The notes under the pieces were generated by a model. It had not been told where the DNA came from. It searched no databases and worked only from the letters and a program-made list of their open reading frames with translations. DNA of 64,000 nucleotides from Gemmatimonadota bacterium (GTDB lineage Bacteria; Gemmatimonadota; Gemmatimonadetes; Longimicrobiales; Gaopeijiaceae). Of the stretch, positions 1 to 64,000 are shown one piece after another; position 1 is the stretch's first letter; every line of letters starts with the position of its first letter. A program made the translations under genes and the position numbers. The stretch spans positions 32,001-96,000 of the forward strand of contig JBDHHQ010000003.1 in assembly GCA_039589315.1 (NCBI GenBank). Reading direction: 5' to 3'.

Positions 1-14
1 ATCGCGATCCGCAC
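1..14 (-). CDS. probable 5' end of a gene running off the window (V/M-R-I-A-I...)
   Basis: GTG at 14 preceded by a GGGAGAG RBS just after the gcvT stop; only 4-5 codons visible. Confidence 0.35.
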
Positions 15-29
15 CCCGGTTCTCTCCCT

Positions 30-1136
30 TCAGCGCTTGATGGACCCGTCCGTATAGAAGGGCGGGCGTTGGACGACCGCGGGGATCGTCCGGTTTCGGA
101 TCTGCACCCCGATCTCCGTTCCGGCACCGGCCAGCGCGGAGGGTACGTACCCCATTCCCACCCCGAACCCCAGCGACGGGCTGAGCACGCCCGACGTGAC
201 CGCTCCGACGGCGGTCTCGCCATCGGTGAGCGGGTACCCCGGCCTGGGAAAGCCCCGCTCCACGAGTCGGAAGCCCACCAGCTTCCGGGACACCCCCGCT
301 TCCTTCTGGCGCACCAGCACGTCCCGTCCGAGGAAGTCGCCCTTTTGCAGCTTCACGATCCAACCCAACCCCGACTCGAGGGGCGTGTGGTCCTCGTCCA
401 GGTCATTGCCGTACAGCGCATAGCCCATCTCCAGGCGAAGGGAATCCCGGGCTCCGAGCCCTGCCGGTCCGACGTCGTCGCCGCCCCGGTCCAGGAGCTC
501 CCGCCACAGCCTGGCGGCGTCGCCGGCGCCCACGTAGAGCTCGAACCCGTCTTCGCCGGTGTAGCCGGTCCGGCTCACCAGGGCCGCGGCCCCGGCCACC
601 CGTCCCTCGGCGAATCGGTAGTAGCCGATGGTCTCCAGGTCCTGATCGACCAGTGGCGCCAGGATGCGAGTGGTCCCGGGCCCCTGGAGGGCCAGCAGCG
701 CCACGTCGTCGGAGCGGTCGGTGAGATCCGCGTCGAAATCCCGCGCGTGCTCCTCCATCCACGCCACGTCCTTCGCCCGGTTGGAGGCGTTGATGACCAG
801 CATGTAGTGGCCGGGGAACCGGTAGACCAGCAGATCGTCGATGATCCCGCCCGACTGCCGGCACAGCGCCGAGTACTGGGCTTGGCCGACCGTGAGCGCG
901 GATGCATCGTTGACGGTCAGGCGTTGCACCAACTCGAGAGCCTCGGGGCCCCGTACCTCGACCTCTCCCATGTGCGAGACGTCGAAGAGCCCCACCGACT
1001 CCCGCACGAGCCGGTGCTCGGCGGTGATACCAGTGGGATACTGCACCGGCATTTCGTATCCCGCGAACGGGACCATCTTGGCCCCGAGGGCCAGGTGCTC
1101 GGCGTGTAGCGGCGTCTTCCGCAGCCCTTCGGACAT
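30..1136 (-). CDS. gcvT: glycine cleavage system aminomethyltransferase T
   Basis: LRKTPLH...MVPFAGYEMPVQY, GLFDVSHMG, SRTGYTGEDGFE, GARDSLRLEMG motifs; start moved to MSEGL (ATG 1136), 4 nt after argF stop. Confidence 0.97.
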   Translation of the reverse strand: MSEGLRKTPLHAEHLALGAKMVPFAGYEMPVQYPTGITAEHRLVRESVGLFDVSHMGEVEVRGPEALELVQRLTVNDASALTVGQAQYSALCRQSGGIIDDLLVYRFPGHYMLVINASNRAKDVAWMEEHARDFDADLTDRSDDVALLALQGPGTTRILAPLVDQDLETIGYYRFAEGRVAGAAALVSRTGYTGEDGFELYVGAGDAARLWRELLDRGGDDVGPAGLGARDSLRLEMGYALYGNDLDEDHTPLESGLGWIVKLQKGDFLGRDVLVRQKEAGVSRKLVGFRLVERGFPRPGYPLTDGETAVGAVTSGVLSPSLGFGVGMGYVPSALAGAGTEIGVQIRNRTIPAVVQRPPFYTDGSIKR

Positions 1137-1140
1137 GGCG

Positions 1141-2073
1141 TCAGCCCTTGTCGTTGTTCTGTCCCATGAGCTCCAGGAGGAGCGCTTTCTGGGCGTGGAG
1201 TCGATTCTCGGCTTCCTGAAACACACGCGAAGCCGGCCCGTCGATGACCTCGGCTGTCACTTCCTCGCCCCGATGGGCGGGCAGGCAGTGGAGGAAGATC
1301 GTGTCGGGACGAGCCCGTGCCATGAGGTCGTCGTCCACCTGGTACCCCTGGAACGCCTGCATGCGCTCTGGGGCCTCGTCCTCGTCTCCCATGGAGGCCC
1401 AGACATCGGTCGTGACCACGGTGGCGTTCTCGGCGGCTTCCGCCGGCGAGCGCGTCAGGGTCACGGGGGCACGCCGGCCGGCCCTCTCCAGGATCTCCGC
1501 ATCGGGATCGTACCCCTCCGGACACGCCAGGCGCAGCGTGAACCCCAGGAGCGCGGCCGCGTTGAGCCACGAGTTGGCCATGTTGTTGCCATCGCCGATC
1601 CACGCCACGGTCACGGCGGGCCAGTCGAACCCGAACGTCTCGGCGGCTGTCATCAGGTCGGCGAGCAGCTGGCAAGGGTGCACGAGGTCGGTCAGTCCGT
1701 TGATGACCGGGACGGTGGCGTGGCGGGCCAGCTGCTCAGCCTCGCCGTGGGCGAAGGTGCGGACCATGATGCCCTGGACCATCCCGCTCAGGACCCGCGC
1801 GGTGTCGGGTAACGGCTCCCCACGACCGAGCTGGCTGTCCCGGTCGGAGAGGAAGACCGCATGTCCGCCGAGCTGATGCATCCCCACCTCGAACGAGACA
1901 CGAGTCCGCGTCGAGCTCTTCCGGAAGATCATGGCCAGGGACTGCCCGGCCAGGGCGGCGCGCTCGCTCGCGCGGCCCGCTTTCAGACGGGTGGCACGTC
2001 GCAGCAGCGCCTCGAGCTCGGAAGCCGTGAGGTCGGTCAACGTCAAGAAGTCCCGCTTGGACTTGCCTGCCAT
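1141..2073 (-). CDS. argF: ornithine carbamoyltransferase
   Basis: SSTRTRVSFE carbamoyl-P motif, HPCQ, TDVWASMG, FLHCLPAHRGEEV; ATG 2073 with GAGGTG RBS. Confidence 0.96.
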   Translation of the reverse strand: MAGKSKRDFLTLTDLTASELEALLRRATRLKAGRASERAALAGQSLAMIFRKSSTRTRVSFEVGMHQLGGHAVFLSDRDSQLGRGEPLPDTARVLSGMVQGIMVRTFAHGEAEQLARHATVPVINGLTDLVHPCQLLADLMTAAETFGFDWPAVTVAWIGDGNNMANSWLNAAALLGFTLRLACPEGYDPDAEILERAGRRAPVTLTRSPAEAAENATVVTTDVWASMGDEDEAPERMQAFQGYQVDDDLMARARPDTIFLHCLPAHRGEEVTAEVIDGPASRVFQEAENRLHAQKALLLELMGQNNDKG

Positions 2074-2132
2074 ATCACCTCGTGTGTTGGCGATGGGTGG
2101 AGCTTCCGGCCACTTCCGGCGCACCCGGGCTC

Positions 2133-3659
2133 CTACAGGATGTAACGCCGGAGATCCTCGTCCTCGACGATCTTGTCCAGCCGCTCCTGCACGAACTCTC
2201 GACTCACGGTCACGCTCTGGAGGCCGCTTTCCGGCAGCTCGAACAGCGCCTCCTCCAGGAGCGTGGTCATGACCGTCTGAAGGCGGCGGGCCCCGATGTT
2301 CTCCATGCGTTGATTGAGGTCGGCCGCGATGCGGGCCACCTCCCGCACGCCGTCCTCCTGAACCCTCAGCTCGGTGCCCTCAGTGGCCATCAGCGCCGCG
2401 TACTGGTTCACGAGCGCGTTCTTGGGCTCCTGGAGGATCCGCACGAAGTCCTCTTCGCCCAGGCTATGGAGCTCTACCCGGATGGGAAACCGCCCCTGCA
2501 GCTCCGGAATCAGGTCGCTCGGCTTGGCGACGTGGAACGCGCCGGCGGCCACGAACAGCACGTGGTCCGTCCGCACCAGGCCGTACTTGGTCTGGACGTT
2601 GGACCCCTCGACGATGGGTAGCAGGTCGCGCTGCACACCCTCCCGGCTCACGTCGGGCCCGGCGCCCCCTCGCTCACCTGCCACCTTGTCGATCTCGTCG
2701 AGGAAGACGATCCCCATCTCCTCCGCCCTGGCCAGGGCCTCGTTGACCACCTCGTCCATGTCGACCAGACGCTCCAGCTCGTCCTGCACCAGGATGCGGC
2801 GCGCCTCGCCCACCGTCACCGTGCGGCGCTTCGAGCGCTTGGGCAGCATGTCCTGGAGCATCTCGGTGAAGTTGTGGTCCATCCCGTCCATGCCTCCGAT
2901 GGGGACCATCATCCCCTCCAGGGACGCGGTCTGTTGGACCTCCAGCTCCACTTCGCGCTCCTCGAGCTTGCCGTCCTTCAGGAGCTTGCGGAGCTTGTCA
3001 CGGGTCCGAGCCCGTCGGTCCTCGCTCGGCTCGCCTGGGATGGGGGAGTCGCCCTCGTGCTCCTGGTCCACCGGTTGAACACCGGCGGGTCCCGCGACGA
3101 AGATGTGACCGCCGCCCGGACCGGCGGAGGTCCCTCGAGGCGGGGCCGGCGTGCCGACTTGAGCAGGGGCAGCGGGTGGCAGGAGGAGGTCCAGCAACTT
3201 CTCCTCGGCCCGGCGCTCGGCCTCGTCCTGGACGTCGTACTCGCGCTCGCCCCGGACCATGTTCACCGCAGTGTCGACGAGGTCCCTGATCATGGACTCC
3301 ACGTCCCGCCCTACGTAGCCGACCTCGGTGAACTTGGAGGCCTCGACCTTGACGAAGGGTGCGCCCGCGAGCCTCGCCAGCCGCCGGGCGATCTCGGTCT
3401 TCCCCACGCCCGTCGGACCGATGAGGATGAGGTTGTTGGGGAGGATCTCGTCCCTGAGCTCATCGCCCACCCGTTGGCGACGCCACCGGTTCCGGAGCGC
3501 GATGGCCACCGCCTTCTTGGCCTCCATCTGACCGACGATGTACTTGTCCAGCTCCGTCACGATCTGGCGTGGCGTCAGCTCCTCCAGCCAGAGCCCCTCG
3601 GTGTCTTCGGGCTCCGCCTGGACGGCCGGTTCTTCGGCTTCGATCTGAATGCTCGTCAT
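2133..3659 (-). CDS. hslU: ATP-dependent protease ATPase subunit HslU
   Basis: [30 protein letters not shown] pore loop, [14 protein letters not shown]-terminal DLRRYIL. Confidence 0.97.
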
Positions 3660-4201
3660 TCGTCCAACTCGATCACCGTGATCTCACGGTTGGTGTAGAT
3701 GCAGATGTCCCCCGCGATTTCCATGGCGACCCGGACGATGTCGGCGGCGGGCAGCTCGGAGTGGCTCTTCAGCGCCCGGGCGGCGGCAAGAGCGAACGAA
3801 CCGCCGGAGCCGATGGCGACCACCTCGTCGTCGGGCTCGATCACGTTCCCGTCGCCGCCGACGAGAAACAGGTGGTCGGCATCCGCCACGACCAGCAAGG
3901 CCTCGAGCCGCCGGAGAAACCGGTCCCTGCGCCAGTCCTTCGCGAGCTCGACGCAGGCCCGGGTGAGGTTCGCGGGGTATCGCTCGAGCTTCTCCTCGAG
4001 CTTCTCGAACAGGGCGAACGCGTCGGCTACGGCTCCAGCGAACCCGGCGAGGATTCGCCCGTCCCGGAGCTTGCGGACCTTGCGCGCCGTGGCCTTCATC
4101 ACGGTGTCGCCCAACGTGACCTGGCCATCCCCTCCCATGGCCACCTTTCCGTCTCGCCGTACGGCCAGCACGGTGGTGGCCTTCACATCCCTGAGTGGCA
4201 T
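3656..4201 (-). CDS. hslV: ATP-dependent protease peptidase subunit HslV
   Basis: ATTVLAV (catalytic Thr), [25 protein letters not shown]; start ATG 4201 or 4207; ATGA overlap with hslU. Confidence 0.96.
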
Positions 4202-4295
4202 TCCCATCCTCGGAAGCGGGTTCCTGGTCCGGCTCGCACCTAGCCAGATCCATGCCGGCGGTGGAGGCCAAGATCCTGCCATAGCGGCAGGGGTG

Positions 4296-4344
4296 AACAA
4301 TAACCCGACCCGGTTGCCGTTCCAAGACGGGAACCCGGGCGGGT
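4296..4344 (-). terminator. imperfect GC-rich hairpin followed by TTATTGTT between xerC and hslV
   Basis: minus strand ACCCGCCCGGGTTCCCGT-CTTGGA-ACGGCAACCGGGTCGGGT then TTATTGTT. Confidence 0.4.
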
Positions 4345-4459
4345 GGTGTGGAAGGGCGTTGAGGTGCGCTCGTCCCGTGGAGGACCCGGTTACGTCTCTC
4401 TCAGCCGCGGGCTCGGGGAGACCGTCAGGCCGCCATCACCCCGGCGCTGTGCGGATCGG

Positions 4460-5410
4460 TCAGGCCCGGGGGTGCGCCTGCTGGTACACACGCTTCAACC
4501 TCTCCCTCGAGGTGTGCGTGTAGATCTGCGTGGTGGAGAGCGACACGTGACCCAGCAGCTCCTTCACCGCCAGCAGGTCGGCCCCGGCATCGAGGAGGTG
4601 GGTGGCGAACGAATGCCGGAGCGAGTGGAGCGTGAGCCGCTCCCCCTCTGCCGCCCGCTCCAGGAGGTCACGGACGGCCATCTGGATGGCGCGAGGGGAG
4701 ATCCGCCCCCCTGCCCGGTTCACGAGCAGGGCTCCCGGGTCCGCAGCGCCCACGGCATCGGCGACCGCCTCCCGCCGGCGGGGCTCGTATCGGTCCAGAG
4801 CCGCGAGGGCGCTCCGGGTGAGGGGGACGACGCGCTCCTTCCGCCCCTTGCCTCGGACCTTCACCCGCGACCCCGCCACGTCGATGTCCGCCAGGTCGAG
4901 TCCCTGAACCTCGGCCAGTCGGAGGCCACTGCCGTAGAGCAGCTCCAGCACCAGCAACGCCCGGACGCCCGCGAGCGTGTTCTCCGCCGCCCGCGACTCG
5001 GCGGCCCTGAGCACGGCGGATACGTCGGTAACGGAAAGGTGTCCGGGAAGCCTCTTCTCGAGCCGCGGAGCGCGGAGCGCACGGGTCGGGTTGGCCGCCA
5101 ACATGGCTTCGCCGTGAAGGTACCGAAAGAACGTGCGGATCGCCGAAAGCTTGCGGGCGATGGAGCGTCGTGCGAGGCCGGCCCTGTGACACCAGCCCAT
5201 GAAGCCGCGGAGCGTGAGGCGATCCACCTCCGACCACTGCCAGTCTGGCGACCCGTGATACTGCGTCAGAAACGTCTCGAAGTCGGAAAGGTCCTTCCGA
5301 TACGCGGCCACGGTGTTGGACGACAGGTTGCGGCCGTCGGCCAGATGTCTAAGGAACGCCCCGGCTTCGGCTCGCGTCGGCCCTTCCCGCCGGGTCCCGG
5401 CCCGCGTCAT
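4460..5410 (-). CDS. xerC: chromosome dimer-resolution tyrosine recombinase XerC
   Basis: GLRLAE, GKGRKER, HSLRHSFATH, LGHVSLSTTQIY (R-K-H-R-H-Y); context trmFO-xerC-hslVU; ATG 5410 overlaps trmFO stop. Confidence 0.92.
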   Translation of the reverse strand: MTRAGTRREGPTRAEAGAFLRHLADGRNLSSNTVAAYRKDLSDFETFLTQYHGSPDWQWSEVDRLTLRGFMGWCHRAGLARRSIARKLSAIRTFFRYLHGEAMLAANPTRALRAPRLEKRLPGHLSVTDVSAVLRAAESRAAENTLAGVRALLVLELLYGSGLRLAEVQGLDLADIDVAGSRVKVRGKGRKERVVPLTRSALAALDRYEPRRREAVADAVGAADPGALLVNRAGGRISPRAIQMAVRDLLERAAEGERLTLHSLRHSFATHLLDAGADLLAVKELLGHVSLSTTQIYTHTSRERLKRVYQQAHPRA

Positions 5411-6768
5411 GGTGCGGGAGACCGCGCGGCGGGGAGCGTATCCACCGCCTCCAGGCCCACCTGGGCCATCCACGCCACGAACGCACCGTCGGCCCTGTCC
5501 GCCAAGGCCTCGCGCCGCTTCCGGCGATCCCGGATTCGGCGCTCGAGGGGCTCGACCAGCCCCCAGTTCGAGTTCATCGGCTGGAAGCGGCCCGGATCGC
5601 ACTCGCGCAGGTAGCGGCTCAGCGCACCCATCATGGTCGTGGGCGGCGGGGTGACGGGATCGAGCCCCATGAGGAGCCGATGCAGATTGATGCCCGCCAG
5701 CATGCCGCTGGCCGCGGACTCGACGTAGCCTTCCACCCCCGTGAGCTGCCCCGCGAAGACCAGGTCGCCCCTGCCCCGGGGCGAGCCCCACGCAGAAAGG
5801 TGAGCCGGGTGGTTCAGGTAGCTGTTCCGATGGATCGATCCCCAGCGCAGGAACTCGGCCTGGGCGAGGCCCGGAATCTGCCGGAACACGCTAGCCTGCT
5901 CACCGGTTCGCAGCCTCGTCTGGAAGCCCACCATGTTCCACATCTGTCCCGCCCGGTCCTCCCGCCTCAGCTGGACGACGGCCCACGGCCGCGTCCCCGT
6001 TCGCGGATCCTCCAGGCCGATGGGCTTCATGGGTCCGAACCGGAGCGTATCCCGGCCTCGAGACGCCATGACCTCGATGGGGAGGCACCCCTCGAAGTAG
6101 GGAATCCGCTCCCAGTCGTGGCCGGGATAAACGTCGGCCTCGAGGAGGGCGTCGAGGAACGCGTCGTACTCCGTCCGGTCCATCGGACAGTTGAGGTAGT
6201 CGGCGTCTTCGCCGAAGCGGCCGGCTTCGAAGGCCACCGATTCGTCGATGGAATCCCTTTCGACGATGGGCGCGATGGCGTCGTAGAAGGCGAGGCTGGC
6301 CTCCCCGAGCAGGGCCTGGATGGAGCGAGACAAGCCGTCAGACGTGAGGGGACCCGTCGCGACGATGGCCGGGTCGTCCGGCAGGTCGGTGCACTCCTGC
6401 CGCACGAGCTCGATGCGGGGGTGCTCGTTGATAGCGAGCGTCATGGCGGAGGCGAACAGCTCTCGATCCACGGCCAGGGCGGATCCAGCGGGAACACGGG
6501 CCCCCCGCGCCGAGGCCAGGAGCACGGAGCCCAAGCGATCCATCTCGCGCTTGAGCTGTCCGTGAGCGTTGGCCGGATCCTCGCTCTTGAAGGAGTTGGT
6601 GCAGACCAACTCGCCCAGGAGCTCGGTCCGATGCGCCGGTGTGCGACCGACCGGCCGCAGCTCCAGGAGGCGAACGGGGTGTCCCCTGCCTGCCAGCTGC
6701 AGAGCCGCCTCACAGCCCGCCAGGCCGCCTCCGACGACGACCACCGGCGTCAGGGGTCTGGCGGCCAA
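5407..6768 (-). CDS. trmFO: folate/FAD-dependent tRNA m5U54 methyltransferase TrmFO
   Basis: GGGLAGCEAA, ELVCTNSFKS, YFEGCLPIE, FGPMKPIGL, VGFQT, AGQLTGVEGYVESAASG, FQPMN. Confidence 0.96.
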   Translation of the reverse strand: MAARPLTPVVVVGGGLAGCEAALQLAGRGHPVRLLELRPVGRTPAHRTELLGELVCTNSFKSEDPANAHGQLKREMDRLGSVLLASARGARVPAGSALAVDRELFASAMTLAINEHPRIELVRQECTDLPDDPAIVATGPLTSDGLSRSIQALLGEASLAFYDAIAPIVERDSIDESVAFEAGRFGEDADYLNCPMDRTEYDAFLDALLEADVYPGHDWERIPYFEGCLPIEVMASRGRDTLRFGPMKPIGLEDPRTGTRPWAVVQLRREDRAGQMWNMVGFQTRLRTGEQASVFRQIPGLAQAEFLRWGSIHRNSYLNHPAHLSAWGSPRGRGDLVFAGQLTGVEGYVESAASGMLAGINLHRLLMGLDPVTPPPTTMMGALSRYLRECDPGRFQPMNSNWGLVEPLERRIRDRRKRREALADRADGAFVAWMAQVGLEAVDTLPAARSPAP

Positions 6769-6772
6769 TCGA

Positions 6773-9370
6773 CTACTTCTTCCGGCTTCCGCGTCTGCCC
6801 CCCCGCGCCGCCTTGCGCTCGGCAGCCTTCACCAACAGATCGACGGCGGCCTCCATCGTCAGGTCTCCGGGCTCCATGTCCTTGGGCAACGATCCGTTCA
6901 CGCTACCGTCCGTCACGTAGGGACCGTATCGGCCCGAGAGCACCTGGAGGGCCTTGCCGGTCTCTGGATGGGGACCCATCTCCCTGAGCACGGTCTTGGT
7001 GCCCTTCTTGGCGTTGATCAGCTTCACGGCCTCTTCCAGGGAGATGTCGAAGGCCGTCCGGATGTCCGCTACGCTGCGGTATACACGGGCTCGCTCCACG
7101 TACGGCCCGTACCGGCCGAGGCCGGCGGTCACGGGTTGGCCCGTATCGGGGTCGTCGCCGAGCGTCCGGGGCAGGGACAGGAGCTTCCGCGCGAACCCCA
7201 CGTCGACGTCCTCCGGGCTCATCCCCTCCGGGAGACTGGACCGCTTCGGCTTCTCCCCGTCTTCCGCCTCTCCCAGCTGCAGGTAGGGTCCGAAACGCCC
7301 CACCCGCACGTAGATGGGGAGCCCCGTCGCATCGTCCATCCCGAGGGGCTCCTCGGCTTTGGCGCTGACCTCGAACAGCTCCGCCGCGCGCTCCGGGGTC
7401 AGGTCGTCGATCAGGAGGTCCTCGGGCACGGTGGCGCGGTCACCGTTCTCTCCCCCACCTCGCTGGAGATACGCGGAGCTCTTGCCGATCCGCACGAAGA
7501 TGGGCTGACCGGTCTCCGGATCGTCGCCGATGGGAATCTGGGGATAGTCGATCTCGGGCAGTTGGCTCTCGATGCGGCGGGCCAGACCCTCGTCGTCGCC
7601 TCCTTCCCCCTTGTAGAAGCGGGTGAGAAACCCGACCCAGTCTTCGTCGCCCTGGGCGATGTCGTCCAGCGCGTCCTCCATACGAGCGGTGAAATGGAGG
7701 TCGACGTATTGGGTGAAGTGCTCTTTCAAGAGGTCGGCCACAGCCATACCGACGTAGGTGGGCACCAGCGCGCCCTCCTTCTTCTGGACGTAGCCGCGGT
7801 CCTGGATGGTCGTGAGGATGGGGTTATAGGTGGACGGACGGCCGATCCCCTCCTCCTCCAGCTTCTTCACCAGCGAAGCCTCGGTGTAGCGTGGCGGCGG
7901 TCTGGTCTCGTGTCGCCCGGGCGTGGTTGCCGTCACGGCGGTGGCAGAGGCGGCGTCGCCGATGGGCTGGCCCTCGTCGAGATCCGGGAGCAGAGTGTCC
8001 TCTCGTGCGCTGCCGTAGACGCGCAGAAAGCCGGGGAACCGCAGGATCGAGCCCGTGGCGCGAAACCGGTGGCCGACGCCGTCCAGATCCACCGTGAGCT
8101 CGACCGTGGTGCGGTCCAGCTCGGCATCCGCCATCTGGCAAGCGACGGTGCGGGTCCAGATCAACCGATACAAAGAGAGAGCGTCGGAGGTCAGGAACCG
8201 TGCAACGGCATCGGGCGTCCGGTGGATCTCGGTGGGACGAATGGCCTCGTGGGCTTCCTGCGCCCCCTTCGCCTTGGTCTTGTAGCGACGGGCCTGGTGG
8301 TAGCGGTCTCCGAAGTGCTGCTCGATGTACCGACCCGCTTCGCCTAGGGCCTTGTCACTCAGGGTGACCGAGTCCGTCCTCATGTAGGTGATGAGGCCTT
8401 CCCGGTCTCCACCGCCGAGGTCGATGCCCTCGTACAGCTTCTGCGCCAGCAACATCGTCTTCTTGGGAGACATGCGCAGCTGGGAGCTCGCGGCCTGCTG
8501 GAGGGTCGACGTCGTGAACGGCGGTGCGGGTCGCTGGCGCGTCTGCTTGCGCTCGACGCCGGACACGGTCCAGGGGACGGTCTCGGCGGCCTGGGCGGCG
8601 ATCCGCTCGGCCGCGGCCTCGCCCAGGATCAGGGCCTTCGAGTCAACATCGAAGACGCCCGTCGTGGAGTCGAAATCTCGGCTCGTAGCCAGGCGCCGGT
8701 CACCGATGGCCACGAGGGTGGCGGTGAACTCGACCTCGCCAGCCACGAGCGTGGCTTCCACGTCCCAGAACTCGGTCGACCTGAACGCCTTGCGCTCGAG
8801 CTCCCGGTCCACGACCAGGCGTAGGGCCACGCTCTGAACGCGCCCGGCGCTCAGGCGGGTCCGCACCTTCTTCCAGAGCACGGGCGACAGGGAGTAGCCG
8901 TACAAGCGGTCCACGATCCGCCTCGTCTCCTGCGCCCGGACCAGCTGCTCGTCCACGGCGCGTGGGTGTGCCAGCGCCTCCTGGATCGCCGACCTCGTGA
9001 TCTCGTGAAAGGTGATCCGCTGGACGGGCACGTCGGGCTTGAGGACCTCCTGCAGGTGCCAGCTGATGGACTCCCCTTCCCTGTCCTCATCGGTCGCCAG
9101 CAGGACCTCGTCGGCCTCCCGTAGCTGCTTCTTCAGGGCGTCCACGTGCTTCTTGCTCTCGGCGGGCACGACGTACACCGGTTGGAACCCCTCTTCGGTG
9201 TTCACGCCGAGGCGGGCCCAGCCCTTCTTCTTGTAGCGCGCCGGGACGTCCCGGGCGGACCCGGGCAGATCCCGGATGTGGCCGTAGCTCGCCACGACCC
9301 TGTAGTCCGGGCCGAGGAAGCGTTCGATGGTCTTGGCTTTCGCTGGAGACTCGACGATGACGAGCTTCAC
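6773..9370 (-). CDS. topA: DNA topoisomerase I (type IA) with C-terminal Toprim_C-type repeats
   Basis: LVIVESPAKAKTI, ATDEDREGE, SAGRVQS, LITYMRTDS, GIGRPSTY; repeated GR(F/Y)GPY units and basic tail. Confidence 0.97.
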   Translation of the reverse strand: MKLVIVESPAKAKTIERFLGPDYRVVASYGHIRDLPGSARDVPARYKKKGWARLGVNTEEGFQPVYVVPAESKKHVDALKKQLREADEVLLATDEDREGESISWHLQEVLKPDVPVQRITFHEITRSAIQEALAHPRAVDEQLVRAQETRRIVDRLYGYSLSPVLWKKVRTRLSAGRVQSVALRLVVDRELERKAFRSTEFWDVEATLVAGEVEFTATLVAIGDRRLATSRDFDSTTGVFDVDSKALILGEAAAERIAAQAAETVPWTVSGVERKQTRQRPAPPFTTSTLQQAASSQLRMSPKKTMLLAQKLYEGIDLGGGDREGLITYMRTDSVTLSDKALGEAGRYIEQHFGDRYHQARRYKTKAKGAQEAHEAIRPTEIHRTPDAVARFLTSDALSLYRLIWTRTVACQMADAELDRTTVELTVDLDGVGHRFRATGSILRFPGFLRVYGSAREDTLLPDLDEGQPIGDAASATAVTATTPGRHETRPPPRYTEASLVKKLEEEGIGRPSTYNPILTTIQDRGYVQKKEGALVPTYVGMAVADLLKEHFTQYVDLHFTARMEDALDDIAQGDEDWVGFLTRFYKGEGGDDEGLARRIESQLPEIDYPQIPIGDDPETGQPIFVRIGKSSAYLQRGGGENGDRATVPEDLLIDDLTPERAAELFEVSAKAEEPLGMDDATGLPIYVRVGRFGPYLQLGEAEDGEKPKRSSLPEGMSPEDVDVGFARKLLSLPRTLGDDPDTGQPVTAGLGRYGPYVERARVYRSVADIRTAFDISLEEAVKLINAKKGTKTVLREMGPHPETGKALQVLSGRYGPYVTDGSVNGSLPKDMEPGDLTMEAAVDLLVKAAERKAARGGRRGSRKK

Positions 9371-9942
9371 GGCATGCGTTCTTTGTCTGGGATTCGCGTT
9401 TCTGTGCGGCCACGAGCGCCGAACAGCCCATGGGCGATACGCTCCGCCACCTGCTCAGGCAAGCCCCTTCCGTCCACGGTCAGCCTGGCCATCCGGTAAA
9501 AGGGCTCCCGGAGCCGGAGGAGCTCTCTGACGCGCTTCTCGGGATCGGACCCCGCCAAGAGGGGCCGGCCCCCGGGACTCTTGCCGATCCGCCGGAGGAG
9601 CTCCTCCACCGGCACTTCCAACCAGACGCTCGCCGTCGACGGATCCAGGCCCTCCAGGCGGCCCGCCACCGCCGGCCAGCCGCCCCCCGCAGCCAGGACG
9701 CATCGGTCCCGTGTGAGGGCCCGACAGGTTGCGGCGTGCTCGCGCTCCCGGAAGAAGGCCTCCCCCCGAAGCTCGAAAACCTCAGGGATCCGGAGACCCA
9801 CCTCGTCGGATACGGCCGTATCGACGTCCAGGAAGGACCAACCGAGGCGCGCGGCCAGCGACGGACCCACCGTGCTCTTGCCGCTGGCCATGAAACCGAC
9901 CAGCAGGATTCGGCGAGGGGCGTCCGCCTCACCGCTCGCCAT
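9367..9942 (-). CDS. aroK: shikimate kinase
   Basis: GFMASGKSTVG P-loop, GEAFFRERE, GGG, RPLL, REPFY. Confidence 0.93.
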   Translation of the reverse strand: MASGEADAPRRILLVGFMASGKSTVGPSLAARLGWSFLDVDTAVSDEVGLRIPEVFELRGEAFFREREHAATCRALTRDRCVLAAGGGWPAVAGRLEGLDPSTASVWLEVPVEELLRRIGKSPGGRPLLAGSDPEKRVRELLRLREPFYRMARLTVDGRGLPEQVAERIAHGLFGARGRTETRIPDKERMP

Positions 9943-11137
9943 ATCCGCGTTCGGTCAGGTACGCGAGGTAGGCATCGAAGTTCCGGCGCACTTCGCCGAG
10001 GGAGTCGCCGCCGAACTTCTCCAAGAACGCGTCGGCGATCACGAGCGCCACCATGGCTTCGGCCACCACGGCCGCCGCGGGCACGGCGCAGACGTCGCTG
10101 CGCTCGACTGCTGCATCTCCCGGCGAGCCATCGCGGAGGTCCATGCTGGGCAACCGCTTACGGAGAGTGGAGATGGGCTTCATTGCTCCCCGCACGACGA
10201 GGGGCTCCCCGGTGGTGACACCGCCTTCCAGGCCGCCGGCCCGGTTGGAGGCACGTCCGATCTCACCGACGCGCACCCGCCCGGGTGCCGCCACGATGGG
10301 GTCGTGGACACGGGATCCCGGGGACCTGGCGCCCTGGAACCCCATCCCCAGCTCCACGCCCTTGATGGCCTGGATGGACATGACCGCCCCTGCCAGGCGG
10401 CCGTCCAGCTTCCGGTCCCACGTCACGTAGCTGCCCAGGCCCACGGGCACCCCTGTGACGACGACCTCGAAGGTGCCACCGAGCGTGTCACCGGCCTCCT
10501 TGGCGGCGTCGATGGCCTCCACGATCCGCGCGTCGGCCGCGGGATCCAGCGTCCGGACGGGCGACGCGTCCGCCACCTCGTTGAGCTCTCCGGGCAGCTC
10601 CGGCGGCGGCGCGGCCTCGATGTCGCCGATGGCGGTGACGTGGCTCCCGATCCGGATGCCGAATTCGTGGAGCAGCCTTCGGGCCACCGCGCCGCAGGCG
10701 ACGCGCGCCGCCGTCTCCCGCGCGCTCGCACGCTCCAGGATGTCCCGCGTGTCCCGGCGGTCGTACTTGAAGATTCCCACCAGATCGGCGTGACCGGGCC
10801 GCGGCAGGTACTGGGAGCGGAGCGCCTTCGGGTTGACGTCCTCGGCCGGGGGCAGCGGGTCCATCGCCGTGGTCCAGTTCTCCCAATCCCGGTTCCACAC
10901 CAGCATAGCAATGGGGGACCCCAGAGTCTCCCCCAGACGGACGCCAGAGATGAGGTCGGCCCGGTCCGCCTCGATCTGCATGCGGCGGCCACGGCCGTAG
11001 CCCTGCTGCCGGCGTCGAAGATCCGGATCCACATCCCGCTCTACGACGAGCTCGAGGCCGGCGGGGACGCCCTCGATGTAGGCGAGGAGACCCCGCCCGT
11101 GGGATTCACCAGCCGTGTGGAACGTGATGGCGTTCAC
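9929..11137 (-). CDS. aroC: chorismate synthase
   Basis: TAGESHG, RRQQGYGRGRRM, PRPGHAD, ERASARETAARVA, NRAGGLEGG, MKPISTL, ERSDVC. Confidence 0.97.
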   Translation of the reverse strand: MNAITFHTAGESHGRGLLAYIEGVPAGLELVVERDVDPDLRRRQQGYGRGRRMQIEADRADLISGVRLGETLGSPIAMLVWNRDWENWTTAMDPLPPAEDVNPKALRSQYLPRPGHADLVGIFKYDRRDTRDILERASARETAARVACGAVARRLLHEFGIRIGSHVTAIGDIEAAPPPELPGELNEVADASPVRTLDPAADARIVEAIDAAKEAGDTLGGTFEVVVTGVPVGLGSYVTWDRKLDGRLAGAVMSIQAIKGVELGMGFQGARSPGSRVHDPIVAAPGRVRVGEIGRASNRAGGLEGGVTTGEPLVVRGAMKPISTLRKRLPSMDLRDGSPGDAAVERSDVCAVPAAAVVAEAMVALVIADAFLEKFGGDSLGEVRRNFDAYLAYLTERGYGER

Positions 11138-11257
11138 ACCCTGCTCTCGCGTGTCGGGTCTGCTGGATCGGGCATGCGGAGGCGTCGTGGGCCGGACCGG
11201 GATCGGCCCGTCCTCTCACCGGTCGGTGGAAGAAACCCCGGTTGGGCTCGAAGTCAG

Positions 11258-11286
11258 GATATAGCCAGAACCCCGGCGGTCGTCCA
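11258..11286 (-). promoter_or_regulatory. candidate sigma70 promoter for aroC
   Basis: minus strand TGGACG-17 bp-TATATC ~120 nt upstream of aroC. Confidence 0.35.
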
Positions 11287-11312
11287 CCGCCGAGGCCTCG
11301 GGCAGACGAGTC

Positions 11313-11337
11313 CCGGCGCCCGGGATCCGGGCGCCGG
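11313..11337 (-). terminator. perfect 11-bp inverted repeat just downstream of the lipoprotein stop (terminator-like, no U tract)
   Basis: CCGGCGCCCGG-GAT-CCGGGCGCCGG. Confidence 0.5.
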
Positions 11338-11351
11338 TCGCGGATTCGGGT

Positions 11352-14087
11352 CTACAACCGCGCAGGATGCTCCCGGAGGATGTCGCCCTTCCGGACGTCC
11401 ACCACGACGACGCCACCGTTGGAGGTGATCCCGAACAGCTTGATCACCACGCATCGGTCGTCGGTCGGCCCGCCATCCGGCGGATACGGGATGGTGCCCT
11501 GCTCGTCCGCGAAGATGTCCACGGCCTGGCCGATGACCTGGCCGGTGCCGTTGAGTACCGTCTTCGACTGGCACTGGAACGCCGCGTTGTCCTCCGGGAA
11601 CGGCAAGACGGCCCGGAGCGGCCCGGCCACGACGTCCTTGATGAACAACCGACCCACCCGGTTGAAGTGGAACGCGTCCACGATGTCGATCGTGCCCTGA
11701 CCGGTCCCCAGGAAGGCCAGATGGGTGTCCGGATCGTACCGACCGCTCAGGTTCTCCCGTGAGGGATAGTTGGCGTGCAACGGATGGAGCGCCGCGCCCG
11801 CGCCGCCGGCTGGTAGATCGGCGACGCCCTGGAGCCGCAGATCCCGGGAGAAGAAGTACCCCTGGAAGCCCCGCGCCACGCCCAGCGTGCCGTCGTGGTT
11901 CAGGGAGACGCCCCGGACGGTCTCGCTGGCGTTCGTCAGGAGGTCGGTGACGGGGATCACGCCACTCAGGCGGTCCGTCGACGCGTCGTACATGATCACC
12001 CGACCAATGGGCTCGATGGAGCCCTCACCGAACACGACCCAACCACGGTCCCCTGACGCCGCCACGAATGTCGTGTCATGGAAGCCGATGTTGGGCACGC
12101 TCCAGCGGCCGGAGAAGATCTCGACGTCCGAGCCCAGAGCACGGGCCGACGACGCGGCCAACTCGATGAGCTCGGGCGGATCGTTGGCGATCACGTCGGT
12201 CGTGCCGGGCGTGTGATCGAAGATGGTGGCCAGGTCGTTCAGCGGCGTCGACGTGATGCCGATGTTGTCCACGTTGGCCACGGCCACGAAGTCCGGCGCG
12301 TCGATCAAGTCGCCGTGCTCGTAGAAGAGCCTGACCTCGACCAGGTTCTGCCCGGTGGGCACCCACGCCCGCCGAATCGTGCCGAAATCACCCGCCAGGG
12401 TGGTCTTCGTGGAGTACAGCACGCGGCCGGTGGAGTCCACCGCCATGAACTGGGGCCGATCACTGAAGCCGGGCGGTGACGCGTCCGGATGGAAGGTCAC
12501 GCGGTAGCGCAGAGCACCGATGTCGTCCACGCGCCGCTCGACGTCGAACAGCACGACGTCCGGGGTCACGATCCGACGGCCCGGGTCCTCCACGTGGTCG
12601 GCGTAGGGCGGATTCAGGTTGACCGGAGGTCCGAGGTAGACGTTGGAGATGTTGGTCCCGCCCGAGTTGGCCACCAGGAGCGTGTCCTCGCCCCGGTTCA
12701 ATTCCAGCCCCCACGGCTCGGAGCCCACGGGAATGGCCGGCAGGAAAGACTCGCTCTGGAGCCCGAAGATCTCGATCTGATCGCGATCGTGGTTCGACAG
12801 GAAGAGGCTGCGGCGGATCGTGTCGACCTCTGCGTCCAGGATCAACCCACCCGCTGGCAAGAACACCGTCCGACCGGCCACGATGGATCGCACGAGTCGC
12901 TCGCCGGCACGTTCCTGCGCCGCGATCTGTCCTCCGGGCAGAGTCGTGCACGGCAGACGCTCCGGTGCGGCACCGCCCACCGACGCCGCGCAGTTTCCGT
13001 TTCCGTCCACCATGTAGCCCGTGACCTCGAACACCAGCGTGTCCGGTAGGGCCAGCGAATCCACGTTGAACGGTGTGAACTGGAAGTTCGTGACGACGTT
13101 GCCCGTGCGAGGTGGCGTGTAGATCTGCTCGTCGCTCTGGATGAGGGTGTCCCCCCGGATCGGCGAGATGGCCAGAACCGTGTAGCCAGCCCGCGACACG
13201 CCGCTGCCCGAGTTGTTGTCCACGCCGCTCACCGTGACGTTCACCGGGTCCTTCAGCTCCATGCGGATCTCGGACGTGGCCGACGAAAGGACCTCGGGCG
13301 GCTGGGTATCGCCGGCGCCGGAGGAACCGACATTGAGCGTGAACGGACCGGCGAAGCCGAGGAGGTCCAGCGTATTGCGGGCGGAGGCCACGAGGCTGAT
13401 CGCCCCGGTGGTGCCTGCCGGGATCACGACGACGGTGTCCATCGCCGCTGAATCCACGGGAGGGTTGAACGACTTGACGATGGTCTCCTCGAAGGCACCC
13501 GTGACGTCGATCTGGAGCTGGAGGATCCCGTCCGGATCCGTTCCCCGGACCCTGACGGAGAGGCTCAAGCCGGCCTGGACCGACTGTCCGTCTTCGATAT
13601 CCAGCACCTCGACCTTGGTGCCCCCGATGAGGATCTTGGCCGTATCGGCGGCGACGGCCCCGTCCACGTCCTTCGCCGCGACGACGACGAAGACCTGCTC
13701 GCGCGTCTCGTCGGAGGTCGGCATCAGGAAGCGACTCAGCAGGGTGTCCGACGCCACGCCCTGCAAGTTGGCCGTCTTCGTCGTGAAGCGGGGGATCAGC
13801 TCTTCGGTGCCCAGATCCGGGTCTCCCCGGACGGCGAAGCCCTCGTAGACCACTTCCGTGATCCCCCGCCCCGCCCGGACCCGTGCGGTCACGAGCAGGG
13901 AGTCACCCAGGGACTGGGTGCTGGACTCCGCGGACGGCTCCTCGATGTCGACTGTCACGTCCGTGGACGTGTTGACGACGGTCCCGCCGGAAAATGCGTT
14001 GTCACCGGTGCACGCAGCCGCCGCGAGGGCAGCCACACCGGTCGCCAGGCCGGCACGAAGCCGGCCGATCTTGCTGAATCGGCACAT
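11352..14087 (-). CDS. large lipoprotein: Ig-like beta-sandwich repeats followed by a YVTN/YncE-like beta-propeller
   Basis: basic N-terminus, hydrophobic stretch, lipobox LAAAA-C26; beta-rich N-half; IPVGSEPWGLELNRGEDTLLVANSGGTNIS YVTN-type blade; 24 nt after pilQ. Confidence 0.75.
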   Translation of the reverse strand: MCRFSKIGRLRAGLATGVAALAAAACTGDNAFSGGTVVNTSTDVTVDIEEPSAESSTQSLGDSLLVTARVRAGRGITEVVYEGFAVRGDPDLGTEELIPRFTTKTANLQGVASDTLLSRFLMPTSDETREQVFVVVAAKDVDGAVAADTAKILIGGTKVEVLDIEDGQSVQAGLSLSVRVRGTDPDGILQLQIDVTGAFEETIVKSFNPPVDSAAMDTVVVIPAGTTGAISLVASARNTLDLLGFAGPFTLNVGSSGAGDTQPPEVLSSATSEIRMELKDPVNVTVSGVDNNSGSGVSRAGYTVLAISPIRGDTLIQSDEQIYTPPRTGNVVTNFQFTPFNVDSLALPDTLVFEVTGYMVDGNGNCAASVGGAAPERLPCTTLPGGQIAAQERAGERLVRSIVAGRTVFLPAGGLILDAEVDTIRRSLFLSNHDRDQIEIFGLQSESFLPAIPVGSEPWGLELNRGEDTLLVANSGGTNISNVYLGPPVNLNPPYADHVEDPGRRIVTPDVVLFDVERRVDDIGALRYRVTFHPDASPPGFSDRPQFMAVDSTGRVLYSTKTTLAGDFGTIRRAWVPTGQNLVEVRLFYEHGDLIDAPDFVAVANVDNIGITSTPLNDLATIFDHTPGTTDVIANDPPELIELAASSARALGSDVEIFSGRWSVPNIGFHDTTFVAASGDRGWVVFGEGSIEPIGRVIMYDASTDRLSGVIPVTDLLTNASETVRGVSLNHDGTLGVARGFQGYFFSRDLRLQGVADLPAGGAGAALHPLHANYPSRENLSGRYDPDTHLAFLGTGQGTIDIVDAFHFNRVGRLFIKDVVAGPLRAVLPFPEDNAAFQCQSKTVLNGTGQVIGQAVDIFADEQGTIPYPPDGGPTDDRCVVIKLFGITSNGGVVVVDVRKGDILREHPARL

Positions 14088-14111
14088 AGCTCTCTTCCCC
14101 CCGGATCCTCG

Positions 14112-15869
14112 TCAGTTCGTCTGGACGATGTGCGGGGTCACCAGGATCATGAGATCCCGCTGGATCGTCTGCTGCCGGGTCACCCGGAAAAGGGGCCCGA
14201 GGATCGGGAGATCCATCAGAAGTGGAATCCCGGACCGGTTCTCGGTGGCCTCCGTCACGGTCAAGCCGGCGAAGACGACGGTTTCACCGTCCTCCACCAG
14301 CACCCTCGACTCGGCCTCCTGCGTGCGGAAGATCACGCCCGCGTCGGAGTCGGCGAGCTCGGCGGCGGAGCGTTCGGCTCTCACCTCCAGCAGGATGTTG
14401 TCACCTGCGGTCACGTGAGGCGTGACTTCGAGGATGATACCGGTCTCTTCGATCTGTACGGTCGCCTGAGGCACGGTGGCCGCCTGGCCACCCCCGCCGC
14501 CGCCCCCACCACCGACTACGCTGGTTCCCTGGTCGATCACCCGGATGGGGGTACGCTCGCCCACGAGAATCCGGGCTTGCTGGTTGTCCATCACCGTGAG
14601 GGACGGCGCCGCCTGGATGTCGCTCAGGTTCACCGCCTCGAGGGCCTCGATGAAGCCGATGAGCGTATGCCGACCGATCAAGAGGGAGGTCAACAGCGTG
14701 AGCGTGGGGCTGGGAACCCGGTTCCGCGCGTTGCCCAGAGCCGCGATGGAGTTGCCTCCGAGGGAGACCACGTCCGTTCCGATGGGAACCTGTTCATCGG
14801 GCAGGTCGATCTGCCCGTTGCCGTCCAGATCTGCCGCACCCGGGGTGATGGAGTTGAGCTGGTTACCTCGGGAGTCCTTGAGGTCGTAGGTGACCCCGAA
14901 CTCGAGCAGATCGGTGCGCTGAACGAAGATGATCTTGGCCGCGATGCTCACCTGCGGCGTCTCGATGTCCAACTCGTCCACCAGCTCCGCGACGGACGCG
15001 ACGACCCGAGGTAGATCCGTGACCACGAGCGTGTTGTTGGCCTCGCTCACGGAGACCCGACCTCGCTCCGAGAGGAGCGCCGATACGGGCAGCTGCAGCT
15101 CGCTGGCGGTGGCGAAGTTGACCCGGTACGTCTGGGTCACCAGCGGCTCGATCTGTTCGCGAACCGAGAGATTCTGAATGTTGTCGACCCGGATGATCCC
15201 GGTCTCGAGCTCACTGGCCACGAGGCCGTGAGACTCGAGGATCGTCTGGAGCGCGATGTCCCACGGCTGGCTCCGGATGTCGGCGGACACCAGGCCGATC
15301 ACGTCGGACCCCGGGACGATGGAGCGACCCGAGTACTCGGCGAAAGCGAAGAGCACGTCCCGAATGGGCGTGTTGCTGAACGAGATCGTGATGGCCGGCG
15401 CCCGCTGCTGCGGCGGGGGGCTAGCCGTGGCGAGGCGTGCACCCTCCTCGGACCGGTCTTCCCGAACCTCGGACGTGCGCGTCACCGAGCTCCACGGTTG
15501 GAAGCTGGCGCCCGGACTCTCGACAGCGATCCGGATGTAACCCGTGCCCCTGACGATCTGATAGGGCCGAATCTCCTCGAGCTCCAGCACGACCCGGACG
15601 ACGTCCTCGGAGTACTGGCTGGTCCGCACCGCGAGGACACCACCACGGTTGATGCCCAGAAAGTCGTCCCGCGGCAGGTCGTGGGTGGTCCCCATGAGAT
15701 CCAGGACCAGACGGTTGGGGGCCTGCAGCGTGAAATCCCGATAGGTCACGTCGCCGTCGACGGCGATGATGACCTCGGCGTGATCAGCCGTGGGATGGAT
15801 GCTGATGCCGGTGACCGCGCCGCCGCCGCCCAGCAGCAGGCCGGCCCACAACGTCAGGATGGAGCTCAT
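14112..15869 (-). CDS. pilQ: type IV pilus secretin PilQ (AMIN + N domains + secretin)
   Basis: AMIN (FTLQAPNRLVLDL, VRVVLEL), ISFSNTPIRDVL, LDIETPQVSIAAKI, APSLTVMDNQQARI, GIILEVTPHV, GIPLLMDLPILGPLF, LMILVTPHI. Confidence 0.93.
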   Translation of the reverse strand: MSSILTLWAGLLLGGGGAVTGISIHPTADHAEVIIAVDGDVTYRDFTLQAPNRLVLDLMGTTHDLPRDDFLGINRGGVLAVRTSQYSEDVVRVVLELEEIRPYQIVRGTGYIRIAVESPGASFQPWSSVTRTSEVREDRSEEGARLATASPPPQQRAPAITISFSNTPIRDVLFAFAEYSGRSIVPGSDVIGLVSADIRSQPWDIALQTILESHGLVASELETGIIRVDNIQNLSVREQIEPLVTQTYRVNFATASELQLPVSALLSERGRVSVSEANNTLVVTDLPRVVASVAELVDELDIETPQVSIAAKIIFVQRTDLLEFGVTYDLKDSRGNQLNSITPGAADLDGNGQIDLPDEQVPIGTDVVSLGGNSIAALGNARNRVPSPTLTLLTSLLIGRHTLIGFIEALEAVNLSDIQAAPSLTVMDNQQARILVGERTPIRVIDQGTSVVGGGGGGGGGQAATVPQATVQIEETGIILEVTPHVTAGDNILLEVRAERSAAELADSDAGVIFRTQEAESRVLVEDGETVVFAGLTVTEATENRSGIPLLMDLPILGPLFRVTRQQTIQRDLMILVTPHIVQTN

Positions 15870-16369
15870 GGAGTGCCTCCTTCGTTCGGTCGCGGCAGCG
15901 CCATGATGCGGCGCTCCGTGAGGCCGAACTCCTCGACTTCGACGGTGATCTGTAGGCGCTGGATTTCCAGGACGCGCGTGTTGCCCAGTACGTCTCCCCG
16001 GTGTAGCCGGAACGTCTCGATCTTCTGACCGGCAGCGGCTTCCGTGTCGGCGGATACGCCGTTCTCGTCCACCTCCGGCATCTCGCCGACCCCGAACAAG
16101 ACCACGCTATCGGTGGGATCATCGGCCATGATGATCCCGAGCAGGTGTAGCTGCTCGAACCGCGGACCCCCGGCTTCGGCCGTGACGAGGGGTCGGAAGG
16201 GATTTCGCCGCTCGAACTGGGGATACGTGAACATCTCACGCTCGAACGAAAGCTGGACTGCCGTGTCGGCCGCCTGATCCCGCTGGGCGACTTCGTCCTG
16301 CGCCTCTGCTCCCGGTGCCGTCAGCATGACAGCAGGGATCAGGAACCGCAGCATCGTGCTCGGTCTCAT
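15866..16369 (-). CDS. pilP: PilP-like pilus assembly protein
   Basis: position between pilO and pilQ with ATGA overlaps at both ends; signal peptide; YPQFERRNPFRP and LHLLGII PilP-like motifs; no lipobox Cys. Confidence 0.65.
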   Translation of the reverse strand: MRPSTMLRFLIPAVMLTAPGAEAQDEVAQRDQAADTAVQLSFEREMFTYPQFERRNPFRPLVTAEAGGPRFEQLHLLGIIMADDPTDSVVLFGVGEMPEVDENGVSADTEAAAGQKIETFRLHRGDVLGNTRVLEIQRLQITVEVEEFGLTERRIMALPRPNEGGTP

Positions 16370-16992
16370 TCGCTGACTGCTCCCGGCTGTGCGGGCTGCG
16401 GGACGTCCGGAGGCACCTCTCCTGGCCCGGGCAGGACATAGGTCTGGATGCGGAAGCGGGCCGTGACGGCGGCGTCGTAGTCGATCGCCTCCTCGTCTCC
16501 GTCGAAGAGGGTGAGGTCGAGGTCCACCGGAGTGACGATCCGTGGAAGCGACGCGACGGACGTGAGGAAGCGACCCACATCGTGGTACTCGCCGATCACG
16601 CCGATCTCGTAGCTGCGTTTCGTATAGAAGGCCCCCGTCTCCGCAGGCTCCGGCCGCATGAGCGCCAGATCGATGTCGGACCGCCGTGCCTCCATCGCCA
16701 TGTTGTTCAGGAGCGCGGGAACCTCGTGACTCCGGGGGATCAACGTTTCCAGGGTGGCCACATGGCGCTCGTAGAGCGCAAGCCGCTCGATGAGGTCCTG
16801 GGACCCCCGCGCGGCGACGATCTGGGCCCGGCGGTTCGCGCTCTCCAACTGCTCGAGACGGGCCTGCATGGCGTCGGTGTCTTCCCGCTTGGGCGTATAC
16901 CACGAGTCGTAGAAGAAGTAGAGGCCCGCGCCAACGATAAAGAAGATCAACAGTGCAGCCCTCTGCGTCGGCTTCTCTGGAATCAGCGCCAT
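16366..16992 (-). CDS. pilO: type IV pilus alignment protein PilO
   Basis: N-terminal TM, coiled coil, LIPRSHEVPALL, GEYHDVGRFLTSVASLPRIV. Confidence 0.93.
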   Translation of the reverse strand: MALIPEKPTQRAALLIFFIVGAGLYFFYDSWYTPKREDTDAMQARLEQLESANRRAQIVAARGSQDLIERLALYERHVATLETLIPRSHEVPALLNNMAMEARRSDIDLALMRPEPAETGAFYTKRSYEIGVIGEYHDVGRFLTSVASLPRIVTPVDLDLTLFDGDEEAIDYDAAVTARFRIQTYVLPGPGEVPPDVPQPAQPGAVSE

Positions 16993-16995
16993 CGG

Positions 16996-17679
16996 TCAGT
17001 CCAATCCGGCGAGGGTGTCCATGTCGCCCTGCCCGAGCAGCGGCACGGTCTCGATGAGCTCCGGCGGCGGCACCTCGTACGAAGCCTCCAGCGTGAAGTC
17101 GTGGACCGTCGTTACGCCGGACAGGCCTTGATCGCGCTCCACGACCTGCTCCGTCGTCACGAGCTCGACGCCGCGGATGAACGGAGAGGCCTCGAGGTTC
17201 TCCATGAAGCGGGTCAACGCGAAGTTGTTGCCGCTCCGTCCCTGGACGCGGAAGTCGGGCTGCTCGGCCGCACCGACCTGGATGATGCCGCTGAGCCACG
17301 TGTAGTCCGGAAGCGCCCGCGCCACCTCGTCCAGCACGTGGGGCCACACGTAGCGGCCCTGGTCGATGCCCTGGATGATCGCCACGCGGGTGGCGATGGA
17401 ATCGCGCCGGGCGATGAGGGCCTCGTTGCGCTGGACGATCTCGGCGTAACGGGCCGAATCGGCGACGGCCGCCTCCGTTTCTACGGTCAACTCCTCCCGC
17501 TCGCTCCGGATGCCGAAGAAGAGCGTCGCGGCGTATCCGATGCCGAGGGCCGCCAGGGCGATGGCGCCCATGAACCAGCGATCCCCCCCCACACCCCGCA
17601 TCCTCGGGAGAGGGATCTTCCTCCGAGCGCCGGGCGCGGCGCTCCGCTTGCCGCCTGGTAGCAGGTTGACCTTGATCAA
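16996..17679 (-). CDS. pilN: type IV pilus alignment protein PilN
   Basis: IKVNLLP PilM-binding motif, TM, WPHVLDEVARALPDYTWL, FMENLEASPF. Confidence 0.93.
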   Translation of the reverse strand: MIKVNLLPGGKRSAAPGARRKIPLPRMRGVGGDRWFMGAIALAALGIGYAATLFFGIRSEREELTVETEAAVADSARYAEIVQRNEALIARRDSIATRVAIIQGIDQGRYVWPHVLDEVARALPDYTWLSGIIQVGAAEQPDFRVQGRSGNNFALTRFMENLEASPFIRGVELVTTEQVVERDQGLSGVTTVHDFTLEASYEVPPPELIETVPLLGQGDMDTLAGLD

Positions 17680-17698
17680 GGCTCGATCGTCCTCTGGC

Positions 17699-18736
17699 TT
17701 AGGCTGCCCTGAGGGCTAGTCCGAGTGGGAGGAGGAGCATCGGTGCGGCCTCCTCCAGGTCCAGATCCAGCCCGGCATCCGGGTGGACCGGCGTGCGCTC
17801 GAATGGATTCACCACCCTGGTTTCGACACCCATGCGGCGTCCCAGCGCCTCCGCCATGCCGGGAACGCGCGCGCCGCCACCACTGAGGTGGATGCGACCG
17901 AGGTTGGATCCCGCCTGCCGGGTCATGAGAAAGGCGGAGGCGCGCTCGATTCCGACCGCCACCTCTTCGGCGCTGGCTTCGACGAACGTCTCCAGGCCCT
18001 CGATCCGCTCGTGGCCCCGGACCACTGCCTCGGCCTGGTTGGCCGAAAGGCCCCGCTCCCGCTGGAGGTCCTCCCGGATGCGGCGAGAACCGAAGGGGAT
18101 GTCCCTCGTCAGGATGGGGATCCCACCCTCGAGGATGTTCACGTTGGTGATCTCGTGCCCCACGTTGACCAGCGCGACGATCCCCCGCATCGCCTCCGGG
18201 TAGTTGTGCTCGAACGCGTTGTGAAGCGCGAAGGCGTCCACGTCGATCACTCCGGGCGAGAGGCCCGCGGTCTGTAGCAGAGACACCTTGTTCTCCACCA
18301 GCTCGCGTTTCGCGGCGACCAGGAGCACGGCCATCTGGAGGCCTTCCGATTCGGGATCGAGGATCTGGAAGTCCAGCTCCACGCTCTTGATGTCGAAGGG
18401 CACGTGCTGCTCGGCCTCCCAGCGGATGACCTCGCGCGCGTCCGCCTCCTTCATCCGGTCCATCTCGATCTTCTTGATGATGACGTCGTGGCCACCGATG
18501 GCCGTCACGAGCTCGGGCCGCTTGAGCCCGAGATCCTGGAGGAGGGCGCGGAGCGTTTGGACGACCACGTCGGGATCCATGACCTCGCCCTCGACGATCG
18601 CGTCGGCCTCGAGAGGCCTCATCGCCACCCTGGTCACCTCGGGCTGATCGCCCGAATGGTCGACCTCGACCAGCTTTATGAACCCACTGCCGATGTCGAT
18701 GCCCACAGAGGTCTTCTTCCGCCCGAACAGACCCAT
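17699..18736 (-). CDS. pilM: type IV pilus actin-like protein PilM
   Basis: VGIDIGSGFIKLVE, WEAEQHVPFD, LLVAAK, IDVDAFAL, LSGGGA, LGLALR. Confidence 0.95.
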   Translation of the reverse strand: MGLFGRKKTSVGIDIGSGFIKLVEVDHSGDQPEVTRVAMRPLEADAIVEGEVMDPDVVVQTLRALLQDLGLKRPELVTAIGGHDVIIKKIEMDRMKEADAREVIRWEAEQHVPFDIKSVELDFQILDPESEGLQMAVLLVAAKRELVENKVSLLQTAGLSPGVIDVDAFALHNAFEHNYPEAMRGIVALVNVGHEITNVNILEGGIPILTRDIPFGSRRIREDLQRERGLSANQAEAVVRGHERIEGLETFVEASAEEVAVGIERASAFLMTRQAGSNLGRIHLSGGGARVPGMAEALGRRMGVETRVVNPFERTPVHPDAGLDLDLEEAAPMLLLPLGLALRAA

Positions 18737-18786
18737 TCAGCTCTCACAGTGATAAGTAAACAAATTTTTCTCAAAATCTTGGGTGC

Positions 18787-18816
18787 AGCATACTGCCAGA
18801 ATGTCAATAAAGTCAA
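18787..18816 (-). promoter_or_regulatory. candidate sigma70 promoter of pilMNOPQ
   Basis: minus strand TTGACT-18 bp-TATGCT within a strikingly AT-rich intergenic island (~18750-18890). Confidence 0.55.
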
Positions 18817-18852
18817 GACTTTTCTCCATTATCGACCATTCTAGAAGATTAC

Positions 18853-18865
18853 TAAACATTTGATT
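18853..18865 (-). promoter_or_regulatory. IHF-like binding site upstream of pilM
   Basis: minus strand AATCAAATGTTTA is a perfect match to WATCAANNNNTTR. Confidence 0.55.
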
Positions 18866-18950
18866 CAAAACTCCCTGATAACGCACGCACTCATCAAGCT
18901 CCCGCGCGGTCCGGGGAACCCCTTCGCTACGGGACCCCCGACCCGACACC

Positions 18951-20135
18951 TCACGGCATGACCGAAGAGAGATCCACCCAGCCTCGCTGGCCCAGCGGTC
19001 TGGCCCGACTCAGGGCGTCGTTGAAGAGGATCGCCCGCATCGCCGCGCAGTTGGACTGCTGGACCACAGAGCCACCCACCGTACGCTCGTCATCGAGCAC
19101 GACGTTCGAGGCCAGGACCCCACCCAGCACCCGGTTGCCGGAGCCCTGGGTCTCGAACGCGCCCTGGGCGATGATGATGCCGTGCCAGAGGAAGTCGCCG
19201 CGGACATCTATGTCCTTCTCCACCAGGAGCACCCCCTGCCCCATGCTCGCCGACTGCACCGTCATGGACCCGCTGATGTAGACGATGGGGAAGTAGGTGC
19301 CACACGCTGAAGCGGGGTTCAGGGGATCGCCCCAATTCATTCTGTCGGCCCGGTCGCAGCTGCCGTCTTCGGTGAACGACGGCTCCATCCCGTTGAAGTT
19401 GCCGCCCTCGAAGGTGAGCGTCGCCAGGCTGATCAGCTCATCCCAGCTCCACTCGCCGAACTCGGTGAACGTGGCGTCGTCGAGGTCCGGATCGTGCACG
19501 ACCGGTTCGGGAACACCCGTCACCCGCCCCTTACCGGCGTACATCACGTTGCTGCTGTCGTCGACGAGAATGCCGATCTTGTCTTCGGCATCGAATTCAG
19601 CGCAGACATCCGCCCACCCAGGTGGGTCGACGTCCTCGCCGTGCACCTCGGCAGTGCCGAGGATCTGCACGTCGCCCCGGGTGGTCAGTGCGGCCGGCGG
19701 CTCGATGGCGGCCGATAGGACCCGGGCGATCATGCCCACGCGCCTGCTGGCCATACGTTCCTCGCCGATGCTCCCGCCGGCCAGGACGGCGGCGAGTGGG
19801 GCGTCTCCCTGCCCGTCGAGGAAGAACAGGCGGTCGCTCATCTCGGTGACCTCTACCGTCCAGACGCCGGCGTCGGTGGTGTCGCTCACGGTCATGGAGG
19901 ACCACGCCGTGTCCGCGCTGTACGTCTGCCAACTCCAGTTGACCATGACGTCGGCGACGCCCTGCTCTGCCAGGTAGAAGGAGTGCGTTCCGTTCTCGCT
20001 GGCCAGGCCGATCCGGTGCTCCTGACGGGCGATGTAGAATCCACCCGTCACCAGCACTCCGATGACCACCAGGCCGAGGACGGCCGCTGGCAGGGCGAAA
20101 CCCCGCTCCGTTTGCTCATTCATGGCTACTTCCAT
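18951..20135 (-). CDS. PilX-like minor pilin (set 1) with large beta-solenoid-like C-terminal domain
   Basis: ERG^FALPAAVLGL prepilin site lacking Glu5 (PilX/GspK hallmark), SFYLAEQG, GVLLVEKDIDVRGDFLWHGIIIAQG repeats. Confidence 0.8.
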   Translation of the reverse strand: MEVAMNEQTERGFALPAAVLGLVVIGVLVTGGFYIARQEHRIGLASENGTHSFYLAEQGVADVMVNWSWQTYSADTAWSSMTVSDTTDAGVWTVEVTEMSDRLFFLDGQGDAPLAAVLAGGSIGEERMASRRVGMIARVLSAAIEPPAALTTRGDVQILGTAEVHGEDVDPPGWADVCAEFDAEDKIGILVDDSSNVMYAGKGRVTGVPEPVVHDPDLDDATFTEFGEWSWDELISLATLTFEGGNFNGMEPSFTEDGSCDRADRMNWGDPLNPASACGTYFPIVYISGSMTVQSASMGQGVLLVEKDIDVRGDFLWHGIIIAQGAFETQGSGNRVLGGVLASNVVLDDERTVGGSVVQQSNCAAMRAILFNDALSRARPLGQRGWVDLSSVMP

Positions 20136-20160
20136 TTCTGCTCGGCCCTCCGGGCCGCCG

Positions 20161-20973
20161 TCAGTTGCGAACGTTGACCCGGACCGTGACAGAATCCTGC
20201 ACGGGATCCCCCCGGGAATCCGTGACGCTGGAGCGGGTGCGCAGGGTCACCTCGATCTGGGTGACTGCCAGCGCATCGGTCGTGACCGTCCCGTTCTCGT
20301 CCAGGTACCGGAACGCGAGGGGGGACTCGGACTTGGCGTCCAGCGGGCCCACCATCGGTTGGGCTTTGCCTCCCGGAGCCTGTCGGCCCAGGAACGGGTA
20401 GCCGTCGAACTCGAACACCCCGTAGGTGTACCGCTCATAGCTCCGAAGCGGAGCGCCCGGGAGGATGGTGTCGGCGCCGGTCAGGCCCGCCAACGTCAGC
20501 AGCTGCGCTTGCTCCGTTCCGCTCGCGCACGTCACGGTCGTGTCGGTCGTCGTGACGGAGAGCGAGCGCCACTGGTCGTCGCTCGCGAGCTCCGGATTAC
20601 CGTCGATCAATGCGAAGACCGAATCGCCCTTGGCGAACCACCGACCCACCCGCTTTGCCGTCACCTGAGGCGTCGTCACCGACGCGGTGTCGCATGCCAG
20701 CCCGACGGCCCGCATGGTCCGGATCGTCAGGCTGTCCGCGCCGAAGGTCAGAAGGTCCCCTCCCGGAGCGCTGATCTCCCGGAGCTCGCCGAAGAGCACG
20801 TCGACGCCGGCCCGGATGGTCTGCTGGCCGCGAATCTGGGCGGCTTGGACCGTGTAGGTCCTCTGGTTGGCCACGAGGACCTGATAGGTCGAGGCCAGCA
20901 CGAGGCCGCCGAGGACCACGACGATGAGCAGCTCGACTAGGGTGAAGCCCCTCTTGTCCGTGGCCATGGTCAT
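20161..20973 (-). CDS. PilW-like minor pilin (set 1)
   Basis: KRG^FTLVELLIVV; ATG 20973 overlaps pilV-like stop; C-terminal VRVNVRN typical of PilW. Confidence 0.85.
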   Translation of the reverse strand: MTMATDKRGFTLVELLIVVVLGGLVLASTYQVLVANQRTYTVQAAQIRGQQTIRAGVDVLFGELREISAPGGDLLTFGADSLTIRTMRAVGLACDTASVTTPQVTAKRVGRWFAKGDSVFALIDGNPELASDDQWRSLSVTTTDTTVTCASGTEQAQLLTLAGLTGADTILPGAPLRSYERYTYGVFEFDGYPFLGRQAPGGKAQPMVGPLDAKSESPLAFRYLDENGTVTTDALAVTQIEVTLRTRSSVTDSRGDPVQDSVTVRVNVRN

Positions 20974-21380
20974 GAGCCCGTGAAGATGTAGCTGAACGTG
21001 TCCGCCACTGCGCTGGAGATCTTGGGCATGCCCCCCTCGCCGGCGCCCTGCTCCATGCCGGGTCCGACCGTCACGATCTCCACTGTCCGGTAGTCGCCGT
21101 TGTCCACGACGCTCCACGAGACCTCGAAGATGCCCACCGTGTCGGCTCCGTTCGCGACCCTTTCCAGGGGCATGGCCCTGAGCTGCTCGACCACGGTCTG
21201 CAACGCCGCGCCACGCTCGGTGTCCAACTCGGCCACGCTGACCTTCTGGATCGTGTACGCCGTCACGCCGGCCAGCCCCAGCATCCCGACGGTCAGGATC
21301 ATCAGGGCCACCATCAGCTCCACCAGCGAGAAGCCGGCCTCGCCTCTCAGGGCGCTCTGGATCCGCTTTGAGATCTTCAT
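20970..21380 (-). CDS. PilV-like minor pilin (set 1)
   Basis: EAG^FSLVELMVALMILTVGMLGLAG, VEQLRA. Confidence 0.85.
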   Translation of the reverse strand: MKISKRIQSALRGEAGFSLVELMVALMILTVGMLGLAGVTAYTIQKVSVAELDTERGAALQTVVEQLRAMPLERVANGADTVGIFEVSWSVVDNGDYRTVEIVTVGPGMEQGAGEGGMPKISSAVADTFSYIFTGS

Positions 21381-21784
21381 GGGAGGATCATCTGACCAAG
21401 CGGAAACACTCTCATCCGCTTGTAGTCACCGTTCATGATGAAGTAGATATCGGTGCCACTGCTGAAGGAGTTGCACGAAACCTCGCCGTAGCCCCGGGAG
21501 TTCATGCACAGCTGCATCGTGGTGAAGCCGCTCTTGAGGTCGACGTTCATCGACTCCCGGAAGTTCACCGTCTCGAGCACCGTGCCATCGCGGGTGATCT
21601 GAACCACGTCCGTGCTGAAGTTCTGCAGGGCCGCGAAGGACTCTCGGGCCGAGCTGATGCTGTAGAGTCGCTGGGCCGGGGCGAACGCCGAGACCGCGAC
21701 GGACGCGAGGGCGATGCCGATCACCATCACGATCACGATCTCGATCATCGTGAACCCTTCTCTTCCAATTCGCATGGAACGCAA
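21377..21784 (-). CDS. FimT/FimU(GspH)-like minor pilin (set 1), apparently with an internal in-frame deletion
   Basis: REG^FTMIEIVIVM; C-terminal LCMNSRG and RVFPLGQ; lacks the ARxxA helix segment present in the set-2 paralog; start ATG 21775 also possible. Confidence 0.8.
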   Translation of the reverse strand: MRSMRIGREGFTMIEIVIVMVIGIALASVAVSAFAPAQRLYSISSARESFAALQNFSTDVVQITRDGTVLETVNFRESMNVDLKSGFTTMQLCMNSRGYGEVSCNSFSSGTDIYFIMNGDYKRMRVFPLGQMILP

Positions 21785-21833
21785 CCGGCACTCGAGTTCT
21801 GAGGGTCGAACGCATGTTCTCGGCCCTGATCAG

Positions 21834-21849
21834 TACCAGTTCCGTGCCA
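21834..21849 (-). promoter_or_regulatory. candidate sigma54 (-24/-12) promoter of minor pilin set 1
   Basis: minus strand TGGCACGGAACTGGTA: perfect -24 TGGCACG, degenerate -12 (TGGTA) at correct spacing. Confidence 0.5.
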
Positions 21850-21909
21850 CCGGGGGGGGTCGGTAATCCCCAGGAAACTCGGGGCTTTTCGACGGTTCGC
21901 GTGGACATC

Positions 21910-21928
21910 TTTGCCGGTCGGTGGCAAA
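21910..21928. promoter_or_regulatory. palindromic enhancer-like (bEBP) site
   Basis: TTTGCC-N7-GGCAAA, ~70 bp upstream of the sigma54-like site. Confidence 0.5.
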
Positions 21929-21937
21929 AAAATGTGA

Positions 21938-23071
21938 CTAGGACTCGGAAAGTGGTCCGAGGTGCGAGAAGTCGGGCATTTTGCGAGGGTTTCGGAGCCA
22001 GACCGACCTCAGGACGGCCAGCGCCGCACAGGGAGAGGCGACCACGACCGCGCGGTCCTCGACCCGAACGGACCGCCCGGCTCCGATGACCCCTTCCACC
22101 CGGACGTCGTCTTGGAGCTCGACGTCTCCTGAAGCCAGGATCCACCCGTCGAAACGGGCGTCGCCCCTCAGGAGCAGATCCCCGTCCACGGCCAGCACCC
22201 CGGAGGCGGCTCCCCCTGTGACCTCGAGCTGGCCGGAGCCTCCCCAGATGCCCGGGGCACGGCCACAGGCCAATCCCGAGACGTCGAGGGGTGTGTCGCA
22301 GGAGGACTCGCTGGGCTCCATCGAAGGCCCGATGGGCGCGGCCACGTTCGCGAGCGTGTCCAAGGGGATCATGCCGAGCCCGGGCGCCTGCCCGGGGGTG
22401 AGTGCCTCGAACGGCCGGAGCGTCCCGTCAGCCCGCCACGGCGAGGAGGACTTGCCCGAGGGGAGAGTCGCGAAGGCAGCCATCTCGCCCGTGGGGAACA
22501 GCGAGTCCACCACCTGCCAGAGGGGAGCACACTGGCCGGGGTCCCACCCCGACGGCACCGTGTGCGTGTCGGTTCCGTCCACCCGGCCGCCCTTCTCCAC
22601 GGTGAGTCCCGCTCCGCTCACGACGACCGCGCCGTGCGCAGCGAGTCGGCTCGTGGGCGCGAGGACCCAGACCGCCGCCGCGACTCGGCTGGTCGCCGGA
22701 CCTGGCGTCCGACGGCCCTCGGAGTGGACCAGAAACAGCTCCGATGACAGGCGGCGGATCGTCGTCGTGCTCGCTCCGAGCTGTCCCAACGCGTGGGAGG
22801 GACCCGCCACCTGGCCCCCGACTGGCAGCGAATCGGCGCCCGCCGGCCACCCGCCCACGAGTCCGAGCAACCCGCTCTCCGCCGCGAGCCGAGCCTGCAG
22901 CACCGACTCGGTGGTGCGGGCGGCGAGCGCCTGTCTCCGGGCCAGCGTCAGCACCCCGGTGCCCAGGCCGGAGAGAGCCGCGATCAACAGCAGAAGCAGG
23001 GCCAGCGCCGCCCCCCGCGTGCCGCTCGCGGCGCGGACGCCCCCATCGGTCCCAGACCCTCGCACCCTCAC
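21938..23071 (-). CDS. PilX-like minor pilin (set 2) with beta-solenoid-like C-terminal domain
   Basis: GTG 23071 overlaps pilW-like stop; TRG^AALALLLLLI (no Glu5), ARLAAESG, GVLAVDGDLLLRGDARFDGWILASG; paralog of 18951-20135 (shared G-x-D...P-x-GW...C). Confidence 0.72.
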   Translation of the reverse strand: MRVRGSGTDGGVRAASGTRGAALALLLLLIAALSGLGTGVLTLARRQALAARTTESVLQARLAAESGLLGLVGGWPAGADSLPVGGQVAGPSHALGQLGASTTTIRRLSSELFLVHSEGRRTPGPATSRVAAAVWVLAPTSRLAAHGAVVVSGAGLTVEKGGRVDGTDTHTVPSGWDPGQCAPLWQVVDSLFPTGEMAAFATLPSGKSSSPWRADGTLRPFEALTPGQAPGLGMIPLDTLANVAAPIGPSMEPSESSCDTPLDVSGLACGRAPGIWGGSGQLEVTGGAASGVLAVDGDLLLRGDARFDGWILASGDVELQDDVRVEGVIGAGRSVRVEDRAVVVASPCAALAVLRSVWLRNPRKMPDFSHLGPLSES

Positions 23072-23847
23072 CGGGGCTCCTGGCCCCACAACCGGAGCGA
23101 GGCGGCCCACGCCTCCGTCTCCCCCGCCTGGCCGTTCGGTCGGAGGTGGACCACCACCGCCCCGGCGCCCGCCGCTTCGAGCCCACTTTCGTCGCCCAGC
23201 GTCCGCGGCGTGAGGGGTTGGCGCCCACCCAGCCCCCGGCGGTAGCGCAGAGCCGCGTCGGCCACATGGTACGTGCCCCGCTCGAAGACACGGGCCAGGT
23301 ATCCACCAGCCTCGGGGTCGTCCAGCTCGAGACGGAGGGTGGGCCCTCCACCGGGGCACGGCGGAACCCGCGCCACGCGGCTCAGCCCGTGGGCCCGCCA
23401 TCGCCCGGCCGGCTCGAGGAGGAGCAACGAGTCCTTTGCGGGGTCGGGCTCTCGGATCCCGTCCCAGTCGGCCACCAAGAGGCCCGGAGCGGACGCGCCG
23501 GGACACGGTACCGCCAACCCGCGGAACGCCCGCAAGGTGATGGAGTCGTCGTGGGCGAGCCAGTCGGTTCCGGGCCGGGAGACCTTGAGCTCCTCGCGGA
23601 GCACCCAGCCCGAGATGCGGACCGCCTCCAGCATCTCAGACCTCCGCACGAGCTGCATGGCCCCTCTCGTGTGGCGAGCGGTCACGGACCATGCCGCCTG
23701 GAGCATGATCGTGAGCAGGATCAGCGTGATCAGGGCCTCCGCCAACGTGTATCCACCCGCGCCGGAGGATTCCGCCCCCTTGCGGCCTCGCCTCGACCCT
23801 GTCGGGCTCGTCCGCGGGTCCGAGTGCATATGCGGCCCCCGCTTCAC
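23068..23847 (-). CDS. PilW-like minor pilin (set 2)
   Basis: GG^YTLAEALITL; DSITLRAFRGLAVPC parallels set-1 DSLTIRTMRAVGLAC; FERGTY parallels YERYTY. Confidence 0.75.
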   Translation of the reverse strand: MKRGPHMHSDPRTSPTGSRRGRKGAESSGAGGYTLAEALITLILLTIMLQAAWSVTARHTRGAMQLVRRSEMLEAVRISGWVLREELKVSRPGTDWLAHDDSITLRAFRGLAVPCPGASAPGLLVADWDGIREPDPAKDSLLLLEPAGRWRAHGLSRVARVPPCPGGGPTLRLELDDPEAGGYLARVFERGTYHVADAALRYRRGLGGRQPLTPRTLGDESGLEAAGAGAVVVHLRPNGQAGETEAWAASLRLWGQEPR

Positions 23848-24191
23848 GAGCCGCCCGCCGCGGAACGGGGCGTCAGCACGCTCAGGTCGACCAGGACGGC
23901 TCCAGATCGGTCCTCGGCGGTGATCCTCGCCAGGGCCACCGGCTCGCCCTCAACGGTCCAGTGGATCCGGCCGAACCGGGCGTCGATCCCCCCGTTCCCG
24001 GCAGCGCCGAATCGAGCCAGCGAATCGGCGACGGCCCGCACCTCCTGCACGGCCCACTCGAGGTCGCGAGCCCGGGTCATGGTCTTCGCGGCGTAGAAGA
24101 ACATACCAGACACCCCCAGCACACCCACCGCGAGCACCACGAGCGCGACCAGGACCTCCGCAAGGGTGCAACCCCGCGTCCCGGCCGTCAT
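23844..24191 (-). CDS. PilV-like minor pilin (set 2)
   Basis: TRG^CTLAEVLVALVVLAVGVLG; overlapping start/stop codons on both sides. Confidence 0.75.
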   Translation of the reverse strand: MTAGTRGCTLAEVLVALVVLAVGVLGVSGMFFYAAKTMTRARDLEWAVQEVRAVADSLARFGAAGNGGIDARFGRIHWTVEGEPVALARITAEDRSGAVLVDLSVLTPRSAAGGS

Positions 24192-24616
24192 CGGCGACTG
24201 ACCCCGCCGTACGACGACACCACGACGCGCGCGTCAGACCGACCTCGGCGGAACAGGACCGATTGGCTGGCGACCCTGCCGATGCCCAGAGCATCGAAGC
24301 GAAGCGTCGCTCGTGTCCTCGAGCCGAGCAGCGAGACCTCCACGCCGAAGTCACCCCCAAGCGCCACCGAATCGGTTACCGTTCGGTCCGCCTCCAGCCA
24401 CGCGCTCCCCGTGGCCTCGTCGAGGATCAGAGTGGAGCCCCCCACGGCCAGAGCCCGGGAGCGTGCCGTGGCGACCAGGCCCACGAGGGCCTCGCGGGCA
24501 CCCACGACAGCCAGGCGGTCGGCCCTGACCCGGGCCGTGGGGACGAGGAGCGACAGGCCCACGGCCGACACGACCAGGACCAGAACCAGCTCGATGAGCG
24601 TGAAACCGAACCGCAT
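24188..24616 (-). CDS. FimT/GspH-like minor pilin (set 2)
   Basis: MRFG^FTLIELVLVL, ATARSRAL, LRFDALG, VVSSYGGV. Confidence 0.82.
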   Translation of the reverse strand: MRFGFTLIELVLVLVVSAVGLSLLVPTARVRADRLAVVGAREALVGLVATARSRALAVGGSTLILDEATGSAWLEADRTVTDSVALGGDFGVEVSLLGSRTRATLRFDALGIGRVASQSVLFRRGRSDARVVVSSYGGVSRR

Positions 24617-24742
24617 GGAAGGACAATGCGGCCCGGCAGCGGGCCTGAGGATGGCGAGAGGGGACGCAGCTCCCGGGAATCGTCCTGCTACCGACTCACG
24701 GGTGGGATCGGCTCGAGGAGCAGCGACGTCGTTCGGGCGCTA

Positions 24743-26113
24743 CTAGTCCAACCCGTAATCCTGGATCTTGTAGCGCAGAGCCCGCGGGCTGAGCTCGAGA
24801 AGCTCGGCGGCCTGGGTCCGGTTGCCGCCCGTACGCTCGAGCGCTCGCTGGATCAGGCCGGCCTCCAGCTCCGCCGTTCGACGCTTGACCGACAGATCGT
24901 CATCGGACAGGGAAGAGAGCCCCGGGTGTGCCCCCGGCCTCCGGATCCGATCGGGCAGGTCGTCCGCGTCGATCACGGGTCCCTCGGAGAGGACCATGGC
25001 CTGCTCGAGGAGGTTCTCCAGCTCTCGGATGTTGCCGGGCCAGGGATACGCCAGCAGCGCCTCCATGGCCGCCGGAGAGATGCCGCTCAGCTCGATGCCG
25101 AGCCGTTGGCGGTGCCGCTCGATGAAGAACGCGACGAGATCCGGAATCTCCTCCGCTCGCTGCCGGAGCGGCGGAAGGTGAATGGGTACCACCGCGAGCC
25201 GATAGTACAGGTCCTCCCGGAAGTCGCCCTGCTCGACGGCTTCGAGGATGTCTCGGTTGGTGGCCGCGATGATGCGTACGTCGACGTCTCGGGTCTCGGT
25301 GTCGCCGAGGCGGCGGATCTCGCCTTCCTGGAGGGCTCGTAGGAGCTTGACCTGGAGCTGGTGGGGGAGCTCCCCCACCTCGTCGAGGAAGAGCGTGCCG
25401 GCGTCCGCCATCTCGAAGAGGCCCGGCTTGGTCCGGTCGGCACCGGAAAACGCGCCCTTCACGTAGCCGAAGAACTCGGACTCCAGCAGGTTCTCCGGAA
25501 TGGCGCCGCAGTTCACCGGCACGAACCCGGCTCCCGAGCGCGCGCTCTCCCGGTGAATGAGCCTCGCGACCAGCTCCTTGCCCGTCCCGCTGGGTCCCGT
25601 GATGAGCACAGGTGACGGATGCTGTGCCACCTTGCCCGCCACCTCGAGCGCCCGGATCATCGCTGGAGACCGGGCCACGATCTCACCGAATCTCCGGTCG
25701 GCCCGGACCTCGGCGCGGAGCCGTCCAACCTCCTGAACCAGCTCCCGCTGTGCCTCGGTCTTGCGCACCCTGAGCAGCACTTCGTCCGCCGAGAACGGCT
25801 TGGATAGGTAGTCCGCCGCCCCCCTGCTCACCGCGTCCACCGCGAGGTCGACGCTGCCGTACGCGGTCATGACCAGAACGGGGGCCTCGCCCCCGGTCTC
25901 CCTGTACCCGTCCAGGAACTCCAGTCCGCTCATCCCCGGCATGCGCACATCGCAGAGGATCAGGTCGGGCGCTTCGCGTTCGGCTACGGCGAGCCCCTCC
26001 AGGCCGTCCGAGGCAGCCAGAACCTCATAGCCGCCGTCGGTGAGAATGAGGGACAGGGACTTCCTCAGCCCCGCGTCGTCGTCGACGACGAGGATCTTCG
26101 TGTCAGCGCTCAA
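24743..26113 (-). CDS. sigma54-dependent response regulator (REC-AAA+-HTH, PilR2/AtoC-like)
   Basis: [27 protein letters not shown] loop, [35 protein letters not shown]. Confidence 0.93.
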
Positions 26114-27377
26114 CCTGGCGAGCCTCTTCCATTTCGGGTTCTCGTTCCGCGCGGGTCGCGCCGGTCAGCCTTATCGTGAAGCGGGCGCCCCCTTCGGGCC
26201 GGTTCGCGGCCTGTATGCGACCTCCCATACTCTCGACTAGTTGGGCGCAGATCGACAGTCCCAAGCCGGTTCCCTCGCCGGGCGCTTTCGTCGTGAAGAA
26301 GGGATCGAACACTCGCTCTTCGTCTCCGGGGGGCAGCCCTGGCCCGTTGTCGGAGACGGAGATGACGACCACCTCGGGCGCGTCGGCAAGGGGATCGAAC
26401 GAGCGCCGCCCCACCGCCACGCGCCTCCTGTGTGCGTAGTTGACGCCGGGAGGATCCCCTTCGCGACGCTCCCACAGTGGCCGGTGCTCCACCGACTCCT
26501 TGTCGACTGCGATCTGGATGGCCGGATCGGCGCTCCCCTTGAGCGCGTCCAGCGCGTTGAGGATCAGGTTCACCAGCACCTGTTCCAGGCGAGTGGGGTC
26601 GATGATTACGTCGGGCACGCCCGAGTCGACGCTCCAGCGGTGGTCGACGCGGCCCAGCCGCCCCTGCGAGGCCAGGATCTCACGCACCCTGTCCAGGACG
26701 GAGCCCGGGGACACGGAGCGGGCGTTGCCGGCCTGCGGCCGGGCATAGTCCAACAAGCCCCGAATGATCCGGTCGATGCGTAGCGCCTCGGACCGCACCG
26801 CCTCCAACACCTCCGTGTCATCTGCGTTCTGTCGAGCCCGGGACAGGGCGACGTCCACGTAGGCCAGGACCGCGCCGAGGGGGTTACCCACCTCGTGGGC
26901 GATACCGGCGGCCAGCGTCCCCACCGACGCTAGGCGGGCCGCTTGGACCATCTGGTTGCGGACCCGCACCAGCTCCTCGTTGGTCTCCTCGAGGGACTCC
27001 ACGTTCTCGGCCAGGAGCGCCCGGTCCTCGATGAGACGATGCGCCAGGGCGTTCACGCTCTCGCTCACGGCCTGGAACTCCCGGCTGTCCATGTCCGCGA
27101 TCCTGTGCTGGTAGTCGCCGGCTGCCATCCGGCGAGCGTCTCCCACGAGCCGATCGATGGGGTCGAGGAGGGTTCGCTTCACGAGCCCGCGTCCGAAGAC
27201 GAAGAGGATGACGAGGTTCCCGAGGATCAGGAACCCGATGAACATGGTCGTTTCGGCCGGCGTCTCCAGCAGCGGGAGGACGAGGAACAGTCCCACGGTC
27301 GCCAGGAGGATCGCGCCGGCGAAGACGACGCCGAACGAGAGCAGCAAGTCTCGCCGGAGTGGAGTCGGAGACCTCAT
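26103..27377 (-). CDS. HAMP-containing sensor histidine kinase cognate to 24743-26113
   Basis: two TMs with almost no periplasmic loop, HAMP, GIAHEVGNPL, QVLVNLILNALDA, DNGPG, FDPFFTTK, GTGLGL. Confidence 0.92.
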   Translation of the reverse strand: MRSPTPLRRDLLLSFGVVFAGAILLATVGLFLVLPLLETPAETTMFIGFLILGNLVILFVFGRGLVKRTLLDPIDRLVGDARRMAAGDYQHRIADMDSREFQAVSESVNALAHRLIEDRALLAENVESLEETNEELVRVRNQMVQAARLASVGTLAAGIAHEVGNPLGAVLAYVDVALSRARQNADDTEVLEAVRSEALRIDRIIRGLLDYARPQAGNARSVSPGSVLDRVREILASQGRLGRVDHRWSVDSGVPDVIIDPTRLEQVLVNLILNALDALKGSADPAIQIAVDKESVEHRPLWERREGDPPGVNYAHRRRVAVGRRSFDPLADAPEVVVISVSDNGPGLPPGDEERVFDPFFTTKAPGEGTGLGLSICAQLVESMGGRIQAANRPEGGARFTIRLTGATRAEREPEMEEARQVER

Positions 27378-27420
27378 GGTGTCGGCACGGTTCCCTGCTG
27401 AAGCTGGATCACGAAAGGGA

Positions 27421-27459
27421 AGATAAAGAAAGAGGGCCCGGATCTGCATCCGGGCCCTC
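27421..27459 (-). terminator. rho-independent terminator of pilA
   Basis: minus strand GAGGGCCCGGAT-GCAG-ATCCGGGCCCTC (12-bp stem) followed by TTTCTTTATCT. Confidence 0.9.
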
Positions 27460-27486
27460 CGTACCTGCTCGCTTCACGCGTGCGGA

Positions 27487-27879
27487 TCAGGTACCGCCGC
27501 CCGCGCCGCAGGCGACCACACCCTTCTCCGTGGCCGGCGAGACCGCCGTCGCGTCACCGTAGTAGATGCCGCACGTGACGCCGGTGCTGGTGTGCGAAGC
27601 GGTGGCCGACCAACCGGTCGTCGCGCCCACGCCCACCGTCACCGTCACGCGATCACTCTCGAAGAGCTCGACATCGGTCAGGCTGGTGGAGTAGGTGTAG
27701 TTGTCCGCGTAGTACAGCTCCTGCTGATTCGACAGGTTCCGCAGGTCGGACTTCATGGCCGAGATGTAGGCCTTCTCACGAGTGGAGCTGAACTTCGGAA
27801 TGGCGATGGCGGCGAGAATGCCGATGATCACCACGACGATGAGCAGCTCGATCAGGGTGAAACCCTTGGTGTCCCGCAT
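27487..27879 (-). CDS. pilA: major type IVa pilin
   Basis: MRDTKG^FTLIELLIVVVIIGILAAIAIP; AAGGAG RBS; C-terminal Cys pair; own sigma54 promoter and terminator; 124-aa mature protein. Confidence 0.93.
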   Translation of the reverse strand: MRDTKGFTLIELLIVVVIIGILAAIAIPKFSSTREKAYISAMKSDLRNLSNQQELYYADNYTYSTSLTDVELFESDRVTVTVGVGATTGWSATASHTSTGVTCGIYYGDATAVSPATEKGVVACGAGGGT

Positions 27880-27932
27880 GGTGGATCGCTCCTTCAGACT
27901 GTGAAATGCGGCGTTGCCCGGTCTCGGCATTG

Positions 27933-27949
27933 TGCAAGTCGGGCGCCCA
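27933..27949 (-). promoter_or_regulatory. sigma54 promoter of pilA
   Basis: minus strand TGGGCGCCCGACTTGCA = GG-N10-GC with TTGCA at -12. Confidence 0.75.
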
Positions 27950-27978
27950 TCCCGCGGCTGTGATGACATGTCATTTAA

Positions 27979-27991
27979 TAGCAACCAGTTA
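27979..27991 (+). promoter_or_regulatory. IHF-like site between the pilA enhancer and the sigma54 promoter
   Basis: TAGCAACCAGTTA, one mismatch to WATCAANNNNTTR, in an AT-rich patch. Confidence 0.5.
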
Positions 27992-28045
27992 TAGAGACCC
28001 ACGGCGCCGTCTGGAACACGGGAATCGGCGGATCTCCTCTTGGAT

Positions 28046-28064
28046 TCTGCCAGTGCCCTGCAAA
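28046..28064. promoter_or_regulatory. candidate PilR-type enhancer upstream of pilA
   Basis: TCTGCC-N7-TGCAAA, similar to TTTGCC-N7-GGCAAA at 21910; ~100 bp upstream of the -24 element. Confidence 0.5.
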
Positions 28065-28090
28065 AAACCACGCGGAAAACCCGTGCCGCG

Positions 28091-29935
28091 TCAGAAGAGA
28101 CCGAGAGCGCTGGCCAAGCTGTCCACCCGGGCCCGCGCTCCCTCCGAATCCACCCGCGCCCGGGCCGAGTCCAGCGCCGCCCCGGCCATGTCCGTGAGAC
28201 CGGCCCGCGACGCCTCCTCGGCCAGCCAGTACCACTGCTGCCACCGGTCCCCTTCTCCGCTCGCGATCACGGCGTGCCGCGCCTCCACCGCCTCGCCCCA
28301 CCGTTCCTGCCCTCCGAGCGCCGAGGCCAGCATGTGGAGCATGGACGGGTCCCCAGGATCGATCTCCAGGGCCGCCCGCGCCGCCGCTTCGGCCTCAGGC
28401 CACGCCTCCAGCGCCGTGTAGGTGGTCGTGAGCAGCACCGGAGCTACCGCGTACTCCGGCTTGTCCCGCCACGCCATCTCGAGGATCGGCCTTGCCGACT
28501 CGTGCCTCCCGACGCCAGCCAACTTCCGCCCGATCTCGGTTGTGAGCGAGTAGTGGGCGCCGGCCACGTTGATGGCTAGCCGGTACGCTCGCAGCGCTGC
28601 GCTCACCCGACCTCGCTCGAACAGGACGTCTCCGAGGGCCCACTGGGCCCGTCCGGACTCCGGGTGATCCCGCAAGAGCGAGTTGAAGACCGTGAGGTTG
28701 TCCTTCCAGACCGGGTTCCGCGTCACGGTCCGCACGGACATCAGGACTACCACGCTCGCGACCAATATCGCCACGGTCCTGGGGCGCTCTCCATGGATGG
28801 ATGAGACGATCCATCCGACGATCACGGCGAACCCGACGGAGGGCAGGTAGAAGGTCCGCTCGGCCAGGAGCACGCCGGCAAGGAAGGCCACGTTGGCCAC
28901 GGTCGAGATCGTGATGACGAACCAGACGACCCCGAATCCGGCGGCTCTTGGGGCAACGGCGCCGGGCCGGGACGCCGGAGCCCGCCAGCTCCACAGCGCC
29001 ATGGCCAGGACGGCCATGACCAGCCCGACCCCCAGGAGGTTGGTGGGATTCCATCCCATGAAGATCCGGAGCACGGAGGGCGCGTAGTCGACGGACAGGT
29101 CGTACGGGAACACGAGGAGGCGGACGTAGTGGGGCCAGATGCCGGCCACGGTCCAGATTCGCGGCACCTGCTCCAGGATGTCCGCACCGAAAGGCGCCAA
29201 CGGGTGGGCCAGGCTGCCCAGAACGGCCTTGCGCGCGGCCAGAATCAGCCCGGCCGTACCGGCCAGCGACCCGTACAAGAGCCAACGCTGCTTCAGGTAG
29301 GCGGGCAGCTGCCGCAGTGACGTGTCCTCGAAGAAACCGTCGATAAGGAAGAGCACCCCCGGCAGCGTAACCGCGCTCTCCTTGGTCAGGAACGCCGCCG
29401 CGTAGAGGGCACAAAGACCAGCGGCTCTGCCGAGCCCGATCCTCGCACGCCACCGCACGAACACGAGACACGCGAGGAGATAGAAGACGCTCGACAACAC
29501 CTCGGCCCGACCCACGATGTTCGCCACGGCCTCCACGTGCACGGGGTGCACGGAGAAGACCAGCGCGCCGGCCAAGGCGCCGACGAACGGCAGCAGGACC
29601 AGGAGCAGGCGAAAGACCAGGACAGAGGCCGTGGCGTGCAGCCCGACGTTCACGGCGTGATAGCCCGCCGGATGCCCATTCCACAGCGACCACTCGAGCC
29701 CGTAGATGCCGGTGGAGAGCGGGCGCCACAGGCCCAGGGCCTGCCCCAGGTCCCCGGGCCAATACGGGTCGACGAGGGCGCCCGGCAACGCGCCCAGCGC
29801 GTGGATGTCCTCGTTTTCCTGGATGATGTGGAGGTCGTCGAACGCGAAGTCGTGGCCGAGGGAGTTGAGGAACACCACCGCGGCCATGCTGGCCACGATC
29901 CCCGAGGCGAGGCGAGCCGAGCGTGCAGACGTCAA
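28091..29935 (-). CDS. TMTC-like GT-C glycosyltransferase (multi-TM + DUF1736-like + TPR)
   Basis: FAFDD..I.EN, WRPL, YHAVNVGLH, FSVHPVHVEAVANIVGRAEVL, KESAVTL, LAERTFYLPS, RNPVWKDN, followed by TPRs. Confidence 0.85.
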   Translation of the reverse strand: MTSARSARLASGIVASMAAVVFLNSLGHDFAFDDLHIIQENEDIHALGALPGALVDPYWPGDLGQALGLWRPLSTGIYGLEWSLWNGHPAGYHAVNVGLHATASVLVFRLLLVLLPFVGALAGALVFSVHPVHVEAVANIVGRAEVLSSVFYLLACLVFVRWRARIGLGRAAGLCALYAAAFLTKESAVTLPGVLFLIDGFFEDTSLRQLPAYLKQRWLLYGSLAGTAGLILAARKAVLGSLAHPLAPFGADILEQVPRIWTVAGIWPHYVRLLVFPYDLSVDYAPSVLRIFMGWNPTNLLGVGLVMAVLAMALWSWRAPASRPGAVAPRAAGFGVVWFVITISTVANVAFLAGVLLAERTFYLPSVGFAVIVGWIVSSIHGERPRTVAILVASVVVLMSVRTVTRNPVWKDNLTVFNSLLRDHPESGRAQWALGDVLFERGRVSAALRAYRLAINVAGAHYSLTTEIGRKLAGVGRHESARPILEMAWRDKPEYAVAPVLLTTTYTALEAWPEAEAAARAALEIDPGDPSMLHMLASALGGQERWGEAVEARHAVIASGEGDRWQQWYWLAEEASRAGLTDMAGAALDSARARVDSEGARARVDSLASALGLF

Positions 29936-29948
29936 GGAGCTGGGCCGG

Positions 29949-30812
29949 TCAGTCGCTGGGGTCCGGCCCGATGCCCGAGGCCCGGTCCGGCTCGGAGGTG
30001 GGCGGGAGCTCGCCGCGTTGCTCCCACCTCGGCACCATGGGCGGCGTCCAGCGGGGGGCCCGCGCGGACAGCAAGTTGGAGCGCAGGATGTACCAGAGCG
30101 CGGCGAACCCGTCTCGCCAGTTGATCTTCTTGCCCTCTGCGTAGCTCCGCCCGTGGTAGCTGATGGGGAGCTCGTAGATCTTGGCGCCGGACTGGGCCAG
30201 CCTCGCCGTGAGCTCGGGTTCGATGCCGAACCGGTCTGCGGACAGCGGGAGGGACTTCAGGAGCGGTGCCCGCACCATCTTGTAGCACGTCTCCATGTCC
30301 GTGAGGTTGAGGTCGGTCAACATGTTGGACAGGAGGGTCAGCAACCGGTTCCCCACCATGTGCCAGAAGAACAGCACCCGGTGGGGACCGGACAGGAAGC
30401 GCGAGCCGTAGACGGCGTCGGCCTTCCCTTGAAGGATGGGCTGCAGCAGGATCGGCAGCTCGTGGGGGTCGTATTCCATGTCGGCGTCCTGAACGACGAT
30501 CACATCACCGGTGGCCCGCTGGAACCCCTCCCGCAAGGCCGCCCCTTTGCCCTGGTTCTCGGGAAGGAGGACCAGGGTGTCGATGGCACCCTCCTCCTCC
30601 AGCCGGCTCAGGATGTCCCGGGTCCCGTCCGTGGACCCGTCATCTATGACGATGACGTCCAGGTTGAGGGGGAGCTCACGCAGCCGGCGAATCAGCTGCT
30701 CTGCGGTATGCCGCTCGTTGAATGCCGGGATCACCACCGAAAGGACCACGCGGTCCCACGGAAGCGGCGCCGAGGGTTTCACGCTGGGGATCGAGTCATC
30801 GATACGGTGCAT
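29949..30812 (-). CDS. GT2 polyprenol-phosphate-sugar synthase (DPM1/Ppm1-like)
   Basis: LSVVIPAFNE, IDDGSTDGT, NQGKGAAL, QDADMEYDP, VYGSRF, LTDMETCYK, RFGIEPE, EGKKINWRDG. Confidence 0.9.
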   Translation of the reverse strand: MHRIDDSIPSVKPSAPLPWDRVVLSVVIPAFNERHTAEQLIRRLRELPLNLDVIVIDDGSTDGTRDILSRLEEEGAIDTLVLLPENQGKGAALREGFQRATGDVIVVQDADMEYDPHELPILLQPILQGKADAVYGSRFLSGPHRVLFFWHMVGNRLLTLLSNMLTDLNLTDMETCYKMVRAPLLKSLPLSADRFGIEPELTARLAQSGAKIYELPISYHGRSYAEGKKINWRDGFAALWYILRSNLLSARAPRWTPPMVPRWEQRGELPPTSEPDRASGIGPDPSD

Positions 30813-30834
30813 CGGGTCGTCAGTTGGTGCGGGT

Positions 30835-32208
30835 TCAGGACTCGGCGATTCCGTAGCGATTCAGCTTCCGATACAGCGTGGACGGGTCGATGCCCAGGAC
30901 CTCCGCCGCCCGTGTCTTGTTGCCGCCCTCGGCGTGCAGCACCCAGTGGATGTAGGCCCGTTCGATCACCTCCATGGAGGGATTGGGCGGCAGGTTCGCG
31001 CTCACCAGCTGCGGCGTGGGGGCCGACCGAACGCGCTCGGGCAGGGCATCGGCCTTGATGGTGTCGGCGGAGGTGACGACCGCCGCCCTCTCCAACGCGT
31101 TCTCGAGCTCGCGAACGTTGCCCGGCCAGTCGTACCGGACCAGGATCTCCATGGTCTCCTCGGTGAGTCCCTTGACCCCGTCTTCCCGATCCCGGCCGAG
31201 CTTCTCCAGGAAGTGGTCCGCGAGTACCGGAATGTCCTCCCTCCGCTCTCGCAGTGGAGGAATGTGGAGGACGATGACGTTCAACCGATAGTAGAGGTCG
31301 CTACGGAACGTGCCTTTCCGAATCTCCTCTTCCAGGTCTCGGTTGGTGGCGGCGAGGATTCTAGTGTCAACCGGGACGGATTCCGTGGCGCCGACCGGGA
31401 TCACCTCCCGCTCCTGGAGCGCGCGCAGGAGCTTCACCTGGGTGGCCGGGCTCATCTCCCCGATCTCGTCCAGGAAGAAGCTGCCCCCGGCCGCAGCCAC
31501 GAGGAGCCCTTCCTTGTCCTTCACGGCGCCCGTGAACGAGCCTTTCACATGCCCGAAGAGCTCGCTCTCCAGGAGGCTGTCGGGCAAGGCCCCGCAGTTG
31601 ATGGAGAGAAAGGGCCCGTCGGCCCGATCCGACAGCGAGTGGATGTAGCGGGCGAGCACCTCTTTTCCGGTCCCGCTCTCTCCACCGAGGAGCACGGTGG
31701 AATCGCTAGGAGCGACGGTCTCGGCCAGCTCGAGGACGTCCACGAAGGCCCGGGCCTTCCCGATGGGTCTCCCTTGCGTCGTGCGGTCTCGGCGCCGGAT
31801 CTCCTTCTTGAGCTCTTTGTTTTCGACCTTGAGCTGCCGAGACTCCGCCGCTCGTTTGCAGATGGCCAGGAGCTCGTCGTTCGCGAAGGGCTTCTGGATG
31901 TAGTAGAAGGCGCCCTCGTTCACTGCCCGCATGGCCGACTGGAGGGACGCCTGCGCGGTCATGAGTATGACCGGCACCTCCGGATCGTGCTCGATGGCCG
32001 CCGCCATGACGTCCAAACCCGTGACGCCGGGCATCTTGACGTCCGTGAGCACGATGTCGGGGCGGGTCGATTCCATCGCGGCGAGGGCCTCCCTGCCTCC
32101 CTGCGCCACCACCGCCCGGTACCCTTCGCCCTTGAACAGGATGCGAAGCGAGTCGAGGATGCTCGTTTCGTCATCCACGATGAGTATGCTTACCGGATCC
32201 CCGCTCAT
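30835..32208 (-). CDS. pilR: sigma54-dependent response regulator, PilR-like
   Basis: ILIVDDE, DVKMPG, GESGTGKE, GSFTGA loop, WPGNVRELEN, GNKTRAAEVLGI; downstream of pilS. Confidence 0.85.
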   Translation of the reverse strand: MSGDPVSILIVDDETSILDSLRILFKGEGYRAVVAQGGREALAAMESTRPDIVLTDVKMPGVTGLDVMAAAIEHDPEVPVILMTAQASLQSAMRAVNEGAFYYIQKPFANDELLAICKRAAESRQLKVENKELKKEIRRRDRTTQGRPIGKARAFVDVLELAETVAPSDSTVLLGGESGTGKEVLARYIHSLSDRADGPFLSINCGALPDSLLESELFGHVKGSFTGAVKDKEGLLVAAAGGSFFLDEIGEMSPATQVKLLRALQEREVIPVGATESVPVDTRILAATNRDLEEEIRKGTFRSDLYYRLNVIVLHIPPLRERREDIPVLADHFLEKLGRDREDGVKGLTEETMEILVRYDWPGNVRELENALERAAVVTSADTIKADALPERVRSAPTPQLVSANLPPNPSMEVIERAYIHWVLHAEGGNKTRAAEVLGIDPSTLYRKLNRYGIAES

Positions 32209-32251
32209 CCTCGCGCCTCCTGACGCGTGCTTGGCCACCGTACCCGGCGTG

Positions 32252-33943
32252 CTACGCTACTTGCGCGCCGCCGTCGGCCGACCTGGGAAGATAGATGATG
32301 AACTCGGCTCCCCCCTCCGGGGCCCGCTCGACGAAGACGGCCCCGTGATGCGCCTCGACCGCGCGATGCACCACCGCGAGACCCATCCCACTCCCTCCCT
32401 CCCGGGTCGTGAAGAACGGATCGAAGATCCGCGATACCTGCTTCGGATCGATGCCGGGGCCCGAGTCCTGGACACTGAATCGCACGGGTGAGTCCACCGC
32501 TCCCTGCAACGCGCCCTCTCCTTCTGGCCGTGCCTGAAGCTGGACCCGCACGACACCCTCGAAGCCCGAGAACTGAACCGCGTTCAAGAGGAGGTTGAAG
32601 ACGGCACGGTGCAGGAGATCGCCGTCTCCCGGAATCCATACTTCCTCTTCGAGCCCGGAGCATTCGAGCCGGACCCCTCCGCCGACCTCGGGATGCTGTT
32701 CGAGGACGGCGGTGCACTCCCGGACCAACCGAGCGAAGTCGACCTCCTCCCGTTGGCCCATCTTGAGGGAGCTGAACTCGAGAAACTCGGTCAGCAGCCG
32801 GCTCAGCCGATCGGACTCGGTCAGCACCAGCCTTCCGAGCACCTCCCGGTCCTCTTCACCGAGGGTCGGCTTGGTGATCTGCTCGACGCTCGAACGGATC
32901 GACGCCAGCGGGTTCTTGATCTCGTGGGCGAGAGAGGCGGCCAGCTCGGCGATGACCTCGATGCGGTCGGCCCGCCGATCGAGAGCCTTCAGCTGCTCCT
33001 GGTCCGTGATGTCCTGGAAGATGGCCGTCACCGACGGCCGTTCCTCCGGATCGTGCGAGACCACGGTCGTGCTGATGCCCAGCGTGCTCTCCCTGCCACC
33101 GCGGCGCGCTACGGTCTTGAACCGCGCGAGGGGTCGTCGTTCCTCGGCCGTCCAGACGAGGACCTTGCCCAGGTCGGGCGCGACCTCCGCCACCGCCTCC
33201 AACACGGGTTGGGCGTCCCAGTCCTCCGCCTTGATGCCCAGGAGCTCCTCGCCCGCAGGGTTCAGGTACACGACCCCCCCCGAACCGTCCACGGTCAGGA
33301 TGCCCGTCTGGATGTTCGCCAGGATGTCGTCGGTGGTGATCCGCAGCCGTTGGAGCTGGGACTCGACCGTGCCGAGGGCGATGCCCGCCCGCCGGACCCG
33401 ATCGCCCAGCCATCCGGTGATGATGGCCACGAGGCCGAACAGGCCCATCTGCAGGAAGATCGGTGCCGAGAACGGCTCGCCGTGTCCCACCACCGCATCG
33501 GCAAAGTAGAACACGCTGCACAGAAACCCGACCAGCACTCCGCCGGGAAGCGGCAGGAGCAGAGCGCCCAGGCTGATGACGAGGATGTAGAGGGGAGCGA
33601 ACACACTGTCGCCGCCGCCGGTGTGGTGCACGAGCAGGGTGACGAGCAGCGAGTCGAAGAGGATCTGAAGGTAGAGGAACCCGACCGGTATCCGGCCCGC
33701 CATGGCTCGGGAGTACCACGCCGAGAGGGCGGTCATCCCCATCACGCCGGCAAACGCCCCTAAGAGGAGCAGGGAGATCACCGGCGGGTCGCCGCCCAAC
33801 CATCCGAGGGTCGCGGCCAGGAGCAGCGCCGTGGCCAGGGTGGCGCGCCCGAGGAACAGCCACCGAAGGAGATCCTCCTTGCCGAACGCCAGGCGAGACC
33901 CGGCGGGTTGGATCCTCAGATCGAGCCTCCCAACTAGAAACAT
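32252..33943 (-). CDS. pilS: PilS-like sensor histidine kinase (multi-TM, PAS, HisKA, HATPase)
   Basis: RWLFLGR, QILFDSLLVTLLVHHTGGGDSVFAPLY (PilS-type TM signature), AHEIKNPLASI, FDPFFTTR, GSGMGL; start uncertain. Confidence 0.87.
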   Translation of the reverse strand: MFLVGRLDLRIQPAGSRLAFGKEDLLRWLFLGRATLATALLLAATLGWLGGDPPVISLLLLGAFAGVMGMTALSAWYSRAMAGRIPVGFLYLQILFDSLLVTLLVHHTGGGDSVFAPLYILVISLGALLLPLPGGVLVGFLCSVFYFADAVVGHGEPFSAPIFLQMGLFGLVAIITGWLGDRVRRAGIALGTVESQLQRLRITTDDILANIQTGILTVDGSGGVVYLNPAGEELLGIKAEDWDAQPVLEAVAEVAPDLGKVLVWTAEERRPLARFKTVARRGGRESTLGISTTVVSHDPEERPSVTAIFQDITDQEQLKALDRRADRIEVIAELAASLAHEIKNPLASIRSSVEQITKPTLGEEDREVLGRLVLTESDRLSRLLTEFLEFSSLKMGQREEVDFARLVRECTAVLEQHPEVGGGVRLECSGLEEEVWIPGDGDLLHRAVFNLLLNAVQFSGFEGVVRVQLQARPEGEGALQGAVDSPVRFSVQDSGPGIDPKQVSRIFDPFFTTREGGSGMGLAVVHRAVEAHHGAVFVERAPEGGAEFIIYLPRSADGGAQVA

Positions 33944-33953
33944 TTGTTCCGTA

Positions 33954-33982
33954 ACAATACAGACGCTTCTGGCAGTGTGCAA
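33954..33982 (-). promoter_or_regulatory. candidate sigma70 promoter of pilS-pilR
   Basis: minus strand TTGCAC-17 bp-TATTGT. Confidence 0.55.
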
Positions 33983-34005
33983 GGGCCATGTCTGGCAATT
34001 TGCAA
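33968..34005. repeat. 15-bp direct repeat (23-bp period) overlapping the pilS -35 element
   Basis: TCTGGCAGTGTGCAA (33968-33982) and TCTGGCAATTTGCAA (33991-34005). Confidence 0.7.
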
Positions 34006-34045
34006 TCCTGTAGAACGGCGGGTGTGATCCGGCTTCCGAAGGGGG

Positions 34046-34633
34046 TCAGCGCGATGATTCGGGGCCTGGCGGCCGTGGCGGAGAGGGGGCGGGCGGCCGC
34101 AGGACCGAGAGCTCGGCCACCAGATCCCGGATACGGCGGATCTGGCGTTGGATGGTCTCCAGAGATTCCCGCAGCTCGCCCTCGTCGACGTCCATCAGGA
34201 GCAGCTGCGTCTCGGCCAGCGCCGACGTGAGCGGATTGTTGATGTCGTGGCGGGCCCGCGCCACGTGCCGGAGCACCACGCCCAGCTCCAGCACCGGAGC
34301 CACGGAATCGGGGCGGGCGGCGGTGAGGACGTCGTCCAGGGATTGGAGGTACCCCATGGAGATGGGTAGCGCAGAGACGGCACCGTCCTCGGTCCACTCC
34401 AGGTGGATCACGCCCCAGTGCCCGCCCCGCACCCTGAGCTCGCGGCTCATCCCGGCCGCGTCGGCCAACGAGACGCCCGGGCCGACCAGAACCAGGCCGG
34501 CGGGCAGGTCGGATGTCGTGAGCAACTCGGCGACCGACAGGAAGGTCGCGACGCCTTCGGGTAGGCGGGGCCCCACCCGCTCGGCGTGTTGCGCGGGCGC
34601 CACGAGGGCTGTGATGGCGGTGTTGGCGTGCAT
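34046..34633 (-). CDS. stand-alone HisKA (dimerization/phosphoacceptor) protein lacking an ATPase domain
   Basis: C-terminal ARARHDINNPLTSALAETQLL...IQRQIRRIRDLVAEL H-box hairpin, then stop; start uncertain. Confidence 0.7.
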   Translation of the reverse strand: MHANTAITALVAPAQHAERVGPRLPEGVATFLSVAELLTTSDLPAGLVLVGPGVSLADAAGMSRELRVRGGHWGVIHLEWTEDGAVSALPISMGYLQSLDDVLTAARPDSVAPVLELGVVLRHVARARHDINNPLTSALAETQLLLMDVDEGELRESLETIQRQIRRIRDLVAELSVLRPPAPSPPRPPGPESSR

Positions 34634-34806
34634 CGAGAGCGACTCCGGCGGGCGGGGCTCGGGCCCGCTGTCCCGAATGGAAGCGCGTGACATGCGAAAG
34701 GGGAAGTCTAGAGTCCGCCCCCGGCTCTCGCCAGACGGGTACGTGGGGGTGCGGTGCGAGGACCGGCAGGTCAGATTGGGCATCGCAACCCCAGGAGAGA
34801 CGCCTC

Positions 34807-36513
34807 ATGATCCAGTCGTCCCTGCTCGCCGCCGCTCGGGGCGAGCGACCTGCCGACGTCCTGTTCAAGGGCGGCATGGTGGCCAACGTTCTTACCTCCG
34901 AGCTCGAGCGGGTGGACGTGGCCGTGACCGAAGGCCGGGTGGCCGGGTTGGGTACCGACTACGAAGCGGCCCACGTCGTGGACGTATCGGGGCGATTCCT
35001 CTTCCCGGGCTACCTGGACGCCCACGTCCACATCGAGTCGAGCCTGGCGACGCCCGCAGAATTCGCCAGGGCGGTGGTCCCCCGCGGCACGACCACCGTG
35101 GTCTGTGACCCTCACGAGATCGCCAACGTGCACGGCCTCGCGGGGATCCACTACATGCTGAGGTGCAGCGAGAACCTGCCACTCTCCGTGCTGGTGATGG
35201 CCAGCTCCTGCGTGCCCGCCACTCACATGGGGACCGCCGGTGCCGAGCTCACCGCGGGGGACCTCTCGTCGCTCCTGACCCACGATCGCGTGCTGGGTCT
35301 CGCCGAGGTCATGAACTTCCCCGGCGTCATCGACGGGCACCCGGACGTGCTGGCCAAGATCGACGCGTTCCGTGGTCTTCCCGTCGACGGCCACGCCCCG
35401 AGTGTCCGTGGCGCTCACCTCAACGCCTACGTGGTGGGTGGTCCCATGTCGGACCACGAGTGTACGACGCCGGAAGAAGCGCTGGAGAAGCTCCGCCGTG
35501 GGCTGTGGCTGTTCCTGCGGGAGGCCACCAATGCCCGGAATCTGCGGGACCTCCTTCCGGCGTTGACGGCCGAGAACCGTCGCCGGGTCGCCCTTTGTAC
35601 GGATGACCGTCAGCCGCCTGATCTCCTGGACGAGGGCGGCGTGGATCACATGCTGCGGGTCCTGGTGGAGTCGGGGATCGAACCGGTCGAGGCGCTTCGG
35701 TTGGCCACGTTGAACCCGGCCGAGTACTTCGGCCTCCGGGACCGCGGCGCCATTGCTCCAGGACGACGGGCAGACGTCGTGGTGGTGTCCGACCTCCACT
35801 CCTTCGCGGCGGAGGACGTCTTCGTGGGGGGAACGCTCGTGGCCCGTTCGGGCGAGGCGCTCCCCTGGAGCCTCCCTCCGCCGCCCCCGCCGCCGGCACC
35901 GTCGATGCGGGTGGAGTGGGACCGCGTGGACCTGTCCATCCCCGCTCGCGGAGACCGGGTCAGGGTGATCCGCGTGGTGCCCGATCAGATCGTCACGGAT
36001 ACCGGCGTCACGCGACCGAGGGTGGTCGACGGCATGGTGGCGGCGGACCCTGTCCGGGACCTCCTGAAGATCGCGGTCATCGAGCGACATACGGGAAGCG
36101 GCAGGGTCGGCCTCGGCATCGTCCAGGGGATGGGCCTGGCCGAAGGTGCCCTGGCCAGCACCGTGGCGCACGACCACCACAACATCATCGTCGTGGGCGT
36201 GGACGACCGCTCCATGCTGTCAGCGGCCCGTGCGGTGGCCGCGGAGGGCGGTGGCCTGGCTGTCGCCCGGGGAGACGGCGTGCTCGCCACGCTCCCGCTT
36301 CCTGTCGCCGGGCTGATGTCGGATCGACCCATGGATCGGGTGCGCCAGGGGCTGGAGGCGGTGCTCGAGGCGGCACGGAACCTGGGCTCCGGCCTACACG
36401 ACCCGTTCATGGCCCTCTCGTTCCTGGGACTCGAGGTGATCCCGTCACTCAAGATCACGGACCGGGGCCTCGTCGACGTGGACGCCTTCCAGCTCGTGGA
36501 TTTGTGGGCTTGA
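34807..36513 (+). CDS. ade: adenine deaminase
   Basis: PGYLDAHVHIESS, DPHEIANV, LAEVMNFPGV, DGHAP, SDHE, CTDDR, STVAHDHHN, LPVAGLMS; AGGAG RBS. Confidence 0.96.
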   Translation: MIQSSLLAAARGERPADVLFKGGMVANVLTSELERVDVAVTEGRVAGLGTDYEAAHVVDVSGRFLFPGYLDAHVHIESSLATPAEFARAVVPRGTTTVVCDPHEIANVHGLAGIHYMLRCSENLPLSVLVMASSCVPATHMGTAGAELTAGDLSSLLTHDRVLGLAEVMNFPGVIDGHPDVLAKIDAFRGLPVDGHAPSVRGAHLNAYVVGGPMSDHECTTPEEALEKLRRGLWLFLREATNARNLRDLLPALTAENRRRVALCTDDRQPPDLLDEGGVDHMLRVLVESGIEPVEALRLATLNPAEYFGLRDRGAIAPGRRADVVVVSDLHSFAAEDVFVGGTLVARSGEALPWSLPPPPPPPAPSMRVEWDRVDLSIPARGDRVRVIRVVPDQIVTDTGVTRPRVVDGMVAADPVRDLLKIAVIERHTGSGRVGLGIVQGMGLAEGALASTVAHDHHNIIVVGVDDRSMLSAARAVAAEGGGLAVARGDGVLATLPLPVAGLMSDRPMDRVRQGLEAVLEAARNLGSGLHDPFMALSFLGLEVIPSLKITDRGLVDVDAFQLVDLWA

Positions 36514-38573
36514 GCGGCGCCACGCTCCTGGTCCGCCGGGGCCTGGGCGTGGCCGTGCTGGTCCTGTCGCTGCTCCCCGTCTACCGCCTGCTGGACGATC
36601 CCTCCGCCGGGCCGGCCGGCCAGGCCACGGTGCGTCTCGGCGACGCGACGCTCTCGCTGGTGTGGTGGAGTCTCCTGATCGTCGGGGCCGGGGCGCTCGG
36701 CCTCGGACGCCTGATCCCCCGGGCCGACCCCGCCGACCTCCTGCGACGGTTGGACAGCCGGCTGGCCGGGCTCCGCCCCTCCGGCCTCGCCCTGACCGCC
36801 GCGGTGGTCGGCGCCCTCCTCGCCCTCGCGGTGGGCCACTTCGTCTTCCAGGGGTATCCCACGCTTCTGGACGAGATGGCCCAGCTGCTGCACGCACGGT
36901 TCTTCGCGGTGGGGCGGCTGGCCGGCCTCCAGCCGGACCCGGCTGCCTCCTGGATCATCCAGAACACGCTGGTGACCGATGCCGGGTGGGTGTCCCAATA
37001 CCCCCCGTTCCACACGGGACTCCTGTCGTTGGGGCTCGCGTTCGGGGGCCTGGGCCTGACCGGACCGATGGCCACCCTGGTCATGCTGCTCTGCACCGCT
37101 GCCATCGCCCGGCGACTCCTACCAGACCAGTCGTCCATTGTCCGGTGGAGCGCGGTGCTGGCTGCCACCAGCCCCTTCGTCCTCGCGCTCGGGGCGGGAT
37201 ACCTGAGCCACGTGACCGCAGCCGCCCTCACCGCGGCGGGCCTGTGGGCGGGCCTCCGGGCCCGTGACGGGAGCGCCGGATGGGCATTGCTCGCGGGTCT
37301 CCTGGCCGGCGCCTTCGCCGCGACCCGCCCCTGGACGGCCCTCGTGCTGTCCGCGTTCTTCACGGCCGGGATCTGGATACCGCGCTGGAGAGAGGGTACG
37401 GGGGCCCGTTGGCTGACCGTCCGGATGGCCCTGGCTGCCCTCGGTAGCGCGCCCGGGGGGATCCTGCTGGCGGCTTACAACACGCGGGTGTTCGGCGGTC
37501 CCCTCCGGTTCGGCTACGCCGTGGCCCAGGGTCCGAGACACGGACTCGGGTGGCACGACGACCCATGGGGCAACGCCTATGGCCCGCTCGAAGCCCTGGG
37601 GTACACGGCGGCGGACCTCCTGCAGCTCGGCGTCCACCTCTTCGAGACCCCCATTCCCGCCACCGCCGCGGTCGGAGCGTTCCTGCTCCTCACCCCGCGG
37701 CTGGCGAGGGGGGCGACGGTCCTGATCTCCTGGGCGCTCCTCCCGGTGGCGGCCAACGCGTTCTATTGGCACCACGGATACCACCTGGGCCCCCGCATGC
37801 TCTTCGAGGCCGCGCCGGCCTGGATTCTCCTCACGGTCATCTCGGTAGGCGGCCTCATGACGATGCTGCCGGAGGGCTGGCCGGCTCGGTCGGCCCGGTG
37901 GGCGATCGTGCTTTCGGTGGCATGGGCCCTCGCGCTCGGTGTTCCGGGCCGGCTTCAGAACTACCGCTGGAGCCCCGACGCCCTGGCCCGCATGCAGGTG
38001 CCCACGGCGTCCGACACCACCTTGATCTTCGTCCATGGAGGGTGGTCGGGACGCCTGTCCGCTGAGCTGGCGGGCCGCGGGATGCGCCTGGATTCGGTGG
38101 AGACGGCCATCCGGCGCAACGACGCCTGCCGCGTCCAGACGTTTCTGTCGGTCTGGTCCGAGACGGGTACGCGCGAACCGGCAGCCGTCAGAGCGGGGCT
38201 GGACTTCCGCCCGCTTCCGGGCAACGCAGCTGGCCTCGAGATCGTCGAGATCTCTCCCGGTAGCACGGTTCGGGTTGATCGGACAGCGGCGCCATCACCC
38301 GAGTGCCGGCGGCAGGCGGCCGCCGATCGCCTGGGTGTCGTCGAGCTGGCTCCCCTGCTCTGGCAGGGCGATCTCCCCGGCATGGAAGGGGGAGCGCCCC
38401 TCTTCGTCCGGGATCTGGGCCCGGAGCGCAACGCCGAGCTTCTGGCGCGATATGGGGGCCGGAAAGCCATGATCCTGGTCTCCAGCAGCCCGGACCAACC
38501 CCCCGAGCTCGTACCCTACCAGGAGGGCATGGAGCGCATCTGGCCTGCGGTCACGGACGAGGCAGGTCGATGA
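36510..38573 (+). CDS. multi-TM GT-C-fold glycosyltransferase-like protein (ArnT/PMT-like)
   Basis: TTG overlapping the ade stop; PTLLDE acidic motif in first loop, SQYPP, ATRP, YN..VFGGPLRFGY, GPRMLFE; many TM segments. Confidence 0.65.
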   Translation: MSGATLLVRRGLGVAVLVLSLLPVYRLLDDPSAGPAGQATVRLGDATLSLVWWSLLIVGAGALGLGRLIPRADPADLLRRLDSRLAGLRPSGLALTAAVVGALLALAVGHFVFQGYPTLLDEMAQLLHARFFAVGRLAGLQPDPAASWIIQNTLVTDAGWVSQYPPFHTGLLSLGLAFGGLGLTGPMATLVMLLCTAAIARRLLPDQSSIVRWSAVLAATSPFVLALGAGYLSHVTAAALTAAGLWAGLRARDGSAGWALLAGLLAGAFAATRPWTALVLSAFFTAGIWIPRWREGTGARWLTVRMALAALGSAPGGILLAAYNTRVFGGPLRFGYAVAQGPRHGLGWHDDPWGNAYGPLEALGYTAADLLQLGVHLFETPIPATAAVGAFLLLTPRLARGATVLISWALLPVAANAFYWHHGYHLGPRMLFEAAPAWILLTVISVGGLMTMLPEGWPARSARWAIVLSVAWALALGVPGRLQNYRWSPDALARMQVPTASDTTLIFVHGGWSGRLSAELAGRGMRLDSVETAIRRNDACRVQTFLSVWSETGTREPAAVRAGLDFRPLPGNAAGLEIVEISPGSTVRVDRTAAPSPECRRQAAADRLGVVELAPLLWQGDLPGMEGGAPLFVRDLGPERNAELLARYGGRKAMILVSSSPDQPPELVPYQEGMERIWPAVTDEAGR

Positions 38574-39168
38574 TCCGACCGAGGAGCGCGTACCGCGACC
38601 CCCACAGCCGGCCTACGGGCCTGAGGCTGCTGGAGTCCGCGTAGAGGCTGTCCGGCACCAACTCGAGCTCCCCGGAAAGGCGCACGGCCAGCACCTCGCC
38701 GATCACGAGTGCGGCGGCGGCGTCCCCCAGATCCACCTCCTTGAAGAGCCGGCAGGCGAAGACGGCCGGACAGTCCTCCACGTAAGGGGCGTCCACGGCT
38801 TCGGCCGCCGCCATGGTCAGGCCGGCCTCCCGGAACTCGTCCACGCCCGGCGGGTGACTCGCCGCGGTCGCGTTCATGGCTTCCAGGTGGCCTTCCGTCA
38901 CCACGTTGACGCAAAAGGCGCCCGTCGTCCGGATGTTCACCAGGGAGTCCTTCGGGCCGTCCTCGCGCCGCCCTATCGACACACCCACGAGCATGGGGGT
39001 CGCGGAGAGGGCGGAGAAGTAGCTGAAGGGGGCCAGGTTGGGCACGCGATCTCCCCCCCACGAGCCGATCCAGCCGATCGGCCGCGGCACGATCAGCGAC
39101 GTGAGGAGTTGGTAGCGTTGGCGGTGCGTGAGGGCCCCGGTCTCCAGGATTCGAGGGTTGACGCTCAT
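38551..39168 (-). CDS. flavin reductase family protein (DIM6/NTAB-like)
   Basis: IVPRPIGWI, NLAPFSYF, KDSLVNIRTTGAFCVN, VDEF, PVGRLWG. Confidence 0.9.
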   Translation of the reverse strand: MSVNPRILETGALTHRQRYQLLTSLIVPRPIGWIGSWGGDRVPNLAPFSYFSALSATPMLVGVSIGRREDGPKDSLVNIRTTGAFCVNVVTEGHLEAMNATAASHPPGVDEFREAGLTMAAAEAVDAPYVEDCPAVFACRLFKEVDLGDAAAALVIGEVLAVRLSGELELVPDSLYADSSSLRPVGRLWGSRYALLGRIIDLPRP

Positions 39169-39406
39169 GGCCCATCTGGATGGGGTTCGGGGTAAGCCGG
39201 CAGATCGGGCGCGGCGGGGCGGTACGATCGTTACGAGGAGGGGAAGCTACGGGGCGAGGCAGCCCCTGAGAAGAGCCGTCCGGCGACCGTCCGTGGTGGG
39301 GCTATCCGGGGGACTGTCCGTTGTTGGCGCTTCCGGGTGGCCAGACGGCGATGTGGTCCGAGGCAGGACGTGCCGCCGATGAGGCCCCGGGTGGCGCGCG
39401 GTGACG

Positions 39407-40243
39407 CTACCGCGTGCTCGGGACGGTGAGAAGCTGCCCTGCGTAGATCCTGCTGCCCCGGATCTCGTTGGCCGACTGGAGCCGCTCCACGGTGGTGCCG
39501 TGCCGCTCCGCGATGCCCCACAGCGAGTCCCCGGAGCGCACCCGGTACTCGAGCGGGCCGGCCGCGGCGGTCCGTGTGGCCTCGGAGGTTCGCCTGGCCT
39601 CGGCGGTTCCCGTGGCCTCGGCGGTTCGCGTGGCCTCGGCGATGCTCGCCGTCGTCATGCGCTTCACGTAGCCCGCGTACTGGTTGGCAAAGAGAGCCAC
39701 GTGGTAGTGAGGCGGACGCCGCTCCCGGGTCGCCTCCAGAACGCCGCTTCCCTCCAGCGACAGGAGAACGTTCTCGATCCACGACCGGCACGCACGGTTG
39801 TTGCTCCGGCGCAGGTCTACCGCCATGCCCGTCGGATGGACCGACCGGGACGACGCGTTGGACGGCTGACGTGAATGTGGCCGCGTGAGGCTCGTGACGA
39901 CGAGCTGCTCGCCGCACGCGTTCCGGTATTGCCCCGCGAGGCGCCGCACGAAGAGCGCGACTTCGGGGCGGGTGTAGGGGAACGAAACGTCGTGAAGGCG
40001 GAAGTCCCGGTCGCTCCTGAGGCGGACGAGGTATCCGGCGTTGGCGAACCGCTCCACCTGAGAGGAGCTCCGGAGGTAGGTGTAGTCGTGGTCCTGTGCC
40101 ACCCGGTTCTGGCGGTCCAGCGAGCTGGACGAGCCCCTGAGGCTCTGTCCCAAAGCACGCTCGGCGGGCACGCTGAGCGCGAGCCCGACCAAGAGGGCGA
40201 TGGCCGCCCGGCGGCCGTGTCGATACCAGTCAGCCCTGACCAT
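39407..40243 (-). CDS. secreted DUF5715/M15-like zinc peptidase with C-terminal LysM
   Basis: signal peptide; VTSLTR, SVHPTGMAVD (HxxxxxxD), PPHYHV (HxH); YRVRSGDSLWGIAERHGTTVERLQSANEI LysM. Confidence 0.82.
   Translation of the reverse strand: MVRADWYRHGRRAAIALLVGLALSVPAERALGQSLRGSSSSLDRQNRVAQDHDYTYLRSSSQVERFANAGYLVRLRSDRDFRLHDVSFPYTRPEVALFVRRLAGQYRNACGEQLVVTSLTRPHSRQPSNASSRSVHPTGMAVDLRRSNNRACRSWIENVLLSLEGSGVLEATRERRPPHYHVALFANQYAGYVKRMTTASIAEATRTAEATGTAEARRTSEATRTAAAGPLEYRVRSGDSLWGIAERHGTTVERLQSANEIRGSRIYAGQLLTVPSTR
39569..39640 (-). repeat. 4 x 18-bp in-frame tandem repeat in the peptidase-LysM linker
   Basis: encodes AEATRT-AEATGT-AEARRT-SEATRT. Confidence 0.85.
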
Positions 40244-40624
40244 GCAACGCGTCCGGATCTCCTGCTCTTTTCTGCTTCTACCAGCCCCCGGCGCCGGCGC
40301 CTACCTGCCATCTGATCAAGGCGGTCTGCTTTGCGCCACTGCCCCACGGGGGGGTCCGGAAGACAATGTCTAAACAGATGTGTCTCGGAACACAAGGAAA
40401 ACCGTGACCCACACGGTAACGGCCTCCCCGCTGGAGTATCGACCGATCGGGGTCAAGTATTGATGCCCTCCTGCCCGTGTAACTCCAGCCTCCGCCCTCG
40501 AGTTCCGCGACGTGCCGGGGCCTCCTGACGGGCCTCGCGGAGCCCCGGGAGCGCGGACCGGGGCGGACCGGGAGCCTGGCTCGTGGCTGAATGCCGCGGG
40601 GACCGTTCCCCTGCCGGCGGCGCG

Positions 40625-41266
40625 TCAGCGCACCGAGTGGATCCAACCGCCCTTGGCTTCCTCGAACTTGGCAGCCACCGCATCCCAGCTCACGACGTTC
40701 CAGAACGCCGTCAGGTAGTCGGGCCGACGGTTCTGGTAGTTCAGGTAGTAGGCGTGCTCCCACACGTCGACACCGAGGATCGGCGTGTCGCTCCGAGTCA
40801 ACGGCGAATCCTGGTTGGCGGTGGAATAGACCTTCAGCTCGCCGAACGGATCGACCACGAGCCAGCCCCAGCCGGATCCGAAGCGGGCGCCCGCGGCCGC
40901 GTTGAAGGCGTCCTTGAAGCCCTCGAGGGAGCCGAAGGCTCCGTCGATGGAGGCCGCCAGGTCACCGGACGGAGCAGAGGCTCCGCCGGGAGCGATCACC
41001 TCCCAGAAGAGGGAGTGATTGTGATACCCACCGCCGTTGTTGCGCACGGCAGAGCGAATGGCGTCCGGCAAGGCGTGCAGCCCCAGCAGGAGTTGGGACG
41101 CGGAGTACTCGTGGTAGGCCGGATAGCCTTCGAGGGCTCCGTTCAGCTTGTTGGTGTAGCCCGCGTGATGCTTGCCGTGGTGGATCCGCATCGTGCGCTC
41201 GTCGATGTGGGGTTCGAGCGCGTCGTGATCGAATCCCAGCTCGGGGAGTTGGAACGGGTAGGCCAT
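40625..41266 (-). CDS. sodA: superoxide dismutase, probably Mn-type
   Basis: LEPHID, HHGKHH, NNGGGYHNH (Mn-type GG), FGSGWGWL, STANQD, DVWEHAYY; AAGGAGG RBS. Confidence 0.93.
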   Translation of the reverse strand: MAYPFQLPELGFDHDALEPHIDERTMRIHHGKHHAGYTNKLNGALEGYPAYHEYSASQLLLGLHALPDAIRSAVRNNGGGYHNHSLFWEVIAPGGASAPSGDLAASIDGAFGSLEGFKDAFNAAAGARFGSGWGWLVVDPFGELKVYSTANQDSPLTRSDTPILGVDVWEHAYYLNYQNRRPDYLTAFWNVVSWDAVAAKFEEAKGGWIHSVR

Positions 41267-41408
41267 CGAAGTCCTCCTTGGTGCGGGAGCGGGTTGGGTT
41301 CGAATCCGGTTTTCGAGACGGCACCCTCGGGATATCTTCGGGGTGAGGGAGCGAGGGCGGCCGAGCCCCCTCCATGGCCGGAAATGGAATTACGGAGACA
41401 GGACCGCT

Positions 41409-42701
41409 TTGGCAAATCCACGTGGGGAGCCTGGAAGCCGTACCCACCCCTCGGGAGCCCGGAGCCCATCCGAACCCGGCCGGGTGCTTCGCTCCGAGCC
41501 ACCGGCCCGTCGGATTCTCCTGGTCGATTGCGACCAGTTCTACGTCCAGGTCGCCCAACTCGAGGATCCTGACGGGGCAGGCGCCGTGGACCTCCTCATC
41601 GTCGGCGGCTCCGCCACCGGCCGAGGCGTCGTAACCTCTGCGTCCTACGCGACGCGCGCCTATGGCGTTCGGAGTGCCATGCCCACGGCCCAAGCGCTCC
41701 GGCTCTGCCCCCAGGCCACTGTAGTGGGTGTGCCCAGGGAGGCGTGCTCTCGGCGAAGTGGAGAGGTGAAGGCGGTCCTGCGGCTGCTCTCGCCGGTCGT
41801 GCAAGCGGCCTCCATCGACGAGTTCTACCTGGATCTCACGGGGACCGAGCGGCTCTTCCAGGGCGAGCTGTTGGAGGACACGGCCTGGCGCATCCGCGAG
41901 ACGGTGCTGGACGAGACCAGGATCTCCGTCTCGGTCGGTGGGGGCGCGACCCGCCTGGTCGCTAAGCTGGCCACCCGACTCGCCAAGCCCGGCGGCGTGC
42001 AAGTGGTCGGGTTCGGCGAAGAGGACGCGTTCATGCGGCAGTTCTCGCTGGCCGATCTGCCCGGCATCGGGCCCTCCCTCGTGGAAGCGCTCCGGCGCCG
42101 TGGCCTCGTGTCGGTGGAGGACACCCTCCCCGTGGAGGAGGCCTGGTTGCAGCGGTGGTTCGGACCGACGCGCGGGAGCTGGCTCTACCGCAGGGTCCGG
42201 GGCGTCGATGGCTCGCGGGTGGACCCCCACGAGCCCAGGAAGAGCGTGAGCTCCGAGCGTACGTTCGCCCGGGACCTGCCATCGGACGGCACCCTCGAGC
42301 GGGAGCTCATGAAGCTCGCGGTCTCCGTGGGACGGCACCTGCGCAAGGGACACCTCCGGGCCCGCACCGTGACTGTCAAGCTCAGGGACGCGGACTTTCG
42401 TACCAGGACGGCCAGTCAGACGCTCCCCGAGGCGGTGGAGTCGGACGGGGTGATCTTCTCCGTGGCTCGGGACCTGCTGGCCCAGCTGCGGCGCAGGCGG
42501 CGCACCCCGGCTCGGCTGCTCGGCGTGGGGCTGAGCAACCTGACGGACGGGGACGAGCCGGGCCAACTCGGGCTCTTCCGGGACGAAGGGGTCGTGGAGA
42601 CCGCCAGGCAACGGGCCCTGGCACGCACGGTGGACGACCTGAAGGGCAAGTTCGGCGACCGTGCCGTGATTCCGGGGCGCATCGTGAAGGGCGGCTCATG
42701 A
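41409..42701 (+). CDS. dinB: DNA polymerase IV (Y family)
   Basis: ILLVDCDQFY, GRGVVTSASY, GVRSAMP, ASIDEFYLD, AKPGG, LPGIG, KSVSSERTF, RLLGVG; start TTG 41409 or GTG 41484. Confidence 0.92.
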   Translation: MANPRGEPGSRTHPSGARSPSEPGRVLRSEPPARRILLVDCDQFYVQVAQLEDPDGAGAVDLLIVGGSATGRGVVTSASYATRAYGVRSAMPTAQALRLCPQATVVGVPREACSRRSGEVKAVLRLLSPVVQAASIDEFYLDLTGTERLFQGELLEDTAWRIRETVLDETRISVSVGGGATRLVAKLATRLAKPGGVQVVGFGEEDAFMRQFSLADLPGIGPSLVEALRRRGLVSVEDTLPVEEAWLQRWFGPTRGSWLYRRVRGVDGSRVDPHEPRKSVSSERTFARDLPSDGTLERELMKLAVSVGRHLRKGHLRARTVTVKLRDADFRTRTASQTLPEAVESDGVIFSVARDLLAQLRRRRRTPARLLGVGLSNLTDGDEPGQLGLFRDEGVVETARQRALARTVDDLKGKFGDRAVIPGRIVKGGS

Positions 42702-43492
42702 CGGCGACCGACGTTTTCGGGCCCAAGGCGGTGGTGGGTATGGTGCACCTGCTCCCGCTACCCGGCTCGGCCGGGTGGGGCGGGTCCATGGACGGGGTCC
42801 TGAGCCGGGCGACGCTCGACGCCCGCACGCTGGTGGACGGAGGTCTCCACGGAGTGGTGGTCGAGAACTACGGCGACGTCCCCTATTTCCCCGGGCCGGT
42901 CCCCGCCGAAACCGTGGCGTCCATGGCAGCGGTCGTCACGGCACTCCGCGGGGAGCTGGACGTTCCGCTGGGGGTCAACGTGCTCCGGAACGACGGCCCT
43001 GCCGCATTGGCCGTAGCGGCGGCCGCCGGAGCGGCGTTCATCCGCGTGAACGTCCATACCGGCAGCATGTTCACGGATCAGGGTCTCATCCAGGGCAGGG
43101 CTCACGAGACGTTGCGGCTACGGGCGACGCTTCGCGCGTCCGTAGCGGTGTTCGCGGACGTATTCGTGAAGCACGCCGACCCACCAGCGGGGACGCGCCT
43201 GGAGGACGCGGCCCGGGACGCATGTCAGAGAGGGCTGGCCGACGCGCTCATCGTGTCGGGAGACTCCACGGGCCGCCCCACGGACCCGGCGGTCGTGACC
43301 CGCGTCAAGGAGGCCGTCCCGGACGTGCCGGTGTGGGTCGGGAGCGGCGCGACCCCCGAGACGGCCCGACTCCATCTGCGGACGGCAGACGGCCTGATCG
43401 TGGGGAGCGCGTTGCAGCGAGATGGCGTCGCGGGCCGGCCGGTGGATGCGGAGCGAGTGCGGCGCTTCATGGACGCCGTGTCAGCTGGCTGA
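42698..43492 (+). CDS. BtpA/SgcQ family TIM-barrel protein
   Basis: VGMVHLLPLPGS, VENYGDVP, GVNVLRND, ADVFVKHA, ADALIVSG, VGSG; ATGA overlap with dinB. Confidence 0.92.
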   Translation: MTATDVFGPKAVVGMVHLLPLPGSAGWGGSMDGVLSRATLDARTLVDGGLHGVVVENYGDVPYFPGPVPAETVASMAAVVTALRGELDVPLGVNVLRNDGPAALAVAAAAGAAFIRVNVHTGSMFTDQGLIQGRAHETLRLRATLRASVAVFADVFVKHADPPAGTRLEDAARDACQRGLADALIVSGDSTGRPTDPAVVTRVKEAVPDVPVWVGSGATPETARLHLRTADGLIVGSALQRDGVAGRPVDAERVRRFMDAVSAG

Positions 43493-44216
43493 GGAAGGCG
43501 CCGTCCCTCTCTCGAAAGACGATCTCCGTCTCGAAACCGACGTCGTCCGATACCGACGCCAGAGTCTCCGGGTCCACGAACAGCTGCGGGAACGGGGGGC
43601 CCCGTCGCCCTGCGAACTCGAGTTGATAGTGGAGCTCTCCCACGTACCGTCCGTCCGGAAGCACGGCGGCGCCACCGTCCCGGGGGTCCGTGGAGTCGAT
43701 CAGGATCCGTCCTCGGGCCCGCAGGAGGCCCCCGAGGTGGCTCAGGAGGCGGCTCAACCCGCCCAACGTACCCGCGATCATCGAGCCGTTCATCAGCAGG
43801 AGCACGGTGTCGTAGCCATCGTCGTCGCGGAACGTGAAGGCATCGCCTACCCGCGCATCCCTTACGCCGAGGCTCCGCATGGCGGTGACGGCGACGGGCA
43901 GAGGGTCCAGGGCGGTCACCCGGAGCCCGCGACGCTGAAGGGCGAGGGCAACGGCCCCTGCGGTCGCACCCAGATCCAGCACCCGCCCCTGACAACGAGC
44001 GAGAGCCTCCCGCTCCACCGGCCGGAACGCCGACTCGTCGCGGAAGAACAGGCGCACCGCCACCGTCTCGGGCTCGGAGACGTCGGTGTGGACCGCAAAA
44101 GCGGCGGCGTCGTCCCCGTCCAGGAAGGCCTGCATGGCCTCCGCCAGCGGCCGCCATTGCGGTGGGATGGTGCCCATGGGCGAGTCCCACTGGGCGGCAT
44201 CCGAGCTCGAGCGCAT
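43467..44216 (-). CDS. class I SAM-dependent methyltransferase
   Basis: GRVLDLGATAG, VTALD, YDTVLLLMNG, ILIDSTD, FPQLFVD. Confidence 0.85.
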   Translation of the reverse strand: MRSSSDAAQWDSPMGTIPPQWRPLAEAMQAFLDGDDAAAFAVHTDVSEPETVAVRLFFRDESAFRPVEREALARCQGRVLDLGATAGAVALALQRRGLRVTALDPLPVAVTAMRSLGVRDARVGDAFTFRDDDGYDTVLLLMNGSMIAGTLGGLSRLLSHLGGLLRARGRILIDSTDPRDGGAAVLPDGRYVGELHYQLEFAGRRGPPFPQLFVDPETLASVSDDVGFETEIVFRERDGAFLSQLTRRP

Positions 44217-44311
44217 GAACGGGGGTCCGGCGACGGGTCGGGGAGACTACCAGGGTCCGGGCGCCGCGAGGCGCCCGGACCACGGCGGCCGGTAGTCTCC
44301 GACGGAACCGA

Positions 44312-46060
44312 TCAGTGGCTCGACTTGCCCTGCCGCTTCAGGCGCTTGTGCACCTCGGCGTTTTCCAGCCACGGCTTCCGCTCGAAGTAGCTCCGGGTCT
44401 CCTCGACGACCTGTGGAGCCAGCAGGATCAGCGCGATCAGGTTCGGGACGATCACCACGGCCAGGAAGATGTCTCCCAGATTCCAGATCACCGTCAGAGG
44501 CAGGACCGCCCCGACGAAGTGCATGATCACGAAGACGATCTTGTAGGGGAGCACCGCTCGGGCCCCGAACAGGTAGTTGGCGCAACGGTCGCCGTAGTAG
44601 CTCCAGGCGATGGCCGTGGAGATGGCGAACAACAGCACGGAGATCACGACGATCAGATGACCCCAGGAGCCGAAGCCCGACAGCCCCCTGCGGAAGCCCT
44701 CCATGGTCAACGGCGCACCGCTCTCTACGGCCTCGCCCCACAGCGAGGTATACTCCTGGCCGTCGTCGCCTGTCGCGCCTCCCGGTCTGACGACGCCGGA
44801 GAACGGCTGGGTCATCTCCGGGTCGACGAACAGCTCATCCACCACCACGTCGTGCCAACCGACCTGCACGGCGCCGGGGCTCGTATCGACATGGCGGCCG
44901 TCCTGGATGCGAATCTCCGCCGGCGCGTTCGTAGTGGTGTTGTTGTTACCGGTGTTCGATACGGATACCCAGGCGAGGTCGCCTCCCGTGAGCGTGACCT
45001 CCGTCGCGATCCGATCGTTCCACACGCCCGTGGTGAGGATGACGAGACCCGTCATCGTGCAGATCACGATCGTGTCGATGAACGGCTCCAGGAGAGCCAC
45101 CACGCCCTCCGACACTGGCTCGTCCGTCTTGGCCGCCGCGTGGGCGATGGGCGCCGACCCCTGTCCCGCTTCGTTGGAGAAGAGGCCGCGCCGCACCCCC
45201 CACATCATGGTCATCAGGAACGCGCCGACGCCGGTGCCGGCCACGCCGGCCGTGGGGTTGAAGGCTTCGCGGAAGATCAGGCCCAATGTGGGGATGACCG
45301 CTCCGGCGTTGATGAGGATGATCACCAGCGCCCCGAAGACGTAGATGGCCGCCATGGCGGGCGCGAGGATCCCGGTCACCTTTCCGATGCGCGTGATCCC
45401 GCCGAGAATCACCGCCGCCACGATCGCGGAGGTCAGCAGTCCGCTGGCCCAAACCGGAATACCGAAAGTGGTCTGCATCGTGTCCGCGACGGTGTTCGCC
45501 TGGATGGCGTTCCCGGTGAGGAACGCCGTCACGCCCAGGATGCCCGCGAAGAACACGGCCATCCACCTCCAGTTGGGTCCGAGTCCCTTCTCGATGTAGT
45601 ACATGGGGCCCCCGGACACCGTCCCTTCCCACTTGTGGGCGTCGCGGTCCACACCCTCCAGCTGGCGGTACTTCTGGGCCAGCGTCACTTCGGTGTACTT
45701 GGTGGCCATGCCCAGGGCCGCGGTCACCCACATCCAGAACAACGCCCCGGGACCACCCCAGTGGATGGCGATGGCAACGCCGGCGATGTTGCCGATCCCC
45801 ACGGTCGCGGACAGCGCGGTCGTGAGTGCCTGGAAGTGGGAGACGTCACCGGGTTCTTCGGGGTCGTCGTAGATGCCCGCCGTGACGGCGAAGCCGTGCC
45901 CCAGCCGACGGAGCTGAATGAACCCGAGGCGGAGCGTCAGGAAGACCCCCGTGCCCAGGAGCAGCAACACCATGAAGGGCACGGTCTCGTCCCCCACACG
46001 GAAGCCGAGCTCCACGATGTAGCGGTTCCCGAGTTCGGACAGTGTCTGGAATAACTCCAT
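44312..46060 (-). CDS. alanine/glycine:cation symporter (AGCS family)
   Basis: FQALTTALSATVGIGNIAGVA, GGPGALFWMW, GGPMYY, RRGLFSNEAGQGS, FIDTIVICTMT, WSYYG, PNLIAL. Confidence 0.95.
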   Translation of the reverse strand: MELFQTLSELGNRYIVELGFRVGDETVPFMVLLLLGTGVFLTLRLGFIQLRRLGHGFAVTAGIYDDPEEPGDVSHFQALTTALSATVGIGNIAGVAIAIHWGGPGALFWMWVTAALGMATKYTEVTLAQKYRQLEGVDRDAHKWEGTVSGGPMYYIEKGLGPNWRWMAVFFAGILGVTAFLTGNAIQANTVADTMQTTFGIPVWASGLLTSAIVAAVILGGITRIGKVTGILAPAMAAIYVFGALVIILINAGAVIPTLGLIFREAFNPTAGVAGTGVGAFLMTMMWGVRRGLFSNEAGQGSAPIAHAAAKTDEPVSEGVVALLEPFIDTIVICTMTGLVILTTGVWNDRIATEVTLTGGDLAWVSVSNTGNNNTTTNAPAEIRIQDGRHVDTSPGAVQVGWHDVVVDELFVDPEMTQPFSGVVRPGGATGDDGQEYTSLWGEAVESGAPLTMEGFRRGLSGFGSWGHLIVVISVLLFAISTAIAWSYYGDRCANYLFGARAVLPYKIVFVIMHFVGAVLPLTVIWNLGDIFLAVVIVPNLIALILLAPQVVEETRSYFERKPWLENAEVHKRLKRQGKSSH

Positions 46061-46289
46061 TCGGCTCCCCCGTTTCGTGCGGTCTCGTCCCAGGGGGGCG
46101 ACGCAGGGGTCGCCCCGAGCTGCACCGCACCTGACCCGTAAGCAGGCGTCTCGTCGCCCGAATCAAACGCACAACAATGCCCCGAAGCGGCAAGTCGGGC
46201 AAGCAGTTCGCGACGTCGGTTGAAACCGCGTTTCCGCGGTGCCCGTACGGTGGCCTGGACCCCCTAGAACCAACCGGGAGAGCTCAGCC

Positions 46290-47564
46290 GTGCGTTCCCT
46301 GGCCATCCTCGCCGCCCCTCTGGTCCTCGTCGCCTTCGTCTCTCCGCTCGGCGCGCAGAGCCAGGAGGAGCGGGACGAGAGTGCCCTCCGTCTCACCGTT
46401 GGAGGCGTAGGCCTCACGGTGGGGAACGCTTCCCGCGCCAACGGCCTGCGCATCAACTTTCGGGACGACTACCTCGAGCGGGTCAACGGGATCAACCTCA
46501 CGCTCTGGACCGCCCGTGAGCAGGTGGGAGGAGAGGTCGACGGACTGGCCCTCGGTGTCCTGGCTCCCCAGGCGGGTCGGATCCATGGGGCGGCCCTGGG
46601 ACTGGGTGCCGTCGTGGGGGAGGAGCGCCTGGCGGGGCTCAGCGTCGGGGGCTTGGCGGTGGTCTCGTCCGGCGACGCGTACGGTGTGAACGTGGGCGGG
46701 TTGGCCAGCGTCACCCAGGGTGACATGACCGGCCTCAACTTCGGTGGCCTGGCCACCGTCTCGCAGGGTCGTCAGTCCGGGGTGAGCTTCGGCGGGCTGG
46801 CCGTGGTCAGCCAGGGAGGGACCCGCGGCGCCACCGCCGCCATCCTGGCCGTGGTTTCCCAGGGCGGCGTCCTGGGCATCTCGGCAGCCGGTCTGGCAAC
46901 GGTGGCAGAAGGCTCGGTCGAAGGGCTACAGGCGGCGGGCCTGGCGGTGGTCGGGCAAGGCGCCCTCAGGGGGGTCTCGGCCGCGGGTCTGGCGCTCGTG
47001 GCAGAAGGACCCGTGGTGGGCATCAACGCGGCAGGTCTGGCGCTCGTGGGTCAGGGCGCCCTGTCCGGCGTCAACGTGGCAGGCCTGGCCGCGGTCAGCG
47101 AAGGGAGGGTCGCGGGTCTCAATGTGGCCGGCCTGGCGTTGGTGGCCGGCCCCCTCCACGGCTTCGGCGGGTCGCTGGGAGCGGTGGTAGCCCAGGGTGG
47201 GATACGGGGCGTGGCCGTGGGCGGAGGCGCCATCGTGAGCTCCCGCGACGTGCGGGGAGCAGCCCTCAGCGTCGGAGCCGTCGAGGCGGCGGACGGCATC
47301 CGGGGAATCGCCACGGGCCTGGCGAAGATCAAATCGCCGGACATCCGGGGCAGCGCGCTGTCCCTCGGCTACCTGGACGCGGGCCGGGTGGACGGGTTCA
47401 CCGTGGCCGGGTACAACCGGGTCCGGGGGCGCCACAGCGGCCTTTCCCTGGGGCTTTACAACTCCGCCCGGGAGCTGAACGGCATTCAGATCGGGCTGCT
47501 GAACCGGGCCGACAACAACCCCACTCCGTTCCGGTATCTGCCGTTCATCAACGTGCACTTCTGA
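46290..47564 (+). CDS. secreted 16-aa-repeat protein (LA_2272-like surface repeat family)
   Basis: signal peptide; repeated G-x-x-x-x-GLA-x-V-x-x-G-x-x-x units; NGIQIGLLN; C-terminal YLPFINVHF. Confidence 0.75.
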   Translation: MRSLAILAAPLVLVAFVSPLGAQSQEERDESALRLTVGGVGLTVGNASRANGLRINFRDDYLERVNGINLTLWTAREQVGGEVDGLALGVLAPQAGRIHGAALGLGAVVGEERLAGLSVGGLAVVSSGDAYGVNVGGLASVTQGDMTGLNFGGLATVSQGRQSGVSFGGLAVVSQGGTRGATAAILAVVSQGGVLGISAAGLATVAEGSVEGLQAAGLAVVGQGALRGVSAAGLALVAEGPVVGINAAGLALVGQGALSGVNVAGLAAVSEGRVAGLNVAGLALVAGPLHGFGGSLGAVVAQGGIRGVAVGGGAIVSSRDVRGAALSVGAVEAADGIRGIATGLAKIKSPDIRGSALSLGYLDAGRVDGFTVAGYNRVRGRHSGLSLGLYNSARELNGIQIGLLNRADNNPTPFRYLPFINVHF

Positions 47565-47650
47565 CCAAGCGAGGCACCCCCTCGGACCCCCGGGCCGCCA
47601 GCGCCCCTTCGAGGACCGCGGCTCAGATTTCGGACCCAGCGGTCCCGGGA

Positions 47651-50080
47651 CTACGTGAGCCCTGGGCTCCCCTTGCCAGCGAGGCCCGAGACCTCCGGTC
47701 GGACACCCTCCTCCCGATGCCGTCGGTCCACCGGTTCGTCTGCGATGGCCACGCGCAGCGCCTTGAGCCCATAGACCCCCTGGAAGTCCTCGAGATCGAG
47801 AGGCTCCACTCCGGGCATGGTGTACCCGGCAGCCTCGAGGTAGTCCAGATACCCGAGGTACTCCTCCGCCTCCTTCTCGTGCGAGTAGGCGATCGCGAGC
47901 TTGCCGGGCTGGGTCAGCCGCTCCTGGCTGTTGCGGATGCGGGCCTTGTCGATGCGCTTCTTCACGATCTCGTAGCGGATGTTGTAGGCTCCGTCCACGT
48001 CGAATTGCTTTTCGTCCGAGCGAAACCGAATCGACAGGGGGGTGTTCTGCACGAGCACCAGGTGCGTGGCATCCAGTGGAATCATCATCTGGGGCCGGAC
48101 ATCGCGGAGCTTCCACTCGATCCGGCACATGAGCATCAGCTGCCACAGCCTCAGGTTGCGGAGGTAGAGGCGATCGAAACCACCGTGCTCCAGTAGCGAA
48201 TCCCCCACGTAGATGCTGTAGTCGACCCCGTCGGTCTTGAACATCTCGAAGTAGTGGGGGAACATGGCCTGAGCGTGGATCTCCTCCTCCTCGAGCGTGA
48301 GTGCCACGGTGTCGTTGATCAAGGCGACCGAATCGTCGAACTCCTTGCGGCGCCGGTAGAGTATGCCAAGCTCTGGGTCGAGGGCTTCCCGGTACTCGTC
48401 CACCCGGCTACGCACCTCCCCGCCGTACCCCGCCACGCGGTCGAAGAGGGACTCCACCCCATCGTGGAGAAACTCGAGGACCGTGGACTCGTCATCGGCG
48501 GTGAGGCCGTCCTGGATCGCCTCGTTGAGGGCGCGGATCCGATACGCGAGCTCGTCCAGGATCGGCAGGCGCCGCGCCCGGGTAGCGGCCCCGATGACGC
48601 CGGCCGCGAGGTCCAACTGGTAGATCAGGTCCGACTGGATGGCGGTATTCCGTTGCTCCGAGGATCCGCGCAGGTCTGTCAGTCCGTACAGCGGATGCAG
48701 ATCCTTGAAGACGATGGGCTCCCGCTGGGGCACCTTGCCTGAGGCCTGCTGCTCCAGGTAGGAGTGGGCCGCATCGCGGAAGCGCCATTCGACGACCGGA
48801 TGGATCGCCGTGTACTGCTCCTTGATGAGGGCCTGGATGCGATCTTCCTGCTCTTCGAGCGTCCGCTTCATGGCCGTGGCGAAGAGATCCACCACCTCGT
48901 AGAGCTTCAGGCTGTCCAGGGCATTGAGCCCCTTCCGGCGGGGGGTCGCCACCTCCAGAAAGCCGAGCATGCGGCCGTCGAGCCTCAGCGGATAGATCAC
49001 CAGACTCCGGAATCCTTGCGCCAGTAGGTGCTGCTCGAAGCTTGTTCTCGCCTCGCTGTCCAGATCGTGCACGATGACGGGATCCGAGGACTCGAACGCC
49101 CGGGCGTAGCACGACTCCTCCTTGCGGGAGCACGCGGGGACGGTGTTCTTGTCCATGAGAATGCTGCGGCCGACGGGATGTGCCCCCACGATGTCGTCGA
49201 CATCCTGGCCCCGCTCGATGGCGATCAGGCCGAACTCCAGCTCGGGGCGCCCCAGGAAGTTGCGGAGGCGGCCCCGCACCCGATCGAGGTGTGCCGGAGA
49301 GGTCAGCGCCTCGGAATGCAGCAGGTCGTTCTTGAGCCGGGACAGGGACTCCTGGTGGGTCACGTCGGTGGCGGCCACCAACGTCAGACCCCGGAACTCG
49401 AATGACGTAGGCGGGAGCTTCTCCATCCAGAGCTCGAGGTTCGACGGGTCCGAGATCATGGACGCGATGTCCTCCTCCGAGAGCTCCGGGAGGGGCCCCG
49501 TGGCCTCCACCCGTACGAAGCGCGGGTCGAGACCGACCTGGAGGTGCCGCTGGAGACCGCTGTCCTCGTCCTCGAGCGTGAGCACCATCGGGTAGTGGAT
49601 GTCGGCCTCCACCCCATACAGCCAGCTCAACGCCACGTTGTAGGCGAGGATGGCCTTGCCTGCCATCAGGAGCTCGACTGGCATGTCGATCCGCTCCTCG
49701 AAGGCCGTCGGGTCGAAGAGACGCCTCTCCGCGGCAGCCGGAGTCATGAACACCGGCGTCATCTTGAAGGGCACCACCGCCCCGGCGAAGACCCGGTCCC
49801 CCAGGGCCAGGGGAAGCACACCCATGAGCATCATCTCGACGAGGAACCGGTGCTCCTCCAGGGCCGACAGGTCCTCCACGTCTCCACGGAGCGCCTCTAC
49901 ACCCTCGACCTTCTCCAGGATCGTGCGCGCCAGGTGCTCTCGGACGGGGGACGTCCCGGCCTCGGCGACCTGCCGCCAGAAGTCCAGTAGCGGCTCGAAG
50001 GAGAGCACGGCGCGGAACGGAAAGGCGCCTTCCAGGATCGCGACGGCCCGTCTCAGGGGCAGCTGACTCTGCTGGCTCAT
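47651..50080 (-). CDS. GAF domain-containing protein with conserved uncharacterised C-terminal domain
   Basis: GAF (PVIVHDL...GFRSLVIYPLRLDGRMLGFLEV); C-terminal motifs HPVVEWRF, PLYGLTDLRGSS, FKTDGVDY, FDVDGAYNIRYEIVKKRIDKA. Confidence 0.75.
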   Translation of the reverse strand: MSQQSQLPLRRAVAILEGAFPFRAVLSFEPLLDFWRQVAEAGTSPVREHLARTILEKVEGVEALRGDVEDLSALEEHRFLVEMMLMGVLPLALGDRVFAGAVVPFKMTPVFMTPAAAERRLFDPTAFEERIDMPVELLMAGKAILAYNVALSWLYGVEADIHYPMVLTLEDEDSGLQRHLQVGLDPRFVRVEATGPLPELSEEDIASMISDPSNLELWMEKLPPTSFEFRGLTLVAATDVTHQESLSRLKNDLLHSEALTSPAHLDRVRGRLRNFLGRPELEFGLIAIERGQDVDDIVGAHPVGRSILMDKNTVPACSRKEESCYARAFESSDPVIVHDLDSEARTSFEQHLLAQGFRSLVIYPLRLDGRMLGFLEVATPRRKGLNALDSLKLYEVVDLFATAMKRTLEEQEDRIQALIKEQYTAIHPVVEWRFRDAAHSYLEQQASGKVPQREPIVFKDLHPLYGLTDLRGSSEQRNTAIQSDLIYQLDLAAGVIGAATRARRLPILDELAYRIRALNEAIQDGLTADDESTVLEFLHDGVESLFDRVAGYGGEVRSRVDEYREALDPELGILYRRRKEFDDSVALINDTVALTLEEEEIHAQAMFPHYFEMFKTDGVDYSIYVGDSLLEHGGFDRLYLRNLRLWQLMLMCRIEWKLRDVRPQMMIPLDATHLVLVQNTPLSIRFRSDEKQFDVDGAYNIRYEIVKKRIDKARIRNSQERLTQPGKLAIAYSHEKEAEEYLGYLDYLEAAGYTMPGVEPLDLEDFQGVYGLKALRVAIADEPVDRRHREEGVRPEVSGLAGKGSPGLT

Positions 50081-50261
50081 GGCGATACGCTCGTTCGCAA
50101 GGAGGGACGCGTACTACACCCGAGCCGCGGCGGGAGTGCCCGGTGATCCCGGAGGCGCGACTCGGGGATGCAGGATTAGGCGGGGCGAGGTGCGACAGGC
50201 GAGGAGCCCAACGACGTCCTGCGCCGCCATACGCGCCCCATCCGCCCTGGTCGGGGGCGTT

Positions 50262-50286
50262 CTAGCGTGGTGCTGCACCACACTAG
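50262..50286 (-). terminator. 11-bp hairpin downstream of pilC (possible terminator)
   Basis: minus strand CTAGTGTGGTG-CAG-CACCACGCTAG (one G-U pair), no U tract. Confidence 0.3.
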
Positions 50287-50394
50287 CTTGGACGCAGGGG
50301 TAGGAGCGTGAGCACGAATACCGAGGGTACCTGGAAAAGTACGTCGCAGGATACCCGACGAGCCCAAAGACCTCCTGCGCCGCTATGCGCGCTC

Positions 50395-51597
50395 CTACTG
50401 CACCGCGTTGATCATGTCGAAGATCGGCAGATACATCGCCACGATCATGCCGCCCACCACGACGCCCAGCACCACGATCATGACCGGCTCCATGGCGGCG
50501 AGCAGGGCCTCCACCGCGGCGTCCACTTCCTCGTCATAGAAGTCGGCGATCTTGGAGAGCATGTCGTCGAGCCCGCCGGTCTGCTCACCCACGTTGATCA
50601 TCTGGACGACCATGGGTGGGAATACGCCCGACGCCTTGAGCGGTCCGGAGATGGTGTCCCCACCCGCGATGGAGGCGCGAGAGCCCATGACCGCGTCGTG
50701 GATGACCTTGTTGCCCGCCGTCCGGGCCGTGATCTCCAGCCCCTCGAGGATGGACACGCCTGAGGAGACCAGGGTCCCCAGCGTCCGGGTGAAGCGCGCC
50801 ACCGCCGCTTTGCGCAGCAGGTCGCCCATGATCGGCACGCGGAGAAGGAGCCGATCGATGGCCAGACGTCCCTCATCGGTGCGGTACAACTGTCTCACGG
50901 CGAAGGCGCCGGCCCCGGCTGCAGCAGCGCACGCCCACCAGTAGGCCTGGAGGAAGGCGCTCGATCCGATCACGACTCGTGTCGGCAGCGGCAGCGGAAT
51001 GCCCGCGGAAGTGAACATCTGCTGAAAAGTCGGAATCACGAAGATGAGCAGGATCACCACGGCGGACACCGCCACCGTGAGGATCACGCCCGGGTAGATC
51101 ATGGCGCCCTTGATCTTCCGGATCAGCGCGTCGTTCTTCTCCAGGAACGTGGCAAGGCGCAGCAGAATGGTGTCCAGGATGCCCCCAGCCTCACCCGCAG
51201 CCACCATGTTGACGTACAGGTCGGTGAACACCTTCGAGTGTTTACGCATGGCGTCAGCCAGCGTGTGGCCGGATTCCACGTCATACAGGACGTCCTGGAT
51301 CACGGATCGCAGGTGGGTGTTCTCCGTCTGCTCGGCCAGAATGTCGAGGCTCTGCACCAGGGGCAGGCCCGCGTTGATCATCGTCGCGAACTGGCGGGTG
51401 AAGATCACGATATCCCGGGTCTTGATCCCGGTCCCGATCCGCAGGGAGATCTGACGTTCCTTCTGCCGCACGGTGACCGGAATCAGCCGCTGGCGATGAA
51501 GGTACTGGAGCACCTCCTCCTTGGTCCCCAGCTCGATCTCGCCGCTCCGGATATCACCCCCGGTGGCGGGCCGCGCGCTATAGGAAAACGTGGGCAT
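50395..51597 (-). CDS. pilC: type IV pilus platform protein PilC
   Basis: FTRQFATMINAGLPL, AGEAGGILD, KGAMIYP, ARFTRTLGTL, GEQTGGLDDML, MYLPIF. Confidence 0.95.
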   Translation of the reverse strand: MPTFSYSARPATGGDIRSGEIELGTKEEVLQYLHRQRLIPVTVRQKERQISLRIGTGIKTRDIVIFTRQFATMINAGLPLVQSLDILAEQTENTHLRSVIQDVLYDVESGHTLADAMRKHSKVFTDLYVNMVAAGEAGGILDTILLRLATFLEKNDALIRKIKGAMIYPGVILTVAVSAVVILLIFVIPTFQQMFTSAGIPLPLPTRVVIGSSAFLQAYWWACAAAAGAGAFAVRQLYRTDEGRLAIDRLLLRVPIMGDLLRKAAVARFTRTLGTLVSSGVSILEGLEITARTAGNKVIHDAVMGSRASIAGGDTISGPLKASGVFPPMVVQMINVGEQTGGLDDMLSKIADFYDEEVDAAVEALLAAMEPVMIVVLGVVVGGMIVAMYLPIFDMINAVQ

Positions 51598-51624
51598 GTG
51601 TCGGTCGTCCTGGTCGTCGGTTGA

Positions 51625-52764
51625 TTAGAGCTCGGGCCAATCCTCGCCCACTGCCTTCAACAGCTCGTTCGGATCCCCGGACCGCTTCACGGCATCCGAC
51701 AGCGAGATCTCCCCCTTCAGGTAGAGCATCTGCAGCGAGTCGTTCATGGTCTGCATGCCATGCTTCTTGCCGGCTTGCATGAGCGAGTAGATCTGGTGGA
51801 CCTTCTCCTCCCGGATCACGGCGCGGATCGCCGGGGTGCAGACCATGACCTCCGCCGCGGCCACGCGTCCTCTCCCGCGGGCCCGGGGGATCAGCGACTG
51901 CGTCACGACCCCCTCCAGCACGAACGCGAGCTGAGCCCGGATCTGGCTCTGTTGGTGAGCCGGGAACGCGTCGATGATGCGGTTGACGGACTCGGCGGCC
52001 GAGTTGGTGTGGAGCGTCGCCAGGACCAGATGACCCGTCTCGGCAATCGTCAGGGCCGCGGAGATCGTTTCGAGGTCCCGCATCTCGCCAACGAGGATGA
52101 CGTCCGGGTCCTGCCGCAGGGCGTACTTCAGTCCGGCCGAGAAGCTTTGCGTATCCGCCCCCACCTCACGCTGGTTCACCATGCAGTTCTGGTGCCGGTG
52201 GATGAACTCGATGGGGTCCTCCACCGTGATGACGTGGCCGCGCCGCTCTCGGTTGATCTTGTCCAGGAGCGACGCGAGCGTCGTCGACTTGCCCGAACCC
52301 GTGGGCCCGGTGACCAGGATCAGCCCGCGGGGCTTGTCCGCGAAGCCGGTCACCACCGCCGGAAGACCCAGCTCCCCGATGGACTTGATCTCGTACGGAA
52401 TCTGCCGGATGGCCAAGGCCACGCAGCCGCGCTGCTTGTAGCAGTTGCCACGGAAGCGGGAGAGGTTCTGCACGCCGAAGGAGAAGTCCAGCTCGTTCTC
52501 TGTTTCGAAACGCTTCTTCTGCGCCTCTGTGAGGATCGAGTACGCGAGGTTCAGCGTGTCCTTCGGCGTGAGCACGTGCTTGATGGCGGAATCCACGAGG
52601 TTGCCGTCGACCCGCAGCTTCGGCACTTCTCCGACCGTCACGTGGAGGTCGGAAGCCCCCCGCTGGATCACCTCCTGAAGGAGGGCCCGGAGGCTGAGCT
52701 CCTGCTGCTCCGGCTCCATTCCGCTCGTGCCCCTCGGGGCCGCGCTGGACGTAGTGCTCATCAA
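51625..52764 (-). CDS. pilT: pilus retraction ATPase PilT
   Basis: GASDLH, GPTGSGKST, TVEDPIE, ALRQDPD, GEMRD, TLHTN, AIRAVIRE (AIRNLIRE motif), GMQT. Confidence 0.95.
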   Translation of the reverse strand: MMSTTSSAAPRGTSGMEPEQQELSLRALLQEVIQRGASDLHVTVGEVPKLRVDGNLVDSAIKHVLTPKDTLNLAYSILTEAQKKRFETENELDFSFGVQNLSRFRGNCYKQRGCVALAIRQIPYEIKSIGELGLPAVVTGFADKPRGLILVTGPTGSGKSTTLASLLDKINRERRGHVITVEDPIEFIHRHQNCMVNQREVGADTQSFSAGLKYALRQDPDVILVGEMRDLETISAALTIAETGHLVLATLHTNSAAESVNRIIDAFPAHQQSQIRAQLAFVLEGVVTQSLIPRARGRGRVAAAEVMVCTPAIRAVIREEKVHQIYSLMQAGKKHGMQTMNDSLQMLYLKGEISLSDAVKRSGDPNELLKAVGEDWPEL

Positions 52765-54476
52765 GTCACCACCGACGTCTCTTTGAGGACCTCTTCCAGG
52801 GTGGTCAATCCCCGCTCCAGCTTCTTCAGGCCGTCCATTCGAAGCGTGAGCATGCCCTCGTCAATGGCCGCTTCGCGAAGCTCGTCGGTGCCGGACTCCT
52901 GCATGACGAGCTTCCGCATCCTCGAGCTCATGGCCATGACCTCGTACAGGCCCTGACGACCCCGGTAGCCGCTGCCCCCGCACTCGTCGCACCCCTCGCC
53001 GCGATAGAGGGTCACGCGATCCCTGAATCCGTCGGGTAGATGCGCGGCCTGTACGTAGTCTTCCGTGTAGCTCGCCTCGACCTTGCAGCGCTCACAGATG
53101 CGGCGTACCAGCCTCTGGGCGGTCACGAGGGAGAGTGCCGCGGCCACGTTGAACGGTTCGAGGCCCATGTCGATGAGTCGGGTGACCGTAGACGGGGCAT
53201 CGTTCGTGTGGAGGGTCGACAGCACGAGGTGACCGGTCAGCGCCGCTTTCACGGCGATGCCGCCCGTCTCCAGGTCCCGGATCTCACCGACCATGATCGT
53301 ATTGGGGTCCTGCCGGAGAAACGCCCGCAGGGCGGCCGCGAAGGTGAGACCGATCTGGGGGCGTACGAGGACCTGATTGATGCCGTGCAGGTTGTACTCG
53401 ACCGGATCCTCGGCCGTCATGATGTTGGTGTCCTCGGTGTTCACCCTGGAGAGGGCCGAGTACAGGGTCGTCGTCTTCCCGGATCCCGTGGGTCCCGTGA
53501 CCAGCACCATGCCGTAGGGTTGGGCGATGGCGTGCATGAAGTCGATCTCGGCCTTCGGCTCCATACCGAACTTCTGGAGGTCGAAGGTCAGGTTCCCCTG
53601 GTCGAGGATACGCAGCACGATCTTCTCGCCGAAGATCACGGGAAGCGTAGAGACACGGAAGTCGACTACGCGCTTCTTCATGCGCAGCTTGATGCGCCCG
53701 TCCTGAGGCACGCGCCGCTCGGCGATGTTCAAGTCGGCCAGGATCTTGATGCGGGAGGTCAGCGCCGCCTTCATCTTCATGGGAGGCTTCATGACCTCTT
53801 CGAGGGCACCGTCGATCCGATAGCGTACCCGGACTTCCTTCTCGAAAGGCTCGATGTGGATGTCGCTGACGCCCTTGTTGACGGCGTCGGTGAGGAGTCC
53901 GTTGATGAACTTCACCACAGGAGCCTGTTCCACCTGCTCCTGCAGCGACGCCATGTTGACGTCTTCTTCCTCGTCCTCGACGAACTCGACGTCCTCCGCG
54001 ATCAGGTCGCTGAGGATCTCCGCCATCCGGTCGTCGGCCTGGTCGTAGTACTTCTCGAGGTGCTTGCGAAGGGTGAACTCGCCGACGACGACCGGCTCTA
54101 CCTCCAACCGGGTGATGAACTTGACGTCGTCGATGGCCCCGAGATCCGACGGGTTGGCCATCGCTACGGTGAGGGTGCGGCCGACGCGCCGCAGGGGCAG
54201 CACCAGATGCTTGAACGCCACCTCGCCGGGGATGAGCCGCGCGATCTTCTCTTCCACGGTGACGCGGTCGAGATCCACGGCCGGCACGCGGTACTGCCGC
54301 GCCAGCATGCGCGTGATCTCTTCCTCCGCGAGGAAGCCGAGCTTCACCAGGGCGAACCCCACGCGCGTGTTGTGATCCCGCGCATCGGTCAGAGCCTCGC
54401 GAAGCTGAAGCTCCGTAATGAGGCCCTCGCTCACCAGGTGATCGCCGAGGCGGTCTTGGGCGACTTGCGTTGGCAT
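52761..54476 (-). CDS. pilB: pilus extension ATPase PilB (MshEN-like N-terminus)
   Basis: DRLGDHLVSEGLI, SDIHIEP, RVPQDGR, GPTGSGKTT, CERC/CDEC Zn motif, GYRGR; start MPTQ (ATG 54476). Confidence 0.95.
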   Translation of the reverse strand: MPTQVAQDRLGDHLVSEGLITELQLREALTDARDHNTRVGFALVKLGFLAEEEITRMLARQYRVPAVDLDRVTVEEKIARLIPGEVAFKHLVLPLRRVGRTLTVAMANPSDLGAIDDVKFITRLEVEPVVVGEFTLRKHLEKYYDQADDRMAEILSDLIAEDVEFVEDEEEDVNMASLQEQVEQAPVVKFINGLLTDAVNKGVSDIHIEPFEKEVRVRYRIDGALEEVMKPPMKMKAALTSRIKILADLNIAERRVPQDGRIKLRMKKRVVDFRVSTLPVIFGEKIVLRILDQGNLTFDLQKFGMEPKAEIDFMHAIAQPYGMVLVTGPTGSGKTTTLYSALSRVNTEDTNIMTAEDPVEYNLHGINQVLVRPQIGLTFAAALRAFLRQDPNTIMVGEIRDLETGGIAVKAALTGHLVLSTLHTNDAPSTVTRLIDMGLEPFNVAAALSLVTAQRLVRRICERCKVEASYTEDYVQAAHLPDGFRDRVTLYRGEGCDECGGSGYRGRQGLYEVMAMSSRMRKLVMQESGTDELREAAIDEGMLTLRMDGLKKLERGLTTLEEVLKETSVVT

Positions 54477-54544
54477 CGAGTGCGGTCGTTGGACGTTCCG
54501 ATTGGACCCGCCGCGGCGGGAGCCTTCCACTACCGACCCTTCCT

Positions 54545-54552
54545 TTATCGGC
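54545..54552 (-). promoter_or_regulatory. sigma28-like -10 element upstream of pilB
   Basis: minus strand GCCGATAA (FliA/SigD -10 consensus) ~70 nt before the pilB ATG; no clear TAAA -35. Confidence 0.35.
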
Positions 54553-55309
54553 AAGAGGTCTGTGGAACCGTAGCGCCGATGCATCGGCGAACGGGCGGTG
54601 AAAAAACATATGTTTGGTTTCCCCTCCCGTGTGTTCCCCTCGATCGGAGAGGCCGTCTCGCCGGGCCCGCCTTCACGTGCGGGCGGAGGCGATCGAGGGT
54701 CGCCTGGCCGATCCCGCGCACCTGCAGGAGATCGTCCACGGAGCGGAAGCCGCCGGACCGCTCCCGCACCCGCAGAATGCGCCGCGCCAGAGCGGGACCG
54801 ACGCCCGAAAGCGACTGCAACGCTGCCGAGTCCGCACGGTTCAAGTCGATGGCCGGGGACGCGTCACCCCGCTGCCCTGCCTGAGGTGCCCGGTCGAGCT
54901 CCAGGGGCACGCCTGTGGACAGGTCCAGCCGTTCCCCGACCTTCGCCAGCGTTGCCGGGCCGATCCCCCGCACGCGCAGCAGATCCTCGAGGCTGCGAAA
55001 CCCCCCGGTAGCCGATCGCGCCTCGACGATGGCCCGGGCGAGGCCGGGCCCCACGCCCGGCAAACGGTCCAGCTCCACCTCGGACGCCCGGTTGGGATCG
55101 AGGCGCTCGCCGGGGCCCAGGGGGCGATTGCGCAATGCCTCCTCGGCCCCCCGGGCGCGGCTCTCCTCCAGGAGACCCGGAAGCGCGTCGGCCGTATCCC
55201 AGGCCATAGGGGCTTCGACGCGCCGAAGCTCCACCCCGTACCGGATGGTCGAGGCCACCAGCAGCACGGCGGCAGCAGTCGAGAACGCTCGAGTTTCGGA
55301 AGCGGTCAC
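54545..55309 (-). CDS. comEA: ComEA-family DNA-binding protein with two helix-hairpin-helix domains
   Basis: N-terminal TM/signal; LDPNRASEVELDRLPGVGPGLARAI...FRSLEDLLRVRGIG and IDLNRADSAALQSLSGVGPALA...FRSVDDLLQVRGIG; GTG 55309 with GGAGGG RBS. Confidence 0.88.
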   Translation of the reverse strand: MTASETRAFSTAAAVLLVASTIRYGVELRRVEAPMAWDTADALPGLLEESRARGAEEALRNRPLGPGERLDPNRASEVELDRLPGVGPGLARAIVEARSATGGFRSLEDLLRVRGIGPATLAKVGERLDLSTGVPLELDRAPQAGQRGDASPAIDLNRADSAALQSLSGVGPALARRILRVRERSGGFRSVDDLLQVRGIGQATLDRLRPHVKAGPARRPLRSRGTHGRGNQTYVFSPPVRRCIGATVPQTSCR

Positions 55310-55401
55310 CCTCGTTCCCTCCGGGCGGGGTGGGGCCGGAGCCACACGACGTGACCAAAGCTCGAGCGGCGACGTGGGCGGGGCGATGGCCCAAAGAGAC
55401 G

Positions 55402-58400
55402 TCAGGGAATGAGGCCGGCCTGGAGGTTGAACTGTCCCCAGATCCCGAACTGCACCTGAGAGGAGCCGGCCCGGGTGCCGATGAAGGACTGACGATCGCT
55501 GAAGGTGAGGTTGAGCCCCATCTCGAACTGCTGAACCGCTGTGTCCACGGACACGTTCAGCGTGCGGTTGATCTGGTCGACGAACGCCGTACACGCCCCC
55601 TGGCCGGCGGTGACGCGACAGTCGAACTGGGAGGCGTACTGGAACCTGGCGATGAGCTGGATCGGCCGGTCGAGCCGTTCGCGCAGCCGCCCCGGCGGCC
55701 TGAACGAGGATGACACCGATACGTTGTGTGTCTGCCGCTCGCGTTCGGTGTCGCCGGCCGGATCGCGCCCCTCACCTCGCTGGAAGCTGCCCGAGTAGGA
55801 GGTGCTGACGTTGCCGGCCCACGTGATCGAGAGGTTGACCGGGATGCGGCGGTCCTCCTGGACCCGTAGCTGCTCGGCCGTTCCCCCCTGATCCGACTCC
55901 CGCCGCACCTCCTGGAATCCGGACGCCAGGGTGAGTCGCCTCACGACCGCGGACGCGATGCCGGGCAAGGTGAGGTTGGCGAAGCCGGCTTGCACGTCGG
56001 GCCACGTCCGCTCTTGATTCCCACGGCCGATCCGCTTGTCCAGGCTGTTCACGTTGGAACGGGCGTACTGCACGTCCACCGAGAAGCTCAGGGGCAGTTG
56101 GAGGCCCGAGGCCAGGGTCAACGACTCGCGATCCGTCACGAACGAGGCCGTGTCCCCGTCCAAGAAGCGGAACTGCTCCCGCCCGCCGAGTCCCAGCTGA
56201 TATCCGGCCCCGGGGTCCACGAGCTGGCGGCTGAAGCGGGACGTGATTCCGTCCAGCCAAGTGACCCGGAAGGGCGCCAGCGCCTGGAGCACCCACCGAC
56301 CGGCGCCGGTGAGCGCGGACTCGCCGTCCCGGGGTGCGTCGCCCAGCGCCGAACGAGCGAGGACCCGGGAATCCAGGGTCATGCCGGCGCGCCGATCCCG
56401 CTGGCTGTTCGCGTTCCGCCCGAGGGTAGACACCGTATCCGCGATCACGATCACCGAGTCGCCCTGCATGACGCTGTCCACCGGTGTGATGGTGGTCTGG
56501 ACGAAGGACGGGTTGCGGTCGGACCGGTAGCTGGTGTTCATCCCGAGGTCGAAACGCAACCAGTCCGTGACGCTTGGCCTCCAGCCGAGCTGAGTCCGCA
56601 CGACGCGGTTCGTCTCCCAGCCCACGTCCAGCCCGAGGAAGCGCGAACGTTCCTCGGCGATGACCCCCTGAGCCACGGTGTCGCGAATGGACTCGGCGGG
56701 CGGCAGCAGGTCCCGGGTCTCCGCGATCGCGAGGGAGGCGGTCAGCGACGCGAAGGGCCGGAGCGACAGGTCGGCGGTCGTCTCCAGGCCCTCGCGCGGA
56801 GAGAGCGTGGCGCTCACGATGCTGTCCCTCGGCAGCTCCAGGATCTGCTCGAACCGGAACGCCTCGTTGTCCTGACGGTTGTATGTGGCGCGCAAAGAGA
56901 AGCGGTCCGGCGTCCAGCGAAGCCGGCTGGCCAGGATCTGCTCCTCGAGCTGGCGGGGGAACAGAAAGCGGATGACCGGCTCCAAGAAGGACGGGATGTA
57001 ATCCAACTCCCGGGCGTCCAGGACACGGCCGTATCCGATGGCTCCGTCCAGCCCGGACGAGAGGCTGCTTGACGTCACGGTGGTCGATTGGGCAGAGGCG
57101 TAGCCGAGGCGGGCATCGAGACCGTCCAGCAGGATGGAGCCGATCGTGCTCGCCGTGGGGGTCCGTTTCCGGAACGCCATCTGCACCCGCGTCCGCCTCG
57201 ACCCCGTTTCCCGGAGGTTCGGGATCTCACCCGCCTGGATGTCGCTCTGAGGGAGGAAGAACGGATCCAGCCCCGTGGACGTGTGCTGCACCGTCAAGGG
57301 GATCTCCAGCCCCCACGGCGCAGGGGCGAAGCGTCCGAGCTGGAGGGTCGAGTTGACGCTCACGAGCTGGTCGCTCTGGTAGGAAGGGTCCGCCTTCAGC
57401 TGCCTGAAGAACGCGCCCCGGTCGGAGACCGACAGCCGGGCCGTGAGGACGTCGGCCGCCTGCAGATCCACGTCCACGTAGCCGGCGAGCCCAGGGTCGC
57501 GGACGCCCCCGGAGAGCCGGAACTCGTTGATCCAGAGCTCGCCCTCGATGGGAATGTCGCTCTGATTCAGCACACCGAGGGACATCTCCCGGACGGCATA
57601 CAGGTTCGGCGCCCGCCCACGGTCCCTGAGGACCACCGCGTACGTCGAATCCGCGCTCCACACCTCCCGGGGCGCATCTCCCGTGGCCAGGGGATTCAGG
57701 ATCAGCTCCTCCTCCGCCTGCCGGCGCAGGTCGAACCAGACCTCGAAGTCGATCACGTGCTCGGGCACCCAGTCGACGGGGGTCACAGCTTCCGGGTTCG
57801 CGGCAGGCGTGAGACGAGAGCGGTAGAGGTAGAAGTTCTCGGAGTCGTTGCCGACCTTCACGAAGAAATGGACCGGCAGCGCGGGATCCCAGTCCCCGTC
57901 CCGGGCCACGGCCCAGATTCGGGCCTGCCGGTAGGTGAGGAAGTTCCTGGGCCGTTGGGGGAAGCGGTTGAAGACCTCGACCCGCTCGCCGGGAGCCACC
58001 CCGTCGTACGTCAGGCCCAGAGACTGCTCGTTGAACTCGACGGAAATGGCGCCGAGGGCCGACGTGGGGTTGTCCAACTCCTCGAGCACGCCGGGTGGAG
58101 ACGAGTAGGCACCGCCCTTCGTCAGGCTGCTGGCCGGGCTCACCTCGAGTCTGCCGCCGCTGCCGAGGGTGTCTCCGCCCAGCCCACGCACGATCCCCGT
58201 CTGGGCCCGCTTCACCCAGCGGGAGCCCACCAGCTTCATCCGGGTGAGGAGCACCGCGTTCGACGCGGACGCGACGAACGTGATCCGGATGTGCTTCACC
58301 GAGCGCCAGTCTGCGTCCGTGACCAGGCCGTCCACGTTCGTCCCGTTCTCGCCCCGGAGCGCGAGACGGTACAGCTCGAAGTCGGTGCCGGTCTCGCCCT

Positions 58401-61400
58401 TGCCCCTAGCCAGGAACGGCGAAGTCCCATCGAAGGCCACGACGTAGCGGTAGTACCGCTCGGCGCCGTCCAGATTCCCGTTGCCGTCCAGGTCCTCGGT
58501 GTCCGCCCGCCCGTTGCCGCGCGTGCAGTTGGCCTCGGGAGCACCCACGATGTAGATGGTGCCGGGCGTGGCCAGGCAGTCCTCACCCCAGTTGCCCCGT
58601 GCGTCCGCCTGATCGCTCCACACTTCGCCGACGCTGAGCTGCGCCTCCTCGTCCCGGAGGCCCAGCCCCCAGGCCTGGCCGTTTTCCTTGACGCCGCTGG
58701 TGGCCCCGGCCGAGTCCACGAAGAACGCGTCCTCGCTCGCGCGGCCGACGTCGATGATCATGACGACCGAGTCCTCCTCCGCCACGCTGGCGTAGAACTC
58801 GAGGAACTCCATCCGCGTCAGGTCGAGCCCCGTCGTGCTCAACACCGTGGTGAAGGACGCCCATTTGTCGCGGGTGAGGTCCTCGTCGGCGCCCACGGTG
58901 GCCAGCATCACCTGATCCCGGGTGTTCGTCCCGGCTACGTTGATCTGCTGGTCGATGTCCTGGGGGAAGATCCCCTCGAACACCCGCCCGTCGGGCTGTA
59001 CCCAGGCGTGTTGCCACGTCAGCGTCGTCTTGTCCGTCTCGTCCAGCGCGGGCGGGAGGACCGTGCCCGCCCCGTCACGACGTCCGGGCACGCTGCCCAG
59101 TCTCCAGGACGTGCTGAGCACCGAGAGCGGCACGTCGGCGTTCCCGTCGAAGTCGTCGATGTAGACGTCACCCTGGGTGTTGGGGTTCGGCAGGGACATG
59201 GCCAGCTCGCCGGCCACACGGATCGATGAGGTCCCCGAATAGTGCAGGGCCGGTACCCGGTCCAGGAACCGGTCCAGCCACGAGGCACCGAAGTCCAAGC
59301 GTCCGTTGACGCCCCCCAGCGCCACGGCTTTCGGCTCCACGCCCAACTGAGGCCGCCGGACCAAGGCCTTCTCCCGCTGGAACAGCCCCAGGAGATTGAG
59401 GCTGCCACGCTCACCCATCTCGTAGTCCGCGTTGAAGCCGAAGACCGACGTGGGGGCGATCTGGAAGACCGTCTTCTGCTCCCAGGTGGCCCGGATGTCC
59501 GCGTTCGGCGCCACGGCGAAGAGGTTCTGGGCGTCCAGGAGGGTCACCTGCCCCACGTCGTAGTCGATGATGTAATCGACACGTGGCACCAGGAGCCGTT
59601 CTCCGAGGGAGATCCGCTCGCTGCCGTCCCGGATCCCCAGCGCACCGAGATTGAACGTGGAAACGAGGCCCTCGCTCCGCACGCGAAACGGAATCGTGAG
59701 GCGGAAGAGACCGCCGCCGGCCCGCTCCACCGGGTCCGGCGACTCGTAGATGACGCCGTTCGCGTCGTCACCGAGGATCGCCTTGGTGTCCTCGGCGGAC
59801 AGGTTGAGTGAGGGAACCGGCGGAGGATCCAGGAACGGCTGCAGCGTTCGGAACACCAGGAAGGTGCCGGACACGGGTGGCTGCTCCTGGAAGGAGTCGT
59901 CGACGGGCCGGTAGACCTGCGCCCGATCGAGCCGGTCGAACGGGGACTCCTCGTCGAGGCCGAAGAGCTTGAGGAAGGTGATGTCCTCGCCTGTGGGGGA
60001 CCGCTTGAAGGTGCGGCCCGCCCCGAGCTCGCCCAGGGAGACGGTGACGTCGACCGAGTTCACTTCCACGTCGTTGGAGCCCGAGATGCGATACACGTGG
60101 TGCATCTCCAGGGGCCAGGTCGGGGTGCCGGGTTGATGGCTCGCCCCGGAAGCCTTCAGGAGCTGGAGCCGCGGGCGGATCCCCTGGTTGTGGAGGCGCT
60201 CGGGGTTGTAGTCCCCGATGGAGTCCCCGGTGGCGGTGATGTAGGTCACCGCCAACATCTCGTCTCGCCGCAGGGGACTCCGCAGGGCGACCCAGAGGCC
60301 GCTGGGGTGGACGAAGTAGTCCGCGTCGGGCTGGAGGTAGCGGAACCACCCCGATTCCTGGATGGTGTCTCCGTCCAGCACCGCGAATCCGTCGGCCTGG
60401 ATGTAGCCCTGGACCTGCTGGCTCGTGATGGGGTCGTTCTCGAATCGGTAGACCTGTACCTGCTCGGTGCCGGGCACCAGCTCGGGAGGAGCCCGGGATC
60501 CGTCGAGGGACAGGATGTCGAAGTGCGGGTAGTCCTGGATCTCTGCCGGATCGAAGAGGAAGAAGTACTGGCCCTCCACGTAATCGGCGTCGTCCAGGAC
60601 CAACGTGTCCTCCTGCACGAAGGCCTGCTGCCCACCCGCACCGCTGAGCCGGAACTCCCGGGTGGAAAGGTCCCCCTTCTGCTGCGCCCACACGGCCTGG
60701 AAGTCCACGGGCCCGAGCTGTCCCGTGGTCTGGAAGCCGAAGTTCCCGGCCGGGATGCCCTCGGTGAGAAAGCGAGAGTTCGGGGGCAGCTGGTAACTGA
60801 CGTCACCCACTTCCAGGCGCTGGAGGATCTCGTCCTCGAGGCCCTGATAGTAGACGTTGATGTTGTTCGCAGCGGAGAACTCACGCGTCTGGTCGAAGTC
60901 CACGTTCACGTGGACCCTCTCCGATACGGTCCCGGCCACCTGCAGCCCGAACTGCAGCTCCGGGGTCAAGCGGGGGATGATGGGCGCGTTGCACGTGAAC
61001 TGAAGGCCGGTGTCGCAGGGGCGAAACGAGGTCCAGTCCCCGCCCATCTCGGCCCGGCCCCGGAGGCGCATCTGGAGGTCGGTGTATTGCGCGAAGAGGT
61101 CCTGCAGGGCGGCACCCGTGTCCAGACTGTCCCGTTCTTCCTCGGGCTCTCGAACGGGCTCGGGGGGGAGGAACGCTACCGTGTCCGCCTCCACTTCCCC
61201 TGCCGCTTCGGGATCGCCGGCCACCGGGCGCCCCACTCGAGGACTCAGCTCCACGGCCAGCCCCGACGACGAGGGCCTGGCCAGAGGGGCGAACCAGGGG
61301 CTGTCGGCCCCCGGCACCGCCGGAAGCTCGATTGCGAAGGGAAGCGGCATCCGCCGAAGGCCCAACTGCAGGAGCGGCGGCTCTGCCTCCGCCGCCTCCT

Positions 61401-61674
61401 GCGGTGGGCCTGCCTGGGGCGAAGTCGGCTCGGAAGCGGCAGCGGAGTCCAGGGCCGGTGCCGCGGCTGCCGAGTCGGCCACGGGCGTCGCCAGCGAATC
61501 GGCGCTCTGGCCTCGTGCCCCCGGGGCCGACAACAGAAGGAGCAGCATCCCCACGACCGGGACGATCGGCCGTCGCCCGGCGGGTGGGCCCGCGGCGGCG
61601 CCTGCCGGACCGGACGACGCTCCGGGGTGTAACGGGGGTGTTGAGGGGGGTGCTCTGTACCGCTCTAGAGTCAC
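55402..61674 (-). CDS. sprA: SprA/Sov-like giant outer-membrane beta-barrel (T9SS translocon homolog)
   Basis: 2090 aa; GTVSERVHVNVDFDQTREF..NNINVYYQGLEDEILQRLEVGDV, DYIIDYDVGQV, VYIDDFDG, TEDLDGNGNLD, GELWINEFRL, GYVDVDLQAADV resemble SprA repeats; amphipathic beta-strand C-terminus; true start may lie somewhat downstream of 61674. Confidence 0.8.
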   Translation of the reverse strand: MTLERYRAPPSTPPLHPGASSGPAGAAAGPPAGRRPIVPVVGMLLLLLSAPGARGQSADSLATPVADSAAAAPALDSAAASEPTSPQAGPPQEAAEAEPPLLQLGLRRMPLPFAIELPAVPGADSPWFAPLARPSSSGLAVELSPRVGRPVAGDPEAAGEVEADTVAFLPPEPVREPEEERDSLDTGAALQDLFAQYTDLQMRLRGRAEMGGDWTSFRPCDTGLQFTCNAPIIPRLTPELQFGLQVAGTVSERVHVNVDFDQTREFSAANNINVYYQGLEDEILQRLEVGDVSYQLPPNSRFLTEGIPAGNFGFQTTGQLGPVDFQAVWAQQKGDLSTREFRLSGAGGQQAFVQEDTLVLDDADYVEGQYFFLFDPAEIQDYPHFDILSLDGSRAPPELVPGTEQVQVYRFENDPITSQQVQGYIQADGFAVLDGDTIQESGWFRYLQPDADYFVHPSGLWVALRSPLRRDEMLAVTYITATGDSIGDYNPERLHNQGIRPRLQLLKASGASHQPGTPTWPLEMHHVYRISGSNDVEVNSVDVTVSLGELGAGRTFKRSPTGEDITFLKLFGLDEESPFDRLDRAQVYRPVDDSFQEQPPVSGTFLVFRTLQPFLDPPPVPSLNLSAEDTKAILGDDANGVIYESPDPVERAGGGLFRLTIPFRVRSEGLVSTFNLGALGIRDGSERISLGERLLVPRVDYIIDYDVGQVTLLDAQNLFAVAPNADIRATWEQKTVFQIAPTSVFGFNADYEMGERGSLNLLGLFQREKALVRRPQLGVEPKAVALGGVNGRLDFGASWLDRFLDRVPALHYSGTSSIRVAGELAMSLPNPNTQGDVYIDDFDGNADVPLSVLSTSWRLGSVPGRRDGAGTVLPPALDETDKTTLTWQHAWVQPDGRVFEGIFPQDIDQQINVAGTNTRDQVMLATVGADEDLTRDKWASFTTVLSTTGLDLTRMEFLEFYASVAEEDSVVMIIDVGRASEDAFFVDSAGATSGVKENGQAWGLGLRDEEAQLSVGEVWSDQADARGNWGEDCLATPGTIYIVGAPEANCTRGNGRADTEDLDGNGNLDGAERYYRYVVAFDGTSPFLARGKGETGTDFELYRLALRGENGTNVDGLVTDADWRSVKHIRITFVASASNAVLLTRMKLVGSRWVKRAQTGIVRGLGGDTLGSGGRLEVSPASSLTKGGAYSSPPGVLEELDNPTSALGAISVEFNEQSLGLTYDGVAPGERVEVFNRFPQRPRNFLTYRQARIWAVARDGDWDPALPVHFFVKVGNDSENFYLYRSRLTPAANPEAVTPVDWVPEHVIDFEVWFDLRRQAEEELILNPLATGDAPREVWSADSTYAVVLRDRGRAPNLYAVREMSLGVLNQSDIPIEGELWINEFRLSGGVRDPGLAGYVDVDLQAADVLTARLSVSDRGAFFRQLKADPSYQSDQLVSVNSTLQLGRFAPAPWGLEIPLTVQHTSTGLDPFFLPQSDIQAGEIPNLRETGSRRTRVQMAFRKRTPTASTIGSILLDGLDARLGYASAQSTTVTSSSLSSGLDGAIGYGRVLDARELDYIPSFLEPVIRFLFPRQLEEQILASRLRWTPDRFSLRATYNRQDNEAFRFEQILELPRDSIVSATLSPREGLETTADLSLRPFASLTASLAIAETRDLLPPAESIRDTVAQGVIAEERSRFLGLDVGWETNRVVRTQLGWRPSVTDWLRFDLGMNTSYRSDRNPSFVQTTITPVDSVMQGDSVIVIADTVSTLGRNANSQRDRRAGMTLDSRVLARSALGDAPRDGESALTGAGRWVLQALAPFRVTWLDGITSRFSRQLVDPGAGYQLGLGGREQFRFLDGDTASFVTDRESLTLASGLQLPLSFSVDVQYARSNVNSLDKRIGRGNQERTWPDVQAGFANLTLPGIASAVVRRLTLASGFQEVRRESDQGGTAEQLRVQEDRRIPVNLSITWAGNVSTSYSGSFQRGEGRDPAGDTERERQTHNVSVSSSFRPPGRLRERLDRPIQLIARFQYASQFDCRVTAGQGACTAFVDQINRTLNVSVDTAVQQFEMGLNLTFSDRQSFIGTRAGSSQVQFGIWGQFNLQAGLIP

Positions 61675-61728
61675 GCTAGGATACGCCGAGCCCAGAGCCG
61701 GTCTGTCCGGTCCCAGTATCGAAGGCGG

Positions 61729-63168
61729 ATGGGGATTCTCACCAGATATCTAATTCGCTCCCACGTGGGGCCGTTCCTCTTCGCCCTGTCCGCGCTCACC
61801 GGGTTGTTGTTCGTCAACGCCATTGCACAGAGGCTGGAGGATCTGTTCGGCAAGGGGCTGGGTTGGAACACGATCGCGGAATTCGCGTTGCTGTCCCTCC
61901 CCCACACCGTGGCTCTCACCCTCCCAATGGCCGTGTTGGTGGCCGTTCTGTACACCTTCTCCACCCTCACGGCGGCCAACGAGCTCACGGCCATGTCCGC
62001 GGGCGGGGTCCGGCCGATGCGGCTGATGATCCCCATGTTGGGTGTAGGACTAATTCTGGCGCTCGGCATGCTGTACTTCAATGATCGGGTGCTTCCGGCA
62101 TCCAACCATCGACTCGCCGGCCTCCTCCTGGACATAGGTCAGAAGAGCCCCACGTTCCAGCTGCGGGAGCAGGTGCTGAACGAGATCGACGCCGAGGACG
62201 GCCGCAGCAAGTTCTTCCTCCAGGCCGCCCAGATCGATCCGGTGACGAACCAGCTGGCCGATGTGGTGATCTACGATCGGAGCCGCCCGGAGCGCTTCCG
62301 CACCATCTACGCCGACCGGGGCATCATGGCCTTCAACGCGCACCGGACGGACCTGTTCCTCACGCTCTCCGACGGGGTGGTCCTCCAAGCGGGCGAGGCA
62401 CGGCCGGAGGAGTTCCAGCGCATCCTCTTCGATCGACAGGTCATCCCGCTCCGTGGCGTCGGCGACGAGCTGGAGCGGCAGCGGGAGCGGGAGCAGCGCA
62501 GCGACAGGGAGATGACCATCCCCATGCTGGCCGAGGAAGCCCGGAACCGTGACGAGCAGCTCACGGAGATCGCGGCCGAGTCGTATCGGCGGTCGCGCTG
62601 GGCCGTCGAGCGGGCGCTCGGGCTCACGGATGCCCCGCCCGACTCCATGACGGAGGAAGCCGCGGCGGCCATGCAGATCCCCATCGAGAGGCGATCGGAC
62701 GGGAGCCTCCCGGCCGATCCGGTGATCCGCAACGTCTCCCTGAATCTTCGCACGCAGGCGAGCCGTCAGCAGGTCATGCGCCAGTCCGCGAACCGCTTCC
62801 GGGTCGAGATCCACAAGAAGTTCAGCCTCTCTTTCACCTGTCTGGTATTCGTGCTCATCGGCGCACCCCTGGCGATCCGGTTTCCCCGGGGCGGGGTTGG
62901 CATGGTGATCGCCTTCGCGCTCATGATCTTCGGCGTGTACTGGGTCGGGCTCATCGGAGGCGAGCGCATGGCCGACCGGGGTACGGTGACCCCCTTCGCG
63001 GCCATGTGGCTGCCGAACCTGATCTTCCTGATGCTGGGCGCGCTCGGCGCCCGGCAGATGGGGCAGGAGGCCGGCAACAACCGGGGCGGGAGCTGGGAGG
63101 AGGTCTCTTGGACCGTCCGCCAGGCGCTCGTCCGTCTGGTTCCCCGAGCGGCCAGGCGAACGACGTGA
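61729..63168 (+). CDS. lptF: LPS export ABC permease LptF-like
   Basis: ILTRYLIR, LTLPMAVLVAVL, NELTAMSAGG, VLPASN, VEIHKKFSL, IGAPL, AMWLPN. Confidence 0.88.
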   Translation: MGILTRYLIRSHVGPFLFALSALTGLLFVNAIAQRLEDLFGKGLGWNTIAEFALLSLPHTVALTLPMAVLVAVLYTFSTLTAANELTAMSAGGVRPMRLMIPMLGVGLILALGMLYFNDRVLPASNHRLAGLLLDIGQKSPTFQLREQVLNEIDAEDGRSKFFLQAAQIDPVTNQLADVVIYDRSRPERFRTIYADRGIMAFNAHRTDLFLTLSDGVVLQAGEARPEEFQRILFDRQVIPLRGVGDELERQREREQRSDREMTIPMLAEEARNRDEQLTEIAAESYRRSRWAVERALGLTDAPPDSMTEEAAAAMQIPIERRSDGSLPADPVIRNVSLNLRTQASRQQVMRQSANRFRVEIHKKFSLSFTCLVFVLIGAPLAIRFPRGGVGMVIAFALMIFGVYWVGLIGGERMADRGTVTPFAAMWLPNLIFLMLGALGARQMGQEAGNNRGGSWEEVSWTVRQALVRLVPRAARRTT

Positions 63169-64000
63169 TTCGCATCCTCGACCGCCTCGTCGCCAGGACG
63201 TTCCTCCGGATCTTCATCATCTTCATCCTGGGGGCGCCTGGTCTCTTCATCCTGGGGGACGTCACCGAGAAGCTGCACCGGTATCTGGACCGGGGGCTGA
63301 GCCTGGCCGACGTGGCCATGGGCTACCTGTACCAGATGCCGCTCTTCATCCTCTGGTCCTTCCCGATCGCGGCCCTGATCGCTGCGGTGTTCACCGTCCA
63401 GGGCATGACCGTCCACCGGGAGGTCGTGGCCGCCAAGGCCGGGGGCATCTCGTTCCACCGCCTCATCTTCCCGCTCGCGGTGCTGGGAGTCGGTTTGACC
63501 GGTGCGGCCCTCTACCTCACGGACATCGTTCCGGAGTCGAACAAACGGGCCGGACAGATCTTCCGCAACGAGGATCCCCGCCGGGAGTGGCGGTCCAACT
63601 TCGTATACCGGGCCTTTGACGGACGGACGCTGTCGGCGCGGCGCCTCACGGTCTCCAACGGACGGCTGGCCGGGTTGGCCATGGAGTCGGCGGGCTCGGA
63701 CCTGGAGCCCAGCCGCCATACGACGGCCGAAGAGGCCGTGTGGGACAGCACCAGCGGCTCTTGGACCCTGCTCAACGGGTACTACCGGCAATTCACGCCG
63801 GAGGGCCAGGAGATGGCGTTCCGCTTCGACGCCCTCCAACCGCGCTCGTTCACCGAGCGGCCCGACGAGCTGGTGGAGACACCGCCCCATGAAGACGAGA
63901 TGACGTACGCGGAGATGGGCCGGCTGGTGTCGATCATCGAGCGGACCGGGGGCGACGCCCGCCGGCTGCGCGTCCTCAGGGAGCAGAAGCTCGCGATCCC
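63165..64000 (+). CDS. lptG: LPS export ABC permease LptG-like (3' truncated by window end)
   Basis: GTG 63165 overlapping the lptF stop; IRILDRLVARTF, FPIAALIA, EVVAAKAGGISFHR, ends ...EQKLAI. Confidence 0.85.
   Translation, partial: MIRILDRLVARTFLRIFIIFILGAPGLFILGDVTEKLHRYLDRGLSLADVAMGYLYQMPLFILWSFPIAALIAAVFTVQGMTVHREVVAAKAGGISFHRLIFPLAVLGVGLTGAALYLTDIVPESNKRAGQIFRNEDPRREWRSNFVYRAFDGRTLSARRLTVSNGRLAGLAMESAGSDLEPSRHTTAEEAVWDSTSGSWTLLNGYYRQFTPEGQEMAFRFDALQPRSFTERPDELVETPPHEDEMTYAEMGRLVSIIERTGGDARRLRVLREQKLAI

Follow-up and report, generated by a model that had tools for sequence, protein, structure and literature searches.

A SprA-type translocon beside pilus and competence genes in Gemmatimonadota: a probable reduced type IX secretion system for which no GldLM-type energy source was found

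A gene for SprA (Sov), the outer-membrane translocon in type IX secretion systems (T9SS), lies in a Gemmatimonadota genome at the head of comEA, pilB, pilT and pilC. This arrangement raises the question of whether the pore works with the pilus and DNA-uptake machinery or serves protein secretion beside it. The locus was analysed in a window of 64,000 nucleotides, which is the whole stretch of DNA considered here, from the source genome (G000; 95% complete, 288 contigs).

The genes of the locus

The features of the window are listed below.

14112..18736, minus strand: pilM-N-O-P-Q, pilus alignment complex and secretin (PilQ and PilM by profile; N, O and P by position and size)
18951..33943, minus strand: minor pilins, a second PilS/PilR-like pair, pilA, TPR protein, glycosyltransferase, pilR and pilS (gene calls; names other than pilA read from translations, without a profile)
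27487-27930, minus strand: pilA (TIGR02532, over cut-off)
50395..51597, minus strand: pilC, platform protein (PF00482 twice)
51625..52764, minus strand: pilT, retraction ATPase (TIGR01420)
52761..54476, minus strand: pilB, type IVa pilus extension ATPase (TIGR02538)
54545..55309, minus strand: comEA, hydrophobic segment at the N terminus and two HhH domains; opens the pilus/competence block (PF12836 twice, TIGR00426)
55402..61674, minus strand: sprA/sov, T9SS outer-membrane translocon (TIGR04189; PDB 6H3I/8GL8 by sequence; half-model fold)
61729..63168, plus strand: LPS export permease of lptF type, running divergently from sprA; gene-order control (PF03739)
63165..64000, plus strand: lptG-type permease, running off the window (gene call; clusters with orthologues in 56 loci)

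An earlier note on this DNA had taken the large gene for a SprA-like gene of 2090 aa heading the unit, and the profile check agreed, with 443.2 bits against TIGR04189 (cut-off 200). The product also scored 59.7 bits against PF14349 (cut-off 27) and matched PDB 6H3I by sequence at an E value of 3e-32. When it was modelled as two halves (pLDDT 84 and 87), SprA was the best fold match of both (E 1e-38 and 1e-30), with low TM-scores (0.46 and 0.29); barrel closure lies beyond two-half models. The half-models contained about 36-37 long amphipathic strands in three blocks of 7, 4 and 25 or 26, a count for which two long DSSP elements were split by hand and a weakly amphipathic hairpin was left out. 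The open reading frame is intact, with 2090 aa from the first GTG and 2050 aa from the GTG at 61554; these starts leave 54 and 174 nt, respectively, to the divergent lptF, and the true start is probably 61554. The signal peptide ends before a Gln. A dN/dS of 0.105 between G075 and G120 indicated purifying selection. Judged by sequence and predicted fold, the large gene is a genuine SprA, the pore of type IX protein secretion.

The co-directional order with short gaps that the note had described was reproduced by the gene calls, which gave gaps of 92 and 68 nt, a 4-nt overlap and 27 nt along sprA-comEA-pilB-pilT-pilC. All four downstream frames are intact (ComEA 254 aa, PilB 571 aa, PilT 379 aa, PilC 400 aa). 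ComEA carries two HHH_3 stretches and scored 87.7 bits against TIGR00426 (cut-off 53.1) and 114 bits, below the cut-off of 152, against TIGR01259. PilB (725.8 bits, TIGR02538, cut-off 675.65), PilT (492 bits, TIGR01420, cut-off 319.1), PilC (222.7 bits, PF00482) and PilM (235 bits, TIGR01175) were also recognised by profile, and PilQ was over cut-off with PF00263 (135.6 bits), had AMIN in addition and reached 220 bits against 284 with TIGR02515. The genome holds PilB, PilT, PilC, PilM, the PilQ secretin, pilin, ComEA and ComEC, and the genes downstream of sprA form the front part of what is probably an ordinary type IVa pilus/competence cluster. In Myxococcus and Geobacter the cluster runs pilB-pilT-pilC-pilS-pilR-pilA. 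The present cluster resembles these in having PilB, PilT, PilC, PilS/R, PilA, PilMNOPQ and ComEA, with ComEC elsewhere, and differs from them in having a same-strand sprA at its head and in pilC being parted from pilS by about 16 kb of unrelated genes. A promoter and terminator scan was uninformative, giving neither a promoter-like site nor a terminator-like one on the minus strand.

Gene order and independent losses

The best 80 of 348 matches in a genome-collection scan were all close relatives, so 78 distant SprA loci were taken from metagenomes, drawn from the best 80 of 182. The SprA alignments kept 116 of 130 and 112 of 123 rows, about a dozen wrong-frame or partial frames being omitted from each. 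Since the genomes are kin and non-independent, presence and absence counts are not statistical tests.

Among the 50 phylum loci with at least 9 kb downstream of sprA, comEA was found in 46, pilT in 42, pilC in 41, pilB in 36 and all four in 33. The synteny is kept across the phylum, yet so is the divergent lptFG pair, which lay upstream of sprA in 59 of 60 loci. The sprA-pil order was also found in two distant lineages among the metagenome loci, and the adjacency is ancient, probably predating the split of Gemmatimonadota from its sister phyla. Of the distant clusters, 3 of 28 had pilB following sprA, compared with 11 of 36 for lptF, and an M28 peptidase gene lay beside sprA in 11 of 33. The commonest downstream neighbour of sprA was comEA: of the 55 distant loci, 27 had it at most 2.5 kb behind sprA, as did 12 of 31 clusters. 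It stood behind sprA without pilB in all five loci of family f10 and in seven distant clusters. Two PilB profile matches in distant loci (L335, L341) were discarded as dnaX-like by BLAST. Simple adjacency, which the earlier note had kept as a caveat, is the best fit, though this adjacency is ancient and conserved, not accidental.

The two gene sets were also lost separately. Of 121 phylum genomes, 97 gave a SprA match and 24 gave none; in the family of the source genome it was not found in 9 of 71. That family comprised 54 genomes with SprA and PilC, eight with SprA only, five with PilC only and four with neither. Loci were inspected in 9 of the 13 discordant genomes (G057 earlier), and 7 of the 13 were confirmed on contiguous DNA. 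Where sprA is missing, pilB and pilC were retained beside lptFG in 11 of 11 loci and comEA remained with them in 10; the same sprA-only loss was seen in four family genomes (G157, G172, G137, G160). In the opposite direction, the comEA-pilBTC block is gone from G057, G154 and G151, whose contiguous DNA still carries sprA and porV. Five genomes were not scored as losses of the block: in G124, G125, G109 and G181 the contig ends at sprA or close to it, and G182 has ATPase fragments at contig ends. Nor was G165 (PilC only), whose PilB/PilC locus is a different one, scored as a sprA loss.

The genome of G057, one contig at 100% completeness, has intact sprA, porV, DUF5683 and CTD-only genes and a cargo-porV cassette; it gave no match to PilB, PilT, PilM, PilC or ComEC, and comEA is lost too. 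Other PF00437 ATPases number five in G057, where they fail the PilB and PilT profiles, and six in G154; they are putative conjugative VirB11/TrbB types. The dN/dS of sprA in G057 was about 0.26, a 2.5-fold rise on this branch that was the third highest of 17 genes (control median 1.6), and sprA may have been mildly relaxed after the pilus was lost. In G119 the order is broken exactly between sprA and comEA, which moved with pilT. In 15 of 46 near loci pilB is lost and pilT-pilC still stand behind sprA; the pilB-less genomes checked retain pilMNOPQ and minor pilins, so that PilT and PilC there have a pilus to serve. The proposal that SprA had been repurposed with the pilus ATPases and ComEA is thus not supported, though a specific tie of sprA to comEA keeps a small probability, as the gene sets were lost independently in both directions and, in the family of 71 genomes, the parts of such a system were not inherited jointly. 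It is also opposed by the separate secretin PilQ and ComEC, and by the rarity of pilB beside sprA outside the phylum.

Type IX partners, cargo and the search for a motor

SprA travels with type IX parts (PorV, DUF5683) rather than with pilus genes. The earlier note had seen no porK/L/M/N, porV or recognisable CTD cargo in the window, and the gene calls showed no por or gld gene there; other contigs of the genome, however, carry porV and two CTD proteins. A first reading of G000 as lacking both, with PF19572 and TIGR04183 blank, was overturned by NF033709 and a CTD profile built from the phylum. The PorV of G000 (contig C38, 2061-3098) reached 108 bits with NF033709 (cut-off 90) and stayed under cut-off with the narrower PF19572 and NF033710. 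PorV-family proteins were over cut-off in 31 of 33 SprA-positive genomes against 1 of 16 SprA-negative ones; G083, the negative genome with PorV, and G044 are multi-contig genomes keeping era-porV.

A DUF5683 gene lies behind porV in G000 and behind the PorVs directly after porU in families f10-f12. It was present in 16 of 21 SprA-positive genomes (one weakly) and 1 of 20 SprA-negative ones. The protein had no solved relative (best E 0.26), and its Atlas clusters held only hypothetical or DUF5683 proteins, from Gemmatimonadota, Bacteroidota and Krumholzibacteriota. The two CTD proteins stood out among 5170 protein tails (E 3e-21 and 2e-19; best E of the reversed-tail control 0.37), both below the curated TIGR04183 cut-off (20.5 and 16.3 bits vs 23). 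One is an S8 protease without catalytic motifs. A CTD-only protein shares up to 51% identity with C-terminal domains of f10-f12 proteins, and its gene persists in 8 of 16 SprA-negative genomes. Going only by co-occurrence, DUF5683 could be an accessory subunit of the SprA system, and the CTD-only protein could be a plug or a housekeeping substrate. CTD matches numbered 24-35 per genome in f10, which has no pilBTC behind sprA, and 56-93 in f11/f12, which carry the full sprA-comEA-pilBTC order.

Fuller T9SS-part profiles, including PorU, were searched in five genomes (G000, G057, G005, G009, G012). PorU was over cut-off in G005, G009 and G012 (families f10-f12), and none was found in G000 or G057. 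PorP/SprF was not found in G000, G057 or G005 and gave sub-cut-off matches in G009 and G012. GldL and GldM (TIGR03513, TIGR03517), GldN, and GldK over its cut-off were each found in 0 of 5 genomes, and GldL_N and GldM_1st (PF22827, PF12081) in 0 of 121, several of them single-contig; no positive control gave a signal in any of these GldK/L/M/N searches, and SprA, PorV and PorU were easy to detect in the same way. The GldK matches in G005 covered the shared FGE-sulfatase part only, at less than 100 bits against a cut-off of 350. MotA/ExbB counts in 49 genomes (2-5 each) did not differ between SprA-positive and SprA-negative genomes, and therefore no dedicated motor was picked out by counting. 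In an f11/f12 cassette, seen in G009 and G012, a PorP-family carrier and its type B-like cargo are immediately followed by exbB- and exbD-like genes.

A search for a complete canonical T9SS elsewhere in G000 thus returned PorV and CTD proteins, and neither Gld parts nor PorU. The motor-less or ancestral T9SS-like pathway that the earlier note had put forward is supported by these results, with PorV co-occurring with SprA and GldK/L/M/N not found. The system is probably a reduced type IX secretion system, for which a GldLM-type energy source was not found.

Mechanism, rival readings and known systems

The large gene is probably the translocon of such a reduced system, and the downstream pilus/competence cluster its ancient neighbour. 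Cargo that bears a signal peptide and, at its C terminus, a CTD, as the two proteins found do, would cross the inner membrane by Sec. The folded CTD would then enter the SprA barrel and bind PorV loops at the lateral gate, a step shown in Flavobacterium to occur and to be energy-free, after which the PorV-cargo complex would exit the pore. Because the PorU sortase was not detected, the tag is probably uncut and the cargo would stay on a PorV-family carrier. DNA uptake would follow the standard route from PilQ through ComEA to ComEC. Excerpts of two cryo-EM papers place the energy demand at the step that frees PorV-cargo from SprA, for which GldLM and the GldK track are needed (PMC10994853, PMC12635249); here release would proceed without GldLM/GldKN. 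A general ExbBD/TonB- or Tol-type proton motor is our tentative first choice as its driver. A motor too diverged or novel for detection is a possible second, slow unaided release, enough for very few cargo, is a more doubtful third, and the pilus motor is at best an unlikely driver.

Four other readings were weighed. It is unlikely that this is a canonical T9SS with GldK/L/M/N hidden in assembly gaps or so diverged that Bacteroidota profiles miss them: the PorU and dozens of cargo in f10-f12 are a load suggesting an energised system, and the Gld searches had no working positive control, but those searches readily picked up SprA, PorV and PorU, the GldL_N/GldM_1st domains were found in none of the 121 genomes, and the G005 GldK matches reached only the sulfatase part. 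It is improbable that PilB/PilT/PilC power SprA in place of GldLM, through PilMNOP or a pseudopilus. The retained order within the phylum and in two distant lineages, the Gld genes not found, the full order in cargo-rich f11/f12, the pilT-pilC left behind sprA after pilB loss and the slightly raised sprA dN/dS in pilus-less G057 would all suit it; the three genomes with sprA and porV and no block, the PorU and cargo of f10 without pilBTC, the 3 of 28 distant clusters and the pilus left for PilT/PilC in pilB-less genomes argue the other way. The natural deletions exclude that the neighbouring pilus motor is generally required, and they indicate other candidates.

A decaying translocon with little secretory role in this family is about as improbable; PorU is not found, the two CTD proteins include a protease without catalytic motifs, and sprA was not found in some genomes, but intact frames of 2 kaa are under purifying selection and sprA is retained with porV in about four of five genomes. 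Least probable of all is SprA as a DNA-uptake channel or ComEA partner, with ComEA ratcheting DNA through the barrel. That comEA stands behind sprA so frequently (46 of 50 phylum loci), and in many cases with no pilB, invites this reading, but lptF and the M28 peptidase are retained equally often in distant clusters, comEA outlasts sprA deletion and moved with pilT in G119, and in G057 it went together with comEC and the pilus. PilQ is present, and the Flavobacterium barrel is capped outside and PorV-gated, as an excerpt of PMC10994853 has it; PorV tracks SprA here.

The reduced T9SS resembles SprA of Flavobacterium johnsoniae (PDB 6H3I, 6H3J, 8GL6, 8GL8) and Sov of Porphyromonas gingivalis in its over-cut-off profile and collinear matches, in the best fold match of both halves to F. 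johnsoniae SprA, with about 36 strands in three blocks by hand-adjusted count, and in encoding PorV and type A-like CTDs. It differs in a SprA about 300 aa shorter, a cargo set of two, GldK/L/M/N, PorU and PorP not found, and a neighbourhood of lptFG, comEA, pilBTC and, for most relatives, the M28 peptidase. In the excerpted text of PMC7323717, Bacteroidetes 'incertae sedis' sets likewise have Sov and PorV, with PorK/L/M/N not among the components found; they keep PorU, PorQ and PorZ, whereas here PorU appeared only in f10-f12 of the five genomes. The motor-less pattern is already hinted at in papers, and PMC5445135 makes no mention of Gemmatimonadota or sister phyla.

Gemmatimonadota keep the pore and its carrier together with cargo, which in some families runs to dozens and is accompanied by a sortase, and no GldLM/GldK was found. 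Possibly, SprA-PorV export of folded CTD proteins is ancestral in Gemmatimonadota and sister phyla, with a non-GldLM energiser, most plausibly of ExbBD/TonB type, and with DUF5683 and the CTD-only protein as undescribed subunits; if so, Bacteroidota would have gained the Gld rotary motor later. How a T9SS free of the rotary motor operates, and which came first, can be tested in cultured Gemmatimonadota, and the conserved CTD-only protein, DUF5683 and the ExbBD-PorP cassette are new leads.

Identity of SprA and its window

The SprA locus most likely belongs to a reduced type IX secretion system (T9SS) without its known motor, lying beside a standard pilus/competence cluster from which it is separable. 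In the genome under study (G000; 6.67 Mb, 95% complete; the window is C3:32001-96000), whose closest named relatives are Gemmatimonadota, with Longimicrobiales labels on many, sprA-comEA-pilB-pilT-pilC are all intact and run in one direction with gaps of 92, 68, -4 and 27 nt, as the earlier note had read them. The SprA assignment made there was upheld by a TIGR04189 score of 443 bits (cut-off 200) in the profile search, by a PDB match to Flavobacterium SprA in three collinear stretches (E 3e-32) and by the folds of two half-models. AlphaFold models of residues 195-1110 (116-row alignment) and 1100-2090 (112-row alignment) gave pLDDT values of 84 and 87, and SprA structures ranked first in both fold searches (8GL8, E 1e-38 and 1e-30), the next-ranked family following at E 9e-5 and 7e-6. 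The TM-scores to 8GL8 were low (0.29 and 0.46), which is expected because the models are half barrels. The predicted long amphipathic strands numbered 7 + 4 + 25 or 26, a count involving hand decisions on half-models rather than a closed barrel, compared with 36 strands in Flavobacterium SprA according to PMC10994853.

ComEA, PilB, PilT and PilC were each confirmed by profile. The pilS, pilR, pilA, minor pilin and pilMNOPQ genes lie 16-36 kb downstream of pilC in the same window, and the pilus therefore has its own secretin; the ComEC gene is on another contig. SprA was matched in 97 of 121 phylum genomes and in 62 of 71 genomes of the same family, and Calditrichota and TA06 records hold relatives already annotated as SprA. 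Genus g40 (loci L001-L003) scored 818-1251 bits on TIGR04189, far above other families, as would be expected if the seed of that model included a member of that lineage.

The window also encodes a lipoprotein-like protein (11352-14087, 911 aa) that separates pilQ from aroC, matches no Pfam family and was not seen at the equivalent place in the family f1 loci inspected; a GAF-domain protein (47651-50080, 809 aa) with no match to other families; and a Gly/Ala/Val-rich repeat protein (46290-47564, 424 aa) with weak LA_2272-repeat similarity.

Type IX partners and the motor search

The PorV/PorQ family (NF033709) exceeded its cut-off in 31 of 33 SprA-positive genomes (the other two scored 86 and 66) versus 1 of 16 SprA-negative ones, some best hits being cassette paralogues. 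The G000 neighbourhood on contig C38 reads era-porV-DUF5683-rnr...lolCDE-like...clpC-bamA-skp, where our own reading supplies every gene name except porV and DUF5683; families f10-f12 show porU-porV-DUF5683. With the query used, the DUF5683 gene was found in 16 of 21 SprA-positive versus 1 of 20 SprA-negative genomes. Two genomes, G083 and G044, depart from the pattern; both are in several contigs and retain porV, and their missing sprA probably reflects an assembly gap. Two CTD proteins were found in G000.

Type IX candidates in G000
L225:3143-4075 (contig C38): DUF5683 protein, directly behind porV, lost together with sprA
C1:18330-20288 (L223:10331-12289): CTD protein 1, S8-like
C26:53924-54424 (L224:9925-10425): CTD protein 2, signal peptide and CTD only

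The DUF5683 protein is a candidate T9SS accessory, so far undescribed. The CTD-only protein has a type A-like CTD with two insertions, is single-copy and usually adjoins a selB-like gene. It is better conserved than SprA (40-70% identity, 24 orthologues aligned) and matched 32 of 33 SprA-positive and 8 of 16 SprA-negative genomes, the matches in f10-f12 being tails of ordinary cargo. The S8-like protein lacks Asp, His and Ser in the three motifs that we take to be catalytic in subtilases, and judging by its sequence is probably a non-catalytic pseudo-protease. Elsewhere, five genomes carry, 10-20 kb upstream of sprA, cassettes of a TonB-dependent receptor, a 1300-aa CTD protein, a PorV paralogue and a GWxTD or OMP protein (L134-L138, L140), and f10 genomes hold 11-26 PorV-family matches each.

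The proposal of a motor-less T9SS-like pathway was supported: PorV and CTD proteins are present, and GldK/L/M/N were not found by profile. GldL, GldM and GldN matched none of five genomes, three of them cargo-rich, and GldK had no hit over cut-off in the same five; GldL_N and GldM_1st matched none of 121 phylum genomes. As no T9SS control genome was included, these results mean 'not found' rather than 'absent'. ExbB/MotA gene counts did not track SprA presence. G009 and G012 share an eight-gene cassette (L404:3534-14287, contig C39; L403:773-11854, contig C83): a TPR protein, a large FG-GAP cargo whose CHU_C tail is type B-like, a PorP/SprF-family barrel (PF11751, 57-65 bits) with a long C-terminal extension, ExbB/MotA-like and ExbD-like proteins, and three further genes, one TPR and two without family. 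Here a T9SS carrier adjoins the genes of a proton-motor pair, and neither genome gave a Gld match; this is a lead, from two genomes, towards an ExbBD-type energiser. The cassette's PorP, ExbB and ExbD genes had no match in G000.

Work on Flavobacterium describes energy-free loading of the CTD onto PorV inside the pore with energy-dependent release (PMC10994853) and energisation linked to GldK (PMC12635249). Carried over to G000, loading would likewise need no energy and release would require it. Secretion itself, cargo retention on PorV and the energy source are putative; gene presence, gene identity and separate inheritance were observed. Other reports state that T9SSs may occur in Gemmatimonadetes and other FCB phyla (PMC11285876), that Bacteroidetes incertae sedis have Sov, PorU and PorV without PorK/L/M/N (PMC7323717), that complete T9SSs were found in Bacteroidetes only (PMC4793230), that T9SS tags are proposed in Fibrobacter (PMC6851124), and that P. 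gingivalis vesicles contain a DUF5683 protein of unknown role (PMC13744359). For Gemmatimonadota, a literature search that left most subscription papers outside found nothing on the genes around sprA or on how the T9SS is energised.

Conservation of gene order

Sixty of the 97 phylum loci were drawn, with preference for long contigs and including all families with known coordinates. Divergent lptF/G lay upstream of sprA in 59 of 60. Among the 50 with at least 9 kb downstream, comEA followed in 46, pilT in 42, pilC in 41 and pilB in 36, and an M28 peptidase, presumably glutaminyl-cyclase-like, lay between sprA and comEA in 33. The synteny check suggested earlier thus found the sprA-comEA-pilB order conserved across the phylum, with all four genes in 33/50 loci; gene content varied beyond lptG and pilC. 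A set of 46 more closely related loci, each with 6 kb of downstream sequence and some shared with the first set, had comEA behind sprA in 44 and pilB in 29. The G000 M28 peptidase has relocated to C9:74433-75332 (L227:4434-5333), and many secreted proteins, including SprA, appear to start with Gln after the signal peptide.

The distant set comprised 78 metagenome loci from the best 80 of 182, and all except one of them shared 37% identity or less with the 12 references from Gemmatimonadota. Per locus (and per 60%-identity cluster), comEA followed sprA in 27/55 (12/31), M28 in 19/57 (11/33) and pilB in 9/43 (3/28), two of 11 PilB matches having been dropped as dnaX-like, and lptF/G preceded it in 25/67 (11/36). 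The complete order, lptGF divergent from sprA-M28-comEA-pilB-pilT-pilC, occurred in one distant locus (L337), and the same order minus comEA in another distant lineage; the gene order is therefore ancient. On either side, the order was less well conserved the farther a gene lay from sprA. Retention of comEA did not exceed that of lptF, a gene that plays no role in DNA uptake and serves as a control for conserved order. L337 and L375-L387 carry two tandem pilB genes behind sprA.

Separate inheritance of sprA and the pilus block

The sprA and pilus/ComEA genes are not inherited together. The earlier suggestion that SprA was repurposed with the pilus ATPases and ComEA was not supported, because sprA and the pilus block were lost independently in both directions. 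In 11 of 11 loci of SprA-negative genomes, pilB and pilC stood next to lptFG with only sprA missing (comEA called in 10); four more such pil-retaining loci came from the family of G000 (G157, G172, G137, G160), and PilB exceeded its cut-off in 12 of 16 SprA-negative genomes. Conversely, G057, a single contig at 100% completeness, lacks the whole comEA-to-pilQ stretch, and profiles for PilB, PilT, PilM, PilC and ComEC found no match in it; it retains intact sprA (2049 aa), porV and DUF5683, together with the CTD-only gene and a cassette of TonB receptor, cargo and porV paralogue. In G154 and G151 (porV 79 and 98 bits, no PilC match), sprA is followed on contiguous DNA by genes found beyond pilC in relatives. 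PF00437 ATPases numbered five in G057, six in G154, both sets read as conjugative types, and zero in G151. The break in G119 falls precisely between sprA and comEA, and f10 has sprA-comEA without pilBTC in 5/5 loci, its genomes still carrying PorU and 24-35 CTD matches. Across 71 family genomes, 54 had both SprA and PilC, 8 SprA only and 5 PilC only, and 4 lacked both; contiguous DNA confirmed the discordance in 7 of these 13 genomes. The tallies take in the unpublished genomes G053 and G093, and no claim depends on those alone.

The dN/dS of sprA was 0.26 on the G057 branch versus 0.105 between two pilus-bearing congeners, a 2.5-fold rise ranking third of 17 genes (13 controls: median 1.6-fold, 0.6-4.4). 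Selection on this branch is purifying, and may have relaxed slightly.

A further variant lost pilB from the locus and kept comEA-pilT-pilC, pilMNOPQ and minor pilins (L032-L035, L038, L040; within L143-L222, 15 of 46 loci). PilC is called ~50 aa shorter there, and PilT/PilC diverge faster. These relatives have a pilus without the canonical extension ATPase, and most carry a second PilB-like gene.
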